Shown here: positions 1 through 34,158 of the stretch, piece by piece
How the letters are laid out: every line of letters begins with the position of its first letter
Position numbering within the stretch: the stretch's first letter is position 1
IMG/VR virus record: IMGVR_UViG_2667527591_000023
From: a virus
Lineage: Duplodnaviria; Heunggongvirae; Uroviricota; Caudoviricetes
Reading direction: 5' to 3' (one strand)
DNA: 34,158 nucleotides
Notes under the pieces: generated by a model
What the model was told of the DNA's origin: nothing
Database searches by the model: none
The model's input: only the letters and a program-made list of their open reading frames with translations
Program-made: the position numbers and the translations under genes

Positions 1-1032
1 TCAAAAACTTGCTATTGATGTTGGTAGTGTTGCCAGCGGATTAAACCGTAATGCAGTTTCCAGGTGATCCGGTGCCAGATGTGCGTAACGCATAGTCATT
101 TTTATGTCGTGATGTCCGAGGATTTTTTGCAAAGCAAGGATATTTCCACCCGACATCATAAAATGCGCCGCAAACGTATGGCGCAGAACGTGTGTCAGTT
201 GACCGCGAGGGAGCACGATAGACGTTTTTTCCATCACGGATAAAAATTGAAAATAGCAGTCTGTGAAGAAATTGAACCCATCAAGCGCCATGATCTCTTC
301 GTAAAGCTCTTTACTGATAGGGATGCTTCTGTTTTTCTTCCCCTTCGTTCTTACAAAGGTAATTCGGTATTTGGTCACCTGTGAGCGGGTAAGATTTACG
401 GCTTCACGCCAGCGTGCGCCAGTGCTTAAGCATATCTTAACTACCAGTGCCAGAATTGGGTCCTGACGTTTACAATCAGCCAGCAATTCAACAATCTGTT
501 CATGGGTAAGCCATGCCATCTCTTTTTCTGCGATGGTGAATTTTCGCATGTTCTCCAGTGGGTTCGGATACGACCATTCGCCCAGGCGGGATAGTTCGCT
601 AAAAACACTACTAAGATAGCTTTGCTCCAGGTTAATAGTGACTGGGCTTGCTCCTTTTTTCCATTTCTCGCTGAAGTAGATCTCACCCGTCAGGCGTTTA
701 TCTCGATAGTGGGCAAACATTTTAGATGTGAGATCGGTTGCAAGGGGATTGCCCAGAGCGTCAACCATCAACAGCAATTTGTCATAGACATGCTGCCCAG
801 CGGTTAGAGATTTACCATGTAGTTTGAACCATAGCTCAACTACGTCTTTCAGTGTTCGACGATCCACTGATTCACCCAGCCAGGGCTTTGCTTCGGTTTC
901 TTCCATCGTGTGGCGCTCAAAAGCCAGAGCTTCGCCTTTGGTGGCGAATTGTTTACGCACACGACGCCCACTACGTCCGGCGGGGTAACATTCGCAAAGC
1001 CATTTCCCTGTGGTGAGTTTTCGTACTGCCAT
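1..1032 (-). CDS. int: P2-family tyrosine integrase (343 aa from MAVRKL; in-frame upstream extension to 1188 unlikely)
   Basis: C-terminal tyrosine recombinase motifs (LRHTFA..H..GG, ILGHxxxxMTMRYAHL); N-terminus MAVRKL..GK resembles P2 Int; stop codon at 1..3. Confidence 0.9.
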   Translation of the reverse strand: MAVRKLTTGKWLCECYPAGRSGRRVRKQFATKGEALAFERHTMEETEAKPWLGESVDRRTLKDVVELWFKLHGKSLTAGQHVYDKLLLMVDALGNPLATDLTSKMFAHYRDKRLTGEIYFSEKWKKGASPVTINLEQSYLSSVFSELSRLGEWSYPNPLENMRKFTIAEKEMAWLTHEQIVELLADCKRQDPILALVVKICLSTGARWREAVNLTRSQVTKYRITFVRTKGKKNRSIPISKELYEEIMALDGFNFFTDCYFQFLSVMEKTSIVLPRGQLTHVLRHTFAAHFMMSGGNILALQKILGHHDIKMTMRYAHLAPDHLETALRFNPLATLPTSIASF

Positions 1033-1220
1033 AAAAAATGCCCTCCAGTAGAGAGCATTTTTACTGTATGTATAACCAGTGTCAATGTATGAAATCCTAC
1101 GACCATACATCTCACTGAAGCCATAATGAAGTTGGCTATTCTTTTTGCTATGTGAGCATGTAACTTTTGCGGTTAACCTGCGGCTCATTTTTATTTTAGA
1201 CGCAGATATAAAAGCAAAAG

Positions 1221-1412
1221 TTATCGTGAGTTTTTAGTACAGATTTTTTTGGATTTACTAATAGTTCCATCATTGCAAACGAATTTGCCATCTGAGGTAC
1301 AGTGAGAAACACCTCCCTTTTTCCCTGAGCAGGGATAATTTCTAGCATAGGTAGTTAGTGGGTTTAATAACAAAGAACATGACAAAACCACAAAAAATAC
1401 CTTACCAAGCAT
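1221..1412 (-). CDS. Small secreted cysteine-rich protein (63 aa), hypothetical; moron between int and cI
   Basis: Strong RBS GGGAGG before ATG; N-terminal hydrophobic signal-like segment; 5 Cys; locus visibly AT-rich. Confidence 0.6.
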
Positions 1413-1427
1413 AGTTTCCTCCCGGTA

Positions 1428-2084
1428 CTATTTAACATACTTGACTGTTAAACTTATAATTTTACCAATTATTTCAATGTCTTCTATCTTGCATTCGAAG
1501 GCTCTGTTTCCACCCTCGACGAAGATTCTTCCACCGGGTAAACGAGTAATGTCACGGATCGTTATTTCGCCATCAATACTTATTACCCATTTACCATCAC
1601 GTATATCATCAAATTCTTTATCACAAATAAATTCAGAATTGTTATCTGTGATGACAAAAGGTTTTTTAAACGCAGAGGGTAGAAATCCCTTATCAAAAAT
1701 ATAAAAACCGTCTTTCTGCAATGCTCCATCAGACAATAAATATTTTTCTACTTCTATAGTATTTGTATTTGCTGATGCTTGCTTTGAACCATGCCCTGTT
1801 GTTAGCCAATTAAGCGAGGTGCCCGTTTCAAGGGCGCACTGGATTACCCAATCTGCTGGAAAAATATCACGCATATAGCGCGTTGCCATGGTGCTCTTAG
1901 AAACACCTAAATGATCACAGAGAGCCTGACGGGTACCGAACCCATATGCTTCAACTAAACGTTCTATGGCTTTCTTACCGCCGCTATTGAAATCCACAAG
2001 TCCTCCAAAGAAATCCAAAATTCGTTGACAGATTCCAAAAGCGATCTTAAAGTTGAACCAGAAGTGTTCTTTTGGAGCCTTCAC
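1428..2084 (-). CDS. cI: Phage 186-type CI immunity repressor; start codon uncertain (track ORF begins at GTG, internal GTG/TTG starts possible)
   Basis: Motif LVEAYGFG....L.HLG.S.S..A.RY.R...P..W...CALETG..L.WL.TG matches the 186 CI N-terminal domain as I recall it. Confidence 0.8.
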   Translation of the reverse strand: MKAPKEHFWFNFKIAFGICQRILDFFGGLVDFNSGGKKAIERLVEAYGFGTRQALCDHLGVSKSTMATRYMRDIFPADWVIQCALETGTSLNWLTTGHGSKQASANTNTIEVEKYLLSDGALQKDGFYIFDKGFLPSAFKKPFVITDNNSEFICDKEFDDIRDGKWVISIDGEITIRDITRLPGGRIFVEGGNRAFECKIEDIEIIGKIISLTVKYVK

Positions 2085-2142
2085 TACTAATCACGACAAA
2101 CAACGGCTCGCCACAAGCCATATCTAGAAGGAATGTTGCCTT
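2085..2142. promoter_or_regulatory. Divergent early switch region between cI and apl/cox (186 pR/pL equivalent); operators not resolved
   Basis: Intergenic gap between divergently transcribed repressor and first early gene. Confidence 0.35.
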
Positions 2143-2346
2143 ATGACACCTAACATTTCAATTACTCTGAATACACCACATGTCACAATCGAACGTTATA
2201 GCGAACTGACTGGCCTTTCTATTGATACGATTAACGACATGTTGGCTGATGGCCGACTACCTCGTCATCGTCTTCGTAAAGACAAAAAACGTGAAAAGGT
2301 AATGATTAACCTGGCTGCTCTGACTGTTGATGCTTTGTCTGCTTAA
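2143..2346 (+). CDS. Apl/Cox-like small DNA-binding protein (excisionase/early regulator), 67 aa
   Basis: First gene of the rightward early operon; small basic protein; position equivalent to 186 apl / P2 cox. Confidence 0.55.
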
Positions 2347-2410
2347 TAGACGTCTATTTTCGCAATAAGACGCTGAGTTCGATTTTGCGATAAGTTCGGA
2401 GTTGAAAACC

Positions 2411-2920
2411 ATGTTTGATTACCAAGTTTCCAAACATCCACATTTTGATGAAGCCTGTCGTGCATTCGCACTGCGCCACAATCTGGTGCAACTGGCAGAA
2501 CGTGCGGGCATGAATGTGCAGATTCTGCGGAACAAGCTGAACCCAGCTCAACCTCATTTATTAACCGCACCAGAAATCTGGCTGCTTACCGATCTGACTG
2601 AAGATTCAACGTTGGTAGATGGTTTTCTGGCACAGATTCACTGCCTGCCATGCGTACCAATTAATGAGGTGGCAAAAGAGAAACTGCCACATTACGTCAT
2701 GAGTGCAACCGCAGAGATCGGGCGTGTTGCTGCAGGTGCGGTATCTGGCGATGTAAAAACCAGTGCAGGTCGTCGTGATGCTATCAGCAGCATTAACTCT
2801 GTAACACGACTGATGGCGTTGGCTGCTGTTTCATTGCAGGCCCGTTTACAGGCTAACCCTGCGATGGCGAGTGCAGTTGATACCGTGACTGGCCTCGGTG
2901 CTTCATTCGGTTTGCTGTGA
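2411..2920 (+). CDS. cII: Phage regulatory protein CII (186 CII-like), 169 aa from ATG 2411
   Basis: [39 protein letters not shown] resembles 186 CII; GGAG RBS before ATG 2411. Confidence 0.85.
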
Positions 2921-2927
2921 GGTGCTT

Positions 2928-3224
2928 ATGCTGACGAAAGAACCATCATTTGCATCGCTGCTGGTAAAACAAAGCCCGGCAATGCACTACGGTCACGGCT
3001 GGATCACGGGTGAGGATGGAAAACGCTGGCATCCATGTCATTCACAAGATGAATTGCTGTCTAAATTGACCACGAGGAAACGGAGAAAGTCCAAATGTAT
3101 GCGGCAGAAAGTGAAGTGGTTTATCAGTTTCGTTACAGAGGGGAGAGTTATTCAGTACCTGAAGATGATTTGCTCTGTTGCTATCCGTCATTGTCGGGCG
3201 ATGGCAGTTACTTTTTCGCGTTAA
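2928..3224 (+). CDS. Hypothetical early protein; C-terminal ~43 codons overlap the next gene out of frame, so the true gene may be shorter or carry a lost stop
   Basis: ORF with GAGGTG before ATG 2928; N-terminal part looks protein-like, tail looks like out-of-frame read-through. Confidence 0.35.
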   Translation: MLTKEPSFASLLVKQSPAMHYGHGWITGEDGKRWHPCHSQDELLSKLTTRKRRKSKCMRQKVKWFISFVTEGRVIQYLKMICSVAIRHCRAMAVTFSR

Positions 3225-3319
3225 AGGATGGGACATTTTTACGGGGAGAGCAGGTTAAAGAGACGATACGAAAAAATGTATCTCCTCTTGAGCGTTACCG
3301 TAAGAACAAAGAACGATAG
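3095..3319 (+). CDS. Hypothetical early protein (74 aa)
   Basis: GGAG RBS before ATG 3095; protein-like composition. Confidence 0.55.
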   Translation: MYAAESEVVYQFRYRGESYSVPEDDLLCCYPSLSGDGSYFFALKDGTFLRGEQVKETIRKNVSPLERYRKNKER

Positions 3320-3341
3320 CTGCGTTTGGGGGATATGAAGT

Positions 3342-3683
3342 ATGGCAATTAATGGCGCTGCAGCAACTGTTCCATTAAGCCCCGGTGAACGCCTGAATGG
3401 ACTTAATCACATTGCGGAGTTAAGGGCGAAAGTTTTTGGCCTGAATATTGAGTCAGAGCTTGAGCGGTTTATTAAAGATATGCGTGATCCACGGGATATC
3501 AATAATGAACAAAATAAACGGGCACTGGCTGCCATATTCTTTATGGCAAAAATTCCAGCTGAACGTCATAGCATCAGCATTAATGAGCTGACCACTGACG
3601 AAAAGCGGGAGCTGATTAAAGCAATGAATCATTTTCGTGCAGTGGTGAGCTTATTTCCCAGACGGCTAACCATGCCGAATTAA
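3342..3683 (+). CDS. Hypothetical early protein (113 aa)
   Basis: ORF in early operon with upstream G-rich RBS. Confidence 0.6.
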   Translation: MAINGAAATVPLSPGERLNGLNHIAELRAKVFGLNIESELERFIKDMRDPRDINNEQNKRALAAIFFMAKIPAERHSISINELTTDEKRELIKAMNHFRAVVSLFPRRLTMPN

Positions 3684-3750
3684 CCAACTAATGAAATTAA
3701 TGGCGTAAACCCGCCGGGCATCCCTTTATCTAAATTCAGGAGAATTGATT

Positions 3751-3984
3751 ATGCGTAATATTGAAACCCTCTCGACTAAAACCGGACCGGATGACGCAGG
3801 GCTTAATATTTTACTGACAGAAGCTCGTCTGGAAGAACGCCGGGCAAGGGCTGAAGCAATGGCAGCTCGCCTTGATAGCCTGGCGTGTCATATAACATCC
3901 CGCCAGCTAAACCACGTCGAAGCGGCAGAACTGCTGCGTGTGAATGCTGAAGCAATCCAGAACGAAGCGCAGGAGATCCACTGA
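3751..3984 (+). CDS. Hypothetical early protein (77 aa), predicted helical/coiled coil
   Basis: AGGAG RBS then ATG 3751; stop overlaps the next start (TGATG). Confidence 0.6.
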   Translation: MRNIETLSTKTGPDDAGLNILLTEARLEERRARAEAMAARLDSLACHITSRQLNHVEAAELLRVNAEAIQNEAQEIH

Positions 3985-4211
3985 TGGCTGATGCAATGGA
4001 TCTCGTACAGCAGCGCGTTGAAGAAGAACGCCAGCGTCATATCCGTGCTGCCCGCGCCAAAACGCCGGGCGTGTCCCGCGTGCTTTGCATTGAGTGTGAA
4101 GCAGCAATTCCGCCAGCACGCCGCCGTGCCATTCCTGGAGTGCAGCTTTGCATTACCTGCCAGGAAATCGCAGAGCTGAAAGGCAAACATTACAACGGAG
4201 GTGCTGTATGA
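3984..4211 (+). CDS. TraR/DksA-family C4 zinc-finger protein (75 aa)
   Basis: C-x2-C ... C-x2-C motif (CIECEA .. CITCQ); translationally coupled on both sides. Confidence 0.8.
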   Translation: MADAMDLVQQRVEEERQRHIRAARAKTPGVSRVLCIECEAAIPPARRRAIPGVQLCITCQEIAELKGKHYNGGAV

Positions 4212-5065
4212 GCACCATCCTGAAATGGGCGGGAAATAAAACTGCCATTATGTCCGAACTGAAAAAACACCTTCCTGCTGGCCCGCGACTGGTTGAACCT
4301 TTCGCGGGTTCCTGTGCTGTGATGATGGAGACGGATTACCCCAGCTATCTTGTTGCGGATATTAATCCTGATTTAATCAACCTCTATAAAAAGGTTGCTG
4401 CTGATTGTGAGGCGTTTATATCTCGTGCCAGAGCTTTATTTGAGGAAGCAAACAGGGAGGTGGCTTATTACAACATAAGGCAGGAGTTTAATTACTCCAC
4501 TGAAATTACTGATTTCATGAAAGCGATATATTTTCTGTATCTCAATCGTCATGGTTACCGTGGGTTATGTCGCTATAACAAGAGCGGGTATTTCAACATT
4601 CCCTACGGTAATTATAAAAATCCGTATTTCCCTGAAAAAGAAATTCGCGCATTTGCAGAGAAAGCCCAGCGGGCAACGTTTATCTGCGCCAGCTTTGATG
4701 AAACGCTGGCGATGTTGAAGGCGGGGGATGTGGTGTATTGCGATCCGCCGTATGACGGTACGTTTTCCGGCTATCACACTGATGGTTTCACTGAAGATGA
4801 CCAGTATCACCTGGCATCCGTTCTTGAACATCGGTCATCAGAAGGACATCCGGTCATTGTTTCTAACAGTGACACATCCCTGATCCGTTCGCTGTATCGC
4901 AATTTTACTCACCACTACATCAAGGCAAAACGCAGCATCGGCGTAGCAGCTGGTGAGAGTAAATCTGCAACAGAAATCATCGCTGTTTCTGGGGCGCGCT
5001 GCTGGGTGGGATTTGATCCTTCGCGTGGCGTGGATAGTTCTGCCGTGTATGGAGTGCGTGCATGA
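4208..5065 (+). CDS. dam: Orphan DNA adenine methyltransferase, Dam-like (N6-adenine, probably GATC), 285 aa
   Basis: KWAGNK, EPFAGS, DPPY motifs; colinear with E. coli Dam; ATGA overlap with upstream and downstream genes. Confidence 0.9.
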
Positions 5066-7476
5066 GCCATGCTGATATGAACAACTGCAGCGGCTTTAAC
5101 GAGGCCGCCGCAGCATTCTCATGGAACAGCCCGAAAAAGGCTATTAACCCTTATCTGGACCCGGCGGAAGTTGCGCCGGTTTCTGCGCTTTCAAACCTGA
5201 TCACTCTGTACGCTGCCGATAACGAGCAGGAACAACTGCGCCGCGAGGCACTGAGTGATCAGGTCTGGGAGCGTTATTTCTTTAATGCATCCCGTGATCC
5301 TGTCCAGCGCGAAATGGAGCAGGATAAGCTCATTAGCCGGGCAAAGCTGGCGCATGAGCAGCAGCGTTTTAATCCGGACATGGTCATACTGGCGGACGTT
5401 AACGCCCAGCCTTCCCATATCAGCAAGCCGCTGATGCAACGTATTGAATACTTCAGCAGCCTGGGCAGGCCAAAGGCTTATTCCCGCTATTTGCGTGAGA
5501 CGATTAAGCCATGTCTGGAACGACTGGAGCATGTACGCGACAGTCAGCTATCCACTTCTTTTCGCTTTATGGCAAGCCATGAAGGGCTGGACGGCCTGCT
5601 GATCTTGCCTGAAATGAGTCAGGATCAGGTGAAACGCCTGTCTACTCTTGTCGCTGCGCATATGAGTATGTGTCTTGATGCCGCTTGTGGTGATTTGTAT
5701 GCCACCGATGATGTTAAGCCAGAAGAAATCCGCAAGACATGGGAAAAGGTGGCAGCAGAAACCCTGCGACTGGATGTCATACCGCCTGCGTTTGAGCAAC
5801 TCCGCCGGAAAAGAAACCGCCGTAAACCCGTACCCTATGAACTCATTCCGGGTTCGCTGGCGCGTATGTTGTGCGCCGACTGGTGGTATCGGAAATTGTG
5901 GAAGATGCGTTGTGAATGGCGGGAAGAGCAGTTGCGTGCTGTTTGCCTGGTCAGCAAAAAAGCATCTCCCTATGTCAGCTATGAAGCCGTGATGCATAAA
6001 CGTGAGCAGCGCCGTAAGTCGCTGGAGTTTTTCCGTTCTCATGAACTGGTGAACGAAGACGGCGACACGCTGGACATGGAGGATGTGGTAAACGCCAGCA
6101 GCAGCAACCCTGCGCATCGCCGCAATGAGATGATGGCCTGTGTTAAAGGTCTGGAGCTTATCGCGGAAATGCGCGGTGACTGCGCCGTTTTCTACACCAT
6201 CACCTGTCCGTCACGTTTCCATTCCACGCTAAATAACGGCAGGCCCAACCCGACCTGGACAAATGCGACGGTAAGACAAAGCAGTGATTATCTGGTCGGC
6301 ATGTTTGCTGCATTTCGTAAGGCGATGCACAAAGCCGGATTGCGCTGGTATGGCGTGCGGGTGGCTGAGCCGCATCATGACGGCACAGTTCACTGGCACC
6401 TGTTGTGTTTCATGCGCAAAAAAGACCGCCGCGCCATTACTGCATTGTTGCGTAAGTTTGCTATCCGTGAAGACCGCGAGGAGCTGGGTAATAACACGGG
6501 GCCACGCTTTAAGTCTGAGCTGATAAACCCGCGCAAAGGAACGCCGACTAGCTACATCGCGAAATACATCAGTAAGAACATTGACGGGCGTGGTCTGGCT
6601 GGCGAGATCAGCAAGGAAACGGGTAAATCTCTGCGTGATAACGCTGAATACGTTAATGCCTGGGCGTCTCTGCATCGTGTTCAGCAATTCCGCTTCTTTG
6701 GCATTCCGGGGCGTCAGGCTTACCGTGAACTGCGATTGCTGGCTGGTCAGGCGGCAAGGCAACAGGGTGACAAAAAAGCAGGTGCGCCGGTACTGGATAA
6801 CCCGCGCCTTGATGCCATTCTGGCTGCAGCTGATGCTGGTTGTTTTGCCACCTACATCATGAAGCAGGGCGGCGTACTGGTTCCCCGTAAATATCACCTC
6901 ATCAGAACCGCTTATGAAATCAACGAAGAGCCGACCGCCTATGGCGATCACGGCATTCGTATTTATGGCATCTGGTCACCCATTGCAGAGGGTAAGATCT
7001 GCACTCATGCAGTGAAGTGGAAAATGGTTCGTAAGGCCGTTGACGTTCAGGAGGCGGCAGCCGACCAGGGCGCTTGCGCCCCTTGGACTCGTGGCAATAA
7101 CTGTCCCCTTGCTGAAAATTTGAACCAACAAGGGAAAGACAAATCAGCTGATGGGGATACCAGAACGGATATCACCCGCATGGATGACAAGGAGTTGCAC
7201 GATTACCTGCACAGTATGAGCAAAAAAGAGCGCCGGGAACTGGCAGCAAGATTACGCCTGGTTAAACCGAAACGGCGTAAAGACTACAAACAGCGAATTA
7301 CAGAGTATCAGCGTCAGCAGCTCGTCTATGAACTGAAGTCCAGAGGATTTGATGGCAGCGAGAAAGAGGTCAATTTGCTCCTTCGCGGCGGCAGTATTCC
7401 GTCAGGAGCAGGCCTGCGTATCTTCTATCGGAACCAGCGTTTGCAGGAAGATGATCAGTGGCGGAACCTGTATTAA
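5062..7476 (+). CDS. A: Replication initiation endonuclease (P2 gpA / 186 RepA family), 804 aa
   Basis: Large early protein; HxH-type block ([10 protein letters not shown]) and size typical of P2 gpA-type rolling-circle initiators. Confidence 0.85.
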
Positions 7477-7569
7477 TTACGCGGGTTAACAATTCGTGCT
7501 ATTAATAATACCAGGCATATCAGGCTGATGAACGTAAAAAAACGTTTTACATCAGTAAGATTATTATAT

Positions 7570-7587
7570 ACTGTAAATATAAACAGT
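7570..7587 (+). promoter_or_regulatory. LexA (SOS) box aCTGTaaatataaACAGt, with TATAGT -10-like element just downstream
   Basis: CTGT-N8-ACAG with AT-rich spacer, about 45 bp upstream of ATG 7630. Confidence 0.7.
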
Positions 7588-7629
7588 GGTTATACATATA
7601 GTATTGCGTGTGGTGTCATAGGAGGAAAG

Positions 7630-7818
7630 ATGCAGGACTATTTTTTGGAGTCTTTGAAGCTCCAGCGCATTGATTTTTTTCTTAAGCTTGTAGCGGCTAG
7701 TGAGTGTAGTGATGAAGAGAAGGGGCTGGCTCTGCAGTGGGTTTCTGAATTGACTGATGAACTCATGGCAAAAATCAGAACCCACGAATACAACCGCTCA
7801 ATGGATGTCATCAGCTGA
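7630..7818 (+). CDS. Small SOS-operon protein (62 aa), possible N-terminal part of a Tum-like antirepressor
   Basis: AGGAGG RBS before ATG 7630; immediately downstream of LexA box; an alternate frame stays open from 7757 into the DinI-like gene. Confidence 0.55.
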   Translation: MQDYFLESLKLQRIDFFLKLVAASECSDEEKGLALQWVSELTDELMAKIRTHEYNRSMDVIS

Positions 7819-7828
7819 GGTGACTTTT

Positions 7829-8062
7829 ATGCGCATTGAAATAATGATCGATAAAGAGCAGAAGATTAGCCAGTCTACCCTGGACGCCCTTGAATCCGAG
7901 CTTTACCGCAATCTGCGCCCCCTGTATCCCAAAACGGTAATTCGCATTCGCAAAGGTAGCTCTAACGGTGTGGAACTAACCGGACTGCAACTGGACGAAG
8001 AAAGAAAACAAGTGATGAAAATTATGCAGAAGGTGTGGGAAGACGACAGCTGGCTGCATTAA
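7829..8062 (+). CDS. DinI-family protein (77 aa)
   Basis: MRIEIMIDK ... conserved acidic C-terminus (WEDDSW) resembles E. coli DinI. Confidence 0.8.
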   Translation: MRIEIMIDKEQKISQSTLDALESELYRNLRPLYPKTVIRIRKGSSNGVELTGLQLDEERKQVMKIMQKVWEDDSWLH

Positions 8063-8196
8063 GAAACGTTGCTGGCGTCTGAACTTGCTTCTGGCGTCAG
8101 CAAGGTTGAACAACGAGCCCTTGCGAGGCGTTAGCTCTGTAGTGCATGTCTATGCCGCATGAGATCGCATGATCGTTTGAGGATCGTTTTTGCTAA

Positions 8197-8224
8197 GGCC
8201 CGCCAGAACTGGCGGGCTTTTGCG
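8197..8224 (+). terminator. Rho-independent terminator after the SOS operon
   Basis: GCCCGCCAG-aact-CTGGCGGGC hairpin followed by TTTTG. Confidence 0.7.
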
Positions 8225-8266
8225 TAGATCATGCAGGTGCATGAAAACCACTACATAAAGCGGGCA

Positions 8267-8285
8267 GGCGTAGCGGGGATACGAG
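8267..8285. other. Putative cos (cohesive end) site
   Basis: GGCGTAGCGGGGATACGAG resembles my recollection of the P2 19-nt cohesive end, at the position expected between the A-distal region and Q. Confidence 0.35.
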
Positions 8286-8370
8286 CGCGCGCAACGGGGT
8301 GAAATGGTGAAAATCCGGCGCAATCTCCGGCACGCTGGCGGCTTCAATTGGTGAGGGTGGGGGAGCGGCA

Positions 8371-8410
8371 GAAAAAAAGAAGCGCCCCGCAGAATGCTGC
8401 TGGGGCGCTG
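8371..8410 (-). terminator. Rho-independent terminator downstream of Q (minus strand)
   Basis: Imperfect hairpin AGCGCCCCGCAG/CTGCTGGGGCGCT preceded on the plus strand by A7 (a U-tract on the minus-strand transcript). Confidence 0.6.
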
Positions 8411-8443
8411 TGAGGGGTAGTCTTGTTGTCGTGGTGCGGTGGG

Positions 8444-9499
8444 TCAGTCGTTGCGCTTGTCTTCTGTCAGTCCCAGCGTGTACGGCTCAAAGCGGATCAC
8501 TTCTTCTCCAAGCCAGTCGTTAAGCTCCTGCAGTCGCTTCTGCAGCGGCATCAGCTCGTTGCGGACAAAGACGCGGCTGGCCTTTTCCACATCACCAAAG
8601 CCGCCGGTATTGTTGGGAATAATGCCCATCATCTGCGGCGGTACGCGGTGCGCTGCCATCATGTCATCGCGGCTCACGTTCTTGATGTTCAGAAACTCAT
8701 CCTTTGCCGCAACCTCCGATAACGGGATGATCTGGATGCCGTCCTTTTTACCGTTGGGTGAGTACATAAACAGGTTACGGAAGTTGCCCGGCCCTTTGGC
8801 GCTTTTCATTGCCTGGCGGATATTGTTCACGTCCTCCTGATTCTGTGCTGCGTCGGTCATGTACATGATGAAACCCGCATGGCTGCCGTTGATGTAATAC
8901 TTCCGGCGGAACAGCGTTGCGGACTCGTTGAGCAGGGTTGACGGGATGGCGGAGAGATAGCCGGGCAGCCCGTAAATCTCCTGGTTAATATCCGGCTCCA
9001 GCAGATGAAAGATGTTGCCCTGCGTAAATTCATAGGGCTGCGTGGTCAGGCCATACTGCACAAACCAGTAGGTGTCGAGGTCCACGCCACGGCGTGTGTA
9101 CTTCGCCAGTGCTGGCTCCAGTGAGAGAACGCCGCCGAGCCGGTTGGTGCGCTTTTCCAGATAGGCGTTACCGAACACCAGATAGTCCTGTACGAAACGG
9201 GCAAAAGCCTGCTGGCTGAGCAGGCGGTGCGGGATGTAGGTACTGCTGAGAATGTCACGCTTAACGGCAATCGGTGAGCTGTGATGCACGGCGGCGCGAT
9301 AGGTCCGCGCCAGTCCGTCAAAGCTCACCGGCGGCTCATACCAGCGGTCCATCTGCACGCATTCCACGTAGTCCAGCAATTCGCGTCGGTCTAACACCGG
9401 CACCGGGTCGCCAAAGCTAAACGCCTCTGCCGCAGCGCCGCCAGATTCTGCGTTGTGATCCACCGCTGCGCGGTTGTTCTTGTTTTTACGTTTGCTCAT
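8444..9499 (-). CDS. Q: Portal protein (P2 gpQ family), 351 aa
   Basis: Size and position next to terminase; GGAG RBS; start overlaps upstream stop (ATGA). Confidence 0.9.
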   Translation of the reverse strand: MSKRKNKNNRAAVDHNAESGGAAAEAFSFGDPVPVLDRRELLDYVECVQMDRWYEPPVSFDGLARTYRAAVHHSSPIAVKRDILSSTYIPHRLLSQQAFARFVQDYLVFGNAYLEKRTNRLGGVLSLEPALAKYTRRGVDLDTYWFVQYGLTTQPYEFTQGNIFHLLEPDINQEIYGLPGYLSAIPSTLLNESATLFRRKYYINGSHAGFIMYMTDAAQNQEDVNNIRQAMKSAKGPGNFRNLFMYSPNGKKDGIQIIPLSEVAAKDEFLNIKNVSRDDMMAAHRVPPQMMGIIPNNTGGFGDVEKASRVFVRNELMPLQKRLQELNDWLGEEVIRFEPYTLGLTEDKRND

Positions 9500-10221
9500 G
9501 CCGCCTGCTCCTTGTCAGCCTGGGGCCATTCGCACATAAACAGCATTTTCCAGTCCTCCGGTGATAATTCTTTTTTCATGTCATTCAGCCATTCATCATC
9601 AAAGAGCGCGGCTCCGGTTGCGAGCGTAGCCCCGGATGCTGCAGCGTCATCAGCGGTAAAGGTCATGCAGGTAGTGCTGTTGCGGGCGATCAGATTCTTG
9701 TATTCCTGCCATGCTTCCGGGCTGGGGCTTGGGGTGGTGTAGTAGGTAGCGTGATAGCGCGCGTGCATGGACAGGCTTTTGGCGAGCGCAATCATATTTT
9801 TGGGGGAGTCAGCCCAGGCATACTCTGACACGTAGACGTTTCCATGGAGCGCGGCGGCGAGACTTTCCGGCCCGATAAAATAAATGACCGCACCGTTTGG
9901 GAGTTCCAGATGCGCTTTACCTGATTTTATTTTCCCAAGATGCGTCCAGGCTGCTGCCTCACTTAAAAAAGCTGATATATAGGTTTTGACGGTCAGGGCT
10001 GATGCCGGGGTGCAGCCCAGAAAAATCTGGTTGCGTCCGGTGTGCAGTGCATCGTTCAGGGCTTCGTAGGCGAAAAAGAAATCCGCGCCAGCCTGACGCA
10101 TTTTTGTAAGCACGCGGTTTCTGCTGCGTGCGCCACTGTTCCATTCATGCTGGTAAGCAAAGAAAGGGCGATCTACAGGCAGGCTGGCGGTGGTCATGAG
10201 GTTAGTTGGGGTTGAGTGCAT
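9496..10221 (-). CDS. Terminase large-subunit ATPase-domain paralogue (241 aa) inserted between P and Q; lacks gpP N-terminal region and C-terminal nuclease domain
   Basis: Aligns to central gpP blocks: FAYQHEW/FNYQRHW, RQAGADFFFAYEALNDALHTGRNQIFL / RQIGATFYFAREALIDALLTGRNQIFL, LPNGAVIYFIG / LPNGATLYFLG, YYTTPS / YFSTPS, MLFMCEW / LLMCEF. GGAG RBS; start overlaps P stop (TGATG), stop overlaps Q start (ATGA). Confidence 0.85.
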   Translation of the reverse strand: MHSTPTNLMTTASLPVDRPFFAYQHEWNSGARSRNRVLTKMRQAGADFFFAYEALNDALHTGRNQIFLGCTPASALTVKTYISAFLSEAAAWTHLGKIKSGKAHLELPNGAVIYFIGPESLAAALHGNVYVSEYAWADSPKNMIALAKSLSMHARYHATYYTTPSPSPEAWQEYKNLIARNSTTCMTFTADDAAASGATLATGAALFDDEWLNDMKKELSPEDWKMLFMCEWPQADKEQAA

Positions 10222-11987
10222 CAGAAAATCTCCACAATGTTGCTGGTATTGGCGGCTTCGCCCTGCAGCGGTTCGTTAAACAGTGCGTGCATCGTTGCCC
10301 AGGCCAAATCTGCGTGGCTGGCTTCTTCGCTGCGGCTGGCTTCATAGGTAGGGCGGTTGCCGCTGGCTGTAGTGGCGCGACGGATAGCCATAAAGGATTG
10401 CGCAATGTCGGTGTGCCCGGCGTCAAACTCCAGACGGCGGTGGCTGATAATGTCGTATGCCTTGAGCACCAGTGCGTTTTTGACGTTGGGGTTGTAGACA
10501 AACTCCCGCACCGCAGGAAAGAACGCTTTCACGTTCTCGTAGACACCGTGACCAACGCCGGTCGAGTCGATGCCGATATATGTCACGTTGTACTGCTGCG
10601 TCAGTTTTTTAATGGCATCAGCCTGGGCGCGGAAGTCCATTCCGCGCCACTGGTGACGCTCAAGAATGCGGAACTTACCACCTGGCACGGCTGGCGGTGC
10701 CACCACCACGCATCCGGCGCTGTCGCCGTTCTGCGTACCTTTTGCCGGGTCATAACCGATCCACACTTCGCGCCAGCCAAACGGGCGCAGCGCCAGTGCA
10801 TGAAAGTCGGTCCAGACTTCCCAGCTGTCTACCATGCACGCCTGCAGCTCGCTGAGCGGGAATACGGACGCGAGATCGTCCACGAACTCACACATCAGCA
10901 GATTCTGGTATTCGTCCGGGCTGTACTCCATGCGCAACTGGTCAAGGTCGAACAGGTTACATCCGCCGCGCACCGCATCTTCCACAGTGACTATCTGGCG
11001 GTACTGCCCGTCTGCGCACAGCAGGCCGGGGGCCAGATTGCTGTGGGACAGGTCGATGTCCACCTTATCGGCTTTGTTGCGCCCTCGGTTGAACAGCGCA
11101 CCGGACCAGAACGGATAAGCACTGTGTGTCAGGCTGGATGGCGTGGAAAAATAGGTCTGTCGCCATTTTTTGTGAATAGCCATACCGGAAGCCACTTTGC
11201 GCAGCTCCTGGAATTTCGGTATCCAGAAATATTCATCCAGATACAGGTTGCCGTGGTAACTCTGGGCCGTGCGGGCATTGGTGCCGAGGAAGTAAAGCGT
11301 GGCCCCGTTAGGAAGCACCATCGGATCACCTTTCAGCTCCACCTCGACTTCATTGGCGAAATCGATGATGTACTGCTTAAAGACGTGAGCCTGTGCCTTA
11401 CTGGCAGAAAGGAAAATCTGGTTACGTCCGGTAAGCAGGGCGTCAATCAGGGCCTCACGGGCAAAATAGAAGGTCGCGCCGATCTGGCGTGACTTTAGCA
11501 GGTTGCGGATGCGGTTGGTTTTTCCGGCTTCCCACCAGTGGCGCTGGTAGTTAAACATGGAGGAATGGAAAATTTCTTCCAGCTTCTCAATTTGTTCATC
11601 GGTGAAAACATTCTTTTCCGGCTGACGGCGCGGGCCTTTGTTACGGTTGGCGACGTTAGGGTTTAAGTCGGCTTCGTTGCCGCCATTGTTAAACTTGCCG
11701 ATCCGCGCGTGGCGTTCCGACTGGCGCGCCAGCAGGTCAATTTCTTTGAAATCTTTCCCTTCTTTGTGCTCCTTCATAATGAGCTGGCAGTAGCGTGCGG
11801 CGGTGGTGAGCTGCATCTGATCCAGCGGCCCATAGTCACCCCACTTGTCGCGTTTTTTCCAGCTGTGAACGGTTGCAACTTTCTCGCCCAGCATTTCAGC
11901 AATGCGGGCTACGCGGTATCCCTGAAAGTACAGCAGCATGGCCTGCCGACGGGGATCGAGATCTGCGGGTGTCAGTGTGGTGTTCAT
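10221..11987 (-). CDS. P: Terminase large subunit, ATPase/nuclease (P2 gpP family), 588 aa
   Basis: Size and conserved terminase blocks; heads the leftward late operon. Confidence 0.92.
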   Translation of the reverse strand: MNTTLTPADLDPRRQAMLLYFQGYRVARIAEMLGEKVATVHSWKKRDKWGDYGPLDQMQLTTAARYCQLIMKEHKEGKDFKEIDLLARQSERHARIGKFNNGGNEADLNPNVANRNKGPRRQPEKNVFTDEQIEKLEEIFHSSMFNYQRHWWEAGKTNRIRNLLKSRQIGATFYFAREALIDALLTGRNQIFLSASKAQAHVFKQYIIDFANEVEVELKGDPMVLPNGATLYFLGTNARTAQSYHGNLYLDEYFWIPKFQELRKVASGMAIHKKWRQTYFSTPSSLTHSAYPFWSGALFNRGRNKADKVDIDLSHSNLAPGLLCADGQYRQIVTVEDAVRGGCNLFDLDQLRMEYSPDEYQNLLMCEFVDDLASVFPLSELQACMVDSWEVWTDFHALALRPFGWREVWIGYDPAKGTQNGDSAGCVVVAPPAVPGGKFRILERHQWRGMDFRAQADAIKKLTQQYNVTYIGIDSTGVGHGVYENVKAFFPAVREFVYNPNVKNALVLKAYDIISHRRLEFDAGHTDIAQSFMAIRRATTASGNRPTYEASRSEEASHADLAWATMHALFNEPLQGEAANTSNIVEIF

Positions 11988-12033
11988 GGCACAAACCTAC
12001 AGCCTTGAATGAAGGCTTTCCCCGCCTGCGGTT

Positions 12034-12051
12034 TGTGTGGTTGTCGGTACA
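12034..12051 (+). promoter_or_regulatory. Ogr/Delta-type late promoter activator site TGT-N12-ACA (P_O)
   Basis: TGTgtggttgtcggtACA about 80 bp upstream of the O start, in the P/O divergent region. Confidence 0.6.
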
Positions 12052-12129
12052 AATACCGCGCATTGTTTCACTGCCCCCATCACCGCAACCATAAGGCTCC
12101 AGTAAGTTTTTTCTAACGGAGCACGGCTC

Positions 12130-12963
12130 ATGACAGTGAAAGCAAAGCGTTTTCGCATCGGGGTGGAAGGTGCCACCACCGACGGACGCGAAATCCAGCG
12201 TGAATGGCTGGAACAGATGGCAGCCAGCTACAACCCGGCGGTTTACACCGCGCTGATTAACCTTGAGCACATCAAGTCTTATCTGCCGGACAGCACCTTT
12301 AACCGCTACGGCAAAGTGACGGCGCTGTTTGCTGAAGAAATCACGGAAGGTCCGCTGGCAGGCAAGATGGCGCTGTATGCCGACGTTGAGCCCACGGAGT
12401 CCCTGGTGGAGCTGGTGAAAAAAGGCCAGAAATTATTCACCTCTATGGAAGTCAGCCCGAAGTTCGCTGATACGGGCAAAGCCTACCTGGTCGGCCTGGC
12501 TGCCACTGATGACCCTGCCAGTCTGGGCACTGAAATGCTGACATTCAGCGCCAGTGCAGCCCATAACCCGCTGGCAAACCGCAAGCAGAATCCCGCCAAT
12601 CTTTTTACCGCTGCAGAGGAAACGGTGATCGAACTGGAAGAAATCCAGGATGACAAACCGTCCCTGTTTGCCCGTGTCACGGCGCTGTTCACCAAAAAAG
12701 AGCAGTCCGATGACGCCCGGTTCTCTGATGTGCATAAGGCCGTGGAACTGGTCGCCACTGAGCAGCAGAACCTGAGTGCGCGCACCGAAAAATCCCTGTC
12801 TGAGCAGGAAGAACGCCTGTCTGAGCTGGAGACTGCCCTGCAGGCACAGCAGACCGCCTTTAACGAACTGGTGGACAAGCTGAGCCAAGAAGACAGCCGC
12901 CAGGACTACCGCCAGCGTGCAACAGGCGGTAACGCCCCCGCTGACACTCTGACCAATTGCTGA
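12130..12963 (+). CDS. O: Capsid scaffolding protein (P2 gpO family)
   Basis: Position, size, acidic/coiled-coil C-terminal half. Confidence 0.88.
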   Translation: MTVKAKRFRIGVEGATTDGREIQREWLEQMAASYNPAVYTALINLEHIKSYLPDSTFNRYGKVTALFAEEITEGPLAGKMALYADVEPTESLVELVKKGQKLFTSMEVSPKFADTGKAYLVGLAATDDPASLGTEMLTFSASAAHNPLANRKQNPANLFTAAEETVIELEEIQDDKPSLFARVTALFTKKEQSDDARFSDVHKAVELVATEQQNLSARTEKSLSEQEERLSELETALQAQQTAFNELVDKLSQEDSRQDYRQRATGGNAPADTLTNC

Positions 12964-12979
12964 TGGAGCACAAAACCTG

Positions 12980-14038
12980 ATGAAGAAGAATACCCGCTTT
13001 GCTTTTAACGCTTACCTGCAGCAACTGGCGCGTCTGAACGGTGTGGCAGTTGAAGAACTGTCCAGCAAGTTCACCGTAGAGCCGTCCGTGCAGCAGACAT
13101 TGGAAGACCAGATCCAGCAATCCGCCGCTTTCCTGACGCTGATTAACGTCACGCCAGTGACTGAGCAGTCCGGTCAGCTGCTGGGGTTGGGAGTTGGCAG
13201 CACCATTGCCGGAACCACTGATACCACCGCGAAAGAGCGTGAACCTGTCGATCCGACGCTGATGGTCGATGTGGAATATAAATGCGAGCAGACCAACTTT
13301 GACACGGTACTGACCTACGCGAAGCTGGACCTGTGGGCGAAGTTTCAGGATTTTCAGGTGCGTATCCGTGACGCCATCGTGAAACGTCAGGCACTGGACC
13401 GCATCATGATCGGCTTTAACGGCGTGAAGCGTGCGAAAACCTCCAACCGTAGCGAAAACCCGTTACTGCAGGATGTGAATAAAGGCTGGCTGCAGAAAAT
13501 CCGTGAGGATGCACCGGATCACGTCATGGGCAGCACCACCACGGGCGGTGAAACCACACCGGGTGCGGTGAAAGTCGGGAAAGGTGGCGAATATGCCAAC
13601 CTGGACGCCGTGGTGATGGATGCCGTTAATGAGCTTATCGACGTGGTCTATCAGGACGATGACGATCTGGTGGTGATTTGCGGTCGTGAACTGCTGTCTG
13701 ACAAGTATTTCCCGCTGGTCAACAAAGAGCAGGAAAACAGTGAAAAACTGGCTGCCGATATGATCATCAGTCAGAAACGCATGGGTGGCCTGCAGGCCGT
13801 GCGTGCGCCGTTCTTCCCGCCGAATGCGCTGCTGATCACCCGTCTGGATAACCTGTCCATCTACTGGCAGGAAGACACCCGCCGCCGTTCAGTTATCGAC
13901 AACCCGAAACGTGACCGGATTGAAAACTTTGAATCCGTTAACGAAGCCTATGTGGTTGAGGACTACCGCTGCGCCGCACTGGTGGAAAACATCCAGATTG
14001 GTGATTTCAGCGCCGCCGCAGCCGAAACCGGAGCGTAA
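12980..14038 (+). CDS. N: Major capsid protein (P2 gpN family)
   Basis: Position and size (352 aa). Confidence 0.9.
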   Translation: MKKNTRFAFNAYLQQLARLNGVAVEELSSKFTVEPSVQQTLEDQIQQSAAFLTLINVTPVTEQSGQLLGLGVGSTIAGTTDTTAKEREPVDPTLMVDVEYKCEQTNFDTVLTYAKLDLWAKFQDFQVRIRDAIVKRQALDRIMIGFNGVKRAKTSNRSENPLLQDVNKGWLQKIREDAPDHVMGSTTTGGETTPGAVKVGKGGEYANLDAVVMDAVNELIDVVYQDDDDLVVICGRELLSDKYFPLVNKEQENSEKLAADMIISQKRMGGLQAVRAPFFPPNALLITRLDNLSIYWQEDTRRRSVIDNPKRDRIENFESVNEAYVVEDYRCAALVENIQIGDFSAAAAETGA

Positions 14039-14041
14039 TCC

Positions 14042-14692
14042 ATGAGCCTGAGTCCCGCACGGCAGCATCGCCTGCGCGTTCAGGCTGAACAGGCCGCCCG
14101 CGAGGGCGGCAGTGTTCGCCACGCATCGGGCTATGACCTGATGCTGCTGCAACTGGCGGAAGACCGCCGCCGTCTCAAGGGCGTTCAGTCCACGGTCAAA
14201 AAAGCGGAAATCAAGGTGGAGCTGCTGCCGAAGTACGCCGCCTGGGCAGAGGGTGTCCTGGCTGCCGGAGGCGCTCAACAGGATGACGTGCTGATGTACG
14301 TGATGCTGTGGCGCATTGATGCTGGAGATTATGCCGGAGCGCTGGAGATCGGGCGTCATGCCCTGCGTCATGGCTGGGTGATGCCGCTGGGTAACCGCAA
14401 CGTGCAGACCGTGCTGGCAGAGGAAATGGCAGACGCCGCGCAGAGCGCAATGCTTGCCACCACCGGCTTTGATGCCGATCTGTTGCTGCAGACGCTGGAG
14501 CTGACAGACGGTCTGGATATGCCGGACCAGTCACGGGCGCGTCTGCATAAAGCGATTGGCGCGGTCCTGAGTGAAAGCAATCCGGCGTCTGCCCTTAATC
14601 ATCTCAACCATGCGTTACAGCTCGATCCCCGCTGTGGCGTGAAAAAAGACAAACAGCAGCTGGAGCGCAGACTGCGCAATGACAGCCGCTGA
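14042..14692 (+). CDS. M: Terminase small (endonuclease) subunit (P2 gpM family)
   Basis: Position after N; size 216 aa. Confidence 0.85.
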   Translation: MSLSPARQHRLRVQAEQAAREGGSVRHASGYDLMLLQLAEDRRRLKGVQSTVKKAEIKVELLPKYAAWAEGVLAAGGAQQDDVLMYVMLWRIDAGDYAGALEIGRHALRHGWVMPLGNRNVQTVLAEEMADAAQSAMLATTGFDADLLLQTLELTDGLDMPDQSRARLHKAIGAVLSESNPASALNHLNHALQLDPRCGVKKDKQQLERRLRNDSR

Positions 14693-14787
14693 CAGAACGT
14701 GCCCCCGCGCACGGGCGGCACGGGGTGGCGAAAGGCACTGCCACATCAAAACCCCGTCCACCGCCCTCTATTTCAGGAGAAAGCAGC

Positions 14788-15252
14788 ATGAAGTTTGTTG
14801 CGCCAGAACAGGCACCGGAACAGGCGGAAATCATCAGAAATACGCCGTTCTGGCCTGATGTGGACCTGTCGGAGTTTCGCAGTGTCATGCGCACTGACGG
14901 CACGGTGACGCAGCCGCGTTTAAAGCAGGTTGCGCTGTCGGCAATTTCGGAGGTCAACGCAGAGCTGTATGAGTTTCGCAGACGCCAGCAGATGCTGGGG
15001 TATGCCTCGCTGGCAGAGGTTCCGGCGGAACAGCTGGACGGCAAAAGTGAGCGCATTCAGCACTATTTCAACGCGGTTTACTGCTGGGCACGCGCCATGC
15101 TCAACGAACGTTACCAGGACTATGACGCCACGGCATCCGGTGTGAAGCGGGGCGAGGAACTGGCGGAAGCCAGCGGTGATTTATGGCGTGACGCCCGCTG
15201 GGCCATCAGCCGGGTACAGGACGCGCCGCACTGCACAGTGGAGCTTATCTGA
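14788..15252 (+). CDS. L: Head completion/stabilisation protein (P2 gpL family); ATG 14788 preferred over upstream non-ATG track start
   Basis: AGGAG RBS before ATG 14788; position. Confidence 0.85.
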   Translation: MKFVAPEQAPEQAEIIRNTPFWPDVDLSEFRSVMRTDGTVTQPRLKQVALSAISEVNAELYEFRRRQQMLGYASLAEVPAEQLDGKSERIQHYFNAVYCWARAMLNERYQDYDATASGVKRGEELAEASGDLWRDARWAISRVQDAPHCTVELI

Positions 15253-15455
15253 TGAAAGTGCGTGCGCATCAGTATGACACGGTGGACGCGCTTTGCTGGC
15301 GTCATTACGGGCGCACGCAGGGTGTCACGGAGCAGGTACTGAAGGCAAATCCGGGGCTTGCCGAATATGGCCCCTTTTTACCTCACGGGCTGCAGGTGGA
15401 GCTGCCGGACATTCCGACAACCACCACCGTGCAGACCGTCCAGCTATGGGACTGA
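15252..15455 (+). CDS. X: Tail protein X (P2 gpX family), 67 aa
   Basis: Size and position; start overlaps L stop. Confidence 0.85.
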   Translation: MKVRAHQYDTVDALCWRHYGRTQGVTEQVLKANPGLAEYGPFLPHGLQVELPDIPTTTTVQTVQLWD

Positions 15456-15458
15456 ATT

Positions 15459-15674
15459 ATGACGCTTGAGCGAATCAGCGCCTTTATCACGTATTGCATC
15501 GCCGTCGTGCTGGCCTGGCTGGGCGATTTGTCCATCAAGGATGCCTCAACGCTGGGCGGCCTGATGATCGGTGTGCTGATGCTGGCTATCAACTGGTACT
15601 ACAAACACAAAGCCTACCAGCTTCTGCGCGACGGGCAGATCACGCGGGAGGACTATGAATCCATCAATCGTTAA
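15459..15674 (+). CDS. Class II holin / pinholin-like protein (71 aa, two predicted TM helices)
   Basis: Two hydrophobic segments plus charged C-terminus; immediately precedes and overlaps the endolysin. Confidence 0.75.
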   Translation: MTLERISAFITYCIAVVLAWLGDLSIKDASTLGGLMIGVLMLAINWYYKHKAYQLLRDGQITREDYESINR

Positions 15675-16167
15675 ACGCTGCCTTGTCGGGACCGTGCTGG
15701 CTATTGCTGCCACGCTGCCGGGTTTTCAGCAGCTTCACACCTCCGTGGAAGGACTGAAACTGATTGCCGATTACGAAGGCTGTCGTCTGCAGCCGTATCA
15801 GTGCAGCGCGGGTGTATGGACTGACGGCATTGGTAATACGTCGGGCGTCATTCCCGGCAAAACCATTACGGAACGACAGGCAGCAGAAGGGCTTATCTCC
15901 AACGTGCTGCGTGTGGAGCGGGCGCTGGAAAGATGTGTGAAGCAACAGCCGCCACAAAAGGTGTATGACTCGGTGGTGTCGTTTGCCTTCAACGTGGGGA
16001 CAGGCAATGCCTGCAGCTCCACGCTGGTGAAATTGCTCAATCAGCGGCGCTGGGCGGATGCGTGCCGACAGTTGCCGCGCTGGGTTTATGTAAAAGGTGT
16101 GTTTAATCAGGGGCTGGATAACCGCCGTGCGCGGGAGATGGCCTGGTGTTTACAGGGAGCAAACTGA
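15655..16167 (+). CDS. SAR endolysin, P1 Lyz / phage 21 R-like lysozyme (170 aa)
   Basis: Gly/Ala-rich weakly hydrophobic N-terminal segment containing Cys9; catalytic region EG..L.AY.....GVWTDG.G.T; Cys pair in YEGCRLQPYQC. Confidence 0.85.
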   Translation: MNPSIVKRCLVGTVLAIAATLPGFQQLHTSVEGLKLIADYEGCRLQPYQCSAGVWTDGIGNTSGVIPGKTITERQAAEGLISNVLRVERALERCVKQQPPQKVYDSVVSFAFNVGTGNACSSTLVKLLNQRRWADACRQLPRWVYVKGVFNQGLDNRRAREMAWCLQGAN

Positions 16168-16168
16168 A

Positions 16169-16546
16169 ATGAAAAAGAAATTAATCAGCGGACTGTTTCT
16201 GATGTTATGGATGGCGTTGTTAATCGCAGCAATGGTGTATCCGCAGGGGATTTTTCCGGTACTGGCAGCGTCCGGCGTTTGGGTAGCCTGTTTGCTGACA
16301 TGGGCGGTAATTCCGGTAGCACTGGCTGCGTTAATTAATAATAGCCCGCTCTGGCAGGAGTTAAGGGCATCTTTGCTGAAGACAATTACCCGAAAAGAAA
16401 ACGTATTTATCAGTTGGGTGATGCGATTGCTGATTGTCGTAAGTCTCGCCTGGACGGGGTGGGCTATTACCCTGGTCTTTTATCTGCTGACCGTTATTGC
16501 CTTCTGGATCACCCGTAATCAGATGGCGCAACAGGTAGCAGCATGA
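16169..16546 (+). CDS. lysA: LysA-like multi-TM membrane protein (125 aa)
   Basis: Predicted TM helices; position between endolysin and spanin genes. Confidence 0.6.
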   Translation: MKKKLISGLFLMLWMALLIAAMVYPQGIFPVLAASGVWVACLLTWAVIPVALAALINNSPLWQELRASLLKTITRKENVFISWVMRLLIVVSLAWTGWAITLVFYLLTVIAFWITRNQMAQQVAA

Positions 16547-16971
16547 ACCGGTTGCTGCTGGTTGTGCTGGCGTTATTACTGGCGGCGCTGGGCTGGCAGA
16601 CGTGGCGGCTGGCTGATGCCAGCCAGACCATCAGCACGCAGTCAGACGAGCTGCAGAGCAAAAGCCAGACACTGGCAAAGAGCAACAGCCAGCTTATTAG
16701 CCTGTCCATTCTGACTGAAACCAATAACCGGGAGCAGGCGCGGCTCTATGCCGAAGCAGAACAGACCAGCGCGCTGCTGAGACAACGACAACACCGGATC
16801 GAGGAGCTGAAACGTGAGAACGAGGATTTACGCCGCTGGGCTGATACTCCTTTGCCTGCTGACATTATCCGGCTGCGGGAACGTCCGACACTCACCGGAG
16901 GTGCAGCTTACCGTCAGTGGTTGTCCGCGAGTGACGCCGTGTCGGCTGGAGCAGGCAACGCCGCGCACTAA
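16543..16971 (+). CDS. lysB: Inner-membrane spanin component (Rz / P2 LysB-like)
   Basis: N-terminal TM anchor, coiled-coil middle, Pro-rich end; ATGA overlap with upstream gene. Confidence 0.8.
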   Translation: MNRLLLVVLALLLAALGWQTWRLADASQTISTQSDELQSKSQTLAKSNSQLISLSILTETNNREQARLYAEAEQTSALLRQRQHRIEELKRENEDLRRWADTPLPADIIRLRERPTLTGGAAYRQWLSASDAVSAGAGNAAH

Positions 16972-17104
16972 CGGTGATCTGGACGCGTTGCTGGATGAAA
17001 CGGAGGCCGCCTGGGCGGTCTGTGCAGACAAAGTGGACATGATTATTGCGTGTCAGGAGCGAAACAGTGAACAAACCACAATCCCTGCGCCACGCCCTCA
17101 ATAA
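16814..17104 (+). CDS. lysC: Outer-membrane lipoprotein spanin component (Rz1 / P2 LysC-like), GTG start, overlapping lysB in another frame
   Basis: Lipobox LTLSGC after signal peptide; GAGGAG RBS; begins inside lysB and extends past it. Confidence 0.75.
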   Translation: MRTRIYAAGLILLCLLTLSGCGNVRHSPEVQLTVSGCPRVTPCRLEQATPRTNGDLDALLDETEAAWAVCADKVDMIIACQERNSEQTTIPAPRPQ

Positions 17105-17498
17105 AGCGGTGCCTTATGTCCGCAATAACCCGGACAAACTGCATCTGTTTGTGGATAACGGTTCGCTGGTTGCCACGGGGGCCAGCTCCATGTCGTGGGA
17201 GTACCGTTACACCCTGAACGCGGTGATTGAGGATTTCAGCGGCGACCAGAATCTGCTGATGGCCCCGGTTTTGCTGTGGCTGAGGGATAACCAGCCCGAT
17301 GCCATCAATAACCCGGCGTTACGGGAAAAACTATTCACCTTTGAGGTGGATATTCTGCGCAACGATGTCTGTGATATCAGCCTGAACCTGCAACTGACGG
17401 AACGTGTGCTGGTCAGCACTGACGGCAGTGTGTCGAGTGTTGAAGCTGTAGCGGAACCCGATGAACCTGAAGAAATGTGGACGGTGAAACGTGGCTGA
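17067..17498 (+). CDS. R: Tail completion protein (P2 gpR family); GTG 17067 preferred, TTG 17046 possible
   Basis: Position and size; AGGAG RBS before GTG. Confidence 0.8.
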   Translation: MNKPQSLRHALNKAVPYVRNNPDKLHLFVDNGSLVATGASSMSWEYRYTLNAVIEDFSGDQNLLMAPVLLWLRDNQPDAINNPALREKLFTFEVDILRNDVCDISLNLQLTERVLVSTDGSVSSVEAVAEPDEPEEMWTVKRG

Positions 17499-17937
17499 AC
17501 TGCAGAAGGTGGACGACTGGCTGAGTGCTTTGCTGGCGAATCTGGAGCCAGCCGCCAGAAGCCGCATGATGCGCCAGCTGGCGCAGGAACTGCGCCGGAC
17601 ACAGCAGCAGAATATCAGGATGCAGCGCAACCCTGACGGCAGCAGCTATGAGCCGCGACGGGTAACAGCACGAAGTAAAAAAGGGCGCATCAAACGTCAG
17701 ATGTTTGCAAAGCTGCGCACCACAAAATACCTGAAAACCGCCGCCAGCGCGGATTCTGCCAGCGTACAGTTTGAAGGTAAGGTGCAGAGCATTGCCCGCG
17801 TTCACCATTATGGCCTGCGTGATCGCGTCAGCCGCAAAGGACCGGAGGTCCGTTACGCAGAGCGTCGCCTTCTGGGTGTAAATGATGATGTTGAGGCAAT
17901 GACCCGCGACATGATTCTGCAATGGCTGGCGGGGTGA
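17491..17937 (+). CDS. S: Tail completion / virion morphogenesis protein (P2 gpS family)
   Basis: Position and size; start overlaps R stop. Confidence 0.8.
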   Translation: MAELQKVDDWLSALLANLEPAARSRMMRQLAQELRRTQQQNIRMQRNPDGSSYEPRRVTARSKKGRIKRQMFAKLRTTKYLKTAASADSASVQFEGKVQSIARVHHYGLRDRVSRKGPEVRYAERRLLGVNDDVEAMTRDMILQWLAG

Positions 17938-17941
17938 TCTT

Positions 17942-17959
17942 TGTATCAGCACTGATACA
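17942..17959 (+). promoter_or_regulatory. Ogr/Delta-type late promoter activator site TGT-N12-ACA (P_V)
   Basis: TGTatcagcactgatACA with palindromic spacer, about 55 bp upstream of V. Confidence 0.65.
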
Positions 17960-18005
17960 AGTTGCAGCACTGCCGCCTTTCTTCCCCTGATGGCAACCTT
18001 TCCCT

Positions 18006-18584
18006 ATGAACGCACAATTAACCGAAATCATGCGCCTTATCACCAACCTGATCCGCACTGGTGTAGTCACCGAAGTGGACCGGGAGAATTGGCTTTGCCG
18101 GGTGAAAACGGGCGAGCTTGAAACCAACTGGATCAGCTGGCTGACGCTGCGTGCCGGGAATGCCCGCACATGGTGGCGACCATCGGAAGGTGAGCAGGTG
18201 GTGCTGCTGAGTCTGGGCGGCAATCTGGAAACCGCGTTTGCCCTGCCTGCGGTCTACTCAAACCAGTTTCCGCCACCTTCAGATTCTGAGGACGGCAACG
18301 TGGTTGAGTACCCGGACGGTGGCTGGTTTGAATACGAACCCGCCACCGGGCGCTGGTATGTCAGGGGCATCAAATCAATGGTCATTGAGGCCGCTGACAA
18401 CATCACCATGAAAACCAGTGAGTTTGTACTGGAGGCTGACCGCACGCGCATTAACAGCGAAGTGGTGATCAATGGTGGCGTTACCCAGGGCGGCGGAGCG
18501 ATGAGTTCTAACGGGATCGTGGTTGATGCGCATCAGCATACTGGCGTCCTGAAAGGCGGCGACACAACCGGAGGCCCGGTATGA
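18006..18584 (+). CDS. V: Baseplate spike/assembly protein (P2 gpV family)
   Basis: Position and size (192 aa); Gly-rich C-terminus. Confidence 0.88.
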   Translation: MNAQLTEIMRLITNLIRTGVVTEVDRENWLCRVKTGELETNWISWLTLRAGNARTWWRPSEGEQVVLLSLGGNLETAFALPAVYSNQFPPPSDSEDGNVVEYPDGGWFEYEPATGRWYVRGIKSMVIEAADNITMKTSEFVLEADRTRINSEVVINGGVTQGGGAMSSNGIVVDAHQHTGVLKGGDTTGGPV

Positions 18585-18940
18585 CGCTTTATAGCGGGAT
18601 GAACAATACCAGCGGTAAAGCCATTACTGATATTGACCATCTGCGCCAGTCGGTGCGGGACATTCTGCTGACGCCGCAGGGTAGCCGCATTGCTCGTCGG
18701 GAATATGGTTCCCTGCTGTCGGCACTGATAGATCAGCCACAAAATCCGGCGTTACGCCTGCAGGTTATGTCGGCTGTGTATGTGGCACTGAGTCGCTGGG
18801 AGCCACGGCTGACGCTGGATTCCATCACTATTAACAGCAATTTTGACGGTTCAATGGTGGTGGCGCTGAACGGGCGGCGTAATAACGGTGTGCCTGTTTC
18901 CCTTTCCGTATCAACAGGAGCAGAGAATGGCAGTGATTGA
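18581..18940 (+). CDS. W: Baseplate wedge protein (P2 gpW / gp25-like)
   Basis: Position and size; ATGA overlap with V. Confidence 0.88.
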   Translation: MTLYSGMNNTSGKAITDIDHLRQSVRDILLTPQGSRIARREYGSLLSALIDQPQNPALRLQVMSAVYVALSRWEPRLTLDSITINSNFDGSMVVALNGRRNNGVPVSLSVSTGAENGSD

Positions 18941-19835
18941 CCTTTCGCAGTTGCCTGCGCCGCAGATTGTGGATGTGCCGGACTTTGAGACGCTGCTTGC
19001 CGAACGCAAGGCAGAATTTGTGGCGCTTCATCCGAAAGATGAGCAGGAAGCAGTGATCCGCACGCTGGAACTGGAATCTGAACCCGTCACCAAATTGCTG
19101 CAGGAGAACGCTTACCGTGAGTTGCTTCTGCGCCAGCGCATTAACGAAGCCGCGCAGGCTGTGATGGTGGCTTACGCGATGGGCAGCGATCTTGACCAGC
19201 TCGCTGCCAACTACAACGTGAAACGCCTGACGGTGACGCCTGCTGATAATGACGCTGTGCCGCCCGTTGCAGCTGTGATGGAAAGCGATGAAGCGTTACG
19301 CCTGCGTGTGCCTGCAGCCTTTGAAGGGCTTTCAGTTGCGGGGCCAACTGCAGCTTATGAATTTCATGCCCGAAGCGCCGACGGTCGGGTGGCGGATGCC
19401 AGTGCAACCAGCCCGGCACCTGCAGAGGTGGTGCTGACTGTCCTTAGCCGCGAAGGCGATGGAACTGCAGAAAAAGACCTGCTGGACGTGGTGGAAAAAG
19501 CTCTGAACAGTGAGAACGTCCGCCCGGTGGCTGACCGTCTTACGGTTCGCAGCGCAGAAATCATCCCGTATCGCGTGGAAGCCACCATTTTTCTCTATCC
19601 GGGACCGGAAGCAGAGCCGGTAATGGCAGCGGCAAAAGCCAGCCTGCAGAAGTACATCGCCAGTCAGACACGTCTTGGTCGGGATATTCGCCGTAGCGCC
19701 ATCTTTGCCGCCCTGCATGTTGAGGGTGTGCAGCGTGTGGAGCTGGCTTCTCCTCTGGCGGATGTGGTCCTGAACAAAACACAGGCGGCATCATGTACGC
19801 AGTGGAGCGTAACCAACGGAGGAACGGATGAATAG
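18927..19835 (+). CDS. J: Baseplate assembly protein (P2 gpJ family); ATG 18927 with AGGAG RBS
   Basis: Position and size (302 aa). Confidence 0.88.
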   Translation: MAVIDLSQLPAPQIVDVPDFETLLAERKAEFVALHPKDEQEAVIRTLELESEPVTKLLQENAYRELLLRQRINEAAQAVMVAYAMGSDLDQLAANYNVKRLTVTPADNDAVPPVAAVMESDEALRLRVPAAFEGLSVAGPTAAYEFHARSADGRVADASATSPAPAEVVLTVLSREGDGTAEKDLLDVVEKALNSENVRPVADRLTVRSAEIIPYRVEATIFLYPGPEAEPVMAAAKASLQKYIASQTRLGRDIRRSAIFAALHVEGVQRVELASPLADVVLNKTQAASCTQWSVTNGGTDE

Positions 19836-20433
19836 TCTGCTGCCACCGGGTTCAACACTACTGGAGCGCCGACTGGCGCAAACCTGCAGCGGGATTTCTG
19901 ATCTGCAGGTGCCGCTGCGTGACTTGTGGAATCCGGCAACCTGTCCAGTCAGTTTCCTGCCTTATCTCGCCTGGGCGTTCTCTGTGGATCGCTGGGACGA
20001 GAGCTGGACAGAAAGCGTCAAGCGCCAGGTGGTGAAGGATGCTTTTTATATTCATCAGCATAAAGGGACCACCAGTGCCGTGCGGCGGGTGGTGGAGCCG
20101 TTCGGCTTTCTGATCCGCATTATTGAGTGGTGGCAGACCGGAGAGGCACCGGGCACGTTTCGTCTGGATATCGGTGTGCAGGACCAGGGCATCACTGAAG
20201 ATACCTATCTGGAACTTGAGCGACTGATAAGCGATGCCAAACCATGTAGCCGTCACATGATCGGCATGTCCATCAACCTGCAGACCAGCGGCCCGCATTG
20301 GGTGGGAGCCGCCAGCTATCTTGGCGAAGAAATCACGATCTATCCGTATATCAACGAAACAATTATTTCCGGCGGCACCGCGCATGAAGGCGGGGCGGTC
20401 CATGTTATTGACACAATGAGAGTGAATCCATGA
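19828..20433 (+). CDS. I: Baseplate/tail protein (P2 gpI family)
   Basis: Position and size; overlapping starts and stops. Confidence 0.88.
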   Translation: MNSLLPPGSTLLERRLAQTCSGISDLQVPLRDLWNPATCPVSFLPYLAWAFSVDRWDESWTESVKRQVVKDAFYIHQHKGTTSAVRRVVEPFGFLIRIIEWWQTGEAPGTFRLDIGVQDQGITEDTYLELERLISDAKPCSRHMIGMSINLQTSGPHWVGAASYLGEEITIYPYINETIISGGTAHEGGAVHVIDTMRVNP

Positions 20434-21851
20434 GCACAAAATTTTATACCCTGCTAACGGATATTGGCGCGGCGAAACTTGCCAGCGCCGCCGCGCTCGG
20501 TGTGCCTTTAAAAATTACCCATATGGCGGTCGGCGATGGTGGCGGAACATTGCCAACGCCGGACGCAAAGCAGACAGCATTAGTAAATGAGAAACGCCGG
20601 GCTGCGCTGAATATGCTCTATATCGACCCGCAGAACAGCAGCCAGATTATTGCTGAACAGGTGATCCCTGAAAACGAGGGCGGTTGGTGGATACGTGAAG
20701 TGGGCCTGTTTGATGAATCAGGGGCATTGATTGCCGTGGGAAACTGCCCGGAAAGCTATAAGCCGCAACTGGCTGAAGGTAGCGGGCGCACTCAGACCGT
20801 GCGCATGGTGCTGATTACCAGCAGCACGGACAATATCACCCTGAAAATCGACCCTGCTGTAGTGCTGTCAACCCGCAAGTATGTGGATGACAAGGCACTG
20901 GAGCTGAAGGTGTACGCGGATGATCAGATGGCAAAACATCTTGCCGCACCGGACCCGCATTCACAGTATGCACCCAAAGAAAGTCCGACGTTTACCGGGA
21001 CACCCAAAGCGCCAACGCCAGCAGCAGGGAATAACACCACGCAGATTGCGACCACCGCGTTTGTTCAGGCGGCTCTGACGGCTCTTATTAATGGTGCGCC
21101 AGCCACGCTGGACACGCTGAAAGAAATAGCCGCAGCCATTAACAATGATCCGAATTTCAGTACCACCATTAACAATGCGCTGGCACAAAAAGCGCCGCTG
21201 TCGAGTCCAGCACTCACCGGAACGCCAACAGCACCTACTGCGGCACAGTCGGTCAACAATACACAGATTGCCACTACAGCTTTTGTGAAATCAGCGATTG
21301 CAGCAATGGTGGGTTCTGCACCCGCGGCACTGGATACACTGAACGAACTGGCGGCGGCACTGGGGAATGATCCGAACTTTGCCACGACAATGCTTAATGC
21401 GCTGGCAGGTAAACAACCGCTGGACAATACGCTTACCAATTTGAGTGGAAAGGATGTAGCTGGTCTTCTCGCATACCTTGGTTTGGGAGAAGCAGCGAAA
21501 CGGGGGGTGGGAACAGGGGAAAATCAGATACCGGACATGGCTTCTTTTGCCAGTGGTGATGGATGGATGAAATTACCAAACGGTAAAATTCTGCAATATG
21601 GTCGAGGTGAGGCTATGCCGAAATTATCGACGCAAACAATGAGGATTACATTTCCTATCCCTTTCCCTAAAAAAGCGGACTGCGCCATGCTTACTCATTC
21701 TGGTGATGGAGGTGCGCCTTTAGGCGCTGGGCGAGGGTTCGTGATGACTGCAGAAGGCCCAACGTTAACCGGCTTTAATTCTGCTTACAGAACGTCATCA
21801 ACCAGCGACACGGTATCGATGAATTACAGTTGGTGGGCTGTTGGTGAGTAA
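20430..21851 (+). CDS. H: Tail fibre protein (P2 gpH family); C-terminal ~120 aa lie inside the invertible segment (current orientation)
   Basis: Conserved N-terminal tail-fibre domain, internal tandem repeats, recombination site inside the ORF. Confidence 0.9.
   Translation: MSTKFYTLLTDIGAAKLASAAALGVPLKITHMAVGDGGGTLPTPDAKQTALVNEKRRAALNMLYIDPQNSSQIIAEQVIPENEGGWWIREVGLFDESGALIAVGNCPESYKPQLAEGSGRTQTVRMVLITSSTDNITLKIDPAVVLSTRKYVDDKALELKVYADDQMAKHLAAPDPHSQYAPKESPTFTGTPKAPTPAAGNNTTQIATTAFVQAALTALINGAPATLDTLKEIAAAINNDPNFSTTINNALAQKAPLSSPALTGTPTAPTAAQSVNNTQIATTAFVKSAIAAMVGSAPAALDTLNELAAALGNDPNFATTMLNALAGKQPLDNTLTNLSGKDVAGLLAYLGLGEAAKRGVGTGENQIPDMASFASGDGWMKLPNGKILQYGRGEAMPKLSTQTMRITFPIPFPKKADCAMLTHSGDGGAPLGAGRGFVMTAEGPTLTGFNSAYRTSSTSDTVSMNYSWWAVGE
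20984..21422 (+). repeat. Tandem ~73-codon repeat (2 copies) within the tail-fibre gene
   Basis: Protein repeats ...NNTQIATTAFV...APA.LDTL.E.AAA..NDPNF.TT..NALA.K.PL twice in succession; DNA identity also visible. Confidence 0.8.
21465..21492. repeat. Left inversion crossover site (gix/hix-like, 13-2-13 imperfect palindrome) inside H
   Basis: CTTCTCGCATACC-TT-GGTTTGGGAGAAG; inner half-site is the inverted repeat of CTTCTCCCAAAC at 23365. Confidence 0.75.
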
Positions 21852-21871
21852 TTTTATTCAGGGTGATTTAT

Positions 21872-22315
21872 ATGAACGAATATGTTTATAGCGCAAGGCA
21901 TAATGCTTTTTTCCCTGTGGATATGATTGATAAATATAAATCAGAGGGATGGGATTTATCAGACGCTAAGGAAGTAAATCAAAATATTATCAGTGAGTTT
22001 ATGGATGAACCGCCACAAGGAAAAATCCGTATTGCCGGAGATGATGGGCTGCCTGCGTGGGCAGATATTCCTCCACCCACGCATGAAGAACTTATTGAAA
22101 TTACTGAATCAGAAAGACAGCTACTAATTCACCAGGCCAACGAATACATGAACAGTAAGCAATGGCCCGGTAAAGCCGCTATTGGTCGTCTGAAAGGCGA
22201 TGAGCTTGAACAGTATGGTTTGTGGCTTGATTATCTGGATGCTCTGGAAGTTTTAAACACCTCCAGCGCACCAGATATCGAGTGGCCTAACTCTCCGGAG
22301 GAACAGGCCAGATAA
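21872..22315 (+). CDS. G: Tail-fibre assembly chaperone (P2 gpG / Mu U family), cassette for the current orientation
   Basis: C-terminal motif SSAPDIEWPNSPE typical of Tfa proteins; follows H. Confidence 0.85.
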   Translation: MNEYVYSARHNAFFPVDMIDKYKSEGWDLSDAKEVNQNIISEFMDEPPQGKIRIAGDDGLPAWADIPPPTHEELIEITESERQLLIHQANEYMNSKQWPGKAAIGRLKGDELEQYGLWLDYLDALEVLNTSSAPDIEWPNSPEEQAR

Positions 22316-22886
22316 TAACAGGAGCCGTTGATATATCGACGGCTTGTAGTGCTTTGATGTAGCTCATCCAGGCGATCAGGCTAGCTTTATCTTCATCGCT
22401 GATAATGCCTAACTGTAGTTCTGTCTGCCAGAGACTGATCGTTGTCTGGGCCTCAAGCAGGAGCGCAGCTTTCTGTTGTTCCGCCGCTTCCACGTCCGCC
22501 GCGTTCTGCGCTTCCGTATCTGTCACCCACTCGCGACCGTTCCACGTATCGTAAGGCGTATCAGGTGCCAGCGTGGTGGTGCCTTCCGGGTATTCACCAG
22601 GCAAAGAAACGATCTCCGGCTCGCCTGTTTCAGTGCTGTACACCGTTTCACCACGGTGATCCGCGACGTATTCCCAGGCGGCAAAATCGGCTGTCCGGCA
22701 AATAGCAAAACCCTCTTTGCTCTCGCCGGGGGCGTCAATGCATGAGTTGGCTGGAATACCTACGCCCACGGCCAGATATTCAACAGATATAGAAAGGTAT
22801 TCTCGCGTCTCGTCATCATAGTTAAATACTGTAATATCGCCTGCCTCTGTGGCGATAAGTTCGTTGTTTAATTTTGCCTGTGCCAT
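22287..22886 (-). CDS. Alternative tail-fibre assembly chaperone (Tfa'), used after inversion
   Basis: C-terminal motif DISTAPVIIWPVPPES; convergent with and overlapping the plus-strand Tfa. Confidence 0.85.
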   Translation of the reverse strand: MAQAKLNNELIATEAGDITVFNYDDETREYLSISVEYLAVGVGIPANSCIDAPGESKEGFAICRTADFAAWEYVADHRGETVYSTETGEPEIVSLPGEYPEGTTTLAPDTPYDTWNGREWVTDTEAQNAADVEAAEQQKAALLLEAQTTISLWQTELQLGIISDEDKASLIAWMSYIKALQAVDISTAPVIIWPVPPES

Positions 22887-23419
22887 TATGCAGCCCTCAC
22901 AATGTAGTTAAATGCAACGTTTCGCGGCCTCGTTTCACTACCAAACATTTTTGAACCAAGTGTTGCCTTTGCGGTATATGTCTGCAATACCGTGCCAGTT
23001 GACGGGTTTGGGTTATATTCATTAGTTCCGTTCGGGTAATAAGCCATTGACGCATTGTTATCTATAAAAACAGCCGTCATTGGACCATCTCCGCCAGAAC
23101 TTGGTGAAGTTGGAATCCAGTGCCGGTGATCGAATGACATAGCACCCTGAGCAGAAAGCAAACCTCGCCCGCTATCAGCCCCGCGCCCGTCATCCCAGCC
23201 ACGAATAAATTCGCCTCTTAAATCAGGCAATCTGAGTGCAGGATAGGCCTGAGCCAATTTGGGGTACTGAGAAGCGGTAAACGCTGCTCCATTGCATTTT
23301 AGCCATCCAGTTGGTGGAGTTGCTGACGGCCACGGAACAGGCGCACCAACAGGTAATGCTGAACCTTCTCCCAAACTAACGTTTATGAAAATGCAGAGAT
23401 AACGGCTAACTGGCATCAT
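22886..23419 (-). CDS. Alternative tail-fibre C-terminal exon (H'), promoterless; fused to the H constant region only after inversion
   Basis: PWPS..PP.GWL.CNG..F....YP.L tail-fibre receptor-domain motif; right crossover site lies within its 5' end. Confidence 0.8.
   Translation of the reverse strand: MMPVSRYLCIFINVSLGEGSALPVGAPVPWPSATPPTGWLKCNGAAFTASQYPKLAQAYPALRLPDLRGEFIRGWDDGRGADSGRGLLSAQGAMSFDHRHWIPTSPSSGGDGPMTAVFIDNNASMAYYPNGTNEYNPNPSTGTVLQTYTAKATLGSKMFGSETRPRNVAFNYIVRAA
23365..23392. repeat. Right inversion crossover site (gix/hix-like)
   Basis: CTTCTCCCAAAC..., inverted relative to GGTTTGGGAGAAG at 21480..21492; just upstream of the invertase gene. Confidence 0.7.
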
Positions 23420-23446
23420 CTCCGGTTTTTATTCAGGGGGATGATC

Positions 23447-24013
23447 ATGCTTATTGGCTATGTACGCGTGTCAACAAATGACCAGAACACCGATTTGCAA
23501 CGCAATGCACTGAACTGTGCGGGATGTGAGCGGATTTTTGAGGATAAAATCAGTGGCACCAAGTCCGACAGACCGGGGCTGAAAAAGCTGCTCAGGACAC
23601 TATCGGCAGGAGACACGCTGGTTGTCTGGAAGCTGGACAGACTGGGGCGCAGTATGCGGCATCTTGTTACGCTGATAGAAGAGCTGCGCCAGCGTGGCGT
23701 GAATTTCCGAAGCCTGACTGACAGTATTGATACCAGCACCCCAATGGGCCGTTTCTTTTTTCATGTCATGGGTGCCCTGGCTGAAATGGAACGCGAACTG
23801 ATAGTTGAACGTACCAGGGCGGGGCTGGCTGCAGCTCGTGCTAAAGGCAGAGTAGGTGGACGCCGTCCTAAGTTGACCAGCGAACAGTGGGCACAGATTG
23901 GGCGTTTACTCGAGGCCGGAGAATCAAGACAGCGTATTGCACTGATTTTTGATGTAGGCGTTTCTACCATTTATCGAAAATTTCCGGCAAATAAGAACAA
24001 TAAATCTCCCTGA
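23447..24013 (+). CDS. Serine DNA invertase (Gin/Hin/Pin/Cin family), 188 aa
   Basis: N-terminal MLIGYVRVSTNDQ catalytic-serine motif, resolvase core, C-terminal HTH; alternative ATG at 23441. Confidence 0.93.
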   Translation: MLIGYVRVSTNDQNTDLQRNALNCAGCERIFEDKISGTKSDRPGLKKLLRTLSAGDTLVVWKLDRLGRSMRHLVTLIEELRQRGVNFRSLTDSIDTSTPMGRFFFHVMGALAEMERELIVERTRAGLAAARAKGRVGGRRPKLTSEQWAQIGRLLEAGESRQRIALIFDVGVSTIYRKFPANKNNKSP

Positions 24014-24061
24014 ATCAGCTTTATTTTGATTATCCCTGAAAGCAGACAAATACCGTCATTT

Positions 24062-24079
24062 TGTGTGAATAACGGTACA
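24062..24079 (+). promoter_or_regulatory. Ogr/Delta-type late promoter activator site TGT-N12-ACA (P_F)
   Basis: TGTgtgaataacggtACA about 85 bp upstream of FI. Confidence 0.6.
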
Positions 24080-24155
24080 ACTGCGCTTAGCTGTTTGTCA
24101 GGCACAATCACTTCAACATAGGGCGAAGCCTAATCCAATCAGGAGGTTCGCCACT

Positions 24156-25328
24156 ATGGCTCAGGATTACCACCACGGGGTGCGCGTTGTTGAAGTCAAC
24201 GAAGGCACCCGATCCATTACCACGGTGAGCACCGCCATCGTGGGTATGGTCTGCACGGGCGATGATGCCGATGCAAAAATGTTTCCTCTTAATAAACCCG
24301 TGCTGATCACTGATGTGCTGACTGCCAGCGGTAAAGCGGGTGAGTCAGGCACGCTGGCTCGTTCGCTGGATGCCATCGCTGACCAGGCAAAACCCGTGAC
24401 CGTTGTTGTGCGTGTGCCGCAGGGTGAAACGGAAGAAGAAACCACGACCAATATCATCGGAGCAGTGACCGCTGAAGGTAAAAAAACAGGCATGAAAGCC
24501 CTGTTATCTGCCCAGTCACAGCTCGGCGTTAAACCGCGCATTCTCGGCGTGCCAGGTCACGACACGAAGGCGGTAGCTACTGAGTTGCTGAGCGTGGCGC
24601 AAAGCCTGCGTGGATTTGCTTACCTGTCAGCGTATGGTTGCAAGACAGTGCAGGAAGCAATCACTTACCGTGAAAACTTCAGTCAGCGTGAAGGAATGCT
24701 GATCTGGCCCGACTTTACTGGCTGGGACACGGTGCTGAATGCCGAAGCAACGGCTTATGCCACCGCCCGTGCGCTTGGTCTGCGCGCCAAAATTGACGAG
24801 CAGACCGGATGGCACAAAAGCCTGTCCAACGTGGGCGTTAACGGTGTCACCGGAATTTCTGCTGATGTGTTCTGGGATCTGCAGGACCCGGCAACCGATG
24901 CGGGACTGCTGAACCAGAACGACGTCACCACCCTTATCCGCAAAGACGGTTTTCGCTTCTGGGGTTCCCGCTGCCTGAGTGATGACCCGCTCTTTGCCTT
25001 CGAAAACTACACCCGCACGGCGCAGGTGCTGACGGACACGATGGCAGAAGCGCACATGTGGGCGGTGGATAAACCGCTGAATCCGTCGCTGGCCCGCGAC
25101 ATTATCGAGGGTATCCGCGCCAAAATGCGCAGCCTGGTCAGTCAGGGCTATCTCATTGGTGGTGATTGCTGGCTGGATGAGTCGGTGAACGACAAAGACA
25201 CGCTGAAAGCCGGAAAACTCACCATCGACTACGACTACACGCCAGTGCCGCCACTTGAAAACCTGATGCTGCGTCAGCGCATCACCGATCAGTACCTGGT
25301 GAATTTCTCCAGCCAGGTCAGCGCGTAA
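24156..25328 (+). CDS. FI: Contractile tail sheath protein (P2 gpFI family)
   Basis: Position, size (390 aa), AGGAGG RBS. Confidence 0.92.
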
Positions 25329-25337
25329 GGGGACAAC

Positions 25338-25853
25338 ATGGCTTTACCACGCAAATTAAAACACCTGAACCTGTTTAATGACGGGAACAACTGGCAGGGG
25401 ATCGTTGAGTCGCTGACGCTGCCGAAATTTACCCGCAAATATGAGAAGTATCGCGGCGGCGGAATGCCGGGTGCAGTGGATGTGGATCTGGGGCTGGATG
25501 ACGGCGCACTGGATACGGAATTTTCCATTGGTGGTACTGAACTGCTGCTGTTTAAGCAGATGGGCAAAGCCACGGTAGATGGTATCCAGTTGCGCTTTAC
25601 CGGCTCTATCCAGCGTGACGATACCGGGGAAGTGCAGGCCGTGGAGCTTGTGGTGCGTGGACGTCACAAAGAAGTGGATTCCGGCGAGTGGAAGACGGGC
25701 GAAAGCAACACCACCAAAGTGACCAGTACCAACAGCTACGCGAAGCTGACTATAAATGGTGAGGTGCTCTATGAAGTGGACCTTATCAACATGGTGGAAA
25801 TTGTGGACGGTGTGGACCTGATGGAAGCGCACCGCAACGCCCTCGGCCTCTGA
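25338..25853 (+). CDS. FII: Tail tube protein (P2 gpFII family)
   Basis: Position and size (171 aa). Confidence 0.9.
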   Translation: MALPRKLKHLNLFNDGNNWQGIVESLTLPKFTRKYEKYRGGGMPGAVDVDLGLDDGALDTEFSIGGTELLLFKQMGKATVDGIQLRFTGSIQRDDTGEVQAVELVVRGRHKEVDSGEWKTGESNTTKVTSTNSYAKLTINGEVLYEVDLINMVEIVDGVDLMEAHRNALGL

Positions 25854-25907
25854 TGTATCTGAACGGCGCGGGATACCGCGCCAGAACCCAATTTACAGGA
25901 CAGCAAA

Positions 25908-26210
25908 ATGAGCGATAAGCAGACTGAAAAGACTATTCAACTGGATACCCCCATCAAGCGCGGTAAAACAGAAATCACCGAAATTGTGCTGCGTAAACCG
26001 CAGTCCGGTGCGCTGCGCGGTACACGCCTGCAGGCCATTATGGATATGGATGTGAACGCGATGATGACCGTGATCCCCCGCATCTCCAGTCCGGCACTGA
26101 CTGCACAGGAAATTGCAGAGATGGACCCGGCAGATCTCACTGCCATGTCGGTTGAGGTTGTCACTTTTTTGTTGAAGAAGTCGGTGCTTGCCGGTTTACC
26201 GACAGCCTGA
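25908..26210 (+). CDS. E: Tail assembly chaperone gpE (zero-frame product)
   Basis: Position before tape measure; contains the slippery site. Confidence 0.85.
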   Translation: MSDKQTEKTIQLDTPIKRGKTEITEIVLRKPQSGALRGTRLQAIMDMDVNAMMTVIPRISSPALTAQEIAEMDPADLTAMSVEVVTFLLKKSVLAGLPTA

Positions 26211-26344
26211 CGGTTGACGATCTGGTGGCTGATATCGCCACCATCTTTCACTGGCCGCCATCCGTTACTGACGTTATGCCGCTGACCGAAGTGCTGGAAT
26301 GGCGGTATAAAGTGATTCAGAGAAGCGGGGCCAACGATGAGTGA
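25908..26344 (+). CDS. gpE+E' tail assembly chaperone, programmed -1 frameshift product (~143 aa)
   Basis: Slippery heptamer TTTTTTG at 26165..26171; -1 frame stays open to TGA at 26342..26344, overlapping the T start. Confidence 0.75.
26165..26171 (+). promoter_or_regulatory. Programmed -1 ribosomal frameshift slippery site (T TTT TTG)
   Basis: Heptamer located near the end of the gene preceding the tape measure, the conserved chaperone arrangement. Confidence 0.7.
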
Positions 26345-29300
26345 TAATAACCTGCGCCTGCAGGTCATTCTTAATGCGGTTGACAAACTCACCCGCCCAT
26401 TCCGTGCTGCACAGGCCAGTTCGAAAGAGCTGGCTGGCGCAATTCAGAATACCCGAAACAGCCTCAAAGAACTAAATAAGCAGGCTGGCAGAATTGATGA
26501 ATTTCGCAAGACGCGCTCGCAACTAGCCATAACAGCCAACAACCTGAACGCAGCCCGCGAAGAGGCGGCAAAACTCGCCACACAATTTGCTGCCACTAAC
26601 AGGCCAACCGCCGCGCAGGCAAAGTTATTCAGTCAGGCCAAAACACGAGTACAGGAACTTCAGCAGACCTATAACGGCTTGTTGGGGGCGGTCCAGAGAC
26701 AACGTCAGGCACTTAAAGAATCAGGGATTGATACCAGACAACTCAGTAGTGCCCAGCGAGAACTTAAGAAAAATGCCGAAGAAACTCGTCAGGCACTGGA
26801 GGGCCAGCAAAAAGCACTTAAACGTCTGGGTGAACAACAGGCACGGATGAACGCTGCCAGAGAACAATACTCAAGACGGCTTGAAGTGCGCGATCGCATC
26901 GCAGGAGCCGGAGCCACCACCACGGCTGCAGGGCTGGCAATGGGCGCGCCAGTGATGGCGGCGGTAAAAAGCTATACCAGCATGGAAGATGCCATGAAAG
27001 GTGTGGCAAAGCAGGTCAATGGTCTGCGTGACGATAATGGCAACCGCACTGTGCGTTTTTACGAAATGCAGGATGCCATCAAAGCTGCCAGTGAACAGCT
27101 GCCAATGGAAAACGGTGCTGTGGACTTCGCCGCACTGGTTGAAGGTGGTGCGCGCATGAATGTGGCAAACCCTGACGACAGCTGGGAGGACCAGAAACGT
27201 GACCTGCTGGCCTTCGCCAGTACGGCAGCAAAGGCGGCAACAGCCTTTGAGCTGCCAGCGGATGAACTGTCAGAAAGTCTGGGGAAAATCGCCCAGCTCT
27301 ACAAAATACCAACCCGCAATATTGAACAGCTCGGTGATGCGCTGAACTATCTGGATGATAACGCTATGTCGAAAGGGGCAGACATCATTGATGTCATGCA
27401 ACGCCTGGGCGGTGTGGCTGATCGTCTGGATTATCGTAAAGCGGCGGCGCTGGGTTCCACCTTCCTGACACTGGGGGCTGCGCCGGAGGTCGCTGCCAGT
27501 GCTGCCAACGCGATGGTGCGTGAATTGTCCATTGCCACCATGCAAAGCAAGAGTTTCTTTGAAGGGATGAATCTGCTGAAACTCAATCCTGAAGTGATTG
27601 AAAAGCAGATGACGAAGGATGCGATGGGAACTATCCAGCGTGTGCTGGAGAAGGTGAACGCACTGCCGCAGGACAAGCGTCTGTCTGCCATGACCATGTT
27701 GTTTGGTAAAGAGTTTGGCGATGACGCGGCGAAACTGGCAAACAACCTGCCGGAACTACAGCGCCAGCTAAAACTGACAGCGGGCAATGATGCGCTCGGT
27801 TCCATGCAGAAAGAATCCGACATCAACAAGGACTCACTTTCTGCTCAGTGGTTGCTGGTTAAAACCGGAGCGCAGAATACCTTCAGCAGCCTGGGCGAAA
27901 CGCTGCGCCAGCCGCTGATAGATATTCTGTACACGGTGAAAAGCATCACGGGGGCGTTGCGTCGCTGGGTGGAAGCTAACCCTGAACTGACGGGTACACT
28001 GATGAAAGTAGCCGCGGTTGTGGCTGCGGTTACTGTCGGCCTCGGCACCTTAGCGGTGGCGCTGGCTGCAGTGCTGGGGCCGCTGGCAGTGATCCGTCTG
28101 GGATTCTCTGTGCTGGGTATCAAAACGTTACCTTCCGTTACGGCAGCAGTAACTCGAACCAGCAGCGCGTTGTCCTGGCTGGCTGGCGCACCACTGATAC
28201 TGCTGCGACGCGGGCTTGCTTCATCGGGCAACGCTGCGGGTTTACTTACTGCACCGTTGTCATCTTTGCGCCGCACGGCATCACTGACGGGAAATGTCTT
28301 GAAAACTGTAGCAGGTGCGCCAGTTGCACTTTTGCGGTCTGGATTATCCGGTTTACGTGCTGTTGCTGTGATGTTTATGAATCCTCTGGCGGTACTGCGC
28401 GGTGGACTGGCAGCCGCAGGCGCGGTGCTGCGAGTGCTTGCATCTGGTCCGCTGGCGATGCTGCGCGTTGCCCTGTATGCCATATCTGGTCTGTTAGGTG
28501 CTCTGCTTAGTCCGATAGGTCTTGTGGTTACTGCACTGGCGGGTGTGGCGCTGGTTGTCTGGAAATACTGGCAACCCATCACCGCATTTCTCGGTGGCGT
28601 GGTGGAAGGATTCAAAGCGGCGGCAGGTCCCATCAGTGCAGCGTTTGAACCACTTAAGCCCGTGTTCCAGTGGATTGGCGACAAAGTGCAGGCGCTGTGG
28701 GGCTGGTTTACTGATCTGCTGACGCCTGTTAAGTCGACCTCTGCCGAACTGCAGAGCGCAGCGGCAATGGGGCGACGATTCGGGGAGGCACTGGCGGAAG
28801 GGCTGAATATGGTCATGCATCCGCTGGACTCCCTGAAATCCGGCGTTTCCTGGTTGCTGGATAAACTCGGCATTGTCAGTAAAGAGGCTGCAAAGGCGAA
28901 ACTGCCGGAAAGTGTGACGCGTCAGCAACCTGCGACGGTGAATGCAGACGGTAAAGTGATGATGCCATCGGGTGGTTTTCCGTCATGGGGATATAGCTTT
29001 GCGGGGATGTATGACAGCGGCGGCTATATCCCGCGCGGGCAGTTTGGCATCGTCGGTGAAAACGGGCCGGAAATTGTCAACGGCCCGGCAAACGTGACCA
29101 GCCGGAGAAATACCGCTGCACTGGCTGCGGTTGTTGCCGGAATGATGGGCGTTGCTGCCGCGCCTACAGAGCTTCCACCGTTGCACCCTTTGGCACTTCC
29201 CGCGAAAGGCGGCGAAGCGATGGTGAGTCGTGCAGCCACTGTGCCGCCCATTCAACGGATTGAGGCACCGACGCAGATCATCATTCAGACGCAGCCAGGA

Positions 29301-29414
29301 CAAAGTGCGCAGGATATTGCGCGGGAGGTGGCCCGCCAGCTTGATGAACGTGAACGCAGGCTGAAGGCAAAAGCCAGGAGTAACTACAGCGATCAGGGGG
29401 GATACGACGCATGA
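26337..29414 (+). CDS. T: Tail tape measure protein (P2 gpT family), 1025 aa
   Basis: Size; coiled-coil N-terminus; hydrophobic Ala/Leu/Gly-rich central repeats. Confidence 0.92.
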   Translation: MSDNNLRLQVILNAVDKLTRPFRAAQASSKELAGAIQNTRNSLKELNKQAGRIDEFRKTRSQLAITANNLNAAREEAAKLATQFAATNRPTAAQAKLFSQAKTRVQELQQTYNGLLGAVQRQRQALKESGIDTRQLSSAQRELKKNAEETRQALEGQQKALKRLGEQQARMNAAREQYSRRLEVRDRIAGAGATTTAAGLAMGAPVMAAVKSYTSMEDAMKGVAKQVNGLRDDNGNRTVRFYEMQDAIKAASEQLPMENGAVDFAALVEGGARMNVANPDDSWEDQKRDLLAFASTAAKAATAFELPADELSESLGKIAQLYKIPTRNIEQLGDALNYLDDNAMSKGADIIDVMQRLGGVADRLDYRKAAALGSTFLTLGAAPEVAASAANAMVRELSIATMQSKSFFEGMNLLKLNPEVIEKQMTKDAMGTIQRVLEKVNALPQDKRLSAMTMLFGKEFGDDAAKLANNLPELQRQLKLTAGNDALGSMQKESDINKDSLSAQWLLVKTGAQNTFSSLGETLRQPLIDILYTVKSITGALRRWVEANPELTGTLMKVAAVVAAVTVGLGTLAVALAAVLGPLAVIRLGFSVLGIKTLPSVTAAVTRTSSALSWLAGAPLILLRRGLASSGNAAGLLTAPLSSLRRTASLTGNVLKTVAGAPVALLRSGLSGLRAVAVMFMNPLAVLRGGLAAAGAVLRVLASGPLAMLRVALYAISGLLGALLSPIGLVVTALAGVALVVWKYWQPITAFLGGVVEGFKAAAGPISAAFEPLKPVFQWIGDKVQALWGWFTDLLTPVKSTSAELQSAAAMGRRFGEALAEGLNMVMHPLDSLKSGVSWLLDKLGIVSKEAAKAKLPESVTRQQPATVNADGKVMMPSGGFPSWGYSFAGMYDSGGYIPRGQFGIVGENGPEIVNGPANVTSRRNTAALAAVVAGMMGVAAAPTELPPLHPLALPAKGGEAMVSRAATVPPIQRIEAPTQIIIQTQPGQSAQDIAREVARQLDERERRLKAKARSNYSDQGGYDA

Positions 29415-29896
29415 TGATGGTGCTGGGATTGTACGTGTTTATGCTGCGCACCGTGCCGTATCAGGAGCTGCAGTATCAACGCAGCTGGCGACATGCGGCA
29501 AACAGCCGGGTAAACCGACGTCCGTCCACGCAGTTTCTGGGACCGGACAACGACATGCTGACGCTTTCCGGTGTTCTTATGCCGGAGATAACAGGTGGCA
29601 GGATGTCGTTGCTGGCACTGGAGCAGATGGCAGAACAGGGGAAAGCATGGCCCCTGATTGAAGGCAGCGGCACGATTTATGGCATGTATGTGATTGAGGG
29701 ACTGAATCAGACTAAAACGGAGTTTTTCCGCGATGGTATGCCGCGCCGGATTGAGTTTACCCTGTCGCTCAAACGGGTGGATGAATCCCTGTCCGATATG
29801 TTCGGTGATCTCAGTGCGCAGCTGAATAATCTGCAGGATACGGCAACGTCTGCCTTAAGCGATATCAGTAAAACGGTGGGAGGGCTGCTGTCGTGA
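29411..29896 (+). CDS. U: Tail protein (P2 gpU family)
   Basis: Position and size; ATGA overlap. Confidence 0.88.
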   Translation: MMMVLGLYVFMLRTVPYQELQYQRSWRHAANSRVNRRPSTQFLGPDNDMLTLSGVLMPEITGGRMSLLALEQMAEQGKAWPLIEGSGTIYGMYVIEGLNQTKTEFFRDGMPRRIEFTLSLKRVDESLSDMFGDLSAQLNNLQDTATSALSDISKTVGGLLS

Positions 29897-31017
29897 ATTT
29901 CAGCTCTGAACTGCTTAACAAAGGCAACAAAACTCCCGCATTCAGCATCAGTATTGAGGGGAAGGATATCACCACTGTGCTGGATAACCGCCTGATGAGT
30001 CTGACGTTGACGGACAATCGGGGCTTTGAAGCAGACCAGCTTGATCTGGAGCTGGACGACGCCGACGGAAAAATCGTGCTGCCGCGCCGTGGGGCGGTCA
30101 TCACGCTGGCGCTGGGCTGGAAGGGGCAGCCGCTTTTCCCGAAAGGGGCATTCACGGTGGACGAGATTGAACACACCGGCGCACCGGATCGCCTGACTAT
30201 CCGGGCGCGAAGTGCTGATTTTAGGGAAACGCTGAATACCCGCCGTGAAAAATCGTGGCACAAGACCACTGTCGGGGAAGTGGTGAAGGAAATAGCCGCG
30301 CGTCATAAGCTGAAGATGGCACTGGGTAAAGACCTGTCGGATAAGCCCGTGGAGCATATAGACCAGACTAATGAGAGTGACGGCAGTTTTCTGATGCGGC
30401 TGGCGCGCCAGTACGGTGCCATCGCGTCGGTGAAAAATGGCAATCTGTTATTCATCCGGCAGGGACAGGGCAAAAGCGCCAGCGGTAAACCACTGCCGGT
30501 GATCTCAATCACACGTAAGGACGGCGACAGTCACCGCTTTACCCTGGCAGATCGCGGAGCCTACACGGGCGTAATTGCCAGCTGGTTGCATACCCGCGAA
30601 CCCGCGAAGAAAGAAAGCACCACGGTGAAGCGTAAGCGCAGGACTAAGAAGCAGAAGAAAGAGCCGGAAGCGAAGCAGGGCGATTACCTGGTGGGTACAG
30701 ATGAAAACGTGCTGGTACTTAATCGCACCTATGCCAACCGGAGCAACGCCGAACGGGCGGCGAAAATGCAGTGGGAACGCCTGCAACGCGGCGTTGCGTC
30801 ATTCTCGCTACAACTGGCAGAAGGTCGGGCAGATCTCTACACGGAAATGCCAGTGAAAGTCAGTGGCTTTAAACAGCCGATAGATGATGCGGAATGGACC
30901 ATTACGACTCTGACGCATACTGTCAGCCCGGATAACGGTTTTACGACCAGTTTGGAGCTTGAAGTGAAGATTGATGATTTCGAAATGGAAGGATTCTTCG
31001 CAATGGAGAACTTTTAA
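29893..31017 (+). CDS. D: Tail protein / late control gene D product (P2 gpD family); GTG start
   Basis: Position and size (374 aa). Confidence 0.88.
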   Translation: MNFSSELLNKGNKTPAFSISIEGKDITTVLDNRLMSLTLTDNRGFEADQLDLELDDADGKIVLPRRGAVITLALGWKGQPLFPKGAFTVDEIEHTGAPDRLTIRARSADFRETLNTRREKSWHKTTVGEVVKEIAARHKLKMALGKDLSDKPVEHIDQTNESDGSFLMRLARQYGAIASVKNGNLLFIRQGQGKSASGKPLPVISITRKDGDSHRFTLADRGAYTGVIASWLHTREPAKKESTTVKRKRRTKKQKKEPEAKQGDYLVGTDENVLVLNRTYANRSNAERAAKMQWERLQRGVASFSLQLAEGRADLYTEMPVKVSGFKQPIDDAEWTITTLTHTVSPDNGFTTSLELEVKIDDFEMEGFFAMENF

Positions 31018-31083
31018 GTTTTCAAAATGGAATAATGCGGTATCATTATTGTGAATTTAGCAAAAATGGGGAGAACTCGAAAA

Positions 31084-31302
31084 ATGATGATTTGCCCACT
31101 GTGTGGAAGTGCCGCCCATACTCGCAGCAGTTTTCAGGTATCTTCATTGACCAAAGAGCGTTACAACCAGTGCCAGAACATTAACTGCAGCCATACTTTT
31201 GTTACCCATGAAACTTTTGTTCGTTCGATTGCAACGCCAAAAGAGTCAAATCCGGTTCAGCCGCATCCAATGAAATCAGAACAGGTGGCGCTCTCTCTTT
31301 GA
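31084..31302 (+). CDS. ogr: Late transcription activator, Ogr/Delta zinc-finger family (72 aa)
   Basis: CPLC ... C..C zinc-finger motif (MMICPLCGSAAH...CQNINCSHTF) resembling P2 Ogr. Confidence 0.9.
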   Translation: MMICPLCGSAAHTRSSFQVSSLTKERYNQCQNINCSHTFVTHETFVRSIATPKESNPVQPHPMKSEQVALSL

Positions 31303-31382
31303 CGCTGCCGCCATTTTGTCGCCATCGTTAAAAAACAGTGTTTCTAACATCATGATTTTAAACAGCTTAAATTTCAGGCAAC

Positions 31383-31425
31383 AAAAAACCCATCAACCTT
31401 GAACCGAAATGGCGGGGTTGATGGG
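31383..31425 (-). terminator. Hairpin with U-tract downstream of ybjL (minus strand), possibly shared with the prophage end
   Basis: CCCATCAACC ... GGTTGATGGG inverted repeat preceded on the plus strand by A6. Confidence 0.5.
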
Positions 31426-31538
31426 CTCCACAAAATGGGGACATCAAAGAAAAGCAGTGGCACTAATTAAGACTGATGCCCTGCGGAAAAGTTCTGCGGT
31501 TGTGCAAAAAAAATTTCATTTTCAGGGCAACTTCAGTT

Positions 31539-33224
31539 TTATCCTAATCCTGGCCATACCATGACGATGATTGTCCCTGCCAGCGTCAGCAGGACGTTGG
31601 CGATTGCATAGGTGCCCGCATAGCCCAGCGCCGGGATGTTACTGCGAGCTGTATCACTGATGATCTCCATTGCCGGCGCGCAGGTGCGTGCGCCCATCAT
31701 TGCGCCGAACAACAGTGCGCGGTTCATTCGCAATACATAAGCACCGAACAAGAAACAGATAACCACTGGCACAAGACTGACAATCAATCCGGCAATCAAC
31801 ATCTGACCGCCAATCGCGCCCAGGCCGTTATTAATACCGCTACCGGCGCTCAGACCAACGCCTGCCATAAACACCATTAAGCCGAACTCTTTCACCATGC
31901 TTAATGCACCCTGCGGAATGTAACCGAAGGTCGGGTGGTTAGCGCGCATAAAGCCCAGCATAATTCCGGCGAATAACAACCCGGCAGCGTTCCCCATGCC
32001 GAAACTGAATGTGCTGAACTGGAAGGTGATCATCCCGATCATCAGCCCAATAACAAAGAAGGCGCAGAATGCCAGCAAGTCAGTGACCTGGCTGTGAATC
32101 GAGATAAAGCCGATGCGATCGGCGATGGTTTTTACGCGACGGGCATCGCCGCTGACTTGTAAAACGTCACCTTTGTTAAGCACGACGTTGTCATCTATCG
32201 GCATCTCAATCTGGCTACGAATGACGCGGTTAAGGAAGCAACCGTGATCGGTCAACTTCAGTTGTGCGAGACGTTTGCCCACGGCGTTATGGTTTTTAAC
32301 GACCACTTCTTCAGTGACGATACGCATGTCGAGAAGGTCACGATCGAAAACTTCTTTGCCGTTACGGAAGCTGGGATCGAGTCGTGCGTGGGCGTCGGGA
32401 TAGCCTACCAACGCTATTTCATCGCCCATTTGTAGCACAGCATCACCGTCTGGATTCGCCAGAATCCCGTTACGTCGAATACGTTCAATGTAGCAGCCAG
32501 TTTGTCGATAAATACCCAGTTCACGCAGATTTTTGCCGTCGGTCCAGGCCACCAGCTCCGGGCCGACGCGGTAGGCGCGGATCACCGGTAAATAAACCTT
32601 ACGGTTGGCATCAGTGTCCAGGCCACGTTCGCGGGCGATTTGCTGGGCGCTGGTCTGTAAGTCCTGATGCTGCAATTTCGGCAAGTAACGCGCACCAACA
32701 ATCAAACTCACCAGACCGATTAAATAGGTTAAGGCATACCCGAGGCTCAGATTATCCAGTGCCAGTGAGAGTTGCCTGCTTTCCATGCCGGAATGACGCA
32801 GTGTATCGCCAGCACCGACCAGAACCGGTGTCGACGTCATAGAGCCAGCTAACATACCGGCCGTCAGGCCAATATCCCAGCCAAACAGCTTACCTAACCC
32901 TAAGGCGATCACCAGCGCACTGCCAACCATCACCAGTGCTAACATTAGGTAATTTTTCCCATCGCGAAAAAAAATGGAAAAAAAGTTCGGTCCGGCTTCG
33001 ACCCCGACGCAGAAAATAAACAGCATAAAGCCAAGATTAAGCGCGTCGGTGTTAATGCTGAAATGTTGTTGGCCTAATAACAGCGATACGACTAAAACGC
33101 CAATGGAATTACCCAGTTGGATCGAACCAAGTCGTAATTTCCCGAGACATAGCCCAAGCGCGAGGACCACAAATAATAACAGAATGTAATTCCCATTTAA
33201 CAATTCGGCGACGTTTATATTCAC
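31539..33224 (-). CDS. ybjL: Putative transport protein YbjL (host), 561 aa
   Basis: Multi-TM protein with two central regulatory-type domains; matches E. coli YbjL as I recall it; conserved neighbourhood ybjM/grxA. Confidence 0.9.
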
Positions 33225-33493
33225 GGAGGCTAACTTCTTGTTTACTAGTAAGCTGTTGAAAGAAATGGTAATTTACGATAATGTTTTTTACCAGAATTCA
33301 GGGCGCAGATTCATTCAGCGCACCTAAACGATAGTAAAGTAACAATATATTTTACTAGTGTAATCACATTAGGTATCAACGGCTATATGAATTGCGTTGG
33401 CCTATATTAGCATGGAATGCGAAGCGGCTTTATCTTACTGAACGCCACACTGGCGAAAAATGTGTTCGATAGACGCAGTGTCAGGAGGAACGA

Positions 33494-33871
33494 GTGAAAC
33501 ATAAACAACGTTGGGCGGGGGCAATCTGCTGTTTTGTCCTCTTCATTGTGGTGTGTCTTTTTCTGGCGACGCACATGAAAGGCGCTTTTCGGGCTGCCGG
33601 GCATCCTGAAATCGGTTTGCTATTTTTCATTCTTCCTGGTGCAGTTGCCAGCTTCTTTTCACATCGTAGAGAAGTCCTGAAACCTCTGTTTGGCGCAATG
33701 CTGGCGGCACCCTGTTCGATGCTCATTATGCGGCTGTTTTTTTCACCGACGCGCTCATTCTGGCAAGAGCTGGCATGGTTATTAAGTGCGGTGTTCTGGT
33801 GTGCGCTGGGGGCATTGTGTTTCTTATTTATCAGTAGTTTGTTTAAACCACAGCACAGAAAAAATCAATAA
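33494..33871 (+). CDS. ybjM: Inner membrane protein YbjM (host), GTG start
   Basis: 125-aa hydrophobic protein between ybjL and grxA; AGGAGG RBS. Confidence 0.85.
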   Translation: MKHKQRWAGAICCFVLFIVVCLFLATHMKGAFRAAGHPEIGLLFFILPGAVASFFSHRREVLKPLFGAMLAAPCSMLIMRLFFSPTRSFWQELAWLLSAVFWCALGALCFLFISSLFKPQHRKNQ

Positions 33872-33900
33872 AGCCCTCAACGCGAGGGCTTGTCAGACGA

Positions 33901-34158
33901 TCAGGCGTCCAGATTCTCTTTCACCCATGCAGCAAAATCGGTATAGCCGCCGATATGTTGCTGATCGACAAAAATCTGCGGCACGGTTTCTACGGGTTTA
34001 CCTGCCTTTTGTTGTAGATCTTCTTTAGTGATCCCTTCCGCACGAATATCTACATACTGATACTGGAAATCATCGCGCTCATTGCTCAATTTCTCGGCCA
34101 GATCTTTTGCACGCACACAGTAAGGGCAACCCGGACGACCAAAAATAACGGTTTGCAT
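33901..34158 (-). CDS. grxA: Glutaredoxin 1 (host), 85 aa
   Basis: CPYC active-site motif (GRPGCPYCVRAK); start codon at the window edge. Confidence 0.92.
   Translation of the reverse strand: MQTVIFGRPGCPYCVRAKDLAEKLSNERDDFQYQYVDIRAEGITKEDLQQKAGKPVETVPQIFVDQQHIGGYTDFAAWVKENLDA

What the first reader, a model, noticed from the sequence alone, without database searches (positions are those of the whole stretch)
1189..1427. AT-rich moron encoding a small secreted cysteine-rich protein between int and cI
The int-cI interval is visibly AT-rich compared with the rest of the prophage and carries a 63-aa ORF with a strong RBS, a signal-peptide-like N-terminus and five cysteines. It does not belong to the core P2/186 gene set as I know it. 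Small exported proteins at such positions are often lysogenic-conversion or superinfection-exclusion factors expressed from the lysogen.
Basis: partly seen in the sequence, partly recalled or inferred. Interest (0 to 1): 0.5.

Follow-up and report, generated by a model that had tools for sequence, protein, structure and literature searches.

The report
Exported YdcA-family gene after prophage cI
The ORF is a real, strongly conserved gene for a tiny exported, cysteine-stabilised protein of the already catalogued but uncharacterised YdcA family. It sits directly behind the repressor gene of a 186-like prophage, so lysogens probably make it, but its function is still untested.

Summary
Window 1221-1412 (minus strand) encodes a 63-aa protein with a GGGAGG ribosome-binding site. 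It has a Sec-type signal peptide and a 40-aa basic mature part with four family-invariant cysteines; the fifth cysteine lies in the signal peptide.

The gene is already catalogued. RefSeq calls it "YdcA family protein" (WP_000900883.1). It passes the NCBIfam NF007463 cut-off, and near-identical relatives carry Pfam PF27300 (YdcA). It occurs in 628 of 5,426 complete E. coli genomes, including BL21, and is under strong purifying selection (11 synonymous, 1 non-synonymous difference against the BL21 allele).

It is not a classic moron. It starts 15 nt after the cI stop with no promoter of its own, so it reads as cargo inside the lysogenic operon. In phage 186 and RE-2010, cI abuts int. Related prophages fill the same slot with YdcA plus a KAP NTPase (PDC-S20), with PD-Lambda-1, or with unknown genes. 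Haemophilus phage HP2 has an unannotated YdcA gene in the same place.

The only solved relative is Legionella T4SS subunit Dis2. Long YdcA forms sit inside enterobacterial T6SS clusters.

Function is unknown. My best guess is an outer-membrane-proximal periplasmic binding module that protects the lysogen.

The parts
1221..1412 (-). CDS for the 63-aa YdcA-family pre-protein (stop codon at 1221-1223)
   Evidence: ORF list. NCBIfam NF007463 scores 115.8 bits against a cut-off of 93. phrog_6000 at 1.9e-34. RefSeq annotates WP_000900883.1 at the same coordinates in a 99.9% identical prophage. Purifying selection.
1344..1412 (-). Codons 1-23: Sec/signal peptidase I type signal peptide (MLGK / [12 protein letters not shown] / NPLTTYA)
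   Evidence: Hydropathy profile. Ala at -1 invariant or nearly so and a small residue at -3 across homologues. K-12 YdcA is described as having a signal sequence and predicted to be periplasmic (PMC11340327).
1224..1343 (-). Codons 24-63: mature 40-aa domain, pI 9.7, net charge about +7, four invariant Cys
   Evidence: Alignments A1 and A2. Charge calculation. AF2 model with block-mean pLDDT 89-92 over residues 31-50.
1418..1423 (-). Shine-Dalgarno GGGAGG, 5 nt before the ATG
   Evidence: Read from the sequence. Conserved in the BL21 and XYEH3783 alleles.
1428..1997 (-). cI repressor (189 aa from the GTG start used by RefSeq; the ORF extends to 2084). Its stop codon lies 15 nt upstream of the ydcA ATG.
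   Evidence: Pfam Phage_CI_repr 3.3e-31 and Phage_CI_C 5.2e-29. RefSeq coordinates. 33% identical to 186 CI.
1161..1223 (-). Long RNA hairpin directly after the ydcA stop, with no U-tract; 3' UTR structure of unknown role
   Evidence: Fold of 1033-1230 on the minus strand: -59.4 kcal/mol, z = -5.3.
1057..1085 (-). Sigma-70-like promoter (TTGACA, 17 nt spacer, AAAAAT) upstream of int; belongs to the int module
   Evidence: Consensus scan. Conserved in the int modules of other phages.
1033..1064 (-). GC-rich hairpin plus U6 abutting the int ATG. It is terminator-like and buries the int RBS, so it probably insulates int from read-through of the cargo slot.
   Evidence: Fold. The stem is kept with a different sequence in KP12 and ECCHD184.
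1..1032 (-). P2/186-type tyrosine integrase
   Evidence: Pfam Int_N and Phage_integrase. RefSeq start at 1032.

Best explanation
The ORF is an accessory cargo gene inserted into the lysogenic (pL/pE) operon of a 186-like prophage, directly behind cI. In phage 186 cI and int abut.

Shown by the sequence and by comparison:
- It encodes a pre-protein with a Sec/signal peptidase I signal peptide.
- The mature product is 40 aa, strongly basic, carries four invariant cysteines, and belongs to the YdcA family.

Inferred:
- It is co-transcribed with cI and therefore made continuously in lysogens.
- It is exported to the periplasm and oxidised to two disulfides.
- There it acts as a small binding module near the inner face of the outer membrane. 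This follows from its only solved relative, Legionella Dis2, which docks on the outer-membrane lipoproteins DotK, DotC and DotD.

Most speculative step: binding to an envelope component alters the lysogen's envelope to its benefit. The likeliest benefit is interference with incoming phages or other DNA or effector injecting machines. This rests on two facts. The same cI-int slot carries known or candidate anti-phage genes in sister prophages, and the family recurs as lone cargo on phages and small plasmids.
For: Identity and coding status:
- NF007463 above its cut-off; Pfam PF27300 YdcA on relatives; RefSeq name.
- 11 synonymous to 1 non-synonymous difference against the BL21 allele.
- Present in 628 of 5,426 E. 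coli genomes. The exact sequence is on at least 1,000 contigs.

Export:
- Hydropathy and the -3/-1 rule.
- K-12 YdcA is predicted periplasmic.

Operon position:
- 15 nt after the cI stop, with no promoter predicted.
- The 186 record annotates pL/pE driving cI-int-orf69 as the lysogenic operon.
- Tight cI-to-YdcA linkage also holds in Klebsiella, Hafnia and other Escherichia prophages and in Yersinia.
- In Haemophilus HP2 the YdcA ATG overlaps the cI stop.
- ydcA travels with cI, not with int (H126 and H127).

Slot as a cargo or defence hotspot:
- KAP NTPase = PDC-S20, 1.3e-171.
- DUF4041 protein = PD-Lambda-1, 4.1e-120, in a prophage with the same integrase and attachment site.
- A minor int-to-primase defence hotspot in P2-like phages is reported in PMC13586616.

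Outer-membrane-proximal binding module:
- Dis2 matches at 3e-5 by phmmer and 1.3e-5 by profile, and is the top Foldseek hit at probability 0.95.
- Dis2 sits near the outer membrane, is pinned by disulfides and contacts DotK, DotC and DotD.
- 18 of 80 species-level loci place a long YdcA form inside T6SS clusters, two genes after the TssJ lipoprotein gene.

Mobile-element cargo:
- Moraxella and Acinetobacter phages.
- A 3.9-kb mobilisable plasmid with five genes.
Against: - There are no expression data and no phenotype.
- There is no PADLOC match, and PHROGs lists the family as unknown function.
- The family is mostly non-phage. Only 5 of 80 species-level loci have a cI upstream, so its role may be housekeeping rather than defensive.
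- The only reported phenotype of the K-12 paralogue is sensitivity to 3-hydroxypropionate.
- Deleting dis2 has only subtle effects.
- 186, RE-2010 and PD-Lambda-1-carrying sister prophages do without the gene.
- One copy is IS-disrupted.
Confidence: 0.45

Rival explanations
1. It is a host-fitness, envelope-stress factor. The prophage copy does what chromosomal YdcA is suspected to do, which is to protect the envelope under acid or organic-acid stress. It would raise lysogen fitness without acting on other phages.
For: It is 57% identical to K-12 YdcA. Deleting ydcA makes E. coli W sensitive to 300 mM 3-hydroxypropionate, and ydcA is reported as acid-induced via YdcI (PMC7642389). Most family members are chromosomal.
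Against: Most E. coli already have chromosomal ydcA, so a second copy is not obviously needed. The phage lineage is a distinct subfamily: it reaches only 68.5 bits on NF007462, below the cut-off of 118. The slot it occupies carries defence genes in sister prophages.
Confidence: 0.25
2. It is a released cationic antimicrobial peptide. The 40-aa basic, disulfide-bonded product would be liberated on prophage-induced lysis or leakage and harm competitors.
For: Net charge about +7, four cysteines, 4.3 kDa. A YdcA-family gene was listed among genes unique to antimicrobial-positive Pseudomonas protegens strains (PMC13541209).
Against: There is no immunity gene and no export route across the outer membrane. 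It is expressed from the lysogenic operon, not the late operon. Homologues are structural parts of secretion machines (Dis2) or are fused to nucleases. The P. protegens link is only correlative.
Confidence: 0.05
3. The protein does not matter. The insert serves only as a spacer or regulator that uncouples int from cI translation and transcription.
For: In 186, cI and int overlap. Here they are separated, and a terminator-like hairpin plus an int-proximal promoter precede int.
Against: Purifying selection on the amino-acid sequence is extreme while synonymous sites are saturated. The signal peptide and the four Cys are conserved. The hairpin and promoter belong to the int module and are present without ydcA.
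Confidence: 0.03
4. It is a chance ORF in AT-rich spacer DNA.
For: It is short and lies in low-GC DNA.
Against: It passes a curated family model, has hundreds of homologues, and shows 11 synonymous to 1 non-synonymous difference against the BL21 allele.
Confidence: 0.01

Closest known systems
E. coli K-12 YdcA (b1419; NCBIfam NF007462; Pfam PF27300 YdcA)
   Same: Same architecture of a signal peptide plus a roughly 35-aa PCSGxKGG...C...[17 protein letters not shown] domain. 57% identity. Function unknown; predicted periplasmic.
   Different: The window protein is a paralogue, not the orthologue. It scores 68.5 bits on NF007462 (cut-off 118) but 115.8 on NF007463. It is prophage-borne behind cI rather than chromosomal beside rydC and hokB. 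It is also more basic.
Legionella pneumophila Dis2 (Lpg0823), outer-membrane-cap subunit of the Dot/Icm T4SS (PDB 7MUC chain AN)
   Same: It is the only solved relative. It shares the Cys spacing and the GG..C...G..VCN.G motif and is the top Foldseek hit. It is periplasmic, disulfide-pinned and lies close to the outer membrane.
   Different: Dis2 has two lobes and five disulfides and is a stoichiometric T4SS subunit. The window protein has one lobe, four Cys and no T4SS context. The similarity is modest (E about 1e-5).
Prophage envelope-located superinfection-exclusion or lysogenic-conversion proteins (phi80/N15 Cor, T5 Llp, T4 Sp and Imm, HK97 gp15, P22 SieA), cited from general knowledge
   Same: A small envelope-targeted protein placed so that the prophage would express it in the lysogenic state.
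   Different: There is no sequence relationship to any of them: no PADLOC hit and no functional PHROG or Pfam hit. It is soluble periplasmic rather than a lipoprotein or membrane protein. No exclusion phenotype is known.
Cargo and defence hotspots of P2-like phages (Rousset et al. 2022, PMC9122126; PMC13586616)
   Same: A variable slot between conserved genes that holds different cargo in sister prophages, including PD-Lambda-1 and PDC-S20. A minor int-to-primase hotspot is reported.
   Different: The well-described P2 hotspot lies between gpA and gpQ. The cI-int slot has not been resolved at this level, and YdcA is not mentioned in PMC13586616.

Membership tests
YdcA family, prophage subfamily (NCBIfam NF007463 / PRK10040.1-2) | Whole-protein score above the curated cut-off of 93 bits | tested here: met
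   115.8 bits, E 5.3e-34, residues 5-63 on profile positions 1-58 of 58.
YdcA family (Pfam PF27300) | Match to the Pfam YdcA model | tested here: inconclusive
   The local Pfam copy lacks PF27300. The precomputed hit is on record for the cluster representative P0001, which is 98% identical, and for nearly all listed homologues.
YdcA family | N-terminal Sec signal peptide followed by a single roughly 35-aa domain with four invariant Cys and the PCSGxKGG / F.C.DG..S.SK motifs | tested here: met
   Invariant in alignment A2 (30 sequences): P27 C28 S29 K32 G33 G34 C38 F44 C46 G49 S52 S54 K55 C58. G42, K43 and D48 are invariant in A1 (20 sequences) and nearly invariant in A2.
K-12 YdcA equivalog (NCBIfam NF007462) | Score above the cut-off of 118 bits | tested here: not met
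   68.5 bits. K-12 YdcA itself scores 147.3.
Phage moron (independent transcription unit added between core genes) | Inserted between genes that are adjacent in related phages | tested here: met
   cI abuts int in 186 and RE-2010.
Phage moron | Own promoter | tested here: not met
   There are only 15 nt between the cI stop and the ATG, and no minus-strand promoter-like site lies upstream of the ORF. This is a consensus scan only.
Phage moron | Own terminator | tested here: inconclusive
   A hairpin follows the stop but has no U-tract. The terminator-like hairpin at 1033-1064 belongs to the int module.
Phage moron | Base composition unlike the surrounding genome | tested here: met
   35% against 52.7% GC, but the low-GC block also covers the C-terminal half of cI.
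Superinfection-exclusion or anti-phage defence proteins | Homology to a known defence or exclusion family | tested here: not met
   No PADLOC hit. phrog_6000 is 'unknown function'.
Superinfection-exclusion or anti-phage defence proteins | Expression from the prophage and an exclusion phenotype | not testable with these tools
   Needs RNA-seq of a lysogen and phage plating assays.
Bacterial lipoprotein | Lipobox [LVI][ASTVI][GAS]C after an adequate hydrophobic region | tested here: not met
   V-L-S-C12 has Leu at -2, and the Cys sits only 12 residues in. This Cys is absent or differently flanked in homologues.
Dis2-type T4SS outer-membrane-cap subunit | Two tandem lobes with five disulfides, encoded in an organism with a Dot/Icm system | tested here: not met
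   Single lobe, four Cys, prophage context. Only domain-level homology.

The most novel reading that the evidence does not exclude
YdcA-type mini-domains may be a general, previously unrecognised class of disulfide-pinned periplasmic clips that dock onto outer-membrane lipoproteins of trans-envelope machines. Dis2 in the Dot/Icm T4SS would be one example, and the long form encoded two genes after tssJ in enterobacterial T6SS clusters another. On this reading, temperate phages and small plasmids have captured a free-standing copy and express it with the repressor, and it acts as a new kind of periplasmic exclusion factor against incoming injection machines (phage tails, T4SS or T6SS).
Probability: 0.1. 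Interest if true: 0.7.

Novelty: already known. Interest (0 to 1): 0.38.

Why it matters
About one in nine complete E. coli genomes, including the workhorse BL21, carries this gene directly behind a prophage repressor. The same family sits in the same slot in a Haemophilus phage. It also turns up inside T6SS clusters, as the lobes of a Legionella T4SS subunit that the T4SS literature describes as having no obvious homologues outside the Legionellales, and on tiny plasmids. Despite this spread, nobody knows what a YdcA domain does.

The gene is small, non-essential and easy to delete or express. A phage, conjugation, T6SS and stress panel would quickly show whether it is a new exclusion factor or an envelope-fitness factor. 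The answer would also give a first handle on Dis2 and on the T6SS-linked form.

As it stands, the finding is a correctly spotted but already annotated accessory gene of unknown function.

Tried and rejected
- Local Pfam gave no significant hit because its copy lacks PF27300.
- PADLOC gave no hit for the ORF or for the long T6SS-linked form.
- Rfam found nothing above chance in 900-2300.
- Weak PDB sequence hits to potato type II proteinase inhibitors and bulb lectins (E 0.24-3.5) were treated as chance, because the profile search did not recover them.
- The lipoprotein reading (Cys12) was rejected for position, a poor lipobox and lack of conservation.
- The IMG/VR scan returned only near-identical copies, so it gave no diversity.
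- Literature searches found no study of the phage gene. 'ydcA' on plasmid pS88 is an unrelated methylase name.
- The plus-strand promoter-like site at 1432-1460 and the plus-strand terminator-like sites were not pursued. Promoter-like sites are not enriched over shuffles in this region (3 found, 3.7 expected), and the terminator-like sites lie on the wrong strand for the minus-strand genes.

Full report
**What is there.**
The minus strand of the window reads cI (1428-1997 by the RefSeq start; the ORF runs to 2084), then a 15-nt spacer containing GGGAGG, then a 63-aa ORF (1412 down to 1221). A 188-nt non-coding stretch follows, then int, which starts at 1032 and ends at position 1. On the other side of cI lie an Apl/Cox-like gene, cII (Phage_CP76), fil and the other genes of a 186-type early region.

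**Is it a gene?**
Yes.
- It passes the curated NCBIfam equivalog NF007463 (115.8 bits against 93) and matches phrog_6000 at 1.9e-34.
- RefSeq annotates exactly these coordinates in a 99.9% identical prophage as 'YdcA family protein' WP_000900883.1.
- The exact sequence is recorded on at least 1,000 contigs, under the names 'hypothetical protein', 'YdcA family protein' and, in UniRef, 'Conjugal transfer protein'.
- The 239-nt stretch is found in 628 of 5,426 complete E. coli genomes, including BL21 and ATCC 8739. In every sampled row it lies under an annotated CDS; one of these is a truncated pseudogene split by an IS5-family element.
- Against the BL21 allele, 12 of 192 nt differ: 11 synonymous and 1 non-synonymous.
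- Between prophage lineages from Escherichia, Klebsiella, Hafnia and Yersinia, synonymous sites are saturated, yet at most 3 of 29 core residues change.
- BL21's prophage is decayed, with truncated cII and replication genes, but it keeps cI-ydcA-int intact.

**The protein.**
Residues 1-23 form a standard Sec signal: K4, then hydrophobic V5-L16, then P18 and T-Y-A. Ala at -1 is invariant or nearly so and the -3 residue is small across homologues.

The mature 40-aa peptide has pI 9.7 and a net charge of about +7. In the 30-sequence alignment the invariant residues are P27 C28 S29 K32 G33 G34 C38 F44 C46 G49 S52 S54 K55 C58; G42, K43 and D48 are invariant in the 20-sequence alignment and nearly invariant in the larger one.

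Two periplasmic disulfides are inferred.

The AF2 model is confident only over the core, with block-mean pLDDT 89-92 for residues 31-50 and two short strands.

**Composition.**
The finding's span is 35.1% GC against 52.7% for the window, in the lowest 1% of windows. The low-GC block is 1033-1800 and includes the C-terminal half of cI at 33%. This is the same block that is conserved as a unit (89-95% identity over window 1000-1970) in prophages whose cI N-terminal domains differ.

**Operon context.**
In the reference 186 record, cI and int overlap by one base. The lysogenic operon from pL/pE is annotated as cI-int-orf69 followed by a terminator. RE-2010 also has the repressor abutting int. The window therefore carries an insertion inside that operon.

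There is no room and no predicted promoter between cI and the ORF, so co-transcription with cI in lysogens is the natural inference. It has not been shown. This makes the ORF operon cargo rather than a textbook moron.

The gene is linked to cI rather than to int. Some E. coli prophages share window 1244-2150 but have a different integrase side (H126 and H127). Window 1000-1092 travels with int into unrelated contexts.

**The slot is variable.**
| Prophage or phage | Content between cI and int |
|---|---|
| Other Escherichia and Klebsiella prophages | YdcA, then a KAP NTPase (PADLOC PDC-S20, 1.3e-171) |
| Hafnia prophage | YdcA, then a 347-aa unknown |
| Klebsiella phage 4LV2017 | A 349-aa unknown, no YdcA |
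| E. coli ECCHD184 and Klebsiella phage KP12 | A DUF4041 protein (PD-Lambda-1, 4.1e-120), no YdcA |

ECCHD184 has the same rcdA attachment site as the window's prophage type, and its integrase is identical to that of a ydcA-carrying prophage.

Haemophilus phage HP2, and its relative S2, have an unannotated 60-aa YdcA gene whose ATG overlaps the cI stop. It is followed by an exported 254-aa ORF and then int. The HP2 cI is only 32% identical to the window's.

Of 140 phage records with this repressor type, only the Haemophilus HP2/S2 records also hit YdcA.

**The family at large.**
- A profile search of 1.84 billion cluster representatives finds 464 clusters. Most are 55-150 aa, and some carry two or three tandem domains.
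- In one genome per species, 143 stretches encode a relative, spread across Alpha-, Beta- and Gammaproteobacteria.
- Only 5 of the 80 retrieved loci have a cI upstream.
- 18 of the 80 encode a roughly 132-140-aa 'long' form inside a T6SS core cluster: TssF-TssG-TssJ-TssE-[YdcA-long]-(T5orf172 protein)-VasL.
- The T5orf172 neighbour itself matches PD-Lambda-1 at 1.9e-86.
- Other architectures fuse the domain to an Endonuclease_NS nuclease or to a PBCV_basic_adap-like motif.
- The family is also cargo in Moraxella and Acinetobacter phages, often unannotated, and on Acinetobacter plasmids, including a 3.9-kb five-gene mobilisable plasmid.

**Structural relative.**
The only solved relative is Dis2 (Lpg0823) of the Legionella Dot/Icm outer-membrane cap.
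- phmmer gives 3e-5 and the profile gives 1.3e-5, with both lobes aligned. It is also the top Foldseek hit at probability 0.95.
- Dis2 sits near the outer membrane and is pinned by five disulfides.
- It contacts the lipoproteins DotK, DotC and DotD.
- It is dispensable for assembly and has subtle effects on translocation.
- The T4SS literature describes it as having no obvious homologues outside the Legionellales.

**What is known about function.**
Very little. K-12 YdcA is 'a small protein of unknown function', predicted periplasmic. Its deletion sensitises E. coli W to 3-hydroxypropionate, and it is said to be acid-induced.

**Interpretation.**
Near certain: this is a real, exported YdcA-family mini-protein encoded as accessory cargo directly after cI.

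Likely (about 0.8): it is co-transcribed with cI in lysogens.

Speculative: what it does. I favour an outer-membrane-proximal binding module that benefits the lysogen by interfering with incoming phages or other injection machines (about 0.35). The grounds are the defence-gene company it keeps in the slot, its recurrence as lone cargo on mobile elements, and the Dis2 and T6SS associations. An envelope or acid-stress fitness role like that suggested for chromosomal YdcA is nearly as likely (about 0.25). The remainder is unknown.

**Novelty.**
The gene and its family are already catalogued, and function is the open question. I did not find three things in the searchable literature: the conserved cI-to-YdcA linkage across Enterobacterales and Haemophilus phages, the homology to Dis2, and the T6SS-cluster long form.

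Noticed in passing
window 1033-1085 (minus strand): Directly before the int ATG there is a GC-rich hairpin plus U6 (AAAAAUGCUCUCU-ACU-GGAGGGCAUUUUUU). It looks like an intrinsic terminator and buries the int RBS. A sigma-70-like promoter (TTGACA, 17 nt, AAAAAT) overlaps its left arm. In KP12 and ECCHD184 the stem is kept with a different sequence (GCCCTC/GAGGGC). This suggests a device that insulates int from read-through of the cargo slot, while int-promoter transcripts would lack the left arm.
   Followed up: partly
window 1161-1223 (minus strand): A long hairpin begins at the ydcA stop codon and has no U-tract. The whole 1033-1230 RNA folds at -59.4 kcal/mol, z = -5.3 against shuffles. Its role is unknown; it could stabilise or process the RNA.
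   Followed up: no
[not shown]
   Followed up: yes
PDB 7MUC chain AN (Legionella Dis2/Lpg0823): Dis2 is described in the T4SS literature as having no obvious homologues outside the Legionellales and no structural similarity in the PDB. It aligns to the YdcA profile as two tandem YdcA-like lobes (E 1.3e-5) and is the top Foldseek hit for the model.
   Followed up: partly
L125 4001-4399, and 17 other loci (L111, L118, L119, L123, L127, L130, L132, L134, L135, L139, L143, L149, L150, L158, L159, L162, L172): A form of about 132-140 aa (truncated to 71 aa in Escherichia ruysiae L127) combines a signal peptide, the YdcA domain, a basic linker and a C-terminal PTCAPLYMxxKPGYTHLPICSGNQY motif. It is encoded inside enterobacterial T6SS core clusters between tssE and vasL, often next to a T5orf172 protein that matches PD-Lambda-1.
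   Followed up: partly
L126 3989-4936 (Methylococcales MAG): A signal peptide plus YdcA domain is fused to a DNA/RNA non-specific endonuclease (Endonuclease_NS, 1.3e-34). Beta-proteobacterial members instead carry a PBCV_basic_adap-like CxC...CTGPRGGxYC tail.
   Followed up: no
L186 2617-4293 (E. coli ECCHD184) and L185 (Klebsiella phage KP12): Sister prophages have PD-Lambda-1 (DUF4041 protein) in the cI-int slot instead of ydcA; ECCHD184 also shares the attachment site and a near-identical integrase. Others carry ydcA plus a KAP NTPase (PDC-S20). The slot behaves as a small defence hotspot.
   Followed up: partly
L187 (Acinetobacter pittii plasmid pApiMCR53a, 3,916 bp) 728-904: A five-gene mobilisable plasmid carries a YdcA-family gene as one of its few cargo genes. 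58 plasmid records in PLSDB hold a relative.
   Followed up: no
L177 3033-4212 (E. coli MB50): The prophage ydcA is split by an IS5-family ISKpn13 insertion. This is the only disrupted copy seen among the sampled rows.
   Followed up: no
window 1432-1460 (plus strand): A near-consensus sigma-70 promoter-like site (TTAACA, 17 nt, TATAAT; 11 of 12 matches) points antisense into the 3' end of cI. It may be a chance product of AT-rich DNA.
   Followed up: no
window 4148-5065 (plus strand): A DNA adenine methylase gene sits in the early operon just upstream of the replication endonuclease gene (5062-7476). The identification comes from the RefSeq annotation of the 99.9% identical prophage. It is another accessory-type gene.
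   Followed up: no

Follow-up and report, generated by a model that had tools for sequence, protein, structure and literature searches.

Genes for Dam-type DNA adenine methyltransferases are long-known and routinely annotated accessory genes of P2/186-like prophages, and the gene described here is nothing new as a gene. The title of the 1990 paper on retron Ec67 (Hsu, Inouye & Inouye; PMC55184) ascribes a Dam methylase function to the retron element, and the methylase associated with Ec67 is that of phiR67, a prophage related to 186. A protein that bears the label 'retron EC67 DNA adenine methylase' shares 95% identity with the one reported below, and both belong to one 90%-identity cluster. 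Annotated counterparts of this Ec67-type Dam are found in Salmonella phage RE-2010 (gp10; 97.5% identical to the protein described here), in SopEPhi (orf8; 73% identical) and in Klebsiella prophages. The novelty implied by the initial annotation was overstated, dam having been described since the retron-Ec67 paper. Several searches of the literature yielded nothing specific to the Dam of this phage family, and the role of phage Dam in Dam+ hosts has been called poorly understood (PMC7556043).

The window, by which we mean the whole stretch of 34,158 nucleotides that was analysed, represents a 186/Fels-2-like (Peduoviridae) E. coli prophage inserted next to rybB/ybjL. It agrees with the prophages of the Ec67-type Dams in the length of the methyltransferase (285 aa), in the gene order DUF2732/zinc finger/dam/A and in a prophage size of about 34 kb; relative to phiR67 it lacks the retron, the cos-proximal hotspot being empty, and otherwise there is no difference of substance. 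A retron link within the window was considered and rejected, as Rfam gave RybB alone and a retron would not fit between the terminator and cos (8223-8266). The same gene order was found at seven of the eight places read that carry the exact window protein, the eighth being a deleted remnant, and dam is present in 1232 of 5426 complete E. coli genomes (approximately 23%).

Organization of the dam locus

The features of the early region that concern dam are as follows.

2025-2053, plus strand: pR-like sigma-70 promoter (TTGACA-17-TAAAGT; 10 of 12 matches in a consensus scan), the putative driver of the early lytic operon that includes dam
3751-3984, plus strand: DUF2732 gene, homologue of P2 Orf80 and 186 CP80 (PF10809, 2e-29)
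3984-4211, plus strand: TraR/DksA-family C4 zinc-finger gene, 75 aa, homologue of P2 Orf82 and of its 186 counterpart (PF01258, 1.2e-10)
4197-4201, plus strand: GGAGG, ribosome-binding site of dam, within the zinc-finger gene and 6 nt before the ATG (sequence reading)
4208-5065, plus strand: dam, orphan Dam-family N6-adenine DNA methyltransferase, 285 aa plus stop (PF02086, TIGR00571)
4301-4315, plus strand: motif I of Dam (AdoMet binding), F32-A-G-S-C36, of which F32 and G34 are invariant in the P1 Dmt, T4-type, SI7 and SopEPhi Dams
4556-4615, plus strand: target-recognition hairpin region of Dam, Y117-Y136, equivalent by alignment to Y119-Y138 of E. coli Dam
4742-4753, plus strand: catalytic motif IV of Dam, D179-P-P-Y182 (GAT CCG CCG TAT), aligned to D181-Y184 of E. 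coli Dam
5051-5054, plus strand: GGAG, ribosome-binding site of gene A, in the final dam codons (..Y-G-V-R-A) (sequence reading)
5062-7476, plus strand: gene A, rolling-circle replication initiator (origin-nicking endonuclease; PF05840, 1.4e-127)
7066-7110, plus strand: ori-like sequence in gene A (..GGCGCTTGCGCCCCTTGGACTCGTGGCAATAACTGT..), without GATC, recognized by a conserved coding motif, A-P-x-x-x-x-N-N-C, that the annotated ori of P2 and of 186 also have

The span assigned to the methyltransferase in the initial annotation (3984-5065) does include dam, but it covers two genes, the zinc-finger gene at 3984-4211 and dam at 4208-5065. The zinc-finger protein matches TIGR02419 (64.3 bits; cut-off 59.7) and phrog_54 (1.8e-29), and is 67% identical to its counterpart in 186. 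As read from the sequence, the DUF2732 and zinc-finger genes are joined by a TGATG stop/start overlap (3982-3986), the stop of the zinc-finger gene overlaps the dam start in an ATGA (4208-4211), and the dam stop overlaps the start of gene A in another (5062-5065). The coupling of dam between a TraR-like zinc-finger gene and the replication gene, and its placement in the early replication operon, had been recognized correctly, as the order zinc finger/dam/A and the ATGA overlap on either side of dam attest. The YGV end of the product, encoded around the ribosome-binding site of A, is kept even in the SI7 Dam, which is only 42% identical. The GC content of dam is 46.9%, as against 53-57% for its neighbours.

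The pR-like site lies between the CI repressor gene (1428-2084, minus strand) and an apl/cox-like gene (2143-2346), as does pR of 186, and the consensus scan revealed no other plus-strand promoter-like site between it and position 8600. The gene order is that of the CI-repressed early operon of phage 186. Because dam lies within this early lytic operon and has no promoter of its own, it should, on this reading of the sequence, be silent in the lysogen. According to the 186 annotation, translation of A appears to require that the upstream ORF (orf84) be translated to its end. A terminator early in gene A resembling tM1 of 186 was also sought, and since only a weak hairpin is present at about 5161-5180 (z = -0.07), none is claimed.

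The suggestion that the methyltransferase has no restriction partner holds: its neighbours are the zinc-finger gene and gpA, and no restriction enzyme gene was found in the window, either beside dam or elsewhere. The best PADLOC model for the Dam protein is 'orphan methyltransferase' (1.5e-111), and a PADLOC scan of nine neighbouring or unassigned ORFs gave no matches to defence models. The ORFs of at least 100 aa that lack a P2 or 186 homologue are DUF5347, dam, those of the lysis region (the endolysin and an adjoining ORF, the latter assigned by its position), the tail-fibre and invertase genes, and the host genes ybjL and ybjM.

Dam family membership, motifs and selection

That the gene encodes a complete Dam-type N6-adenine methyltransferase with a DPPY motif is confirmed by profile matches over its full length. 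The product matches PF02086 at 3.9e-77 (259.8 bits; cut-off 22) across the whole profile (1-253 of 253) and the TIGR00571 'dam' family with 322.8 bits (cut-off 114.85); the E. coli Dam structures 2g1p and 4gol are matched at 2e-73 and the T4-type structure (PDB 1yfj) at 1.4e-17. The score with the chromosomal-Dam equivalog NF008152 is 288.8 bits, under its cut-off of 441. Judged by such comparisons, the prophage Dam belongs to a paralogous branch of the family that is carried by phages, and is not an orthologue of the housekeeping enzyme.

Careful alignment, which might have exposed the loss of catalytic motifs, gave the opposite result. Both FAGSC of motif I and DPPY are invariant in an alignment of 24 family members whose identity to the window protein is 71-96%, and DPPY is also invariant in the P1, T4-type, SI7 and SopEPhi Dams; the DPPY codons of dam themselves contain a GATC site. 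The last position of motif I is variable, being Gly in P1, Leu in the T4-type enzyme and Cys in the window Dam. The roles of the DNA-contact residues of E. coli Dam have been described, R124 being the one that chiefly discriminates the fourth base pair (PMC4417163). Six of the seven GATC contacts have their equivalents kept (K9, Y119, L122, R124, P134 and Y138), and the R124 equivalent is invariant. The position of E. coli Dam N120 is occupied by Arg throughout the prophage Dam family, by Ser in the T4-type enzyme and by Asn in P1, and five residues are deleted after DPPY relative to E. coli Dam; with these two changes the specificity of the prophage Dam may be altered or relaxed. Homology predicts that the dam product is an active enzyme, most likely with GATC specificity.

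The gene is under purifying selection, with dN/dS values of 0.11-0.15 in comparisons with relatives and 146 of 147 homologues intact. Structure prediction with AlphaFold from the alignment of 24 sequences gave a model of poor quality (mean pLDDT 58, with the C-terminal tail, residues 264-285, below 50), but for the assignment the match in sequence to the solved structures of E. coli Dam suffices.

GATC content and the region upstream of gene A in related phages

Enterobacteriophages are reported to avoid GATC, the DNA of fast-replicating phages to be under-methylated, and GATC to be counter-selected by MutH (PMC5014478, citing McClelland 1984 and Deschavanne & Radman 1991). In P2 and 186 GATC has the lowest observed/expected (O/E) ratio of all 256 tetramers (0.19 and 0.13, respectively), whereas in the window prophage, with 106 sites in 31.4 kb, it is the tenth most under-represented, with a ratio of 0.72. 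We compared 367 non-redundant loci, 122 of which carry dam and 245 of which do not. In this contrast, which spans some seven clades of one virus family and is not corrected for kinship, the median O/E is 0.82 for the loci with dam, of which a single one is below 0.6, and 0.36 for the Dam-less loci, of which 204 are below 0.6. The clade medians are 0.25 for P2-type, 0.35 for 186-type and 0.56 for P88-type phages, among which there are no Dam carriers save one divergent 186-type locus (L430, whose gpA is 73% identical to that of 186), and this exception has an O/E of 0.91. Medians for the window-, SI7- and Yersinia 42.18-type clades are 0.78-0.87, and the remaining 4-nt palindromes are at 0.84-0.98 in all clades. 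Within gene A alone, the median is 0 GATC per kb in P2-type phages and 3.6-5.0 per kb in the Dam-carrying clades.

The association between dam and GATC is one-sided, and we report it as such because Dam-less window-type phages are undepleted as well: within the window-type clade there is no difference in O/E between loci with and without dam (0.80 vs 0.78). Twenty-two Dam-less loci have an O/E of at least 0.7; 11 of them are window-type phages that form a coherent sub-lineage, with a DNA divergence of 15-35%. Two of the undepleted Dam-less loci were sampled, and neither showed another methyltransferase within 10 kb of gene A.

In every Dam-carrying relative dam and A are on the same strand, and in nearly all of them dam lies directly or within about 2 kb upstream of A; at five loci the estimated start of A falls slightly within dam. 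Among the window-type relatives dam directly adjoins A in 59 of 67, and does so with an ATGA in 39. In Dam-less relatives the zinc-finger gene is joined straight to A. The same slot in other relatives contains C5-cytosine methyltransferases (PF00145), PAPS-reductase-like genes (PF01507) and a gene of phrog_887, annotated 'queuine tRNA-ribosyltransferase', the last of which may encode a DNA transglycosylase.

With these patterns in mind we propose, with some reserve, that the Peduoviridae of Dam+ hosts may follow one of two courses, either purging GATC (as in the P2-, 186- and P88-types) or encoding their own replication-coupled Dam (as in the Fels-2/RE-2010-, SI7- and Yersinia 42.18-types), with the slot before A serving as a dedicated, replication-coupled site at which DNA-modification cargo is exchanged across the family. 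If this is true, the Peduoviridae would constitute a natural experiment on the long-standing question of why phages of Dam+ hosts encode Dam.

Possible roles of dam and comparison with known systems

On balance we lean towards the explanation that the orphan Dam supplements a limiting host Dam, fully methylating replicating phage DNA and lifting the cost of unmethylated GATC; both the timing of expression and, above all, the selective benefit are things that we infer. Transcription of dam would come solely from the CI-repressed early lytic promoter, and Dam would be made alongside gpA because the DUF2732, zinc-finger, Dam and A products are presumably translated as a chain of overlapping genes. 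The phage enzyme would then top up a host Dam activity that is limiting while the phage replicates in a burst, leaving new phage DNA fully methylated rather than un- or hemimethylated. The costs thereby removed in a Dam+/MutH+ host could include nicking or cleavage by MutH, futile mismatch repair, SeqA binding, and restriction by GATC-cleaving enzymes in the next host. Lineages without dam appear to solve the same problem by GATC purging.

Protection from restriction could also be the main benefit, in that progeny DNA would be pre-methylated and so withstand, in the next host, GATC-cleaving enzymes of the DpnII/MboI type as well as those that an overlapping Dam site blocks. The biochemical step would be the same as in the supplementation of host Dam and the two are not exclusive, although we think classical anti-restriction unlikely to be the main benefit. 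The slot that dam shares with C5-cytosine methyltransferase, PAPS-reductase-like and phrog_887 genes does resemble a DNA-modification cargo site; phage orphan methyltransferases have been listed as protecting exported DNA (PMC12707154), and a preprint ranks Dam among anti-restriction genes (bioRxiv 10.1101/2020.06.22.160242). The hosts are Dam+ and phage DNA is partly protected already, however, and anti-restriction by itself does not account for the purging of GATC, and of GATC alone, in the Dam-less P2 and 186, which have the same hosts, unless enzymes of this kind are common. GATC-specific restriction enzymes are probably uncommon in the Enterobacteriaceae, and this counts against anti-restriction. 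Protection of phage DNA via GATC methylation is the sole role put forward initially that has found support, which is comparative and comes from the GATC contrast between the clades; the slot has other DNA-modification genes in relatives as well. The methylation itself is predicted, with indirect support in the normal GATC content that Dam-carrying lineages keep. A quite different view of the locus, that the enzyme is inactive and its ORF persists chiefly because it feeds ribosomes to the start of gene A as a translational coupler, strikes us as scarcely credible. It would accommodate the apparent dependence of A on orf84 in the 186 annotation, the ribosome-binding site of A inside dam, and a motif I that is without its third glycine; but dN/dS values of 0.11-0.15 over the whole protein and invariant catalytic and DNA-contact residues are unexpected for a spacer, the T4-type Dam homologue also lacks the third glycine (Leu), and the direct joining of the zinc-finger gene to A in Dam-less relatives implies that no long coupler is needed.

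The initial annotation had also raised replication or packaging timing, which finds no support, and an epigenetic control over the genes of the lysogenic host, which is unlikely. A regulatory role, in which methylation switches a specific phage site such as the origin, a promoter or a packaging site, has precedents in P1, whose packaging needs GATC methylation by Dam at pac (PMC12707154), and in SopEPhi, whose excision is reportedly favoured by Dam methylation (PMC7380047); moreover, a non-coding block that lies some 90 nt away from the cos-like site is conserved and includes an invariant pair of GATC sites, 11 bp apart, at 8171 and 8182. That pair is equally conserved in a Dam-less relative, though, in a block that is conserved throughout, and eleven related phages manage without dam. 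The ori-like sequence has no GATC closer than about 70 nt, the nearest sites being at 6996 and 7453 (the ori-like site was located via its coding motif, BLAST with the P2 and 186 ori regions having given no match). The cos-like core (8267-8285) is likewise GATC-free, the nearest site, at 8227, is not conserved among relatives, and in neither P2 nor 186 does a GATC occur within 200 nt of cos. We therefore consider a timing role improbable. The cluster of three to four GATC sites at 8163-8227 was examined as a possible Dam target and set aside, since it is not unusual under random placement (P ~0.15-0.23). Lysogenic conversion, through expression of the prophage Dam in the lysogen and consequent changes in host epigenetic states (phase-variable loci, mutation rate), is less probable still. 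Over-production of Dam changes host phenotypes, with mutator effects among them (PMC5014478), and is reported to trigger retron-Sen2 (bioRxiv 10.1101/2020.06.22.160242), and dam is present in 23% of complete E. coli genomes. Yet dam lies deep in the early lytic operon without a promoter-like site of its own, its ribosome-binding site is within the upstream gene and its start overlaps the upstream stop, the homologous 186 operon is CI-repressed and a CI-controlled region lies upstream here, and chromosomal Dam already methylates the GATC sites of the host.

Strains with a prophage dam would possess a second, inducible Dam, which is relevant to the reading of dam mutants and methylomes. The contrast between GATC-purged Dam-less relatives and GATC-normal Dam-carrying ones, in the same hosts, offers a clean system in which to compare the MutH, SeqA and restriction explanations. 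Given the overlap of dam with A and the analogy with 186, knock-outs are best made as catalytic mutants that stay in frame, so as to avoid polar effects on replication.

Among the better-known Dam enzymes, that of T4 and T2 is a phage-encoded D12-class homologue, but it is distant kin (approximately 22-23% identical to the window Dam) and belongs to virulent phages with hydroxymethylcytosine DNA; T4 Dam methylates GATC, and its role in vivo has been called still unclear (PMC12707154). The Dam domain of P1 Dmt is closer (36% identical), and is likewise an orphan phage-encoded D12-class adenine methyltransferase, for which the P1 record annotates GATC N6-adenine methylation; unlike the 285-aa window Dam, Dmt is a bifunctional protein of 754 aa. 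The chromosomal Dam of E. coli (EcoDam; PDB 2G1P) belongs to the same Pfam and TIGR families and is about 50% identical over residues 4-260, whereas the window Dam has a tail of some 25 residues outside the alignment, is prophage-borne and is encoded in a lytic operon. With regard to the slot, the enzymes that occupy it elsewhere (an RNase T-type exonuclease, a PAPS-reductase-like protein, a C5-cytosine methyltransferase and the phrog_887 protein) are unlike dam in kind. In position, dam resembles CP82-CP84 of 186, the two methyltransferases of SI7 and orf8 of K139, all of which lie upstream of the initiator gene on the same strand, often with stop/start overlaps.

A Dam-family gene in the early operon

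The window holds an almost complete P2/186-like prophage and about 2.7 kb of host DNA, and a continuous early operon runs along its plus strand between 2143 and 7476 in the order apl/cox-like, cII, fil-like, DUF5347, DUF2732, zinc finger, dam and A.

Early-operon features around dam
within the operon, +, cII (PF06892)
3751-3984, +, DUF2732 gene
3984-4211, +, TraR/DksA zinc-finger gene
4208-5065, +, Dam-family methyltransferase gene (dam)
5062-7476, +, replication gene A (PF05840, 1.4e-127)

The initial annotation assigned a methyltransferase to 3984-5065; dam does lie inside this span, which, since it also takes in the zinc-finger gene, covers two genes. The overlaps described on both sides of dam are present in the sequence read directly (ATGA at 4208-4211 and 5062-5065), a TGATG overlap is found at 3982-3986, and GGAGG (4197-4201) and GGAG (5051-5054) lie upstream of dam and A respectively.

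The proposed Dam-type identity is borne out by full matches to PF02086 (whole length, 3.9e-77) and TIGR00571 'dam' (322.8 bits; cut-off 114.85), and the catalytic DPPY is kept on alignment at D179-Y182 (nt 4742-4753). The protein is about 50% identical to E. coli Dam, matching structures 2g1p and 4gol at 2e-73, and six DNA contacts of that enzyme are retained (K9, Y119, L122, R124, P134 and Y138), including its fourth-base-pair discriminator, R124, and its intercalating residue, Y119 (PMC4417163). The prophage Dam family differs from E. coli Dam in having Arg for N120 and Cys for the last glycine of motif I (FAGSC), both invariant in the 24 relatives aligned, and in lacking five residues after DPPY. 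The Cys is probably harmless, judging by the Leu at this position in a T4-type Dam homologue; across the P1, T4-type, SI7 and SopEPhi Dams only the F and first G of motif I are invariant. Purifying selection acts on the gene (dN/dS 0.11-0.15), and of 147 homologues 146 are intact. It is distinct from the housekeeping Dam, its score of 288.8 bits lying below the 441-bit cut-off of the chromosomal equivalog. An AlphaFold model built on a shallow alignment (pLDDT 58) was too poor for use.

Elsewhere in the prophage, between integrase and cI, there is a small ORF of 63 aa (1221-1412, -), rich in cysteine and hydrophobic at its N-terminus; its counterparts in three related loci (L004, L006 and L010) belong to the YdcA family (PF27300), and it may serve in lysogenic conversion. 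The right end is marked by a complete RybB small RNA (105 bits; 31380-31458, -), which places the integration site at the 3' end of rybB, beyond which ybjL (31539-33224, -) and ybjM (33494-33871) agree with the E. coli ybj region.

Orphan status and expected expression

The best PADLOC model for the dam protein is 'orphan methyltransferase' (1.5e-111), and no defence model matched among nine neighbouring or unassigned ORFs. Few ORFs of at least 100 aa besides dam have no P2 or 186 homologue: DUF5347, the endolysin with an adjacent unscanned lysis-region ORF, the tail-fibre, tail-fibre-assembly and Hin-type invertase genes, and host ybjL and ybjM. No restriction partner was found in the element by the nine-ORF scan and this review, and the orphan status first proposed stands.

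The Hin/Cin-type serine invertase gene (23441-24013; PF00239, 2.3e-53) adjoins tail-collar and tail-fibre-assembly ORFs of opposite orientation (22287-23419), and 22287-24013 has the look of an invertible host-range segment; P2 and 186 themselves have none. An extra 241-aa ORF (9496-10221, -) between the portal (8444-9499) and terminase (10221-11987) genes is similar to large terminases only in their N-terminal ATPase part (PF03237, 1.2e-14; phrog_3746, 3e-93); it has a counterpart in 186 (annotated 'similar to Orf12') and in some relatives, such as locus L005, but is missing from Salmonella phage RE-2010 and many others.

From 2000 to 8600 the plus strand has a single promoter-like site, TTGACA-17-TAAAGT at 2025-2053, which faces the CI repressor gene, as does pR in 186. 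Dam is therefore expected only after induction or infection, when by this prediction it should be made together with gpA, and epigenetic control of host genes in the lysogen, as once suggested, is unlikely. According to the 186 record, A seems to be translated only if ribosomes read the ORF before it through to its end; the dam/A overlap thus exemplifies a design shared across the family. A search for an equivalent of the 186 tM1 terminator gave no convincing candidate. Further downstream, a LexA-box-like sequence, TACTGTAAATATAAACAGTG (7569-7588), precedes a 62-aa ORF (7630-7818, +; phrog_698) and a DinI/Tum-like gene (7826-8062, +; PF06183), in agreement with the SOS-inducible p95-tum antirepressor operon of 186.

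The pre-A slot and GATC content

Members of the family differ in what fills the slot between the zinc-finger gene and A: Orf83 (DUF5405) in P2, an RNase T-type exonuclease, DUF5405 and a PAPS-reductase-like gene in 186, Dam with a C5-methyltransferase in SI7, and another methyltransferase in K139. In a survey of roughly 440 loci retrieved via gpA, every D12-class Dam shares the strand of A, and in nearly all loci it is directly upstream of A or within about 2 kb; in phages of the window's own clade dam directly adjoins A in 59 of 67, with ATGA in 39 of the 59. Genes between dam and A in relatives (L044:3346-4176, L084:4796-5548, L066:4998-6182, L075:6226-7545 and L094:4102-5112) encode C5-cytosine methyltransferases (PF00145), PAPS-reductase-like proteins (PF01507) resembling 186 CP84, and phrog_887 proteins (2.4e-96 and 9.7e-92; annotated 'queuine tRNA-ribosyltransferase') with no Pfam or NCBIfam match, which may act as DpdA-type DNA transglycosylases. 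By gene content, the slot acts like a cargo site for DNA modification. The dam gene itself is accessory cargo, with a GC content (46.9%) below that of its neighbours and absent from 11 related phages.

GATC is the most under-represented of the 256 tetramers in P2 (observed/expected, O/E, 0.19; 25 sites) and 186 (0.13; 14 sites), and ranks only tenth in the window prophage (0.72; 106 sites). Over 367 non-redundant loci, median O/E is 0.82 in the 122 carrying Dam (below 0.6 in one only) and 0.36 in the 245 without (below 0.6 in 204).

Dam carriage and median GATC O/E by clade (assigned by gpA)
P2-type: Dam in none; 0.25
186-type: Dam in none except L430; 0.35
P88-type: Dam in none; 0.56
Window-type: Dam in most; 0.80
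SI7-type: Dam in most; 0.87
Yersinia 42.18-type: Dam in most; 0.78

Other 4-nt palindromes lie at 0.84-0.98 in every clade, the contrast persists in gene A taken by itself and in the late genes that follow it, and L430, a divergent 186-type locus that has acquired dam, has an O/E of 0.91. The pattern fits the classical view, as relayed in PMC5014478 (citing McClelland 1984 and Deschavanne & Radman 1991), that fast-replicating phage DNA is under-methylated and unmethylated GATC is counter-selected via MutH and mismatch repair. The association is drawn from few independent clades and is one-sided: 22 Dam-less loci are undepleted, 11 of which form a sub-lineage that is well diverged, and the two of these loci sampled yielded no alternative methyltransferase within 10 kb of gene A. 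The comparison does not distinguish between MutH, SeqA and restriction as the underlying cost, and protective methylation by the dam product is plausible from these genomic patterns.

A role in replication or packaging timing, also raised initially, finds no support: there is no GATC within about 70 nt of the ori-like sequence inside A (~7066-7110) or in the cos-like core (8267-8285), and the site nearest that core, 8227, is not conserved. A conserved non-coding block (8066-8225, +) between the DinI/Tum-like gene and cos has two strong hairpins, one (8066-8106, z = -4.6) showing compensatory changes among relatives and the other (8196-8222, z = -5.0) resembling a terminator; they flank a core of about 90 nt, nearly invariant in 17 distinct relatives, in which a GATC pair (8171 and 8182, 11 bp apart) is invariant. 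The block matches no Rfam family, and may be a small RNA, a 3'-UTR element or a regulatory DNA site beside the defence hotspot. In P2-like phages this cos-proximal hotspot houses antiviral systems (Rousset et al. 2022); in the window (8223-8443) it is essentially empty, with only the cos-like site GGCGTAGCGGGGATACGAG (8267-8285) and the portal-gene terminator, whereas relatives with an identical Dam (L005-L011) carry AIPR, KAP NTPase, DUF4145 or unknown genes there.

Relation to known elements

The dam gene of the window is an ordinary one that was described before. Salmonella phage RE-2010, like numerous phages of Klebsiella and Escherichia, shares region 3300-7600 at 96-98% identity; in these phages dam is labelled 'DNA methyltransferase' or 'DNA adenine methylase' and its neighbours 'DksA-like zinc-finger protein' and 'nicking at origin of replication'. 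The identical protein occurs in 317 blocks of a public collection; seven of the eight genomic places read have the zinc-finger/dam/A order, the eighth being a deleted remnant, and three lie beside ybjL, as in the window. In complete E. coli genomes dam is present in 1232 of 5426, always annotated DNA adenine methylase. Some E. coli genomes contain deletion remnants of the window prophage that keep dam (proteins P0008, P0009 and P0078; locus L004:10001-13716), either joined to tail gene D, with predicted Dam and Phage_GPD fusions of 456-496 aa, or followed directly by gpU and gpD.

What is added here is limited to two points, both consistent with established ideas: across the family, Dam carriage contrasts with GATC avoidance, and the pre-A slot can be viewed as a cargo site for DNA modification. 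The 90% cluster of the dam protein (4038 members) includes 'retron EC67 DNA adenine methylase', 95% identical to it, and SopEPhi orf8 is annotated as similar to that same methylase. The 34 kb Ec67 element was reported as Dam methylase-encoding, according to PMC7826664 (citing Hsu et al. 1990), and, as papers citing Dodd & Egan (1996) relate, was later recognised as a 186-related prophage.

Follow-up and report, generated by a model that had tools for sequence, protein, structure and literature searches.

The DNA analyzed here (hereafter the window) is a 34,158-nucleotide stretch of a tailed-phage genome, IMG/VR record IMGVR_UViG_2667527591_000023. We conclude, with a probability of roughly 85%, that two small genes following its replication gene A form the operon for SOS induction of a Fels-2-like prophage of the 186 family (Peduoviridae), in which the tum function of phage 186 is carried in split form by tumA and tumB and TumA acts on the CI repressor. 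In phage 186, induction proceeds via Tum, which is made from the LexA-regulated promoter p95 and which inhibits and sequesters CI (Murchland et al. 2020, PMC7708051). The split, LexA-controlled, Tum-like module of the window is real, and its arrangement has been described before in Fels-2 and PSP3: where Lemire et al. 2011 (PMC3121763) deal with these two phages, they state, citing Bunny et al. 2002, that tum is split in two. The split arrangement itself is thus ordinary, and the mildly novel points presented below are side findings only.

Gene order identifies the window as a P2/186-like (Peduoviridae) prophage. The int gene (about 1-1034, minus strand) is followed by cI (1428-1997, minus strand), an apl-like ORF, cII (a match to PF06892), a dam methylase-like ORF named via its match to an annotated gene of 813R9, and replication gene A (5062-7476, PF05840), after which the tum module comes next. 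On its other side lie the portal gene (8444-9499) and the terminase gene, both on the minus strand; between these two genes, the ATPase domain of the terminase has a paralogue of 241 aa. The tum module therefore lies downstream of replication gene A and ahead of the cos/portal genome end, and the order of gene A, tum locus, and portal/cos is common to the window, 186, PSP3, and Fels-2. The original prediction had placed the module where 186 carries its tum operon, and the place after gene A is indeed the annotated p95-tum locus of that phage.

The 3' side of the operon can be delimited by predicted RNA structures on the plus strand. Directly downstream of tumB, a stem-loop without a U tract (8065-8107; RNA fold -23.5 kcal/mol, z -2.4) occupies the place of the partial terminator t95a of 186 and may function in the same way. 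The operon probably ends at an intrinsic terminator at about 8195-8222, a GC-rich hairpin, GGCCCGCCAGAACUGGCGGGC, followed by UUUU. This strong terminator, which precedes the portal gene, has a folding energy of -25.1 kcal/mol (z -4.0), and none of 200 shuffled sequences was equally stable. An Rfam search of positions 7400-8500 returned no RNA family.

At the 5' side of the operon, a tum promoter equivalent to p95 can be read from the sequence of the plus strand, with a -35 hexamer, TTTACA, at 7546-7551 and, 17 nt after it, a -10 hexamer, TACTGT, at 7569-7574, both of which are invariant in 8 relatives. We recognized this promoter from its likeness to the annotated p95 of 186 (TTCACA-N17-TACTGT). 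A scan with the sigma-70 consensus found no promoter at tum, because the -10 hexamer is at the same time the LexA half-site TACTGT, with only 3 of 6 positions matching. That half-site is the left half of LexA (SOS) box 1, the 20-mer TACTGTAAATATAAACAGTG at 7569-7588, which matches the LexA consensus and is a predicted LexA site. The shorter pattern CTGT-N8-ACAG, found at 7571-7586 inside the 20-mer TACTGTAAATATAAACAGTG, is not rare as a bare 16-mer: by chance, 0.45 occurrences would be expected in the window, and at least one is present in 37 of 100 shuffles. The whole 20-mer differs from the LexA consensus TACTGTATATATATACAGTA by 3 mismatches and is the sole site in the window with 3 mismatches or fewer, and no such site arose in any of 100 shuffles, which upholds the earlier claim of a near-consensus SOS box ahead of the 62-aa ORF. 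Moreover, box 1 keeps its position in 8 diverged relatives while its flanks vary, and an equivalent LexA box is found upstream of the tum-type gene in 186, PSP3, Fels-2, and the ESSI-2-like and Yersinia phages. The predicted LexA operator thus overlaps the tum -10 hexamer, and we infer that LexA binds there.

Box 1 is accompanied by a putative second, overlapping SOS box of the colicin type (7584-7603, with the core GTGGTTATACATATAG at 7586-7601), which starts directly after box 1, the two cores sharing one base, and which is degenerate in the window. In the relatives, box 2 reads GTGGTTAT-N3-TACAG. Among the 120 IMG/VR viral contigs that carry the same operator, its three central bases vary freely, and the right half reads TACAG in all but one (119); the exception is the window, with TATAG, so that box 2 reads GTG-N10-TAG here and GTG-N10-CAG in the relatives and in the operator of the colicin-like bacteriocin gene on plasmid pCKO3. 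This rare change in the CAG core may make LexA control in the window quantitatively different from that in the relatives. A full-text search of the literature matched the box-2 sequence in no paper.

A LexA-box-like element was also observed far from the tum locus, on the minus strand near int, where the succession reads TTGACA (1087-1082), CACTGGTTATACATACAGTA (1081-1062), AAAAAT, GGAGGG, and the int ATG (1034-1032). On sequence, this is a possible int promoter in which a LexA box serves as the spacer. The combination of TTGACA and a LexA box is found upstream of the same integrase type in about 100 of the 120 viral contigs, and the same int-type promoter pattern stands ahead of an ORF beginning MFVELVYDKRNV in 15 of the 120. 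We take this ORF to be possibly DinI/MsgA-like.

The first gene of the operon, tumA (7630-7818, plus strand), encodes a predicted antirepressor of 62 aa and is preceded by a Shine-Dalgarno sequence, AGGAGG, at 7620-7625 that is invariant in 8 relatives. Other readings of this region were considered and rejected. A 96-aa reading from the ATG at 7528 would start upstream of the promoter, and it is excluded because the relatives carry indels upstream of the invariant AGGAGG whose lengths are not multiples of three and which break the frame. For the antisense ORFs at 7564-7785 and 7638-7811, the pattern of substitutions suits the plus-strand frames instead.

Whether the 62-aa ORF resembles Tum, a point on which the original prediction depended, was answered differently by pairwise and by profile methods. 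BLASTP gave no alignment of the ORF with 186 Tum or with PSP3 TumA, nor any between PSP3 TumA and 186 Tum; these proteins are too short and too diverged for pairwise search, and profiles were therefore needed. When a profile built from 27 diverse homologues of the ORF was compared by hhalign with the 186-type Tum N-terminal family, the two aligned over residues 2-44 of each with a probability of 96.2% and an E value of 2.2e-9, at an identity of only 19%. The same profile matched a 60-aa "tum protein" of a Yersinia phage with a probability of 96.6%; its match to PSP3 TumA alone was weak (7% probability). Consistent results came from the PHROGs collection, in which the ORF family is phrog_698, with further matches to phrog_8554 and phrog_1993, and in which residues 1-70 of 186 Tum match the same three families (E 5.9e-6 for phrog_698) plus the fused family phrog_189. 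In an alignment of 6 sequences, a central Ala-Leu pair alone is invariant, and a Cys 7 residues before this pair and an acidic residue 5 after the Leu are found in most members, not all. By these sequence comparisons, the 62-aa ORF is a homologue of the non-DinI half of Tum, remote but supported by profiles; the pairwise negative stands beside this, and the positive profile matches, including the PHROG cross-matches, keep the proposed relationship to Tum in place.

Databases offer little on this gene family. The ORF matches no family in Pfam or NCBIfam, a search of PDB sequences with its profile found nothing, and a full-text literature search on the names TumA and TumB returned unrelated papers only. 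AlphaFold2 models TumA as a two-helix hairpin (helices at residues 2-22 and 28-61; pLDDT 85.6), for which a Foldseek search of the PDB found generic helical hairpins only, none at an E value of 0.001 or below.

The presumed target of TumA is the product of cI, an immunity repressor that matches PF07022 and PF16452 and whose gene has a GTG start at 1997 after GGAGG. The window's CI is 33% identical to 186 CI, and its match to Peptidase S24, at 16 bits, falls short of the cut-off of 23.3. The prediction that CI is of the 186 type and has no obvious self-cleavage domain was thus confirmed at the level of domain thresholds. Because CI has no RecA-dependent self-cleavage domain, SOS induction of this prophage would need an antirepressor.

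These observations have to be weighed against a different reading of the 62-aa protein, to which we give a small though not negligible chance, namely that it is induced by SOS without being a CI antirepressor, being instead a partner or regulator of the DinI-like protein or of RecA, or a moron, with the prophage induced by another route. This reading draws on the remoteness of the similarity to Tum, which is detected by profiles only, and on databases in which genes of this type are labelled "hypothetical" or of "unknown function". It also draws on the diversity of the repressors found beside TumA: next to an identical TumA stand CI alleles that are 39-54% identical overall to the window's CI and 32-59% identical among themselves, a range not usually seen when a repressor and its antirepressor form a specific pair. 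However, the part of Tum to which the ORF is homologous is exactly the non-DinI half, the half that marks the Tum antirepressor off from the DinI-only short products. Moreover, the ESSI-2-like and Yersinia phages have no dinI gene yet retain both the LexA box and a gene of the tumA type, indicating that TumA works without a DinI partner. The upstream gene of PSP3 is reported to be the antirepressor in the part of Lemire et al. 2011 (PMC3121763) that deals with this phage, as a personal communication from G. E. Christie. The antirepressor function that we propose for TumA is accordingly one drawn from homology and from literature cited second-hand.

The diversity of CI alleles takes on another aspect when the two domains of the repressor are compared separately. 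Among phages with an identical TumA, the N-terminal domains of CI are 59-100% identical (mean, 75%) and the C-terminal domains 24-100% identical (mean, 39%). Across 15 phages, TumA identity tracks the identity of the CI N-terminal domain (Spearman 0.84; Mantel p 0.0005) and has no clear correlation with that of the C-terminal domain (Spearman 0.27; p 0.07). The relative constancy of the N-terminal domain, together with its correlation with TumA, argues against a protein unrelated to CI. This co-variation hints that TumA masks the DNA-binding domain of CI, a reading that it fits, and shared ancestry could give the same pattern.

The second gene, tumB (7829-8062, plus strand), encodes a 77-aa protein of the DinI family that is homologous to the C-terminal half of 186 Tum. 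Its Shine-Dalgarno sequence, GAGGTG, at 7817-7822 (plus strand) overlaps the stop codon of tumA. TumB matches the Pfam DinI family, PF06183, with an E value of 6.6e-23 over the full length of the profile, scoring 81.3 bits where the cut-off is 24.2, and it is 41% identical to residues 71-145 of 186 Tum; the description of this ORF as DinI-like therefore holds. The NCBIfam equivalog model for chromosomal DinI gives TumB 42.7 bits, below its cut-off of 111, which makes TumB a paralogue and not DinI itself. From its membership in the DinI family and from the annotation of the 186 protein, "modulates SOS induction", TumB may be expected to modulate SOS by way of RecA filaments.

In the window, the antirepressor module and the DinI module lie in different frames and are kept apart by a stop codon (7816-7818) and a spacer of 10 nt, and the single-ORF form was not encountered. 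The original prediction had left two alternatives, a genuine two-gene variant or a frame-disrupted tum, and only the former is sustained by comparison of the same locus in related phages. According to the latter, to which we assign a very low probability, a gene of about 144 aa that was once fused has recently been frameshifted, for example, at the A5 run at 7770-7774, and the present ORFs are pseudogene fragments. The sequence features that suggested it are as described: the DinI frame is open from 7754, 25 codons above the ATG of tumB, with a first ATG at 7757 and an overlap of 65 nt with the end of the 62-aa ORF, and deletion of one base in the A5 run would give a fusion of 143 aa, near the 146 aa of 186 Tum. 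However, tumA keeps its 62-aa length and the position of its stop codon in phages that have diverged to a dS of about 1, and at that divergence, dN/dS is 0.04-0.08 for tumA and 0.02-0.10 for tumB, values indicative of strong purifying selection on both genes and not of pseudogene fragments. Each gene also has its own ribosome-binding site, a purine-rich Shine-Dalgarno sequence and an ATG being present for tumB in every relative despite the variable length of the spacer. This length is 10, 11, 12, 13, or 3 nt among relatives, corresponding to frame offsets of 1, 2, 0, 1, and 0, so that there can be neither a single shared frameshift lesion nor a conserved programmed frameshift.

The distribution of the module speaks against a disrupted gene as well. 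Among the 120 IMG/VR viral contigs with this operator, a layout of 62 plus 77 aa was found in 103 of 111 evaluable ones and the fused form in none. Of 5426 complete E. coli genomes, 1144 carry the module, with the first ORF annotated "hypothetical protein". No DinI part was found in the tumA homologues, either among 66 representatives (from 1.84 billion proteins) or among 120 close matches. The loci of PSP3 and Fels-2 are split too, as are many of the 186 type, in which homologues of the Tum N-terminal part are stand-alone proteins of about 63 aa encoded on large contigs. Furthermore, phage Cartapus has a TumA identical to that of the window together with a diverged TumB (dS 1.18), so that the two genes recombine as separate modules. 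The module thus occurs fused in 186, adjacent in Fels-2, PSP3, and the window, and alone elsewhere, and, in the window, the A5 run and the frame that stays open upstream are incidental. Programmed ribosomal frameshifting or stop-codon bypass, yielding a full-length Tum beside the short products, could be imagined from the overlapping frames, the A-rich run, and the several nested products of 186 tum itself, but it is just as improbable, given that the shift needed is +1 and not the common -1, that GCA AAA ATC is no canonical slippery site, that the offset varies among relatives (with an in-frame stop in MLG42 and PSP3 and an offset of 2 in SopEPhi), that the overlap is under selection in the tumA frame only, and that a strong Shine-Dalgarno sequence stands ahead of tumB.

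For the favored reading, a two-gene SOS induction operon, we propose the following mechanism. In the undamaged cell, LexA would sit on the operator over the -10 hexamer of TTTACA-N17-TACTGT and keep the operon off. Upon DNA damage, RecA would become active, LexA would cleave itself, and the tum promoter would fire. The 62-aa TumA, a predicted two-helix hairpin, would then bind the 186-type CI, most likely at its conserved N-terminal DNA-binding domain, and CI bound by TumA would no longer bind its operators, releasing the early lytic promoter and allowing lytic growth. By analogy with DinI and the short 186 tum products, the 77-aa TumB may meanwhile tune the activity of RecA filaments and, in this way, how strong the SOS signal is or how long it lasts. 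The interaction of TumA with CI, the domain targeted, and the role of TumB are predictions from homology and comparison.

The model gives a functional name, tumA, an SOS antirepressor gene, to a gene that RefSeq, Pfam, NCBIfam, and PHROGs leave as "hypothetical" or of "unknown function" and that roughly one in five complete E. coli genomes carries. It predicts that the prophage is induced by DNA damage via an antirepressor and not by cleavage of its repressor. The SOS wiring of this prophage could also be richer than in the 186 model, comprising a double LexA operator at tum (with a rare, inactivating-looking change in box 2), a LexA-box promoter at int, and one invariant TumA that serves many CI alleles via their N-terminal domain; we put this forward as a tentative proposal that is rather less likely to be right than wrong. 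If it is true, co-resident Fels-2-type prophages with different CI C-terminal domains would be cross-induced, in the way seen with the Gifsy antirepressors. The double operator, the int LexA-box promoter, and the co-variation of TumA with CI would then refine the picture of induction timing and cross-talk in P2/186-like prophages.

Among known systems, the closest to the window is Fels-2 of Salmonella Typhimurium LT2, whose STM2728 and STM2726.1 products are identical to the window's pair at 61 of 62 and 77 of 77 residues, respectively, and whose module also agrees in its position after gene A, the 20-mer of box 1, the 10-nt spacer, and the frame offset. The two differ by one amino acid change in TumA (S62N) and by the right half of box 2, which is TACAG in Fels-2 and TATAG in the window. 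They also differ in that Fels-2 has cargo separating tumB from the portal gene, whereas the window has none there. In addition, the CI of the window is another allele, the CIs compared being the best match in the phage collection (57%) and that of Felsduovirus RE2010 (43%), not that of Fels-2 itself.

PSP3 has the same succession of a LexA box, a 60-aa gene, and a 77-aa DinI-like gene, all located after an A-like replicase gene. In GenBank, its tumA is annotated as "similar to 5' end 186 tum; UV induction of prophage" and its tumB as "similar to dinI and 3' end of 186 tum". While PSP3 TumB is close to the window's protein, the TumA proteins are only 14-19% identical and fall into different sub-families, phrog_1993 for PSP3 and phrog_698 for the window. 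Moreover, the two ORFs of PSP3 share one frame with a gap of 3 nt, and a single SOS box precedes them.

Phage 186 shares with the window the locus, the LexA box over a TACTGT -10 hexamer, the two sequence modules, and the family of the CI target. In contrast to the window, 186 carries both modules in one polypeptide of 146 aa, from which internal starts, one of them GTG, yield DinI-like short products; it also has a single SOS box, and orf97 comes next in the same operon. A functional parallel outside this family is provided by Gifsy-1 through Gifsy-3, in which a small LexA-repressed antirepressor (GfoA, GftA) is encoded beside a dinI homologue and acts on a repressor that does not undergo cleavage (PMC3121763). 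However, the Gifsy phages are lambdoid, dinI comes first in their arrangement, and their antirepressor and repressor families are unrelated to those considered here.

The operator, finally, has its counterpart in the colicins and cloacins. The 34-nt operator of Fels-2, ACTGTAAATATAAACAGTGGTTATATGTACAGTA, is nearly identical to that of the colicin-like bacteriocin gene on plasmid pCKO3, ACTGTATATAAAACCAGTGGTTATATGTACAGTA, and a 40-nt operator query matches 1187 plasmids, most of them small and mobilizable. In colicin promoters, a pair of overlapping SOS boxes is bound by two LexA dimers and guards against expression at the wrong time (PMC2994835). The difference is that the operator of the window stands ahead of a prophage antirepressor instead of a toxin and that its box 2 is without the CAG core.

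Comparing the 186-type repressor gene of the prophage, cI (1428-1997, minus strand), with other sequences (L016-L029), we found that a TumA, the predicted antirepressor, 98-100% identical to that of the window occurs with no fewer than five CI alleles (five to six). In CI alleles paired with near-identical TumA, the N-terminal domain is conserved, whereas the linkers and C-terminal domains are very different, and TumA identity correlates with CI N-terminal domain identity (Spearman 0.84). A comparison with 50,697 phage records gave no close relative of the window's CI allele; the nearest match was 57% identical.

Phage Cartapus (L015), compared with window 7630-8062, encodes the same TumA, with three synonymous differences in the gene, while its DinI-family TumB has diverged (dS of 1.18), a pattern indicating that a recombination junction lies within the 10-nt spacer that separates tumA from tumB. 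In the deposited genome of Escherichia phage 500465-1 (L002, 4483-5013), the reading frame of tumA is shifted over a short local stretch, ERGWLCSGVSEL, and an interruption follows codon 7 of the DinI-like gene. Since the annotations of gene A, portal, and terminase are split in this record, which also contains IS fragments, 500465-1 may represent either a prophage in decay or an assembly of low quality.

Downstream of tumB, the interval up to the portal gene (8063-8443) is short and lacks any ORF of at least 60 aa. The cargo at this site varies among related phages: the annotations name an abortive-infection protein for RE2010, a TIR-domain protein for 500465-1, and a Hypoth_Ymh-domain protein for 813R9, and Fels-2 has STM2726 here. 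Near 8267, this interval contains GGCGTAGCGGGG, which we take to resemble a cos motif. Between the portal and terminase genes lies a 241-aa ORF (9496-10221, minus strand), matching Pfam Terminase_6N, which is a diverged paralogue of the ATPase domain of the neighbouring 588-aa large terminase (33% identity, E of 1e-34) without the gpP-like N-terminal domain or the nuclease domain; a similar additional "terminase" ORF is annotated in 500465-1. Another ORF, of 63 aa (1221-1412, minus strand), is inserted between cI and the integrase gene, int, and encodes several cysteines and an N terminus resembling a signal peptide. With no match in Pfam and no counterpart in the related phages found, it looks like a moron.

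Upstream of the int ATG (1034-1032), a promoter-like element, TTGACA / CACTGGTTATACATACAGTA / AAAAAT (1059-1087, minus strand), has its spacer filled by a LexA-type box (CTG-N10-CAG) and is followed by GGAGGG and int. Of 120 viral contigs, about 100 have this pattern ahead of the same integrase type, and 15 have it ahead of an ORF beginning MFVELVYDKRNV, which may be DinI/MsgA-like. The element may be an SOS-inducible integrase promoter. Its box nearly equals the version commonest in related phages of box 2, the second SOS box of the tum operator (7584-7603, core 7586-7601). Box 2 reads TATAG in the window, whereas 119 of the 120 viral contigs related to it have TACAG.

Box 2 overlaps the LexA box over the -10 of the tum promoter (7569-7588), and by sequence the operator resembles a colicin-type double overlapping SOS box, unlike those of 186 and PSP3, which have a single SOS box each. 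Equivalent sites are found in Fels-2 (L006, ~1455-1474) and the ColRNAI plasmid pCKO3 (L030, 1966-1999), and the 34-nt operator of Fels-2 is nearly identical to that of a colicin-like bacteriocin gene on this plasmid.

Follow-up and report, generated by a model that had tools for sequence, protein, structure and literature searches.

The lysis cassette of a P2-like prophage: a class II holin, probably a pinholin, a predicted P1 Lyz-type SAR endolysin and overlapped spanin genes

Gene content between tail genes X and R

The window, by which we mean the whole 34,158-nucleotide stretch analysed here (IMG/VR record IMGVR_UViG_2667527591_000023), carries a prophage with a full P2-like gene complement, from integrase through gene D. 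Positions 15459 to 17104 hold a five-gene lysis cassette, and all the features that an earlier note, made from the letters alone, had listed there lie where they had been placed (Table 1). The five genes are tightly packed and are flanked by the tail genes X and R. In the window each of the five frames is intact and has a good ribosome-binding site; the endolysin gene is preceded by GGGAGGA and overlaps the holin gene by 20 nt. The genes are not chance frames: each either passes the threshold of a curated family or has a strong profile E-value.

Table 1. Positions of the cassette genes, endolysin features and boundary genes in the window
Feature	Coordinates	Strand	Remarks
Class II holin, 71 aa	15459..15674	+	ATG start; HP1 holin family; probable pinholin
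SAR endolysin, 170 aa	15655..16167	+	ATG start; GH24 muramidase, P1 Lyz type
N-terminal signal-arrest-release segment (putative), endolysin aa 1-28	15655..15738	+	K7 R8, Cys9, core C9-L21, then P22-G23
Endolysin catalytic motif E41-x8-C50-x5-T56 and caging partner Cys43 (EGCRLQPYQCSAGVWT)	15775..15822	+	direct sequence reading
LysA-family membrane protein, 125 aa	16169..16546	+	ATG start; putative lysis-timing regulator or antiholin
LysB, Rz-like inner-membrane spanin, 142 aa	16543..16971	+	TIGR03495, phrog_89
LysC, Rz1-like outer-membrane lipoprotein spanin, 96 aa	16814..17104	+	GTG start; NF038368, PF23793
Tail protein X, left boundary gene	15252..15455	+	PF05489 E 2e-34; 61% identity with P2 X
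Tail completion protein R, right boundary gene	17067..17498	+	PF06891 E 4e-46; 53% identity with P2 R

The last three genes had been read as LysA-like, Rz-like and an overlapping, GTG-started Rz1-like lipoprotein, and all three proteins score above the NCBIfam cut-offs. LysB scored 176 bits against TIGR03495 (cut-off 92.75) and fell in phrog_89 with an E-value of 5.9e-46; it has an N-terminal transmembrane segment at residues 3-21 and is 33% identical to P2 LysB and 79% identical to Fels-2 LysB. LysC scored 123.5 bits against NF038368 (cut-off 27), matched PF23793 at E 5e-15 and is 42% identical to P2 LysC over residues 1-92. Its N-terminus, MRTRIYAAGLILLCLLTLSGC, confirms the proposed lipobox, LSGC with Cys21. 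No start codon other than GTG is available to it, and GAGGAG precedes the GTG by 7 nt. The lysC gene lies in the +1 frame inside lysB (overlap 16814-16971), and its stop codon, 17102-17104, is inside R. Judged by their sequences, LysB and LysC qualify as a predicted two-component spanin of the P2-type overlapped architecture, and the lysB/lysC arrangement agrees with that described for P2 (PMC3091744, PMC6139136). The LysA-family protein, whose gene sits after the endolysin gene, has four hydrophobic segments and scored 120.4 bits against NF038378 (cut-off 40), where P2 LysA scored 120.9; both belong to phrog_162 (E 2.8e-43 for the window protein). Their pairwise similarity is weak, with an E-value of 0.018.

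The endolysin and its cysteines

The endolysin matches the GH24 lysozyme family, PF00959, at E 2.7e-39, and of the proteins with solved structures P1 Lyz matches it best in sequence (1XJT/1XJU; E 6e-26 for 1XJT). The two enzymes have EGCRxxPYxCxAGVWTDGIGNT in common, the segment EGCRLQPYQCSAGVWT aligning with EGCRRDPYMCPAGVWT of P1 Lyz. The N-terminal part reads MNPSIVKRC9LVGTVLAIAATLPGF and, further on, YE41GC43RLQPYQC50SAGVWT56, so that Cys9 and the YEGCRLQPYQC pair, which the earlier note had likened to the arrangement in P1 Lyz, are exactly as quoted there. E41, C50 and T56 line up with their P1 Lyz counterparts, and E41 and T56 are invariant in the alignment. The E-8aa-D/C-5aa-T triad is a recognised motif of the P1, 21, phiKMV, Era103 and T4 enzymes (PMC4640515). 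An AlphaFold model, whose input alignment was run without the P1, HP1, Midge and R21 rows, had a pLDDT of 93 and packed the N-terminal segment onto the catalytic domain, with residues 10-30 at 94-96. The best fold match of this model was 1XJT, the full-length active P1 Lyz (TM 0.85), as against a TM of 0.58 for 1XJU, the inactive SAR-less form. Sequence and model together support the prediction of a SAR endolysin of the P1 Lyz type.

The sole hydrophobic segment of the protein is N-terminal and marginal, K7 and R8 being followed by a core of 13-16 residues. Its 19-residue sum is about +5.9 kcal/mol on a rough version of the Hessa scale, versus +0.5 to +0.8 for P1 Lyz and R21. The segment had been called Gly/Ala-rich, and here the description was overstated: Gly and Ala make up 5 of the 16 residues from 9 to 24 (7 of 16 if Thr is counted), and the hydrophobic core proper, only about 13 residues long, falls below the SAR domains of P1 Lyz and R21 both in length and in Gly/Ala content. 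The cysteine pattern is well conserved. In the alignment, Cys9, Cys43 and Cys50 are each at least 90% conserved, R21 lacking all three, and Cys9 is invariant in 27 SAR-type sequences. Of 17 diverse relatives whose N-terminus is SAR-like, 16 have all three cysteines together; for the N-terminal Cys the comparison is 16 of 17 such relatives versus 8 of 29 with non-hydrophobic N-termini (Fisher p = 9e-6). The Cys43/Cys50 pair occurs as well in 18 soluble relatives without any N-terminal extension and was for that reason rejected as sufficient evidence of caging; the marker for disulfide caging is a third Cys in the N-terminal segment, not the pair alone. Cys9 was also considered as a lipoprotein signal and rejected, since it is preceded by K-R and no hydrophobic region or lipobox lies ahead of it. 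The conservation of Cys9 and the structural model lead us to infer that the N-terminal segment is not cleaved. For P1 Lyz itself, Sec-dependent export, release when the proton-motive force is lost, holin-independent lysis upon overexpression and thiol-disulfide isomerisation were reportedly demonstrated by Xu et al. in 2004 and 2005, and the isomerisation is also reflected in the titles of the PDB entries. For HP1 Lys, SAR-endolysin behaviour has been partly demonstrated (PMC7312051).

About 40 of the best 120 database relatives of the endolysin are endolysin::LysA fusions of 277-296 aa. A natural fusion or programmed frameshift was considered and rejected, since every fusion is found only once and the shift points all differ. 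In addition, 24 codons ahead of its ATG are open in the LysA frame, and any 1-nt indel within them yields such a fusion. Several public records cut short the endolysin or the o-spanin by miscalled starts. In practice, it is the correct endolysin start, which keeps the Cys9 segment, and the GTG start of LysC that should be annotated.

The holin and the proposed lysis route

The holin had been described as a small two-TM protein of class II, and we agree. Two hydrophobic segments, at residues 6-24 and 29-47, are followed by a charged C-terminal tail; the protein scored 36.7 bits against PF16080, the HP1 holin family (cut-off 28.8), and its RefSeq name is 'HP1 family phage holin'. A class II holin with two predicted transmembrane helices is therefore supported. 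Against PF04971, the S21 family, the score was 23.1 bits, under the cut-off of 26. The protein falls in phrog_20 (E 1.9e-26) together with S21 and HP1 Hol, is 28% identical to S21 and 18% identical to HP1 Hol, and has the motifs [DE][KR]IS..I.Y and N.Y[YF]K in common with them. On helix 2 a small-residue face, S30-G34-G38, is in register with S21 G40-S44-G48 by our reading of the alignment. A search of the holin sequence for a dual-start motif found none. On a rough, position-independent scale of the Hessa type, helix 1 came to about +2.4 kcal/mol, near helix 2 at +2.9, and helix 1 of S21 to more than +6; the latter escapes detection as a membrane segment in the same hydrophobicity scan. A weakly hydrophobic, releasable (SAR-like) helix 1 as in S21 was thus not found in the window holin, and because its helix 1 is about as hydrophobic as its helix 2, an S21-style exit of helix 1 is not to be assumed. 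Such a helix is what characterises the mechanism of S21 in particular; pinholins as a class are not defined by it.

Pinholins are a functional class, making holes too small for a folded endolysin and depolarising the membrane without lysis (PMC9025707, PMC6116005). HP1 Hol behaves as a pinholin, killing E. coli without lysis or β-galactosidase leakage, and is paired with a P1-Lyz-like SAR endolysin (PMC7312051); P1 LydD, encoded beside lyz, is also a pinholin (PMC9025707). S21, of the same PHROG as the window holin, is likewise pinholin-like in experiments. The earlier note had proposed a pinholin and SAR-endolysin cassette. The endolysin half of that proposal is supported, together with the likeness to P1 Lyz drawn there, and neither of the two outcomes named in the note as speaking against it was seen; for the other half homology and adjacency make the holin a probable pinholin, pinhole size being unreadable from sequence.

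Three other readings were weighed. The holin might be no pinholin but a canonical large-hole holin whose role, like that of P1 LydA towards Lyz, is just to trigger a SAR endolysin that has already been exported. Holin and pinholin sequences are not reliably separable, and SAR endolysins work with either, P1 LydA being an example (PMC9025707, PMC6116005); moreover, the near equality of the two helices, where S21 has a weak SAR-type helix 1, the subthreshold match to the S21 family and the low confidence with which the near-identical holin of KP12 was modelled as a heptamer (pLDDT about 51; PMC9902359) all suit a large-hole holin. Set against this, the holin scores above the threshold of a family whose founder was pinholin-like in experiments (PMC7312051), it is tied to S21 by PHROG, by identity and by the face of helix 2, and the neighbours of SAR endolysin genes are typically pinholin genes (PMC9025707). 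We regard a large-hole holin as possible but rather unlikely, and keep to a probable pinholin.

The endolysin N-terminus might likewise be an ordinary cleaved Sec signal peptide, which would leave a soluble periplasmic enzyme and not a tethered SAR protein. The length of the C9-L21 core is typical of a signal-peptide h-region, and an A-x-A motif, A16-I17-A18, is present, but the motif lies in mid-core and not beyond the helix breaker P22-G23, and a good site is also absent downstream. Prediction programs, SignalP among them, call the N-terminus of the HP1 homologue, Lys, a cleavable signal peptide (PMC7312051) and might treat the window segment likewise; a cleaved peptide, however, would not keep Cys9, which is invariant in the SAR-type relatives with the Cys43/Cys50 pair, and a periplasmic Cys43-Cys50 cage without Cys9 could not open. 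The model, with its confidently placed N-terminal residues and its best match to the P1 Lyz form that retains the SAR domain, also argues against cleavage, which we hold to be very unlikely; a tethered SAR endolysin is preferred. That the cassette is a decaying, non-functional remnant in a cryptic prophage is hardly credible, given the intact frames, their ribosome-binding sites, the complete P2-like gene set and the isolated plaque-forming phages that have the same cassette at 97.6-98.5% identity (PMC9902359), even though in many database copies a frameshift carries the endolysin into the LysA frame and Fels-2 has a split gene in the lysA slot.

In our view the cassette very probably belongs to the late operon of an integrated P2-like (Peduoviridae, Wadgaonvirus/Felsduovirus-like) prophage and brings about lysis by the pinholin/SAR-endolysin route. 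This route is a textbook alternative lysis pathway. What the analysis shows directly is how the genes are arranged, which families they belong to, the cysteine pattern with its co-conservation, the fold and the mosaic boundaries; for how the endolysin is exported, tethered and activated by disulfide exchange, for the size of the holes and for what LysA does, homology suggests the following course. The host Sec system would export the endolysin, which its weakly hydrophobic N-terminal segment would tether to the inner membrane, where a disulfide between Cys43 and the catalytic Cys50 would keep it inactive. The 71-aa holin would accumulate in the membrane and trigger, most likely opening small holes that collapse the proton-motive force. 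The endolysin N-terminal segment could then exit the bilayer, and the thiol of Cys9 would attack Cys43-Cys50, giving Cys9-Cys43 and a free Cys50. The released segment would fold onto the endolysin, and the cell wall would be degraded; the LysB/LysC spanin pair would next disrupt the outer membrane. The LysA-family membrane protein may modulate the timing of lysis.

Module exchange and comparison with known systems

Comparison with P2-like relatives indicates that the modular exchange of lysis genes within the late operon, which had also been proposed, is real. The flanking proteins are 33-61% identical to those of P2, while neither the holin nor the endolysin significantly matches P2 Y or K. 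Residual homology to these was considered and rejected, the E-values of 0.002 for the holin versus Y (in a nine-sequence database) and 0.1 for the endolysin versus K not being meaningful. P2 and 186 have unrelated Y/K genes between homologous flanks, and Midge and 186 differ by the same holin/endolysin swap, with neighbours 93-100% identical. The expectation that PSP3 and 186 would carry the window cassette was not borne out; both have P2-type Y and K and no lysA. Similarity of the DNA to Fels-2 is broken at 16175-16542, almost exactly the lysA gene, and lysA is absent from 186, PSP3 and HP1 among the genomes compared. As the cassette shows, the X-to-R interval of P2-like phages has at least two independently exchangeable slots, one for holin and endolysin and one for lysA.

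An antiholin phenotype, a delay of lysis, is known only from P2 lysA mutants (cited in PMC3091744). The LysA family is found downstream of two unrelated pairs, Y and K in P2 and, in the window and Midge, a class II holin paired with a SAR endolysin; Midge LysA is 43% identical to P2 LysA, and the window LysA is barely alignable to either. Because LysA relationships do not match holin type, and because the lysA slot is swapped on its own, LysA might modulate lysis timing whatever the type of holin, for instance through the energy state of the membrane or the release of the tethered endolysin, and not be the antiholin of one holin. We offer this as a speculation that we ourselves doubt; if true, LysA is not tailored to one holin.

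The reading of the cassette is correct but already known, and the cassette is common. Its DNA is 98.5% identical to that of Escherichia phage 500465-1, with a 100% identical endolysin, and 97.6% identical to that of Klebsiella phages KP12 and 4LV2017. In KP12 the SAR domain was already noted and the cassette described likewise (PMC9902359), as was that of Midge, with class II holin, SAR endolysin, antiholin and spanins (PMC12697156), and the Fels-2 cassette is annotated in like manner. In P2-like phages, then, the pinholin/SAR route is experimental for HP1 and annotated for Fels-2, Midge and KP12. This exact cassette is present in 1038 of 5426 complete E. coli genomes, about a fifth. The finding has little import beyond correct annotation.

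Among known systems, HP1 hol-lys is like the window in that a P2-like phage has a PF16080 class II holin gene overlapping a P1-Lyz-like endolysin gene (PMC7312051); the HP1 endolysin also has an N-terminal hydrophobic segment with a Cys and an EGC...C motif, and neither holin has a dual start. HP1 differs in the low identity of the holins (18%), in the place of its cassette, which follows the tail tube gene and does not lie between X and R, in having no LysA-family gene and in its longer SAR segment. P1 Lyz resembles the window endolysin in fold, in catalytic motif and in the equivalent SAR, caging and catalytic Cys, with seven cysteines in each; overall identity, however, is 35%, and the window SAR core is about 6 residues shorter and without the Gly run. 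P1 LydD belongs to another PHROG and is unrelated to the window holin, its gene lies downstream of lyz, and P1 additionally uses canonical holins encoded elsewhere (PMC9025707).

Phage 21 has the same order of holin, SAR endolysin and spanins, and its 71-aa S21 matches the window holin in length as well as in PHROG. In R21 the catalytic residue is Asp and the three regulatory cysteines are all missing, which makes its control steric and not disulfide-based; S21 differs in its dual start and its Gly/Ser-rich first helix, and the phage 21 spanin genes are embedded, where those of the window are overlapped. P2 Y-K-lysA-lysB-lysC shares with the window its X-to-R position, the LysA, LysB and LysC families and a +1-frame lysC that ends in R (PMC3091744). 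In P2, by contrast, the holin Y is of class I (PF04550, three transmembrane helices) and the endolysin K is soluble. Fels-2 has a holin 79% and an endolysin 92% identical to those of the window, and its lysA slot holds an unrelated, frameshifted gene.

Gene layout and prophage setting

Five closely packed plus-strand genes lie between tail gene X and tail completion gene R, and the coordinates and motifs (Cys9, YEGCRLQPYQC and LTLSGC) given in an earlier note proved exact. LysC can start only at a GTG, which GAGGAG precedes by 7 nt. The window is an integrated P2-like prophage which, besides the genes tabulated, carries CI repressor, Dam methylase, replication protein A, portal, terminase and tail genes; its right end is chromosomal, with a ybjL-like permease (Asp-Al_Ex) and ybjM within 31539-33871. 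The window opens exactly at the integrase stop codon. Given this start and the chromosomal genes at the other end, the right attachment site should lie between the end of gene D (31017) and ~31539; no tRNA gene was found in the window. Downstream of the plus-strand tail fibre and assembly gene, a second fibre piece, a second assembly gene and a resolvase occupy 22287-24013, and the region looks like an invertible host-range segment.

Features of the lysis cassette and of the prophage around it
Feature	Position	Strand	Remarks
Integrase	1-1188	-	phage gene
Tail gene X	15252-15455		left neighbour of cassette
Holin	15459-15674	+	71 aa
Endolysin	15655-16167	+	170 aa; 20-nt overlap with holin gene; GGGAGGA ahead of ATG
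LysA-family membrane protein	16169-16546	+	125 aa
LysB	16543-16971	+	
LysC	16814-17104	+	+1 frame within lysB; ends inside R
Tail completion gene R	17067-17498		right neighbour of cassette
Tail fibre	20430-21851	+	
Tail-fibre assembly gene	21863-22315	+	
Second tail-fibre assembly gene	22287-22886	-	
Second tail-fibre C-terminal piece	22886-23419	-	tail collar domain
Hin/Cin-type resolvase	23441-24013		adjoins second fibre piece and assembly gene
Gene D	29893-31017		phage gene

Cysteines and N-terminus of the endolysin

The endolysin is a GH24 phage lysozyme (PF00959, E = 2.7e-39) whose top sequence match among solved structures is P1 Lyz (1XJT, the full-length active form, E = 6e-26; 1XJU, the SAR-less inactive form); the two share the block EGCRxxPYxCxAGVWTDGIGNT. 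Residues E41, C50 and T56 agree with the E-8aa-D/C-5aa-T triad recognised for the P1, 21, phiKMV, Era103 and T4 enzymes (PMC4640515). Cys43 is placed like the cysteine that cages P1 Lyz, and the protein's only hydrophobic segment opens with Cys9. Across 32 aligned sequences, conservation is at least 90% at each of C9, C43 and C50, all three of which are lacking in R21 of phage 21; among the 27 SAR-type (signal-arrest-release) sequences, C9 and C50 are invariant. Cluster representatives obtained by searching 1.8 billion proteins were classified by N-terminus. A cysteine in the N-terminal segment was present in 16 of the 17 diverse relatives that combine a SAR-like N-terminus with the Cys pair, the sole exception having an apparently truncated start, compared to 8 of 29 with non-hydrophobic N-termini (Fisher p = 9e-6). 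Since 18 relatives without any N-terminal extension also have a Cys43/Cys50-type pair, the pair by itself is uninformative on caging, and the residue that informs is the third cysteine. The Cys-for-Asp catalytic variant (E-x8-C-x5-T) is widespread among soluble relatives without an N-terminal extension, occurring in 37 of 57 cluster representatives (18 of the 37 with the second Cys), which indicates that a Cys-containing active site is not restricted to SAR-type enzymes.

An AlphaFold model of the endolysin, built on a 27-row alignment (mean pLDDT 93; residues 10-30 at 94-96), had 1XJT as its top structural match (TM 0.85 over 173 columns), while secreted inactive P1 Lyz without the SAR domain gave 0.58. 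The hydrophobic core is short (C9-L21, then P22-G23-F24), and the segment is less Gly/Ala-rich than those of P1 Lyz and R21, so that its earlier description as Gly/Ala-rich was overstated. Scored roughly on the Hessa scale, regardless of residue position, its best 19-residue stretch comes to ~+5.9 kcal/mol, versus +0.5 to +0.8 for P1 Lyz and R21. The short core, together with an A-x-A motif at mid-core, might lead a predictor to call a cleavable signal peptide, and SignalP did call one for the HP1 homologue (PMC7312051). Cleavage is nevertheless very unlikely: conservation of Cys9 favours a segment kept in the mature enzyme, no cleavage site follows the helix breaker, and the model packs the segment confidently onto the catalytic domain. 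These features argue for a predicted N-terminal segment that is retained in the mature endolysin.

The holin

Hydrophobic segments at residues 6-24 and 29-47, followed by a charged C-terminus in a protein of 71 aa, bear out the small two-TM class II holin proposed earlier. The protein scores above the Pfam cut-off for the HP1 holin family (PF16080, 36.7 bits vs 28.8) and just under that for the S21 family (23.1 vs 26), and it belongs to phrog_20 along with S21, the prototype pinholin (E = 1e-32), HP1 Hol and the holin of Escherichia phage Midge. S21 is 28% identical to it and HP1 Hol 18%, and N-terminal and post-helix-2 motifs are common to all three. E. coli cells are killed by HP1 Hol but neither lyse nor leak beta-galactosidase, and phage release depends on this protein (PMC7312051); P1 LydD, adjoining lyz, is also a pinholin (PMC9025707). 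From these family relationships the window holin is probably a pinholin. Caution comes from helix 1, which is as hydrophobic as helix 2, whereas that of S21 is Gly/Ser-rich and is not even picked up as a membrane segment by the same hydrophobicity scan, and from the lack of a dual start in the window holin. Further, a pinholin is defined by what it does and cannot be told from a holin by its sequence, and canonical holins can also serve SAR endolysins (PMC9025707, PMC6116005). A canonical holin is an unlikely alternative, given the kinship with S21 and HP1 Hol.

Exchange of lysis genes and comparison with known phages

The LysA-family protein and P2 LysA both score 120 bits against NCBIfam NF038378, and both are in phrog_162, a LysA family that PHROGs mislabels 'endolysin'. 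Aligned directly, the two are only weakly similar; each has four hydrophobic segments (for P2, PMC3091744). LysB passes the equivalog model TIGR03495 and LysC passes NF038368, so that the LysA-like, Rz-like and overlapping Rz1-like assignments hold. The LysA frame is open for 24 codons 5' of its ATG (16097-16168), across the end of the endolysin gene, and ~40 of the best 120 database relatives are endolysin::LysA fusions of 277-296 aa. Every fusion is a singleton, and the frameshift point differs from one to the next; a real fusion was rejected, indel errors in assemblies or decaying prophages being most likely.

Compared with P2, identity is 33-61% for the flanking proteins L, X, LysB, LysC, R and S, while neither the holin nor the endolysin meaningfully matches P2 Y (class I, PF04550) or K. 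The swap shows more cleanly between Midge and phage 186, which reach 93-100% identity in L, LysB, LysC, R and S, yet Midge has a class II holin, SAR endolysin and LysA gene in place of 186's Y and K. The modular exchange suggested earlier is thus borne out. Against Salmonella Fels-2, DNA similarity is 86% up to 16174 and 84% from 16543, and it is lost across lysA; the break (16175-16542; Fels-2 3217-3582) matches lysA almost exactly. The Fels-2 slot holds an unrelated small membrane-protein gene (phrog_7356), frameshift-split into 77-aa and 49-aa ORFs, and the slot is empty in 186, PSP3 and HP1. The lysA slot thus behaves as a second unit that is exchanged on its own. LysA-family genes are found with either of two unrelated kinds of holin and are swapped independently of them; as a modest lead, this would sit poorly with an antiholin made to match a single holin.

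The earlier note read the sequence correctly, and the cassette is ordinary and already described. It occurs in 1038 of 5426 complete E. coli genomes, labelled in RefSeq as HP1 family phage holin, lysozyme, DNZ54_00345 family protein, LysB and LysC. The Fels-2 record already mentions a two-helix holin and likeness to P1 Lyz, and Midge is annotated with class II holin, SAR endolysin, antiholin and spanins (PMC12697156). Lysis genes of relatives are miscalled in public annotations: the Fels-2 endolysin start (2690-2730) is placed 12 codons late, so that MNPSIVKRC is lost and the regulatory Cys with it, and the o-spanins of Escherichia phage 500465-1 (3112-3405; 39 aa) and Midge (3893-4195; 52 aa) are annotated short, losing signal sequence and lipobox.

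Varying lysis modules in P2-like phages have been described previously (PMC3091744), and LysB and LysC reproduce the 'overlapped' spanin architecture of P2 (PMC3091744, PMC6139136). The cassette is 98.5% identical to that of 500465-1, with an identical (100%) endolysin, and 97.6% identical to those of Klebsiella phages 4LV2017 and KP12; the model's match to 1XJT reproduces the published KP12 result (TM-align 0.83, SAR domain 'conserved'; PMC9902359).

Follow-up and report, generated by a model that had tools for sequence, protein, structure and literature searches.

Evidence for an active two-state tail-fibre inversion switch of the Din type in an Escherichia coli P2/186-like prophage

In the IMG/VR virus record IMGVR_UViG_2667527591_000023 (34,158 nucleotides, all of which was analysed and is called the window here) a 1.9-kb segment with a serine invertase gene beside it sits at the end of the tail-fibre genes, and the question is whether this segment still inverts and what its inversion does to the fibre. 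An earlier note on the same DNA had read the region as an invertible tail-fibre switch, and the anatomy, the recombination sites, the in-frame fusion and flipped contigs in public data all support that interpretation. The region appears to be an active two-state site-specific inversion switch of the Din type (the Gin/Cin/Pin/Hin group) in an E. coli P2/186-like prophage, a reading to which we give a probability of about 95%. Swapping of tail-fibre tips by an invertase is already known, being textbook knowledge for Mu, P1 and e14 and published for P2-like prophages, and the switch described here brings nothing new in kind to the biology.

By Pfam the gene order (gpA, Q, P, O, N, V-W-J-I-H, FI-FII-E-T-U-D and Ogr) is that of a P2/186-like prophage of the Peduoviridae, the family in which phage Cartapus is classified, and the first 25 kb of the window match Klebsiella P2-like phages with 95% identity over 81-83%. 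The prophage seems to be whole: it runs from integrase to ogr, its structural genes are intact and its late promoters are present; the TGT-N12-ACA dyad found before FI also occurs in the P/O divergent region (11976 and 12034) and upstream of V (17942), and a search of the window for tRNA genes gave none. As had been claimed, the switch fills the slot between the tail-fibre genes and FI, preceding the FI late promoter dyad at 24062. This location is the Z/fun hotspot of P2, where a DNA invertase and inversion of the neighbouring genes are frequent (bioRxiv 10.1101/2024.10.15.618418). The homology of roughly 95% that H has with P2-like phages of Klebsiella and E. coli ends at position 1062 of the H query, which is window position 21491 and the end of the left recombination site.

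Table 1. Features of the switch region and of the late-gene control of the prophage, in window coordinates.
Feature	Position	Strand	Description
Tail-fibre gene H (ORF)	20430-21851	+	473 aa, intact
Constant N-terminal part of H (Hc)	20430-21479	+	outside the invertible segment; Pfam Phage_tail_fib, residues 1-150
Left recombination site	21466-21491		TTCTCGCATACC-TT-GGTTTGGGAGAA; crossover core 21478-21479; inside H
Variable cassette 1, gp53-like C-terminal part of H	21480-21851	+	Pfam Gp53-like_C, residues 381-472
Tfa, tail-fibre assembly chaperone of cassette 1	21872-22315	+	147 aa; Pfam Caudo_TAP 1.2e-28; phrog_188 tail fiber assembly protein
Tfa', chaperone of cassette 2	22287-22886	-	199 aa, TfaE-like; Pfam Caudo_TAP 2.2e-34
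Variable cassette 2, Collar-type C-terminal part of H	22886-23377	-	Pfam Collar 8.1e-16; phrog_523 tail collar fiber protein
Right recombination site	23366-23391		TTCTCCCAAACT-AA-CGTTTATGAAAA; crossover core 23378-23379
Serine DNA invertase, Gin/Cin/Pin/Hin group	23447-24013	+	188 aa; just outside the segment
Recombinational (Fis-dependent) enhancer homologue	23465-23536	.	in the invertase 5' coding region
FI late-promoter dyad	24062-24079	+	TGT-N12-ACA; end of the switch slot
Ogr/Delta zinc-finger gene	31084-31302

Two cassettes converge between the sites, a gp53-like tip with Tfa on the plus strand and a Collar-type tip with Tfa' on the minus strand. The first is currently fused to Hc and is therefore expressed, and Tfa' is silent in the orientation of the window. 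The coordinates given earlier for the silent genes (H' 22886..23419, Tfa' 22287..22886) match ours, the end of the mechanical H' ORF beyond 23377 being outside the segment. With the left site within H, an inversion was expected to exchange the H C-terminus together with its chaperone, and the predicted flip does so in frame, taking H from 473 aa (Gp53-like_C) to 513 aa (Collar), each form followed by its own Caudo_TAP chaperone; in the flipped form Tfa' comes directly after the 513-aa H with an overlapping TAATG stop/start. All ORFs are intact in either orientation, and the same 147-aa Tfa gene is called in public contigs. The two variable C-termini are without detectable similarity (BLASTP E = 0.66) and belong to different Pfam families, as their description as unrelated had it, and to judge from sequence this is consistent with different receptors for the two tips. 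Likeness between Tfa and Tfa' is confined to the C-terminal 69 residues, at 26% identity. Across 21300-24300 a scan for sigma-70 promoters and intrinsic terminators returned 4 and 3 matches against 3.6 and 3.4 in shuffles, and therefore no promoter can be claimed for the invertase or for the silent cassette; upstream of the invertase start codon, back to the right site, none was found. The minus-strand cassette, earlier called promoterless, may be so.

Recombination-site similarity is recognisable on formal alignment with gix and cix, for which the Mu gix and P1 cix half-sites, taken from the annotated Mu and P1 records, were the exclusive source of a position weight matrix used to scan the whole 34-kb window; in the literature collection searched, no paper aligning gix, cix, pix and hix was found. 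The matrix picks out exactly two gix/cix/pix-like sites of the Din family, in inverted orientation, the left ranking first with 25.7 bits and the right second with 18.1 bits, and the third-ranked position reaches 13.5 bits. Maxima from 100 simulated sequences averaged 11.2 +/- 2.7 bits, and the highest of them, 20.6, reached once in the 100 simulations, exceeds the score of the right site. No third, cryptic site of the kind that would make a shufflon-like multi-state system was found, the rest of the window scoring at most 13.5 bits. Each site is of 26 bp (12 + 2 + 12) and not of 28 bp as first proposed, and the positions of the motifs GGTTTGGGAGAAG (21480-21492) and CTTCTCCCAAAC (23365-23376) were borne out. 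The TT and AA cores are identical in the inverted register, and exchange at the core is in frame. Beside the core of the right site there is a C-to-T change, AAACT against AAACC in e14 and GPEC. An inverted-repeat search pairs 21466-21492 with 23365-23391 (27-nt arms, 78% complementary), with exact complementarity over 12 nt only and, by our estimate, about 0.75 such pairs expected per 5 kb; the same search returned eleven further pairs of 12-22 nt. As stand-alone evidence the inverted repeat was rejected, 12 exact nucleotides being close to chance level in 5 kb. The sites are significant because of their rank under the gix/cix matrix, their matching cores with in-frame exchange, and the flipped public contigs.

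The adjacent gene is indeed a Gin/Pin/Cin-type invertase, having Pfam Resolvase (2.3e-53) and HTH_7 (5.7e-16) domains, with its residues 1-183 in gapless alignment with Gin (PDB 3uj3; E = 1e-92). In that alignment Ser9 is present and YVRVS(9)TNDQ conserved, so that the protein has the features by which the Din family is recognised: some 190 aa, an N-terminal resolvase catalytic domain, the Ser9/10 nucleophile and a C-terminal HTH. Its identity is 86.7% to PinE, 79% to Cin and 76% to Gin; NCBIfam gave no specific family for it, every match being far below cut-off. The 5' region of the gene, where the earlier note suggested that a Fis-dependent enhancer be sought, contains a homologue of the P1 Cin enhancer at 23465-23536, which aligns gaplessly with cin nt 19-90, the stretch that the P1 record annotates as enhancer, with 55 of 72 positions identical. 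Two putative Fis-like 15-mers (23469-23483 and 23517-23531) lie 48 bp apart, and matches to the Fis pattern fall at gene nt 23-37 and 71-85 in the window invertase, cin, gin and pinE alike; the pattern applied is a degenerate one from the literature. From enhancer to right site is about 97 bp, against about 96 bp in Mu.

Whether the segment inverts was followed in public contigs, in which copies of the prophage were located by exact-protein look-up; the E. coli complete-genome collection held no exact copy, the best covering 79-82% at 88-92% identity. The inverted orientation is present in public data for this same prophage. Once 21475-23379 of the window is inverted, three contigs (L012-L014) match it at 99.9-100% identity, and two of them (L013 and L014) show not one mismatch in 8,600 bp against the flipped sequence predicted by exchange of the central dinucleotide, with H called as one gene for the predicted 513-aa protein. 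The junctions in the flipped contigs read ACC TT AGT (the left one, in all three) and ACC AA CGT, so that the exchange can be placed at the 2-bp core. Both types of junction also turn up within single isolates, three in number, on the chimeric contigs L015, L016 and L017. Sister elements of E. coli strains that are nearly identical behave similarly: the P2-like prophages of GPEC1366 and GPEC1040 differ by inversion of a 1,914-bp segment, their flanks by one 1-nt indel, and in the 8.5-kb stretch compared around a homologous pinE element the chromosomes of MEI1-1023 and MEI2B-1023, equal in length, have an exact 1,848-bp inversion as their sole difference. Since both states and the in-frame fusion occur in near-identical prophages, the window is to be seen as one state of an active two-state switch, and flipping in its own strain is probable given how closely those prophages elsewhere match it (99.9-100%). 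The public contigs are biased towards the Collar-ON state, which some 20 of the 24 read contigs with exact Tfa' show, the exact 473-aa H being present in 5 contigs. A single long contig, that of GCA_000944435.1, was found to have the orientation of the window.

A mechanism on the pattern of Gin, Hin and Cin would have the 188-aa invertase bind both 26-bp sites and, with Fis on the enhancer inside the invertase's own gene, assemble an invertasome. Staggered cuts of 2 bp at the central TT/AA and a strand rotation of 180 degrees would then invert the 1.9-kb segment. Both this strand-exchange chemistry and a dependence on Fis and DNA supercoiling are taken over from those relatives, as is the likely assignment of the flipping to the adjacent invertase and not to another cellular Pin. 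Because Hc stays outside, it is joined in frame in either orientation to a receptor-binding C-terminus, the two being unrelated and each followed by its own chaperone: gp53-like with Tfa as in the window (473 aa) or Collar-type with Tfa' when flipped (513 aa). A lysogenic population may thus release phage with two different tail-fibre tips, and by analogy with the same systems the tips probably differ in host range.

Among known systems the closest in sequence is the P segment of e14 with its invertase Pin in E. coli K-12 (pinE, stfE/tfaE, stfP/tfaP), whose inversion has been shown experimentally (PMC4272514, PMC12529663). There too two convergent cassettes of fibre tip and chaperone have the invertase directly outside; the site beside pinE is identical to the right site of the window at 25 of 26 positions, the left site shares CTTGGTTTGGGAGAAG, TfaE is 60% identical to Tfa' and StfE 59% to the Collar cassette. 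In contrast StfP is only 33% identical to the gp53-like cassette, over 108 residues, and the fibre gene of e14, a defective lambdoid remnant, is short, whereas the window holds an apparently complete P2/186-like myovirus prophage with a full-length P2 H-type fibre. P2-like prophages and phages (Fels-2 with fin, the prophages of EPEC E2348/69, and phages Cartapus, pro483 and 500465-1) share the family, the invertase and the position, after H and its chaperone and before FI. Their cassette content varies, and homology to Cartapus and Klebsiella phages ends at the left site to restart at the invertase (48-54% coverage). Experiments have verified inversion in EPEC P2-like prophages, one of which, with three sites, takes four states (PMC4272514), against two sites only in the window; tail-fibre inversion beside fin is described for Fels-2 (PMC7953296). 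The Mu G and P1 C segments, with which the earlier note had equated the architecture, have the same logic and are not the nearest relatives. In these systems, whose invertases are Gin and Cin, a constant Sc likewise lies outside and the Sv/U and Sv'/U' cassettes alternate inside, the gix/cix sites are of 26 bp and the invertase 5' coding region holds an enhancer, but the segment is longer (Mu about 3 kb, P1 4.2 kb, here 1.9 kb), the fibre cassettes are unrelated in sequence to those of the window, the chaperone genes are separated instead of overlapping by 29 bp, and in P1 the invertase is on the other side, beside the site of the silent cassette. The H segment of Salmonella with Hin has a recombinase of the same group and likewise depends on Fis and an enhancer in its mechanism (PMC3798978), although Hin flips a promoter for an on/off choice of flagellin and swaps no coding cassettes.

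How far could the second orientation come from something other than this switch? That it is an assembly artefact, or a product of RecA-dependent recombination between the inverted repeats, is extremely improbable: the chimeric contigs L015-L017 are plainly assembler products, but both states are also found in complete circular chromosomes, the point of exchange is the 2-bp core within a gix/cix-like site, and the shared repeat of 15-18 bp is far below what efficient RecA recombination needs. That repeat is shorter than usual assembler k-mers, and therefore each junction needed reads of its own. A fossil switch, in which the architecture is inherited and this copy is locked, would fit the one orientation of the single assembled window, the C-to-T change in its right site and a frameshifted invertase in a relative on plasmid p13P477T-2. 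Contigs with the same sites, the AAACT variant included, nevertheless occur in both orientations, both junctions are seen in chimeric contigs of single isolates and the ORFs stay intact either way, so we hold a locked copy to be very improbable.

Of a different sort are doubts over which enzyme acts and to what end. Din invertases are generally known to stand in for each other, and flipping might come mainly in trans from a Pin-type invertase elsewhere in the host (on e14, Qin, Rac or another P2- or Mu-like prophage), with the adjacent gene dispensable or inactive. PinQ of Qin does invert the e14 P segment (PMC12529663), the near-identical right site would suit such an enzyme, and 2,191 of 5,426 E. 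coli genomes have at least one homologous place, with up to 8 in each. The adjacent invertase is however an intact 188-aa ORF with Ser9, a gapless match to Gin and a conserved enhancer region, and it is kept beside the segment in all related P2-like loci examined, which makes a main role in trans unlikely; the two routes are in any case compatible. Improbable as well is that the main selected role in the lysogen is an effect on the host, such as a tail-fibre fragment that blocks adsorption of other phages. Such a case is reported from e14, where StfE2 arises when the homologous P segment inverts and keeps T2 from adsorbing (PMC12529663), and identity to StfE and TfaE is about 60% for the Collar cassette and Tfa'; yet this prophage looks complete, and H belongs to a late operon whose expression is not expected in a repressed lysogen. 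Quite speculative is a wider proposal, that the segment could be a node in a network of cross-reacting Pin invertases and invertible fibres within one E. coli genome, with a lysogen role like the StfE2 block and with the Collar-ON bias due to host selection and not chance.

For the preferred reading of an active tail-fibre switch the value of the locus lies in annotation that is exact to the nucleotide, with a crossover placed to within 2 bp and a record of either state from one and the same prophage. The orientation met in any single assembly is arbitrary, and short-read assemblies break or become chimeric at invertible segments. As to gene calling at this locus, PGAP mis-annotates H in the gp53-like-ON state as truncated.

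Direct evidence that the very prophage of the window flips comes from public assemblies, among which an exact-sequence look-up places the 199-aa chaperone Tfa' in 46 blocks. Three contigs of the same prophage, L012, L013 and L014 (an ENA metagenome scaffold, GCA_010686485.1 and GCA_000936775.1), are collinear with window positions 17971-21492 and 23365-26570 (99.94-99.97%) and carry the stretch 21475-23379 inverted at 99.9% identity, which is the orientation that the earlier note's claim of a switch called for. Over 8,600 bp L013 and L014 agree at every position (0 mismatches) with the flipped form predicted beforehand, and their H tail-fibre protein is the predicted one of 513 aa. The flipped junctions read ACC-TT-AGT and ACC-AA-CGT, and since the core-adjacent positions differ between the two sites these junctions place the exchange at the 2-bp core. 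Further contigs are chimeric, with the constant part of H flanking the segment on both sides in L016 (GCA_000936715.1) and the invertase side doing so in L015 (GCA_000936345.1) and L017 (GCA_000941435.1). With a shared repeat of no more than 15-18 bp, contigs of this kind need reads over both junction types, and so both orientations within one sequenced culture; a segment bordered by one and the same flank at either end is then a usable sign of mixed orientation. Only the flipped state is common among the contigs read with Tfa' (some 20 of 24), while the exact 473-aa H that goes with the window's orientation was located in 5 contigs. Short-read assemblies from the three accessions of the chimeric contigs (L015 to L018) break off or turn chimeric at the segment.

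Features of the switch and of the prophage around it
Feature	Coordinates	Strand	Product, domains or place
Integrase	1-1188	-	first gene in order
Portal gene Q	8444-9499
ORF between Q and P	9496-10221	-	241 aa
Terminase gene P	10221-11987
H	20430-21851		intact ORF, 473 aa; Phage_tail_fib N-terminal, Gp53-like_C C-terminal
Left site	21466-21491		inside H
Tfa (chaperone)	21872-22315		147 aa; Caudo_TAP; after H
Tfa' (chaperone)	22287-22886	opposite to H	199 aa; Caudo_TAP
Collar-domain ORF	22886-23419	opposite to H	177 aa
Right site	23366-23391
Invertase	23447-24013		188 aa; Resolvase + HTH_7
Ogr	31084-31302		last in listed order

The coordinates given in the earlier note hold, and its repeats lie at 21480-21492 and 23365-23376. 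Taken alone this inverted repeat is not beyond chance, only 12 nt being exactly complementary, and eleven other inverted pairs of 12-22 nt lie within the same 5 kb. A half-site weight matrix was built from gixL/R and cixL/R only, taken from the annotated Mu and P1 records, and all 34 kb were scanned. The claimed sites rank first and second, bearing out their supposed likeness to gix and cix: the best 26-mer is the left site (TTCTCGCATACC TT GGTTTGGGAGAA, 25.7 bits) and the next the right site (TTCTCCCAAACT AA CGTTTATGAAAA, 18.1 bits), with the third at 13.5 bits, while in 100 first-order Markov simulations the maximum score averages 11.2 +/- 2.7 and reaches 20.6 at the highest. Despite the chance-level repeat the sites are, on sequence grounds, specific. 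Din-type recombination needs identical central dinucleotides in the two sites, and TT and AA are identical in the inverted-repeat reading. The 34-kb matrix scan found no third recombination site, and so the switch is two-state.

Both central dinucleotides (21478-79 and 23378-79) fall at codon position 2, so that an exchange there leaves H in frame. H at present ends ...AGLLAYL-GLGEAAKRG... with the gp53-like tip, and when flipped is predicted to end ...AGLLAYL-SLGEGSALPVG... with the Collar tip and with Tfa' directly after it, stop and start overlapping as TAATG. The computed in-frame fusion, from 473 to 513 aa, agrees with the proposal that inversion swaps both the H C-terminus and its chaperone. 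The two tips are unrelated, as had been claimed (no similarity; BLASTP E = 0.66), and between Tfa and Tfa' similarity is confined to the 69 residues at the C-terminus (26% identity).

The convergent chaperone genes overlap by 29 bp (22287-22315) in an imperfect palindrome, TGGCCTAACTCTCCGGAGGAACAGGCCA, either strand of which codes for the C-terminally conserved W-P-x-x-P-E. Related P2-like and e14-type loci have the same overlap annotated, and a hairpin of -13.2 kcal/mol is predicted over a 66-nt stretch. The starts of tfa and of the invertase gene are each closely preceded by a copy of a 16-nt direct repeat, TTTTATTCAGGG(T/G)GAT (21852-21867 and 23427-23442); some 0.14 such pairs are estimated to arise by chance in 5 kb, so the repeat may be fortuitous. 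P2-like loci with other cassettes retain the copy before the invertase, and the other travels with the gp53-like cassette, being present also in an e14-like element (L005).

The invertase immediately outside the segment is of the Gin/Hin family, as the earlier note held: it matches the Gin crystal-structure sequence without gaps over residues 1-183 (E = 1e-92), has Ser9, and is identical to PinE at 86.7%, Cin at 79% and Gin at 76%. The enhancer sought in its 5' region has a homologue at 23465-23536, which aligns gapless with the Cin enhancer annotated in the P1 record at cin nt 19-90 (identical at 55/72 positions to cin and 53/72 to gin). The degenerate Fis pattern (G/T)NNYRNN(A/T)NNYRNN(C/A) has two matches there, at nt 23-37 and 71-85 of the gene, 48 bp apart and placed just as they are in cin, gin, pinE and two further invertase genes of P2-like type. 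The proximal match is ~97 bp from the right-site core, the equivalent Mu distance being ~96 bp. We infer that the switch would be Fis dependent.

Explanations by a locked fossil, an assembly artefact or a RecA-mediated inversion are each contradicted by flipped L013 and L014, by the chimeric contigs and by two pairs of sister elements. One P2-like prophage, shared by GPEC1366 and GPEC1040, has a 1,914-bp segment inverted between the two, the right flanks being 100% identical (2,236 bp) and the left (2,093 bp) differing in one 1-nt indel. The MEI1-1023 and MEI2B-1023 chromosomes, both 4,839,683 bp, differ over an 8.5-kb stretch around a pinE element, with homologous cassettes and the same inner half-site, solely by an exact 1,848-bp inversion. 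Flipping might also be driven in trans by another Pin-type invertase, as PinQ acts on e14 (PMC12529663), which would not conflict with the main explanation. The switch could conceivably have a role at host level, such as an adsorption block like that of e14 StfE2, though this is unsupported here.

The feature is an active member of a well-known kind; the first observation is confirmed and its interpretation supported. All the Din-family defining features testable by sequence are present, and catalysis by the invertase and a host-range change on flipping would be the Din-type and Mu G-type expectation. The layout matches Mu G with Gin and P1 C with Cin, as proposed, and among characterised systems the e14 P segment with Pin comes closest (right site 25/26 identical, invertase 87%, Tfa' ~60% identical to TfaE, Collar cassette ~60% to StfE). 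Inversion in P2-like prophages has been shown experimentally in EPEC (PMC4272514), and inversion beside fin is reported for Fels-2 (PMC7953296).

Searched against complete E. coli genomes, the as-is and in-silico flipped queries give equally good hits (for example EC931, 79% coverage and 92.0% identity; PCP06171, 79% and 91.8%). E. coli ERP001 (L019, NZ_CP063214.1 17900-26600) carries a sister prophage, also P2-like and inserted at the same site of the chromosome beside ybjL, with the H constant part, sites and invertase as in the window and, in the same frame, different cassettes (a 504-aa Collar-type H, 197-aa and 146-aa chaperones), so cassettes are replaced inside a fixed invertible frame. 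Homology of the window to Klebsiella phages and Cartapus ends exactly at the left site and restarts at the invertase, and together with ERP001 this makes the sites also mosaic boundaries for cassette replacement. In RefSeq genomes with the gp53-like state on, PGAP gives H as 'incomplete, missing C-terminus' plus a separate 'gp53-like domain-containing protein' (1031-2452 in both L006 and L008, from E. coli EC931 and GPEC1366); the real 473-aa ORF is uninterrupted and the split is an annotation artefact of the rarer orientation. The same switch, with a frameshifted invertase gene (L001 4461-5019), occurs in a related P2-like element of E. coli 13P477T that is on record as a circular 'plasmid' of 37 kb (p13P477T-2, CP019275.1); this may be a naturally locked copy.

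The window apparently holds a complete P2/186-like prophage, with ybjL, ybjM and grxA (99.9% identity to E. coli) as right flank. After the integrase come CI and CII, both 186-type, a D12 (Dam-class) methyltransferase, gpA and a DinI-like gene; then portal Q, terminase P, scaffold O, capsid N and lysozyme; then V, W, J, I and H, sheath FI, tube and tape-measure proteins, and D. TGT-N12-ACA, a dyad whose pattern is typical of Ogr-activated late promoters, has nine matches across the window, four of them at expected P2 late-promoter places (P, O, V, F), namely two in the divergent P/O region (11976, 12034) and one each upstream of V (17942) and FI (24062). Given this last dyad, the switch and invertase fill the end of the V-W-J-I-H operon directly before the FI promoter, in keeping with the slot between tail-fibre genes and FI first proposed. 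This is the P2 Z/fun hotspot, where a DNA invertase and inverted neighbouring genes are often seen according to a recent survey (bioRxiv 10.1101/2024.10.15.618418).

Elsewhere, the start of the 241-aa ORF overlaps the P stop codon; P2 is not known to have a gene at this place. NCBIfam gave no match; the ORF hits phrog_3746, 'terminase large subunit', over positions 123-371 of 374 (E = 3e-93), as well as Pfam Terminase_6N (1.2e-14), and seems to be an additional terminase-ATPase-like gene of the P-Q operon, short at its N-terminus.
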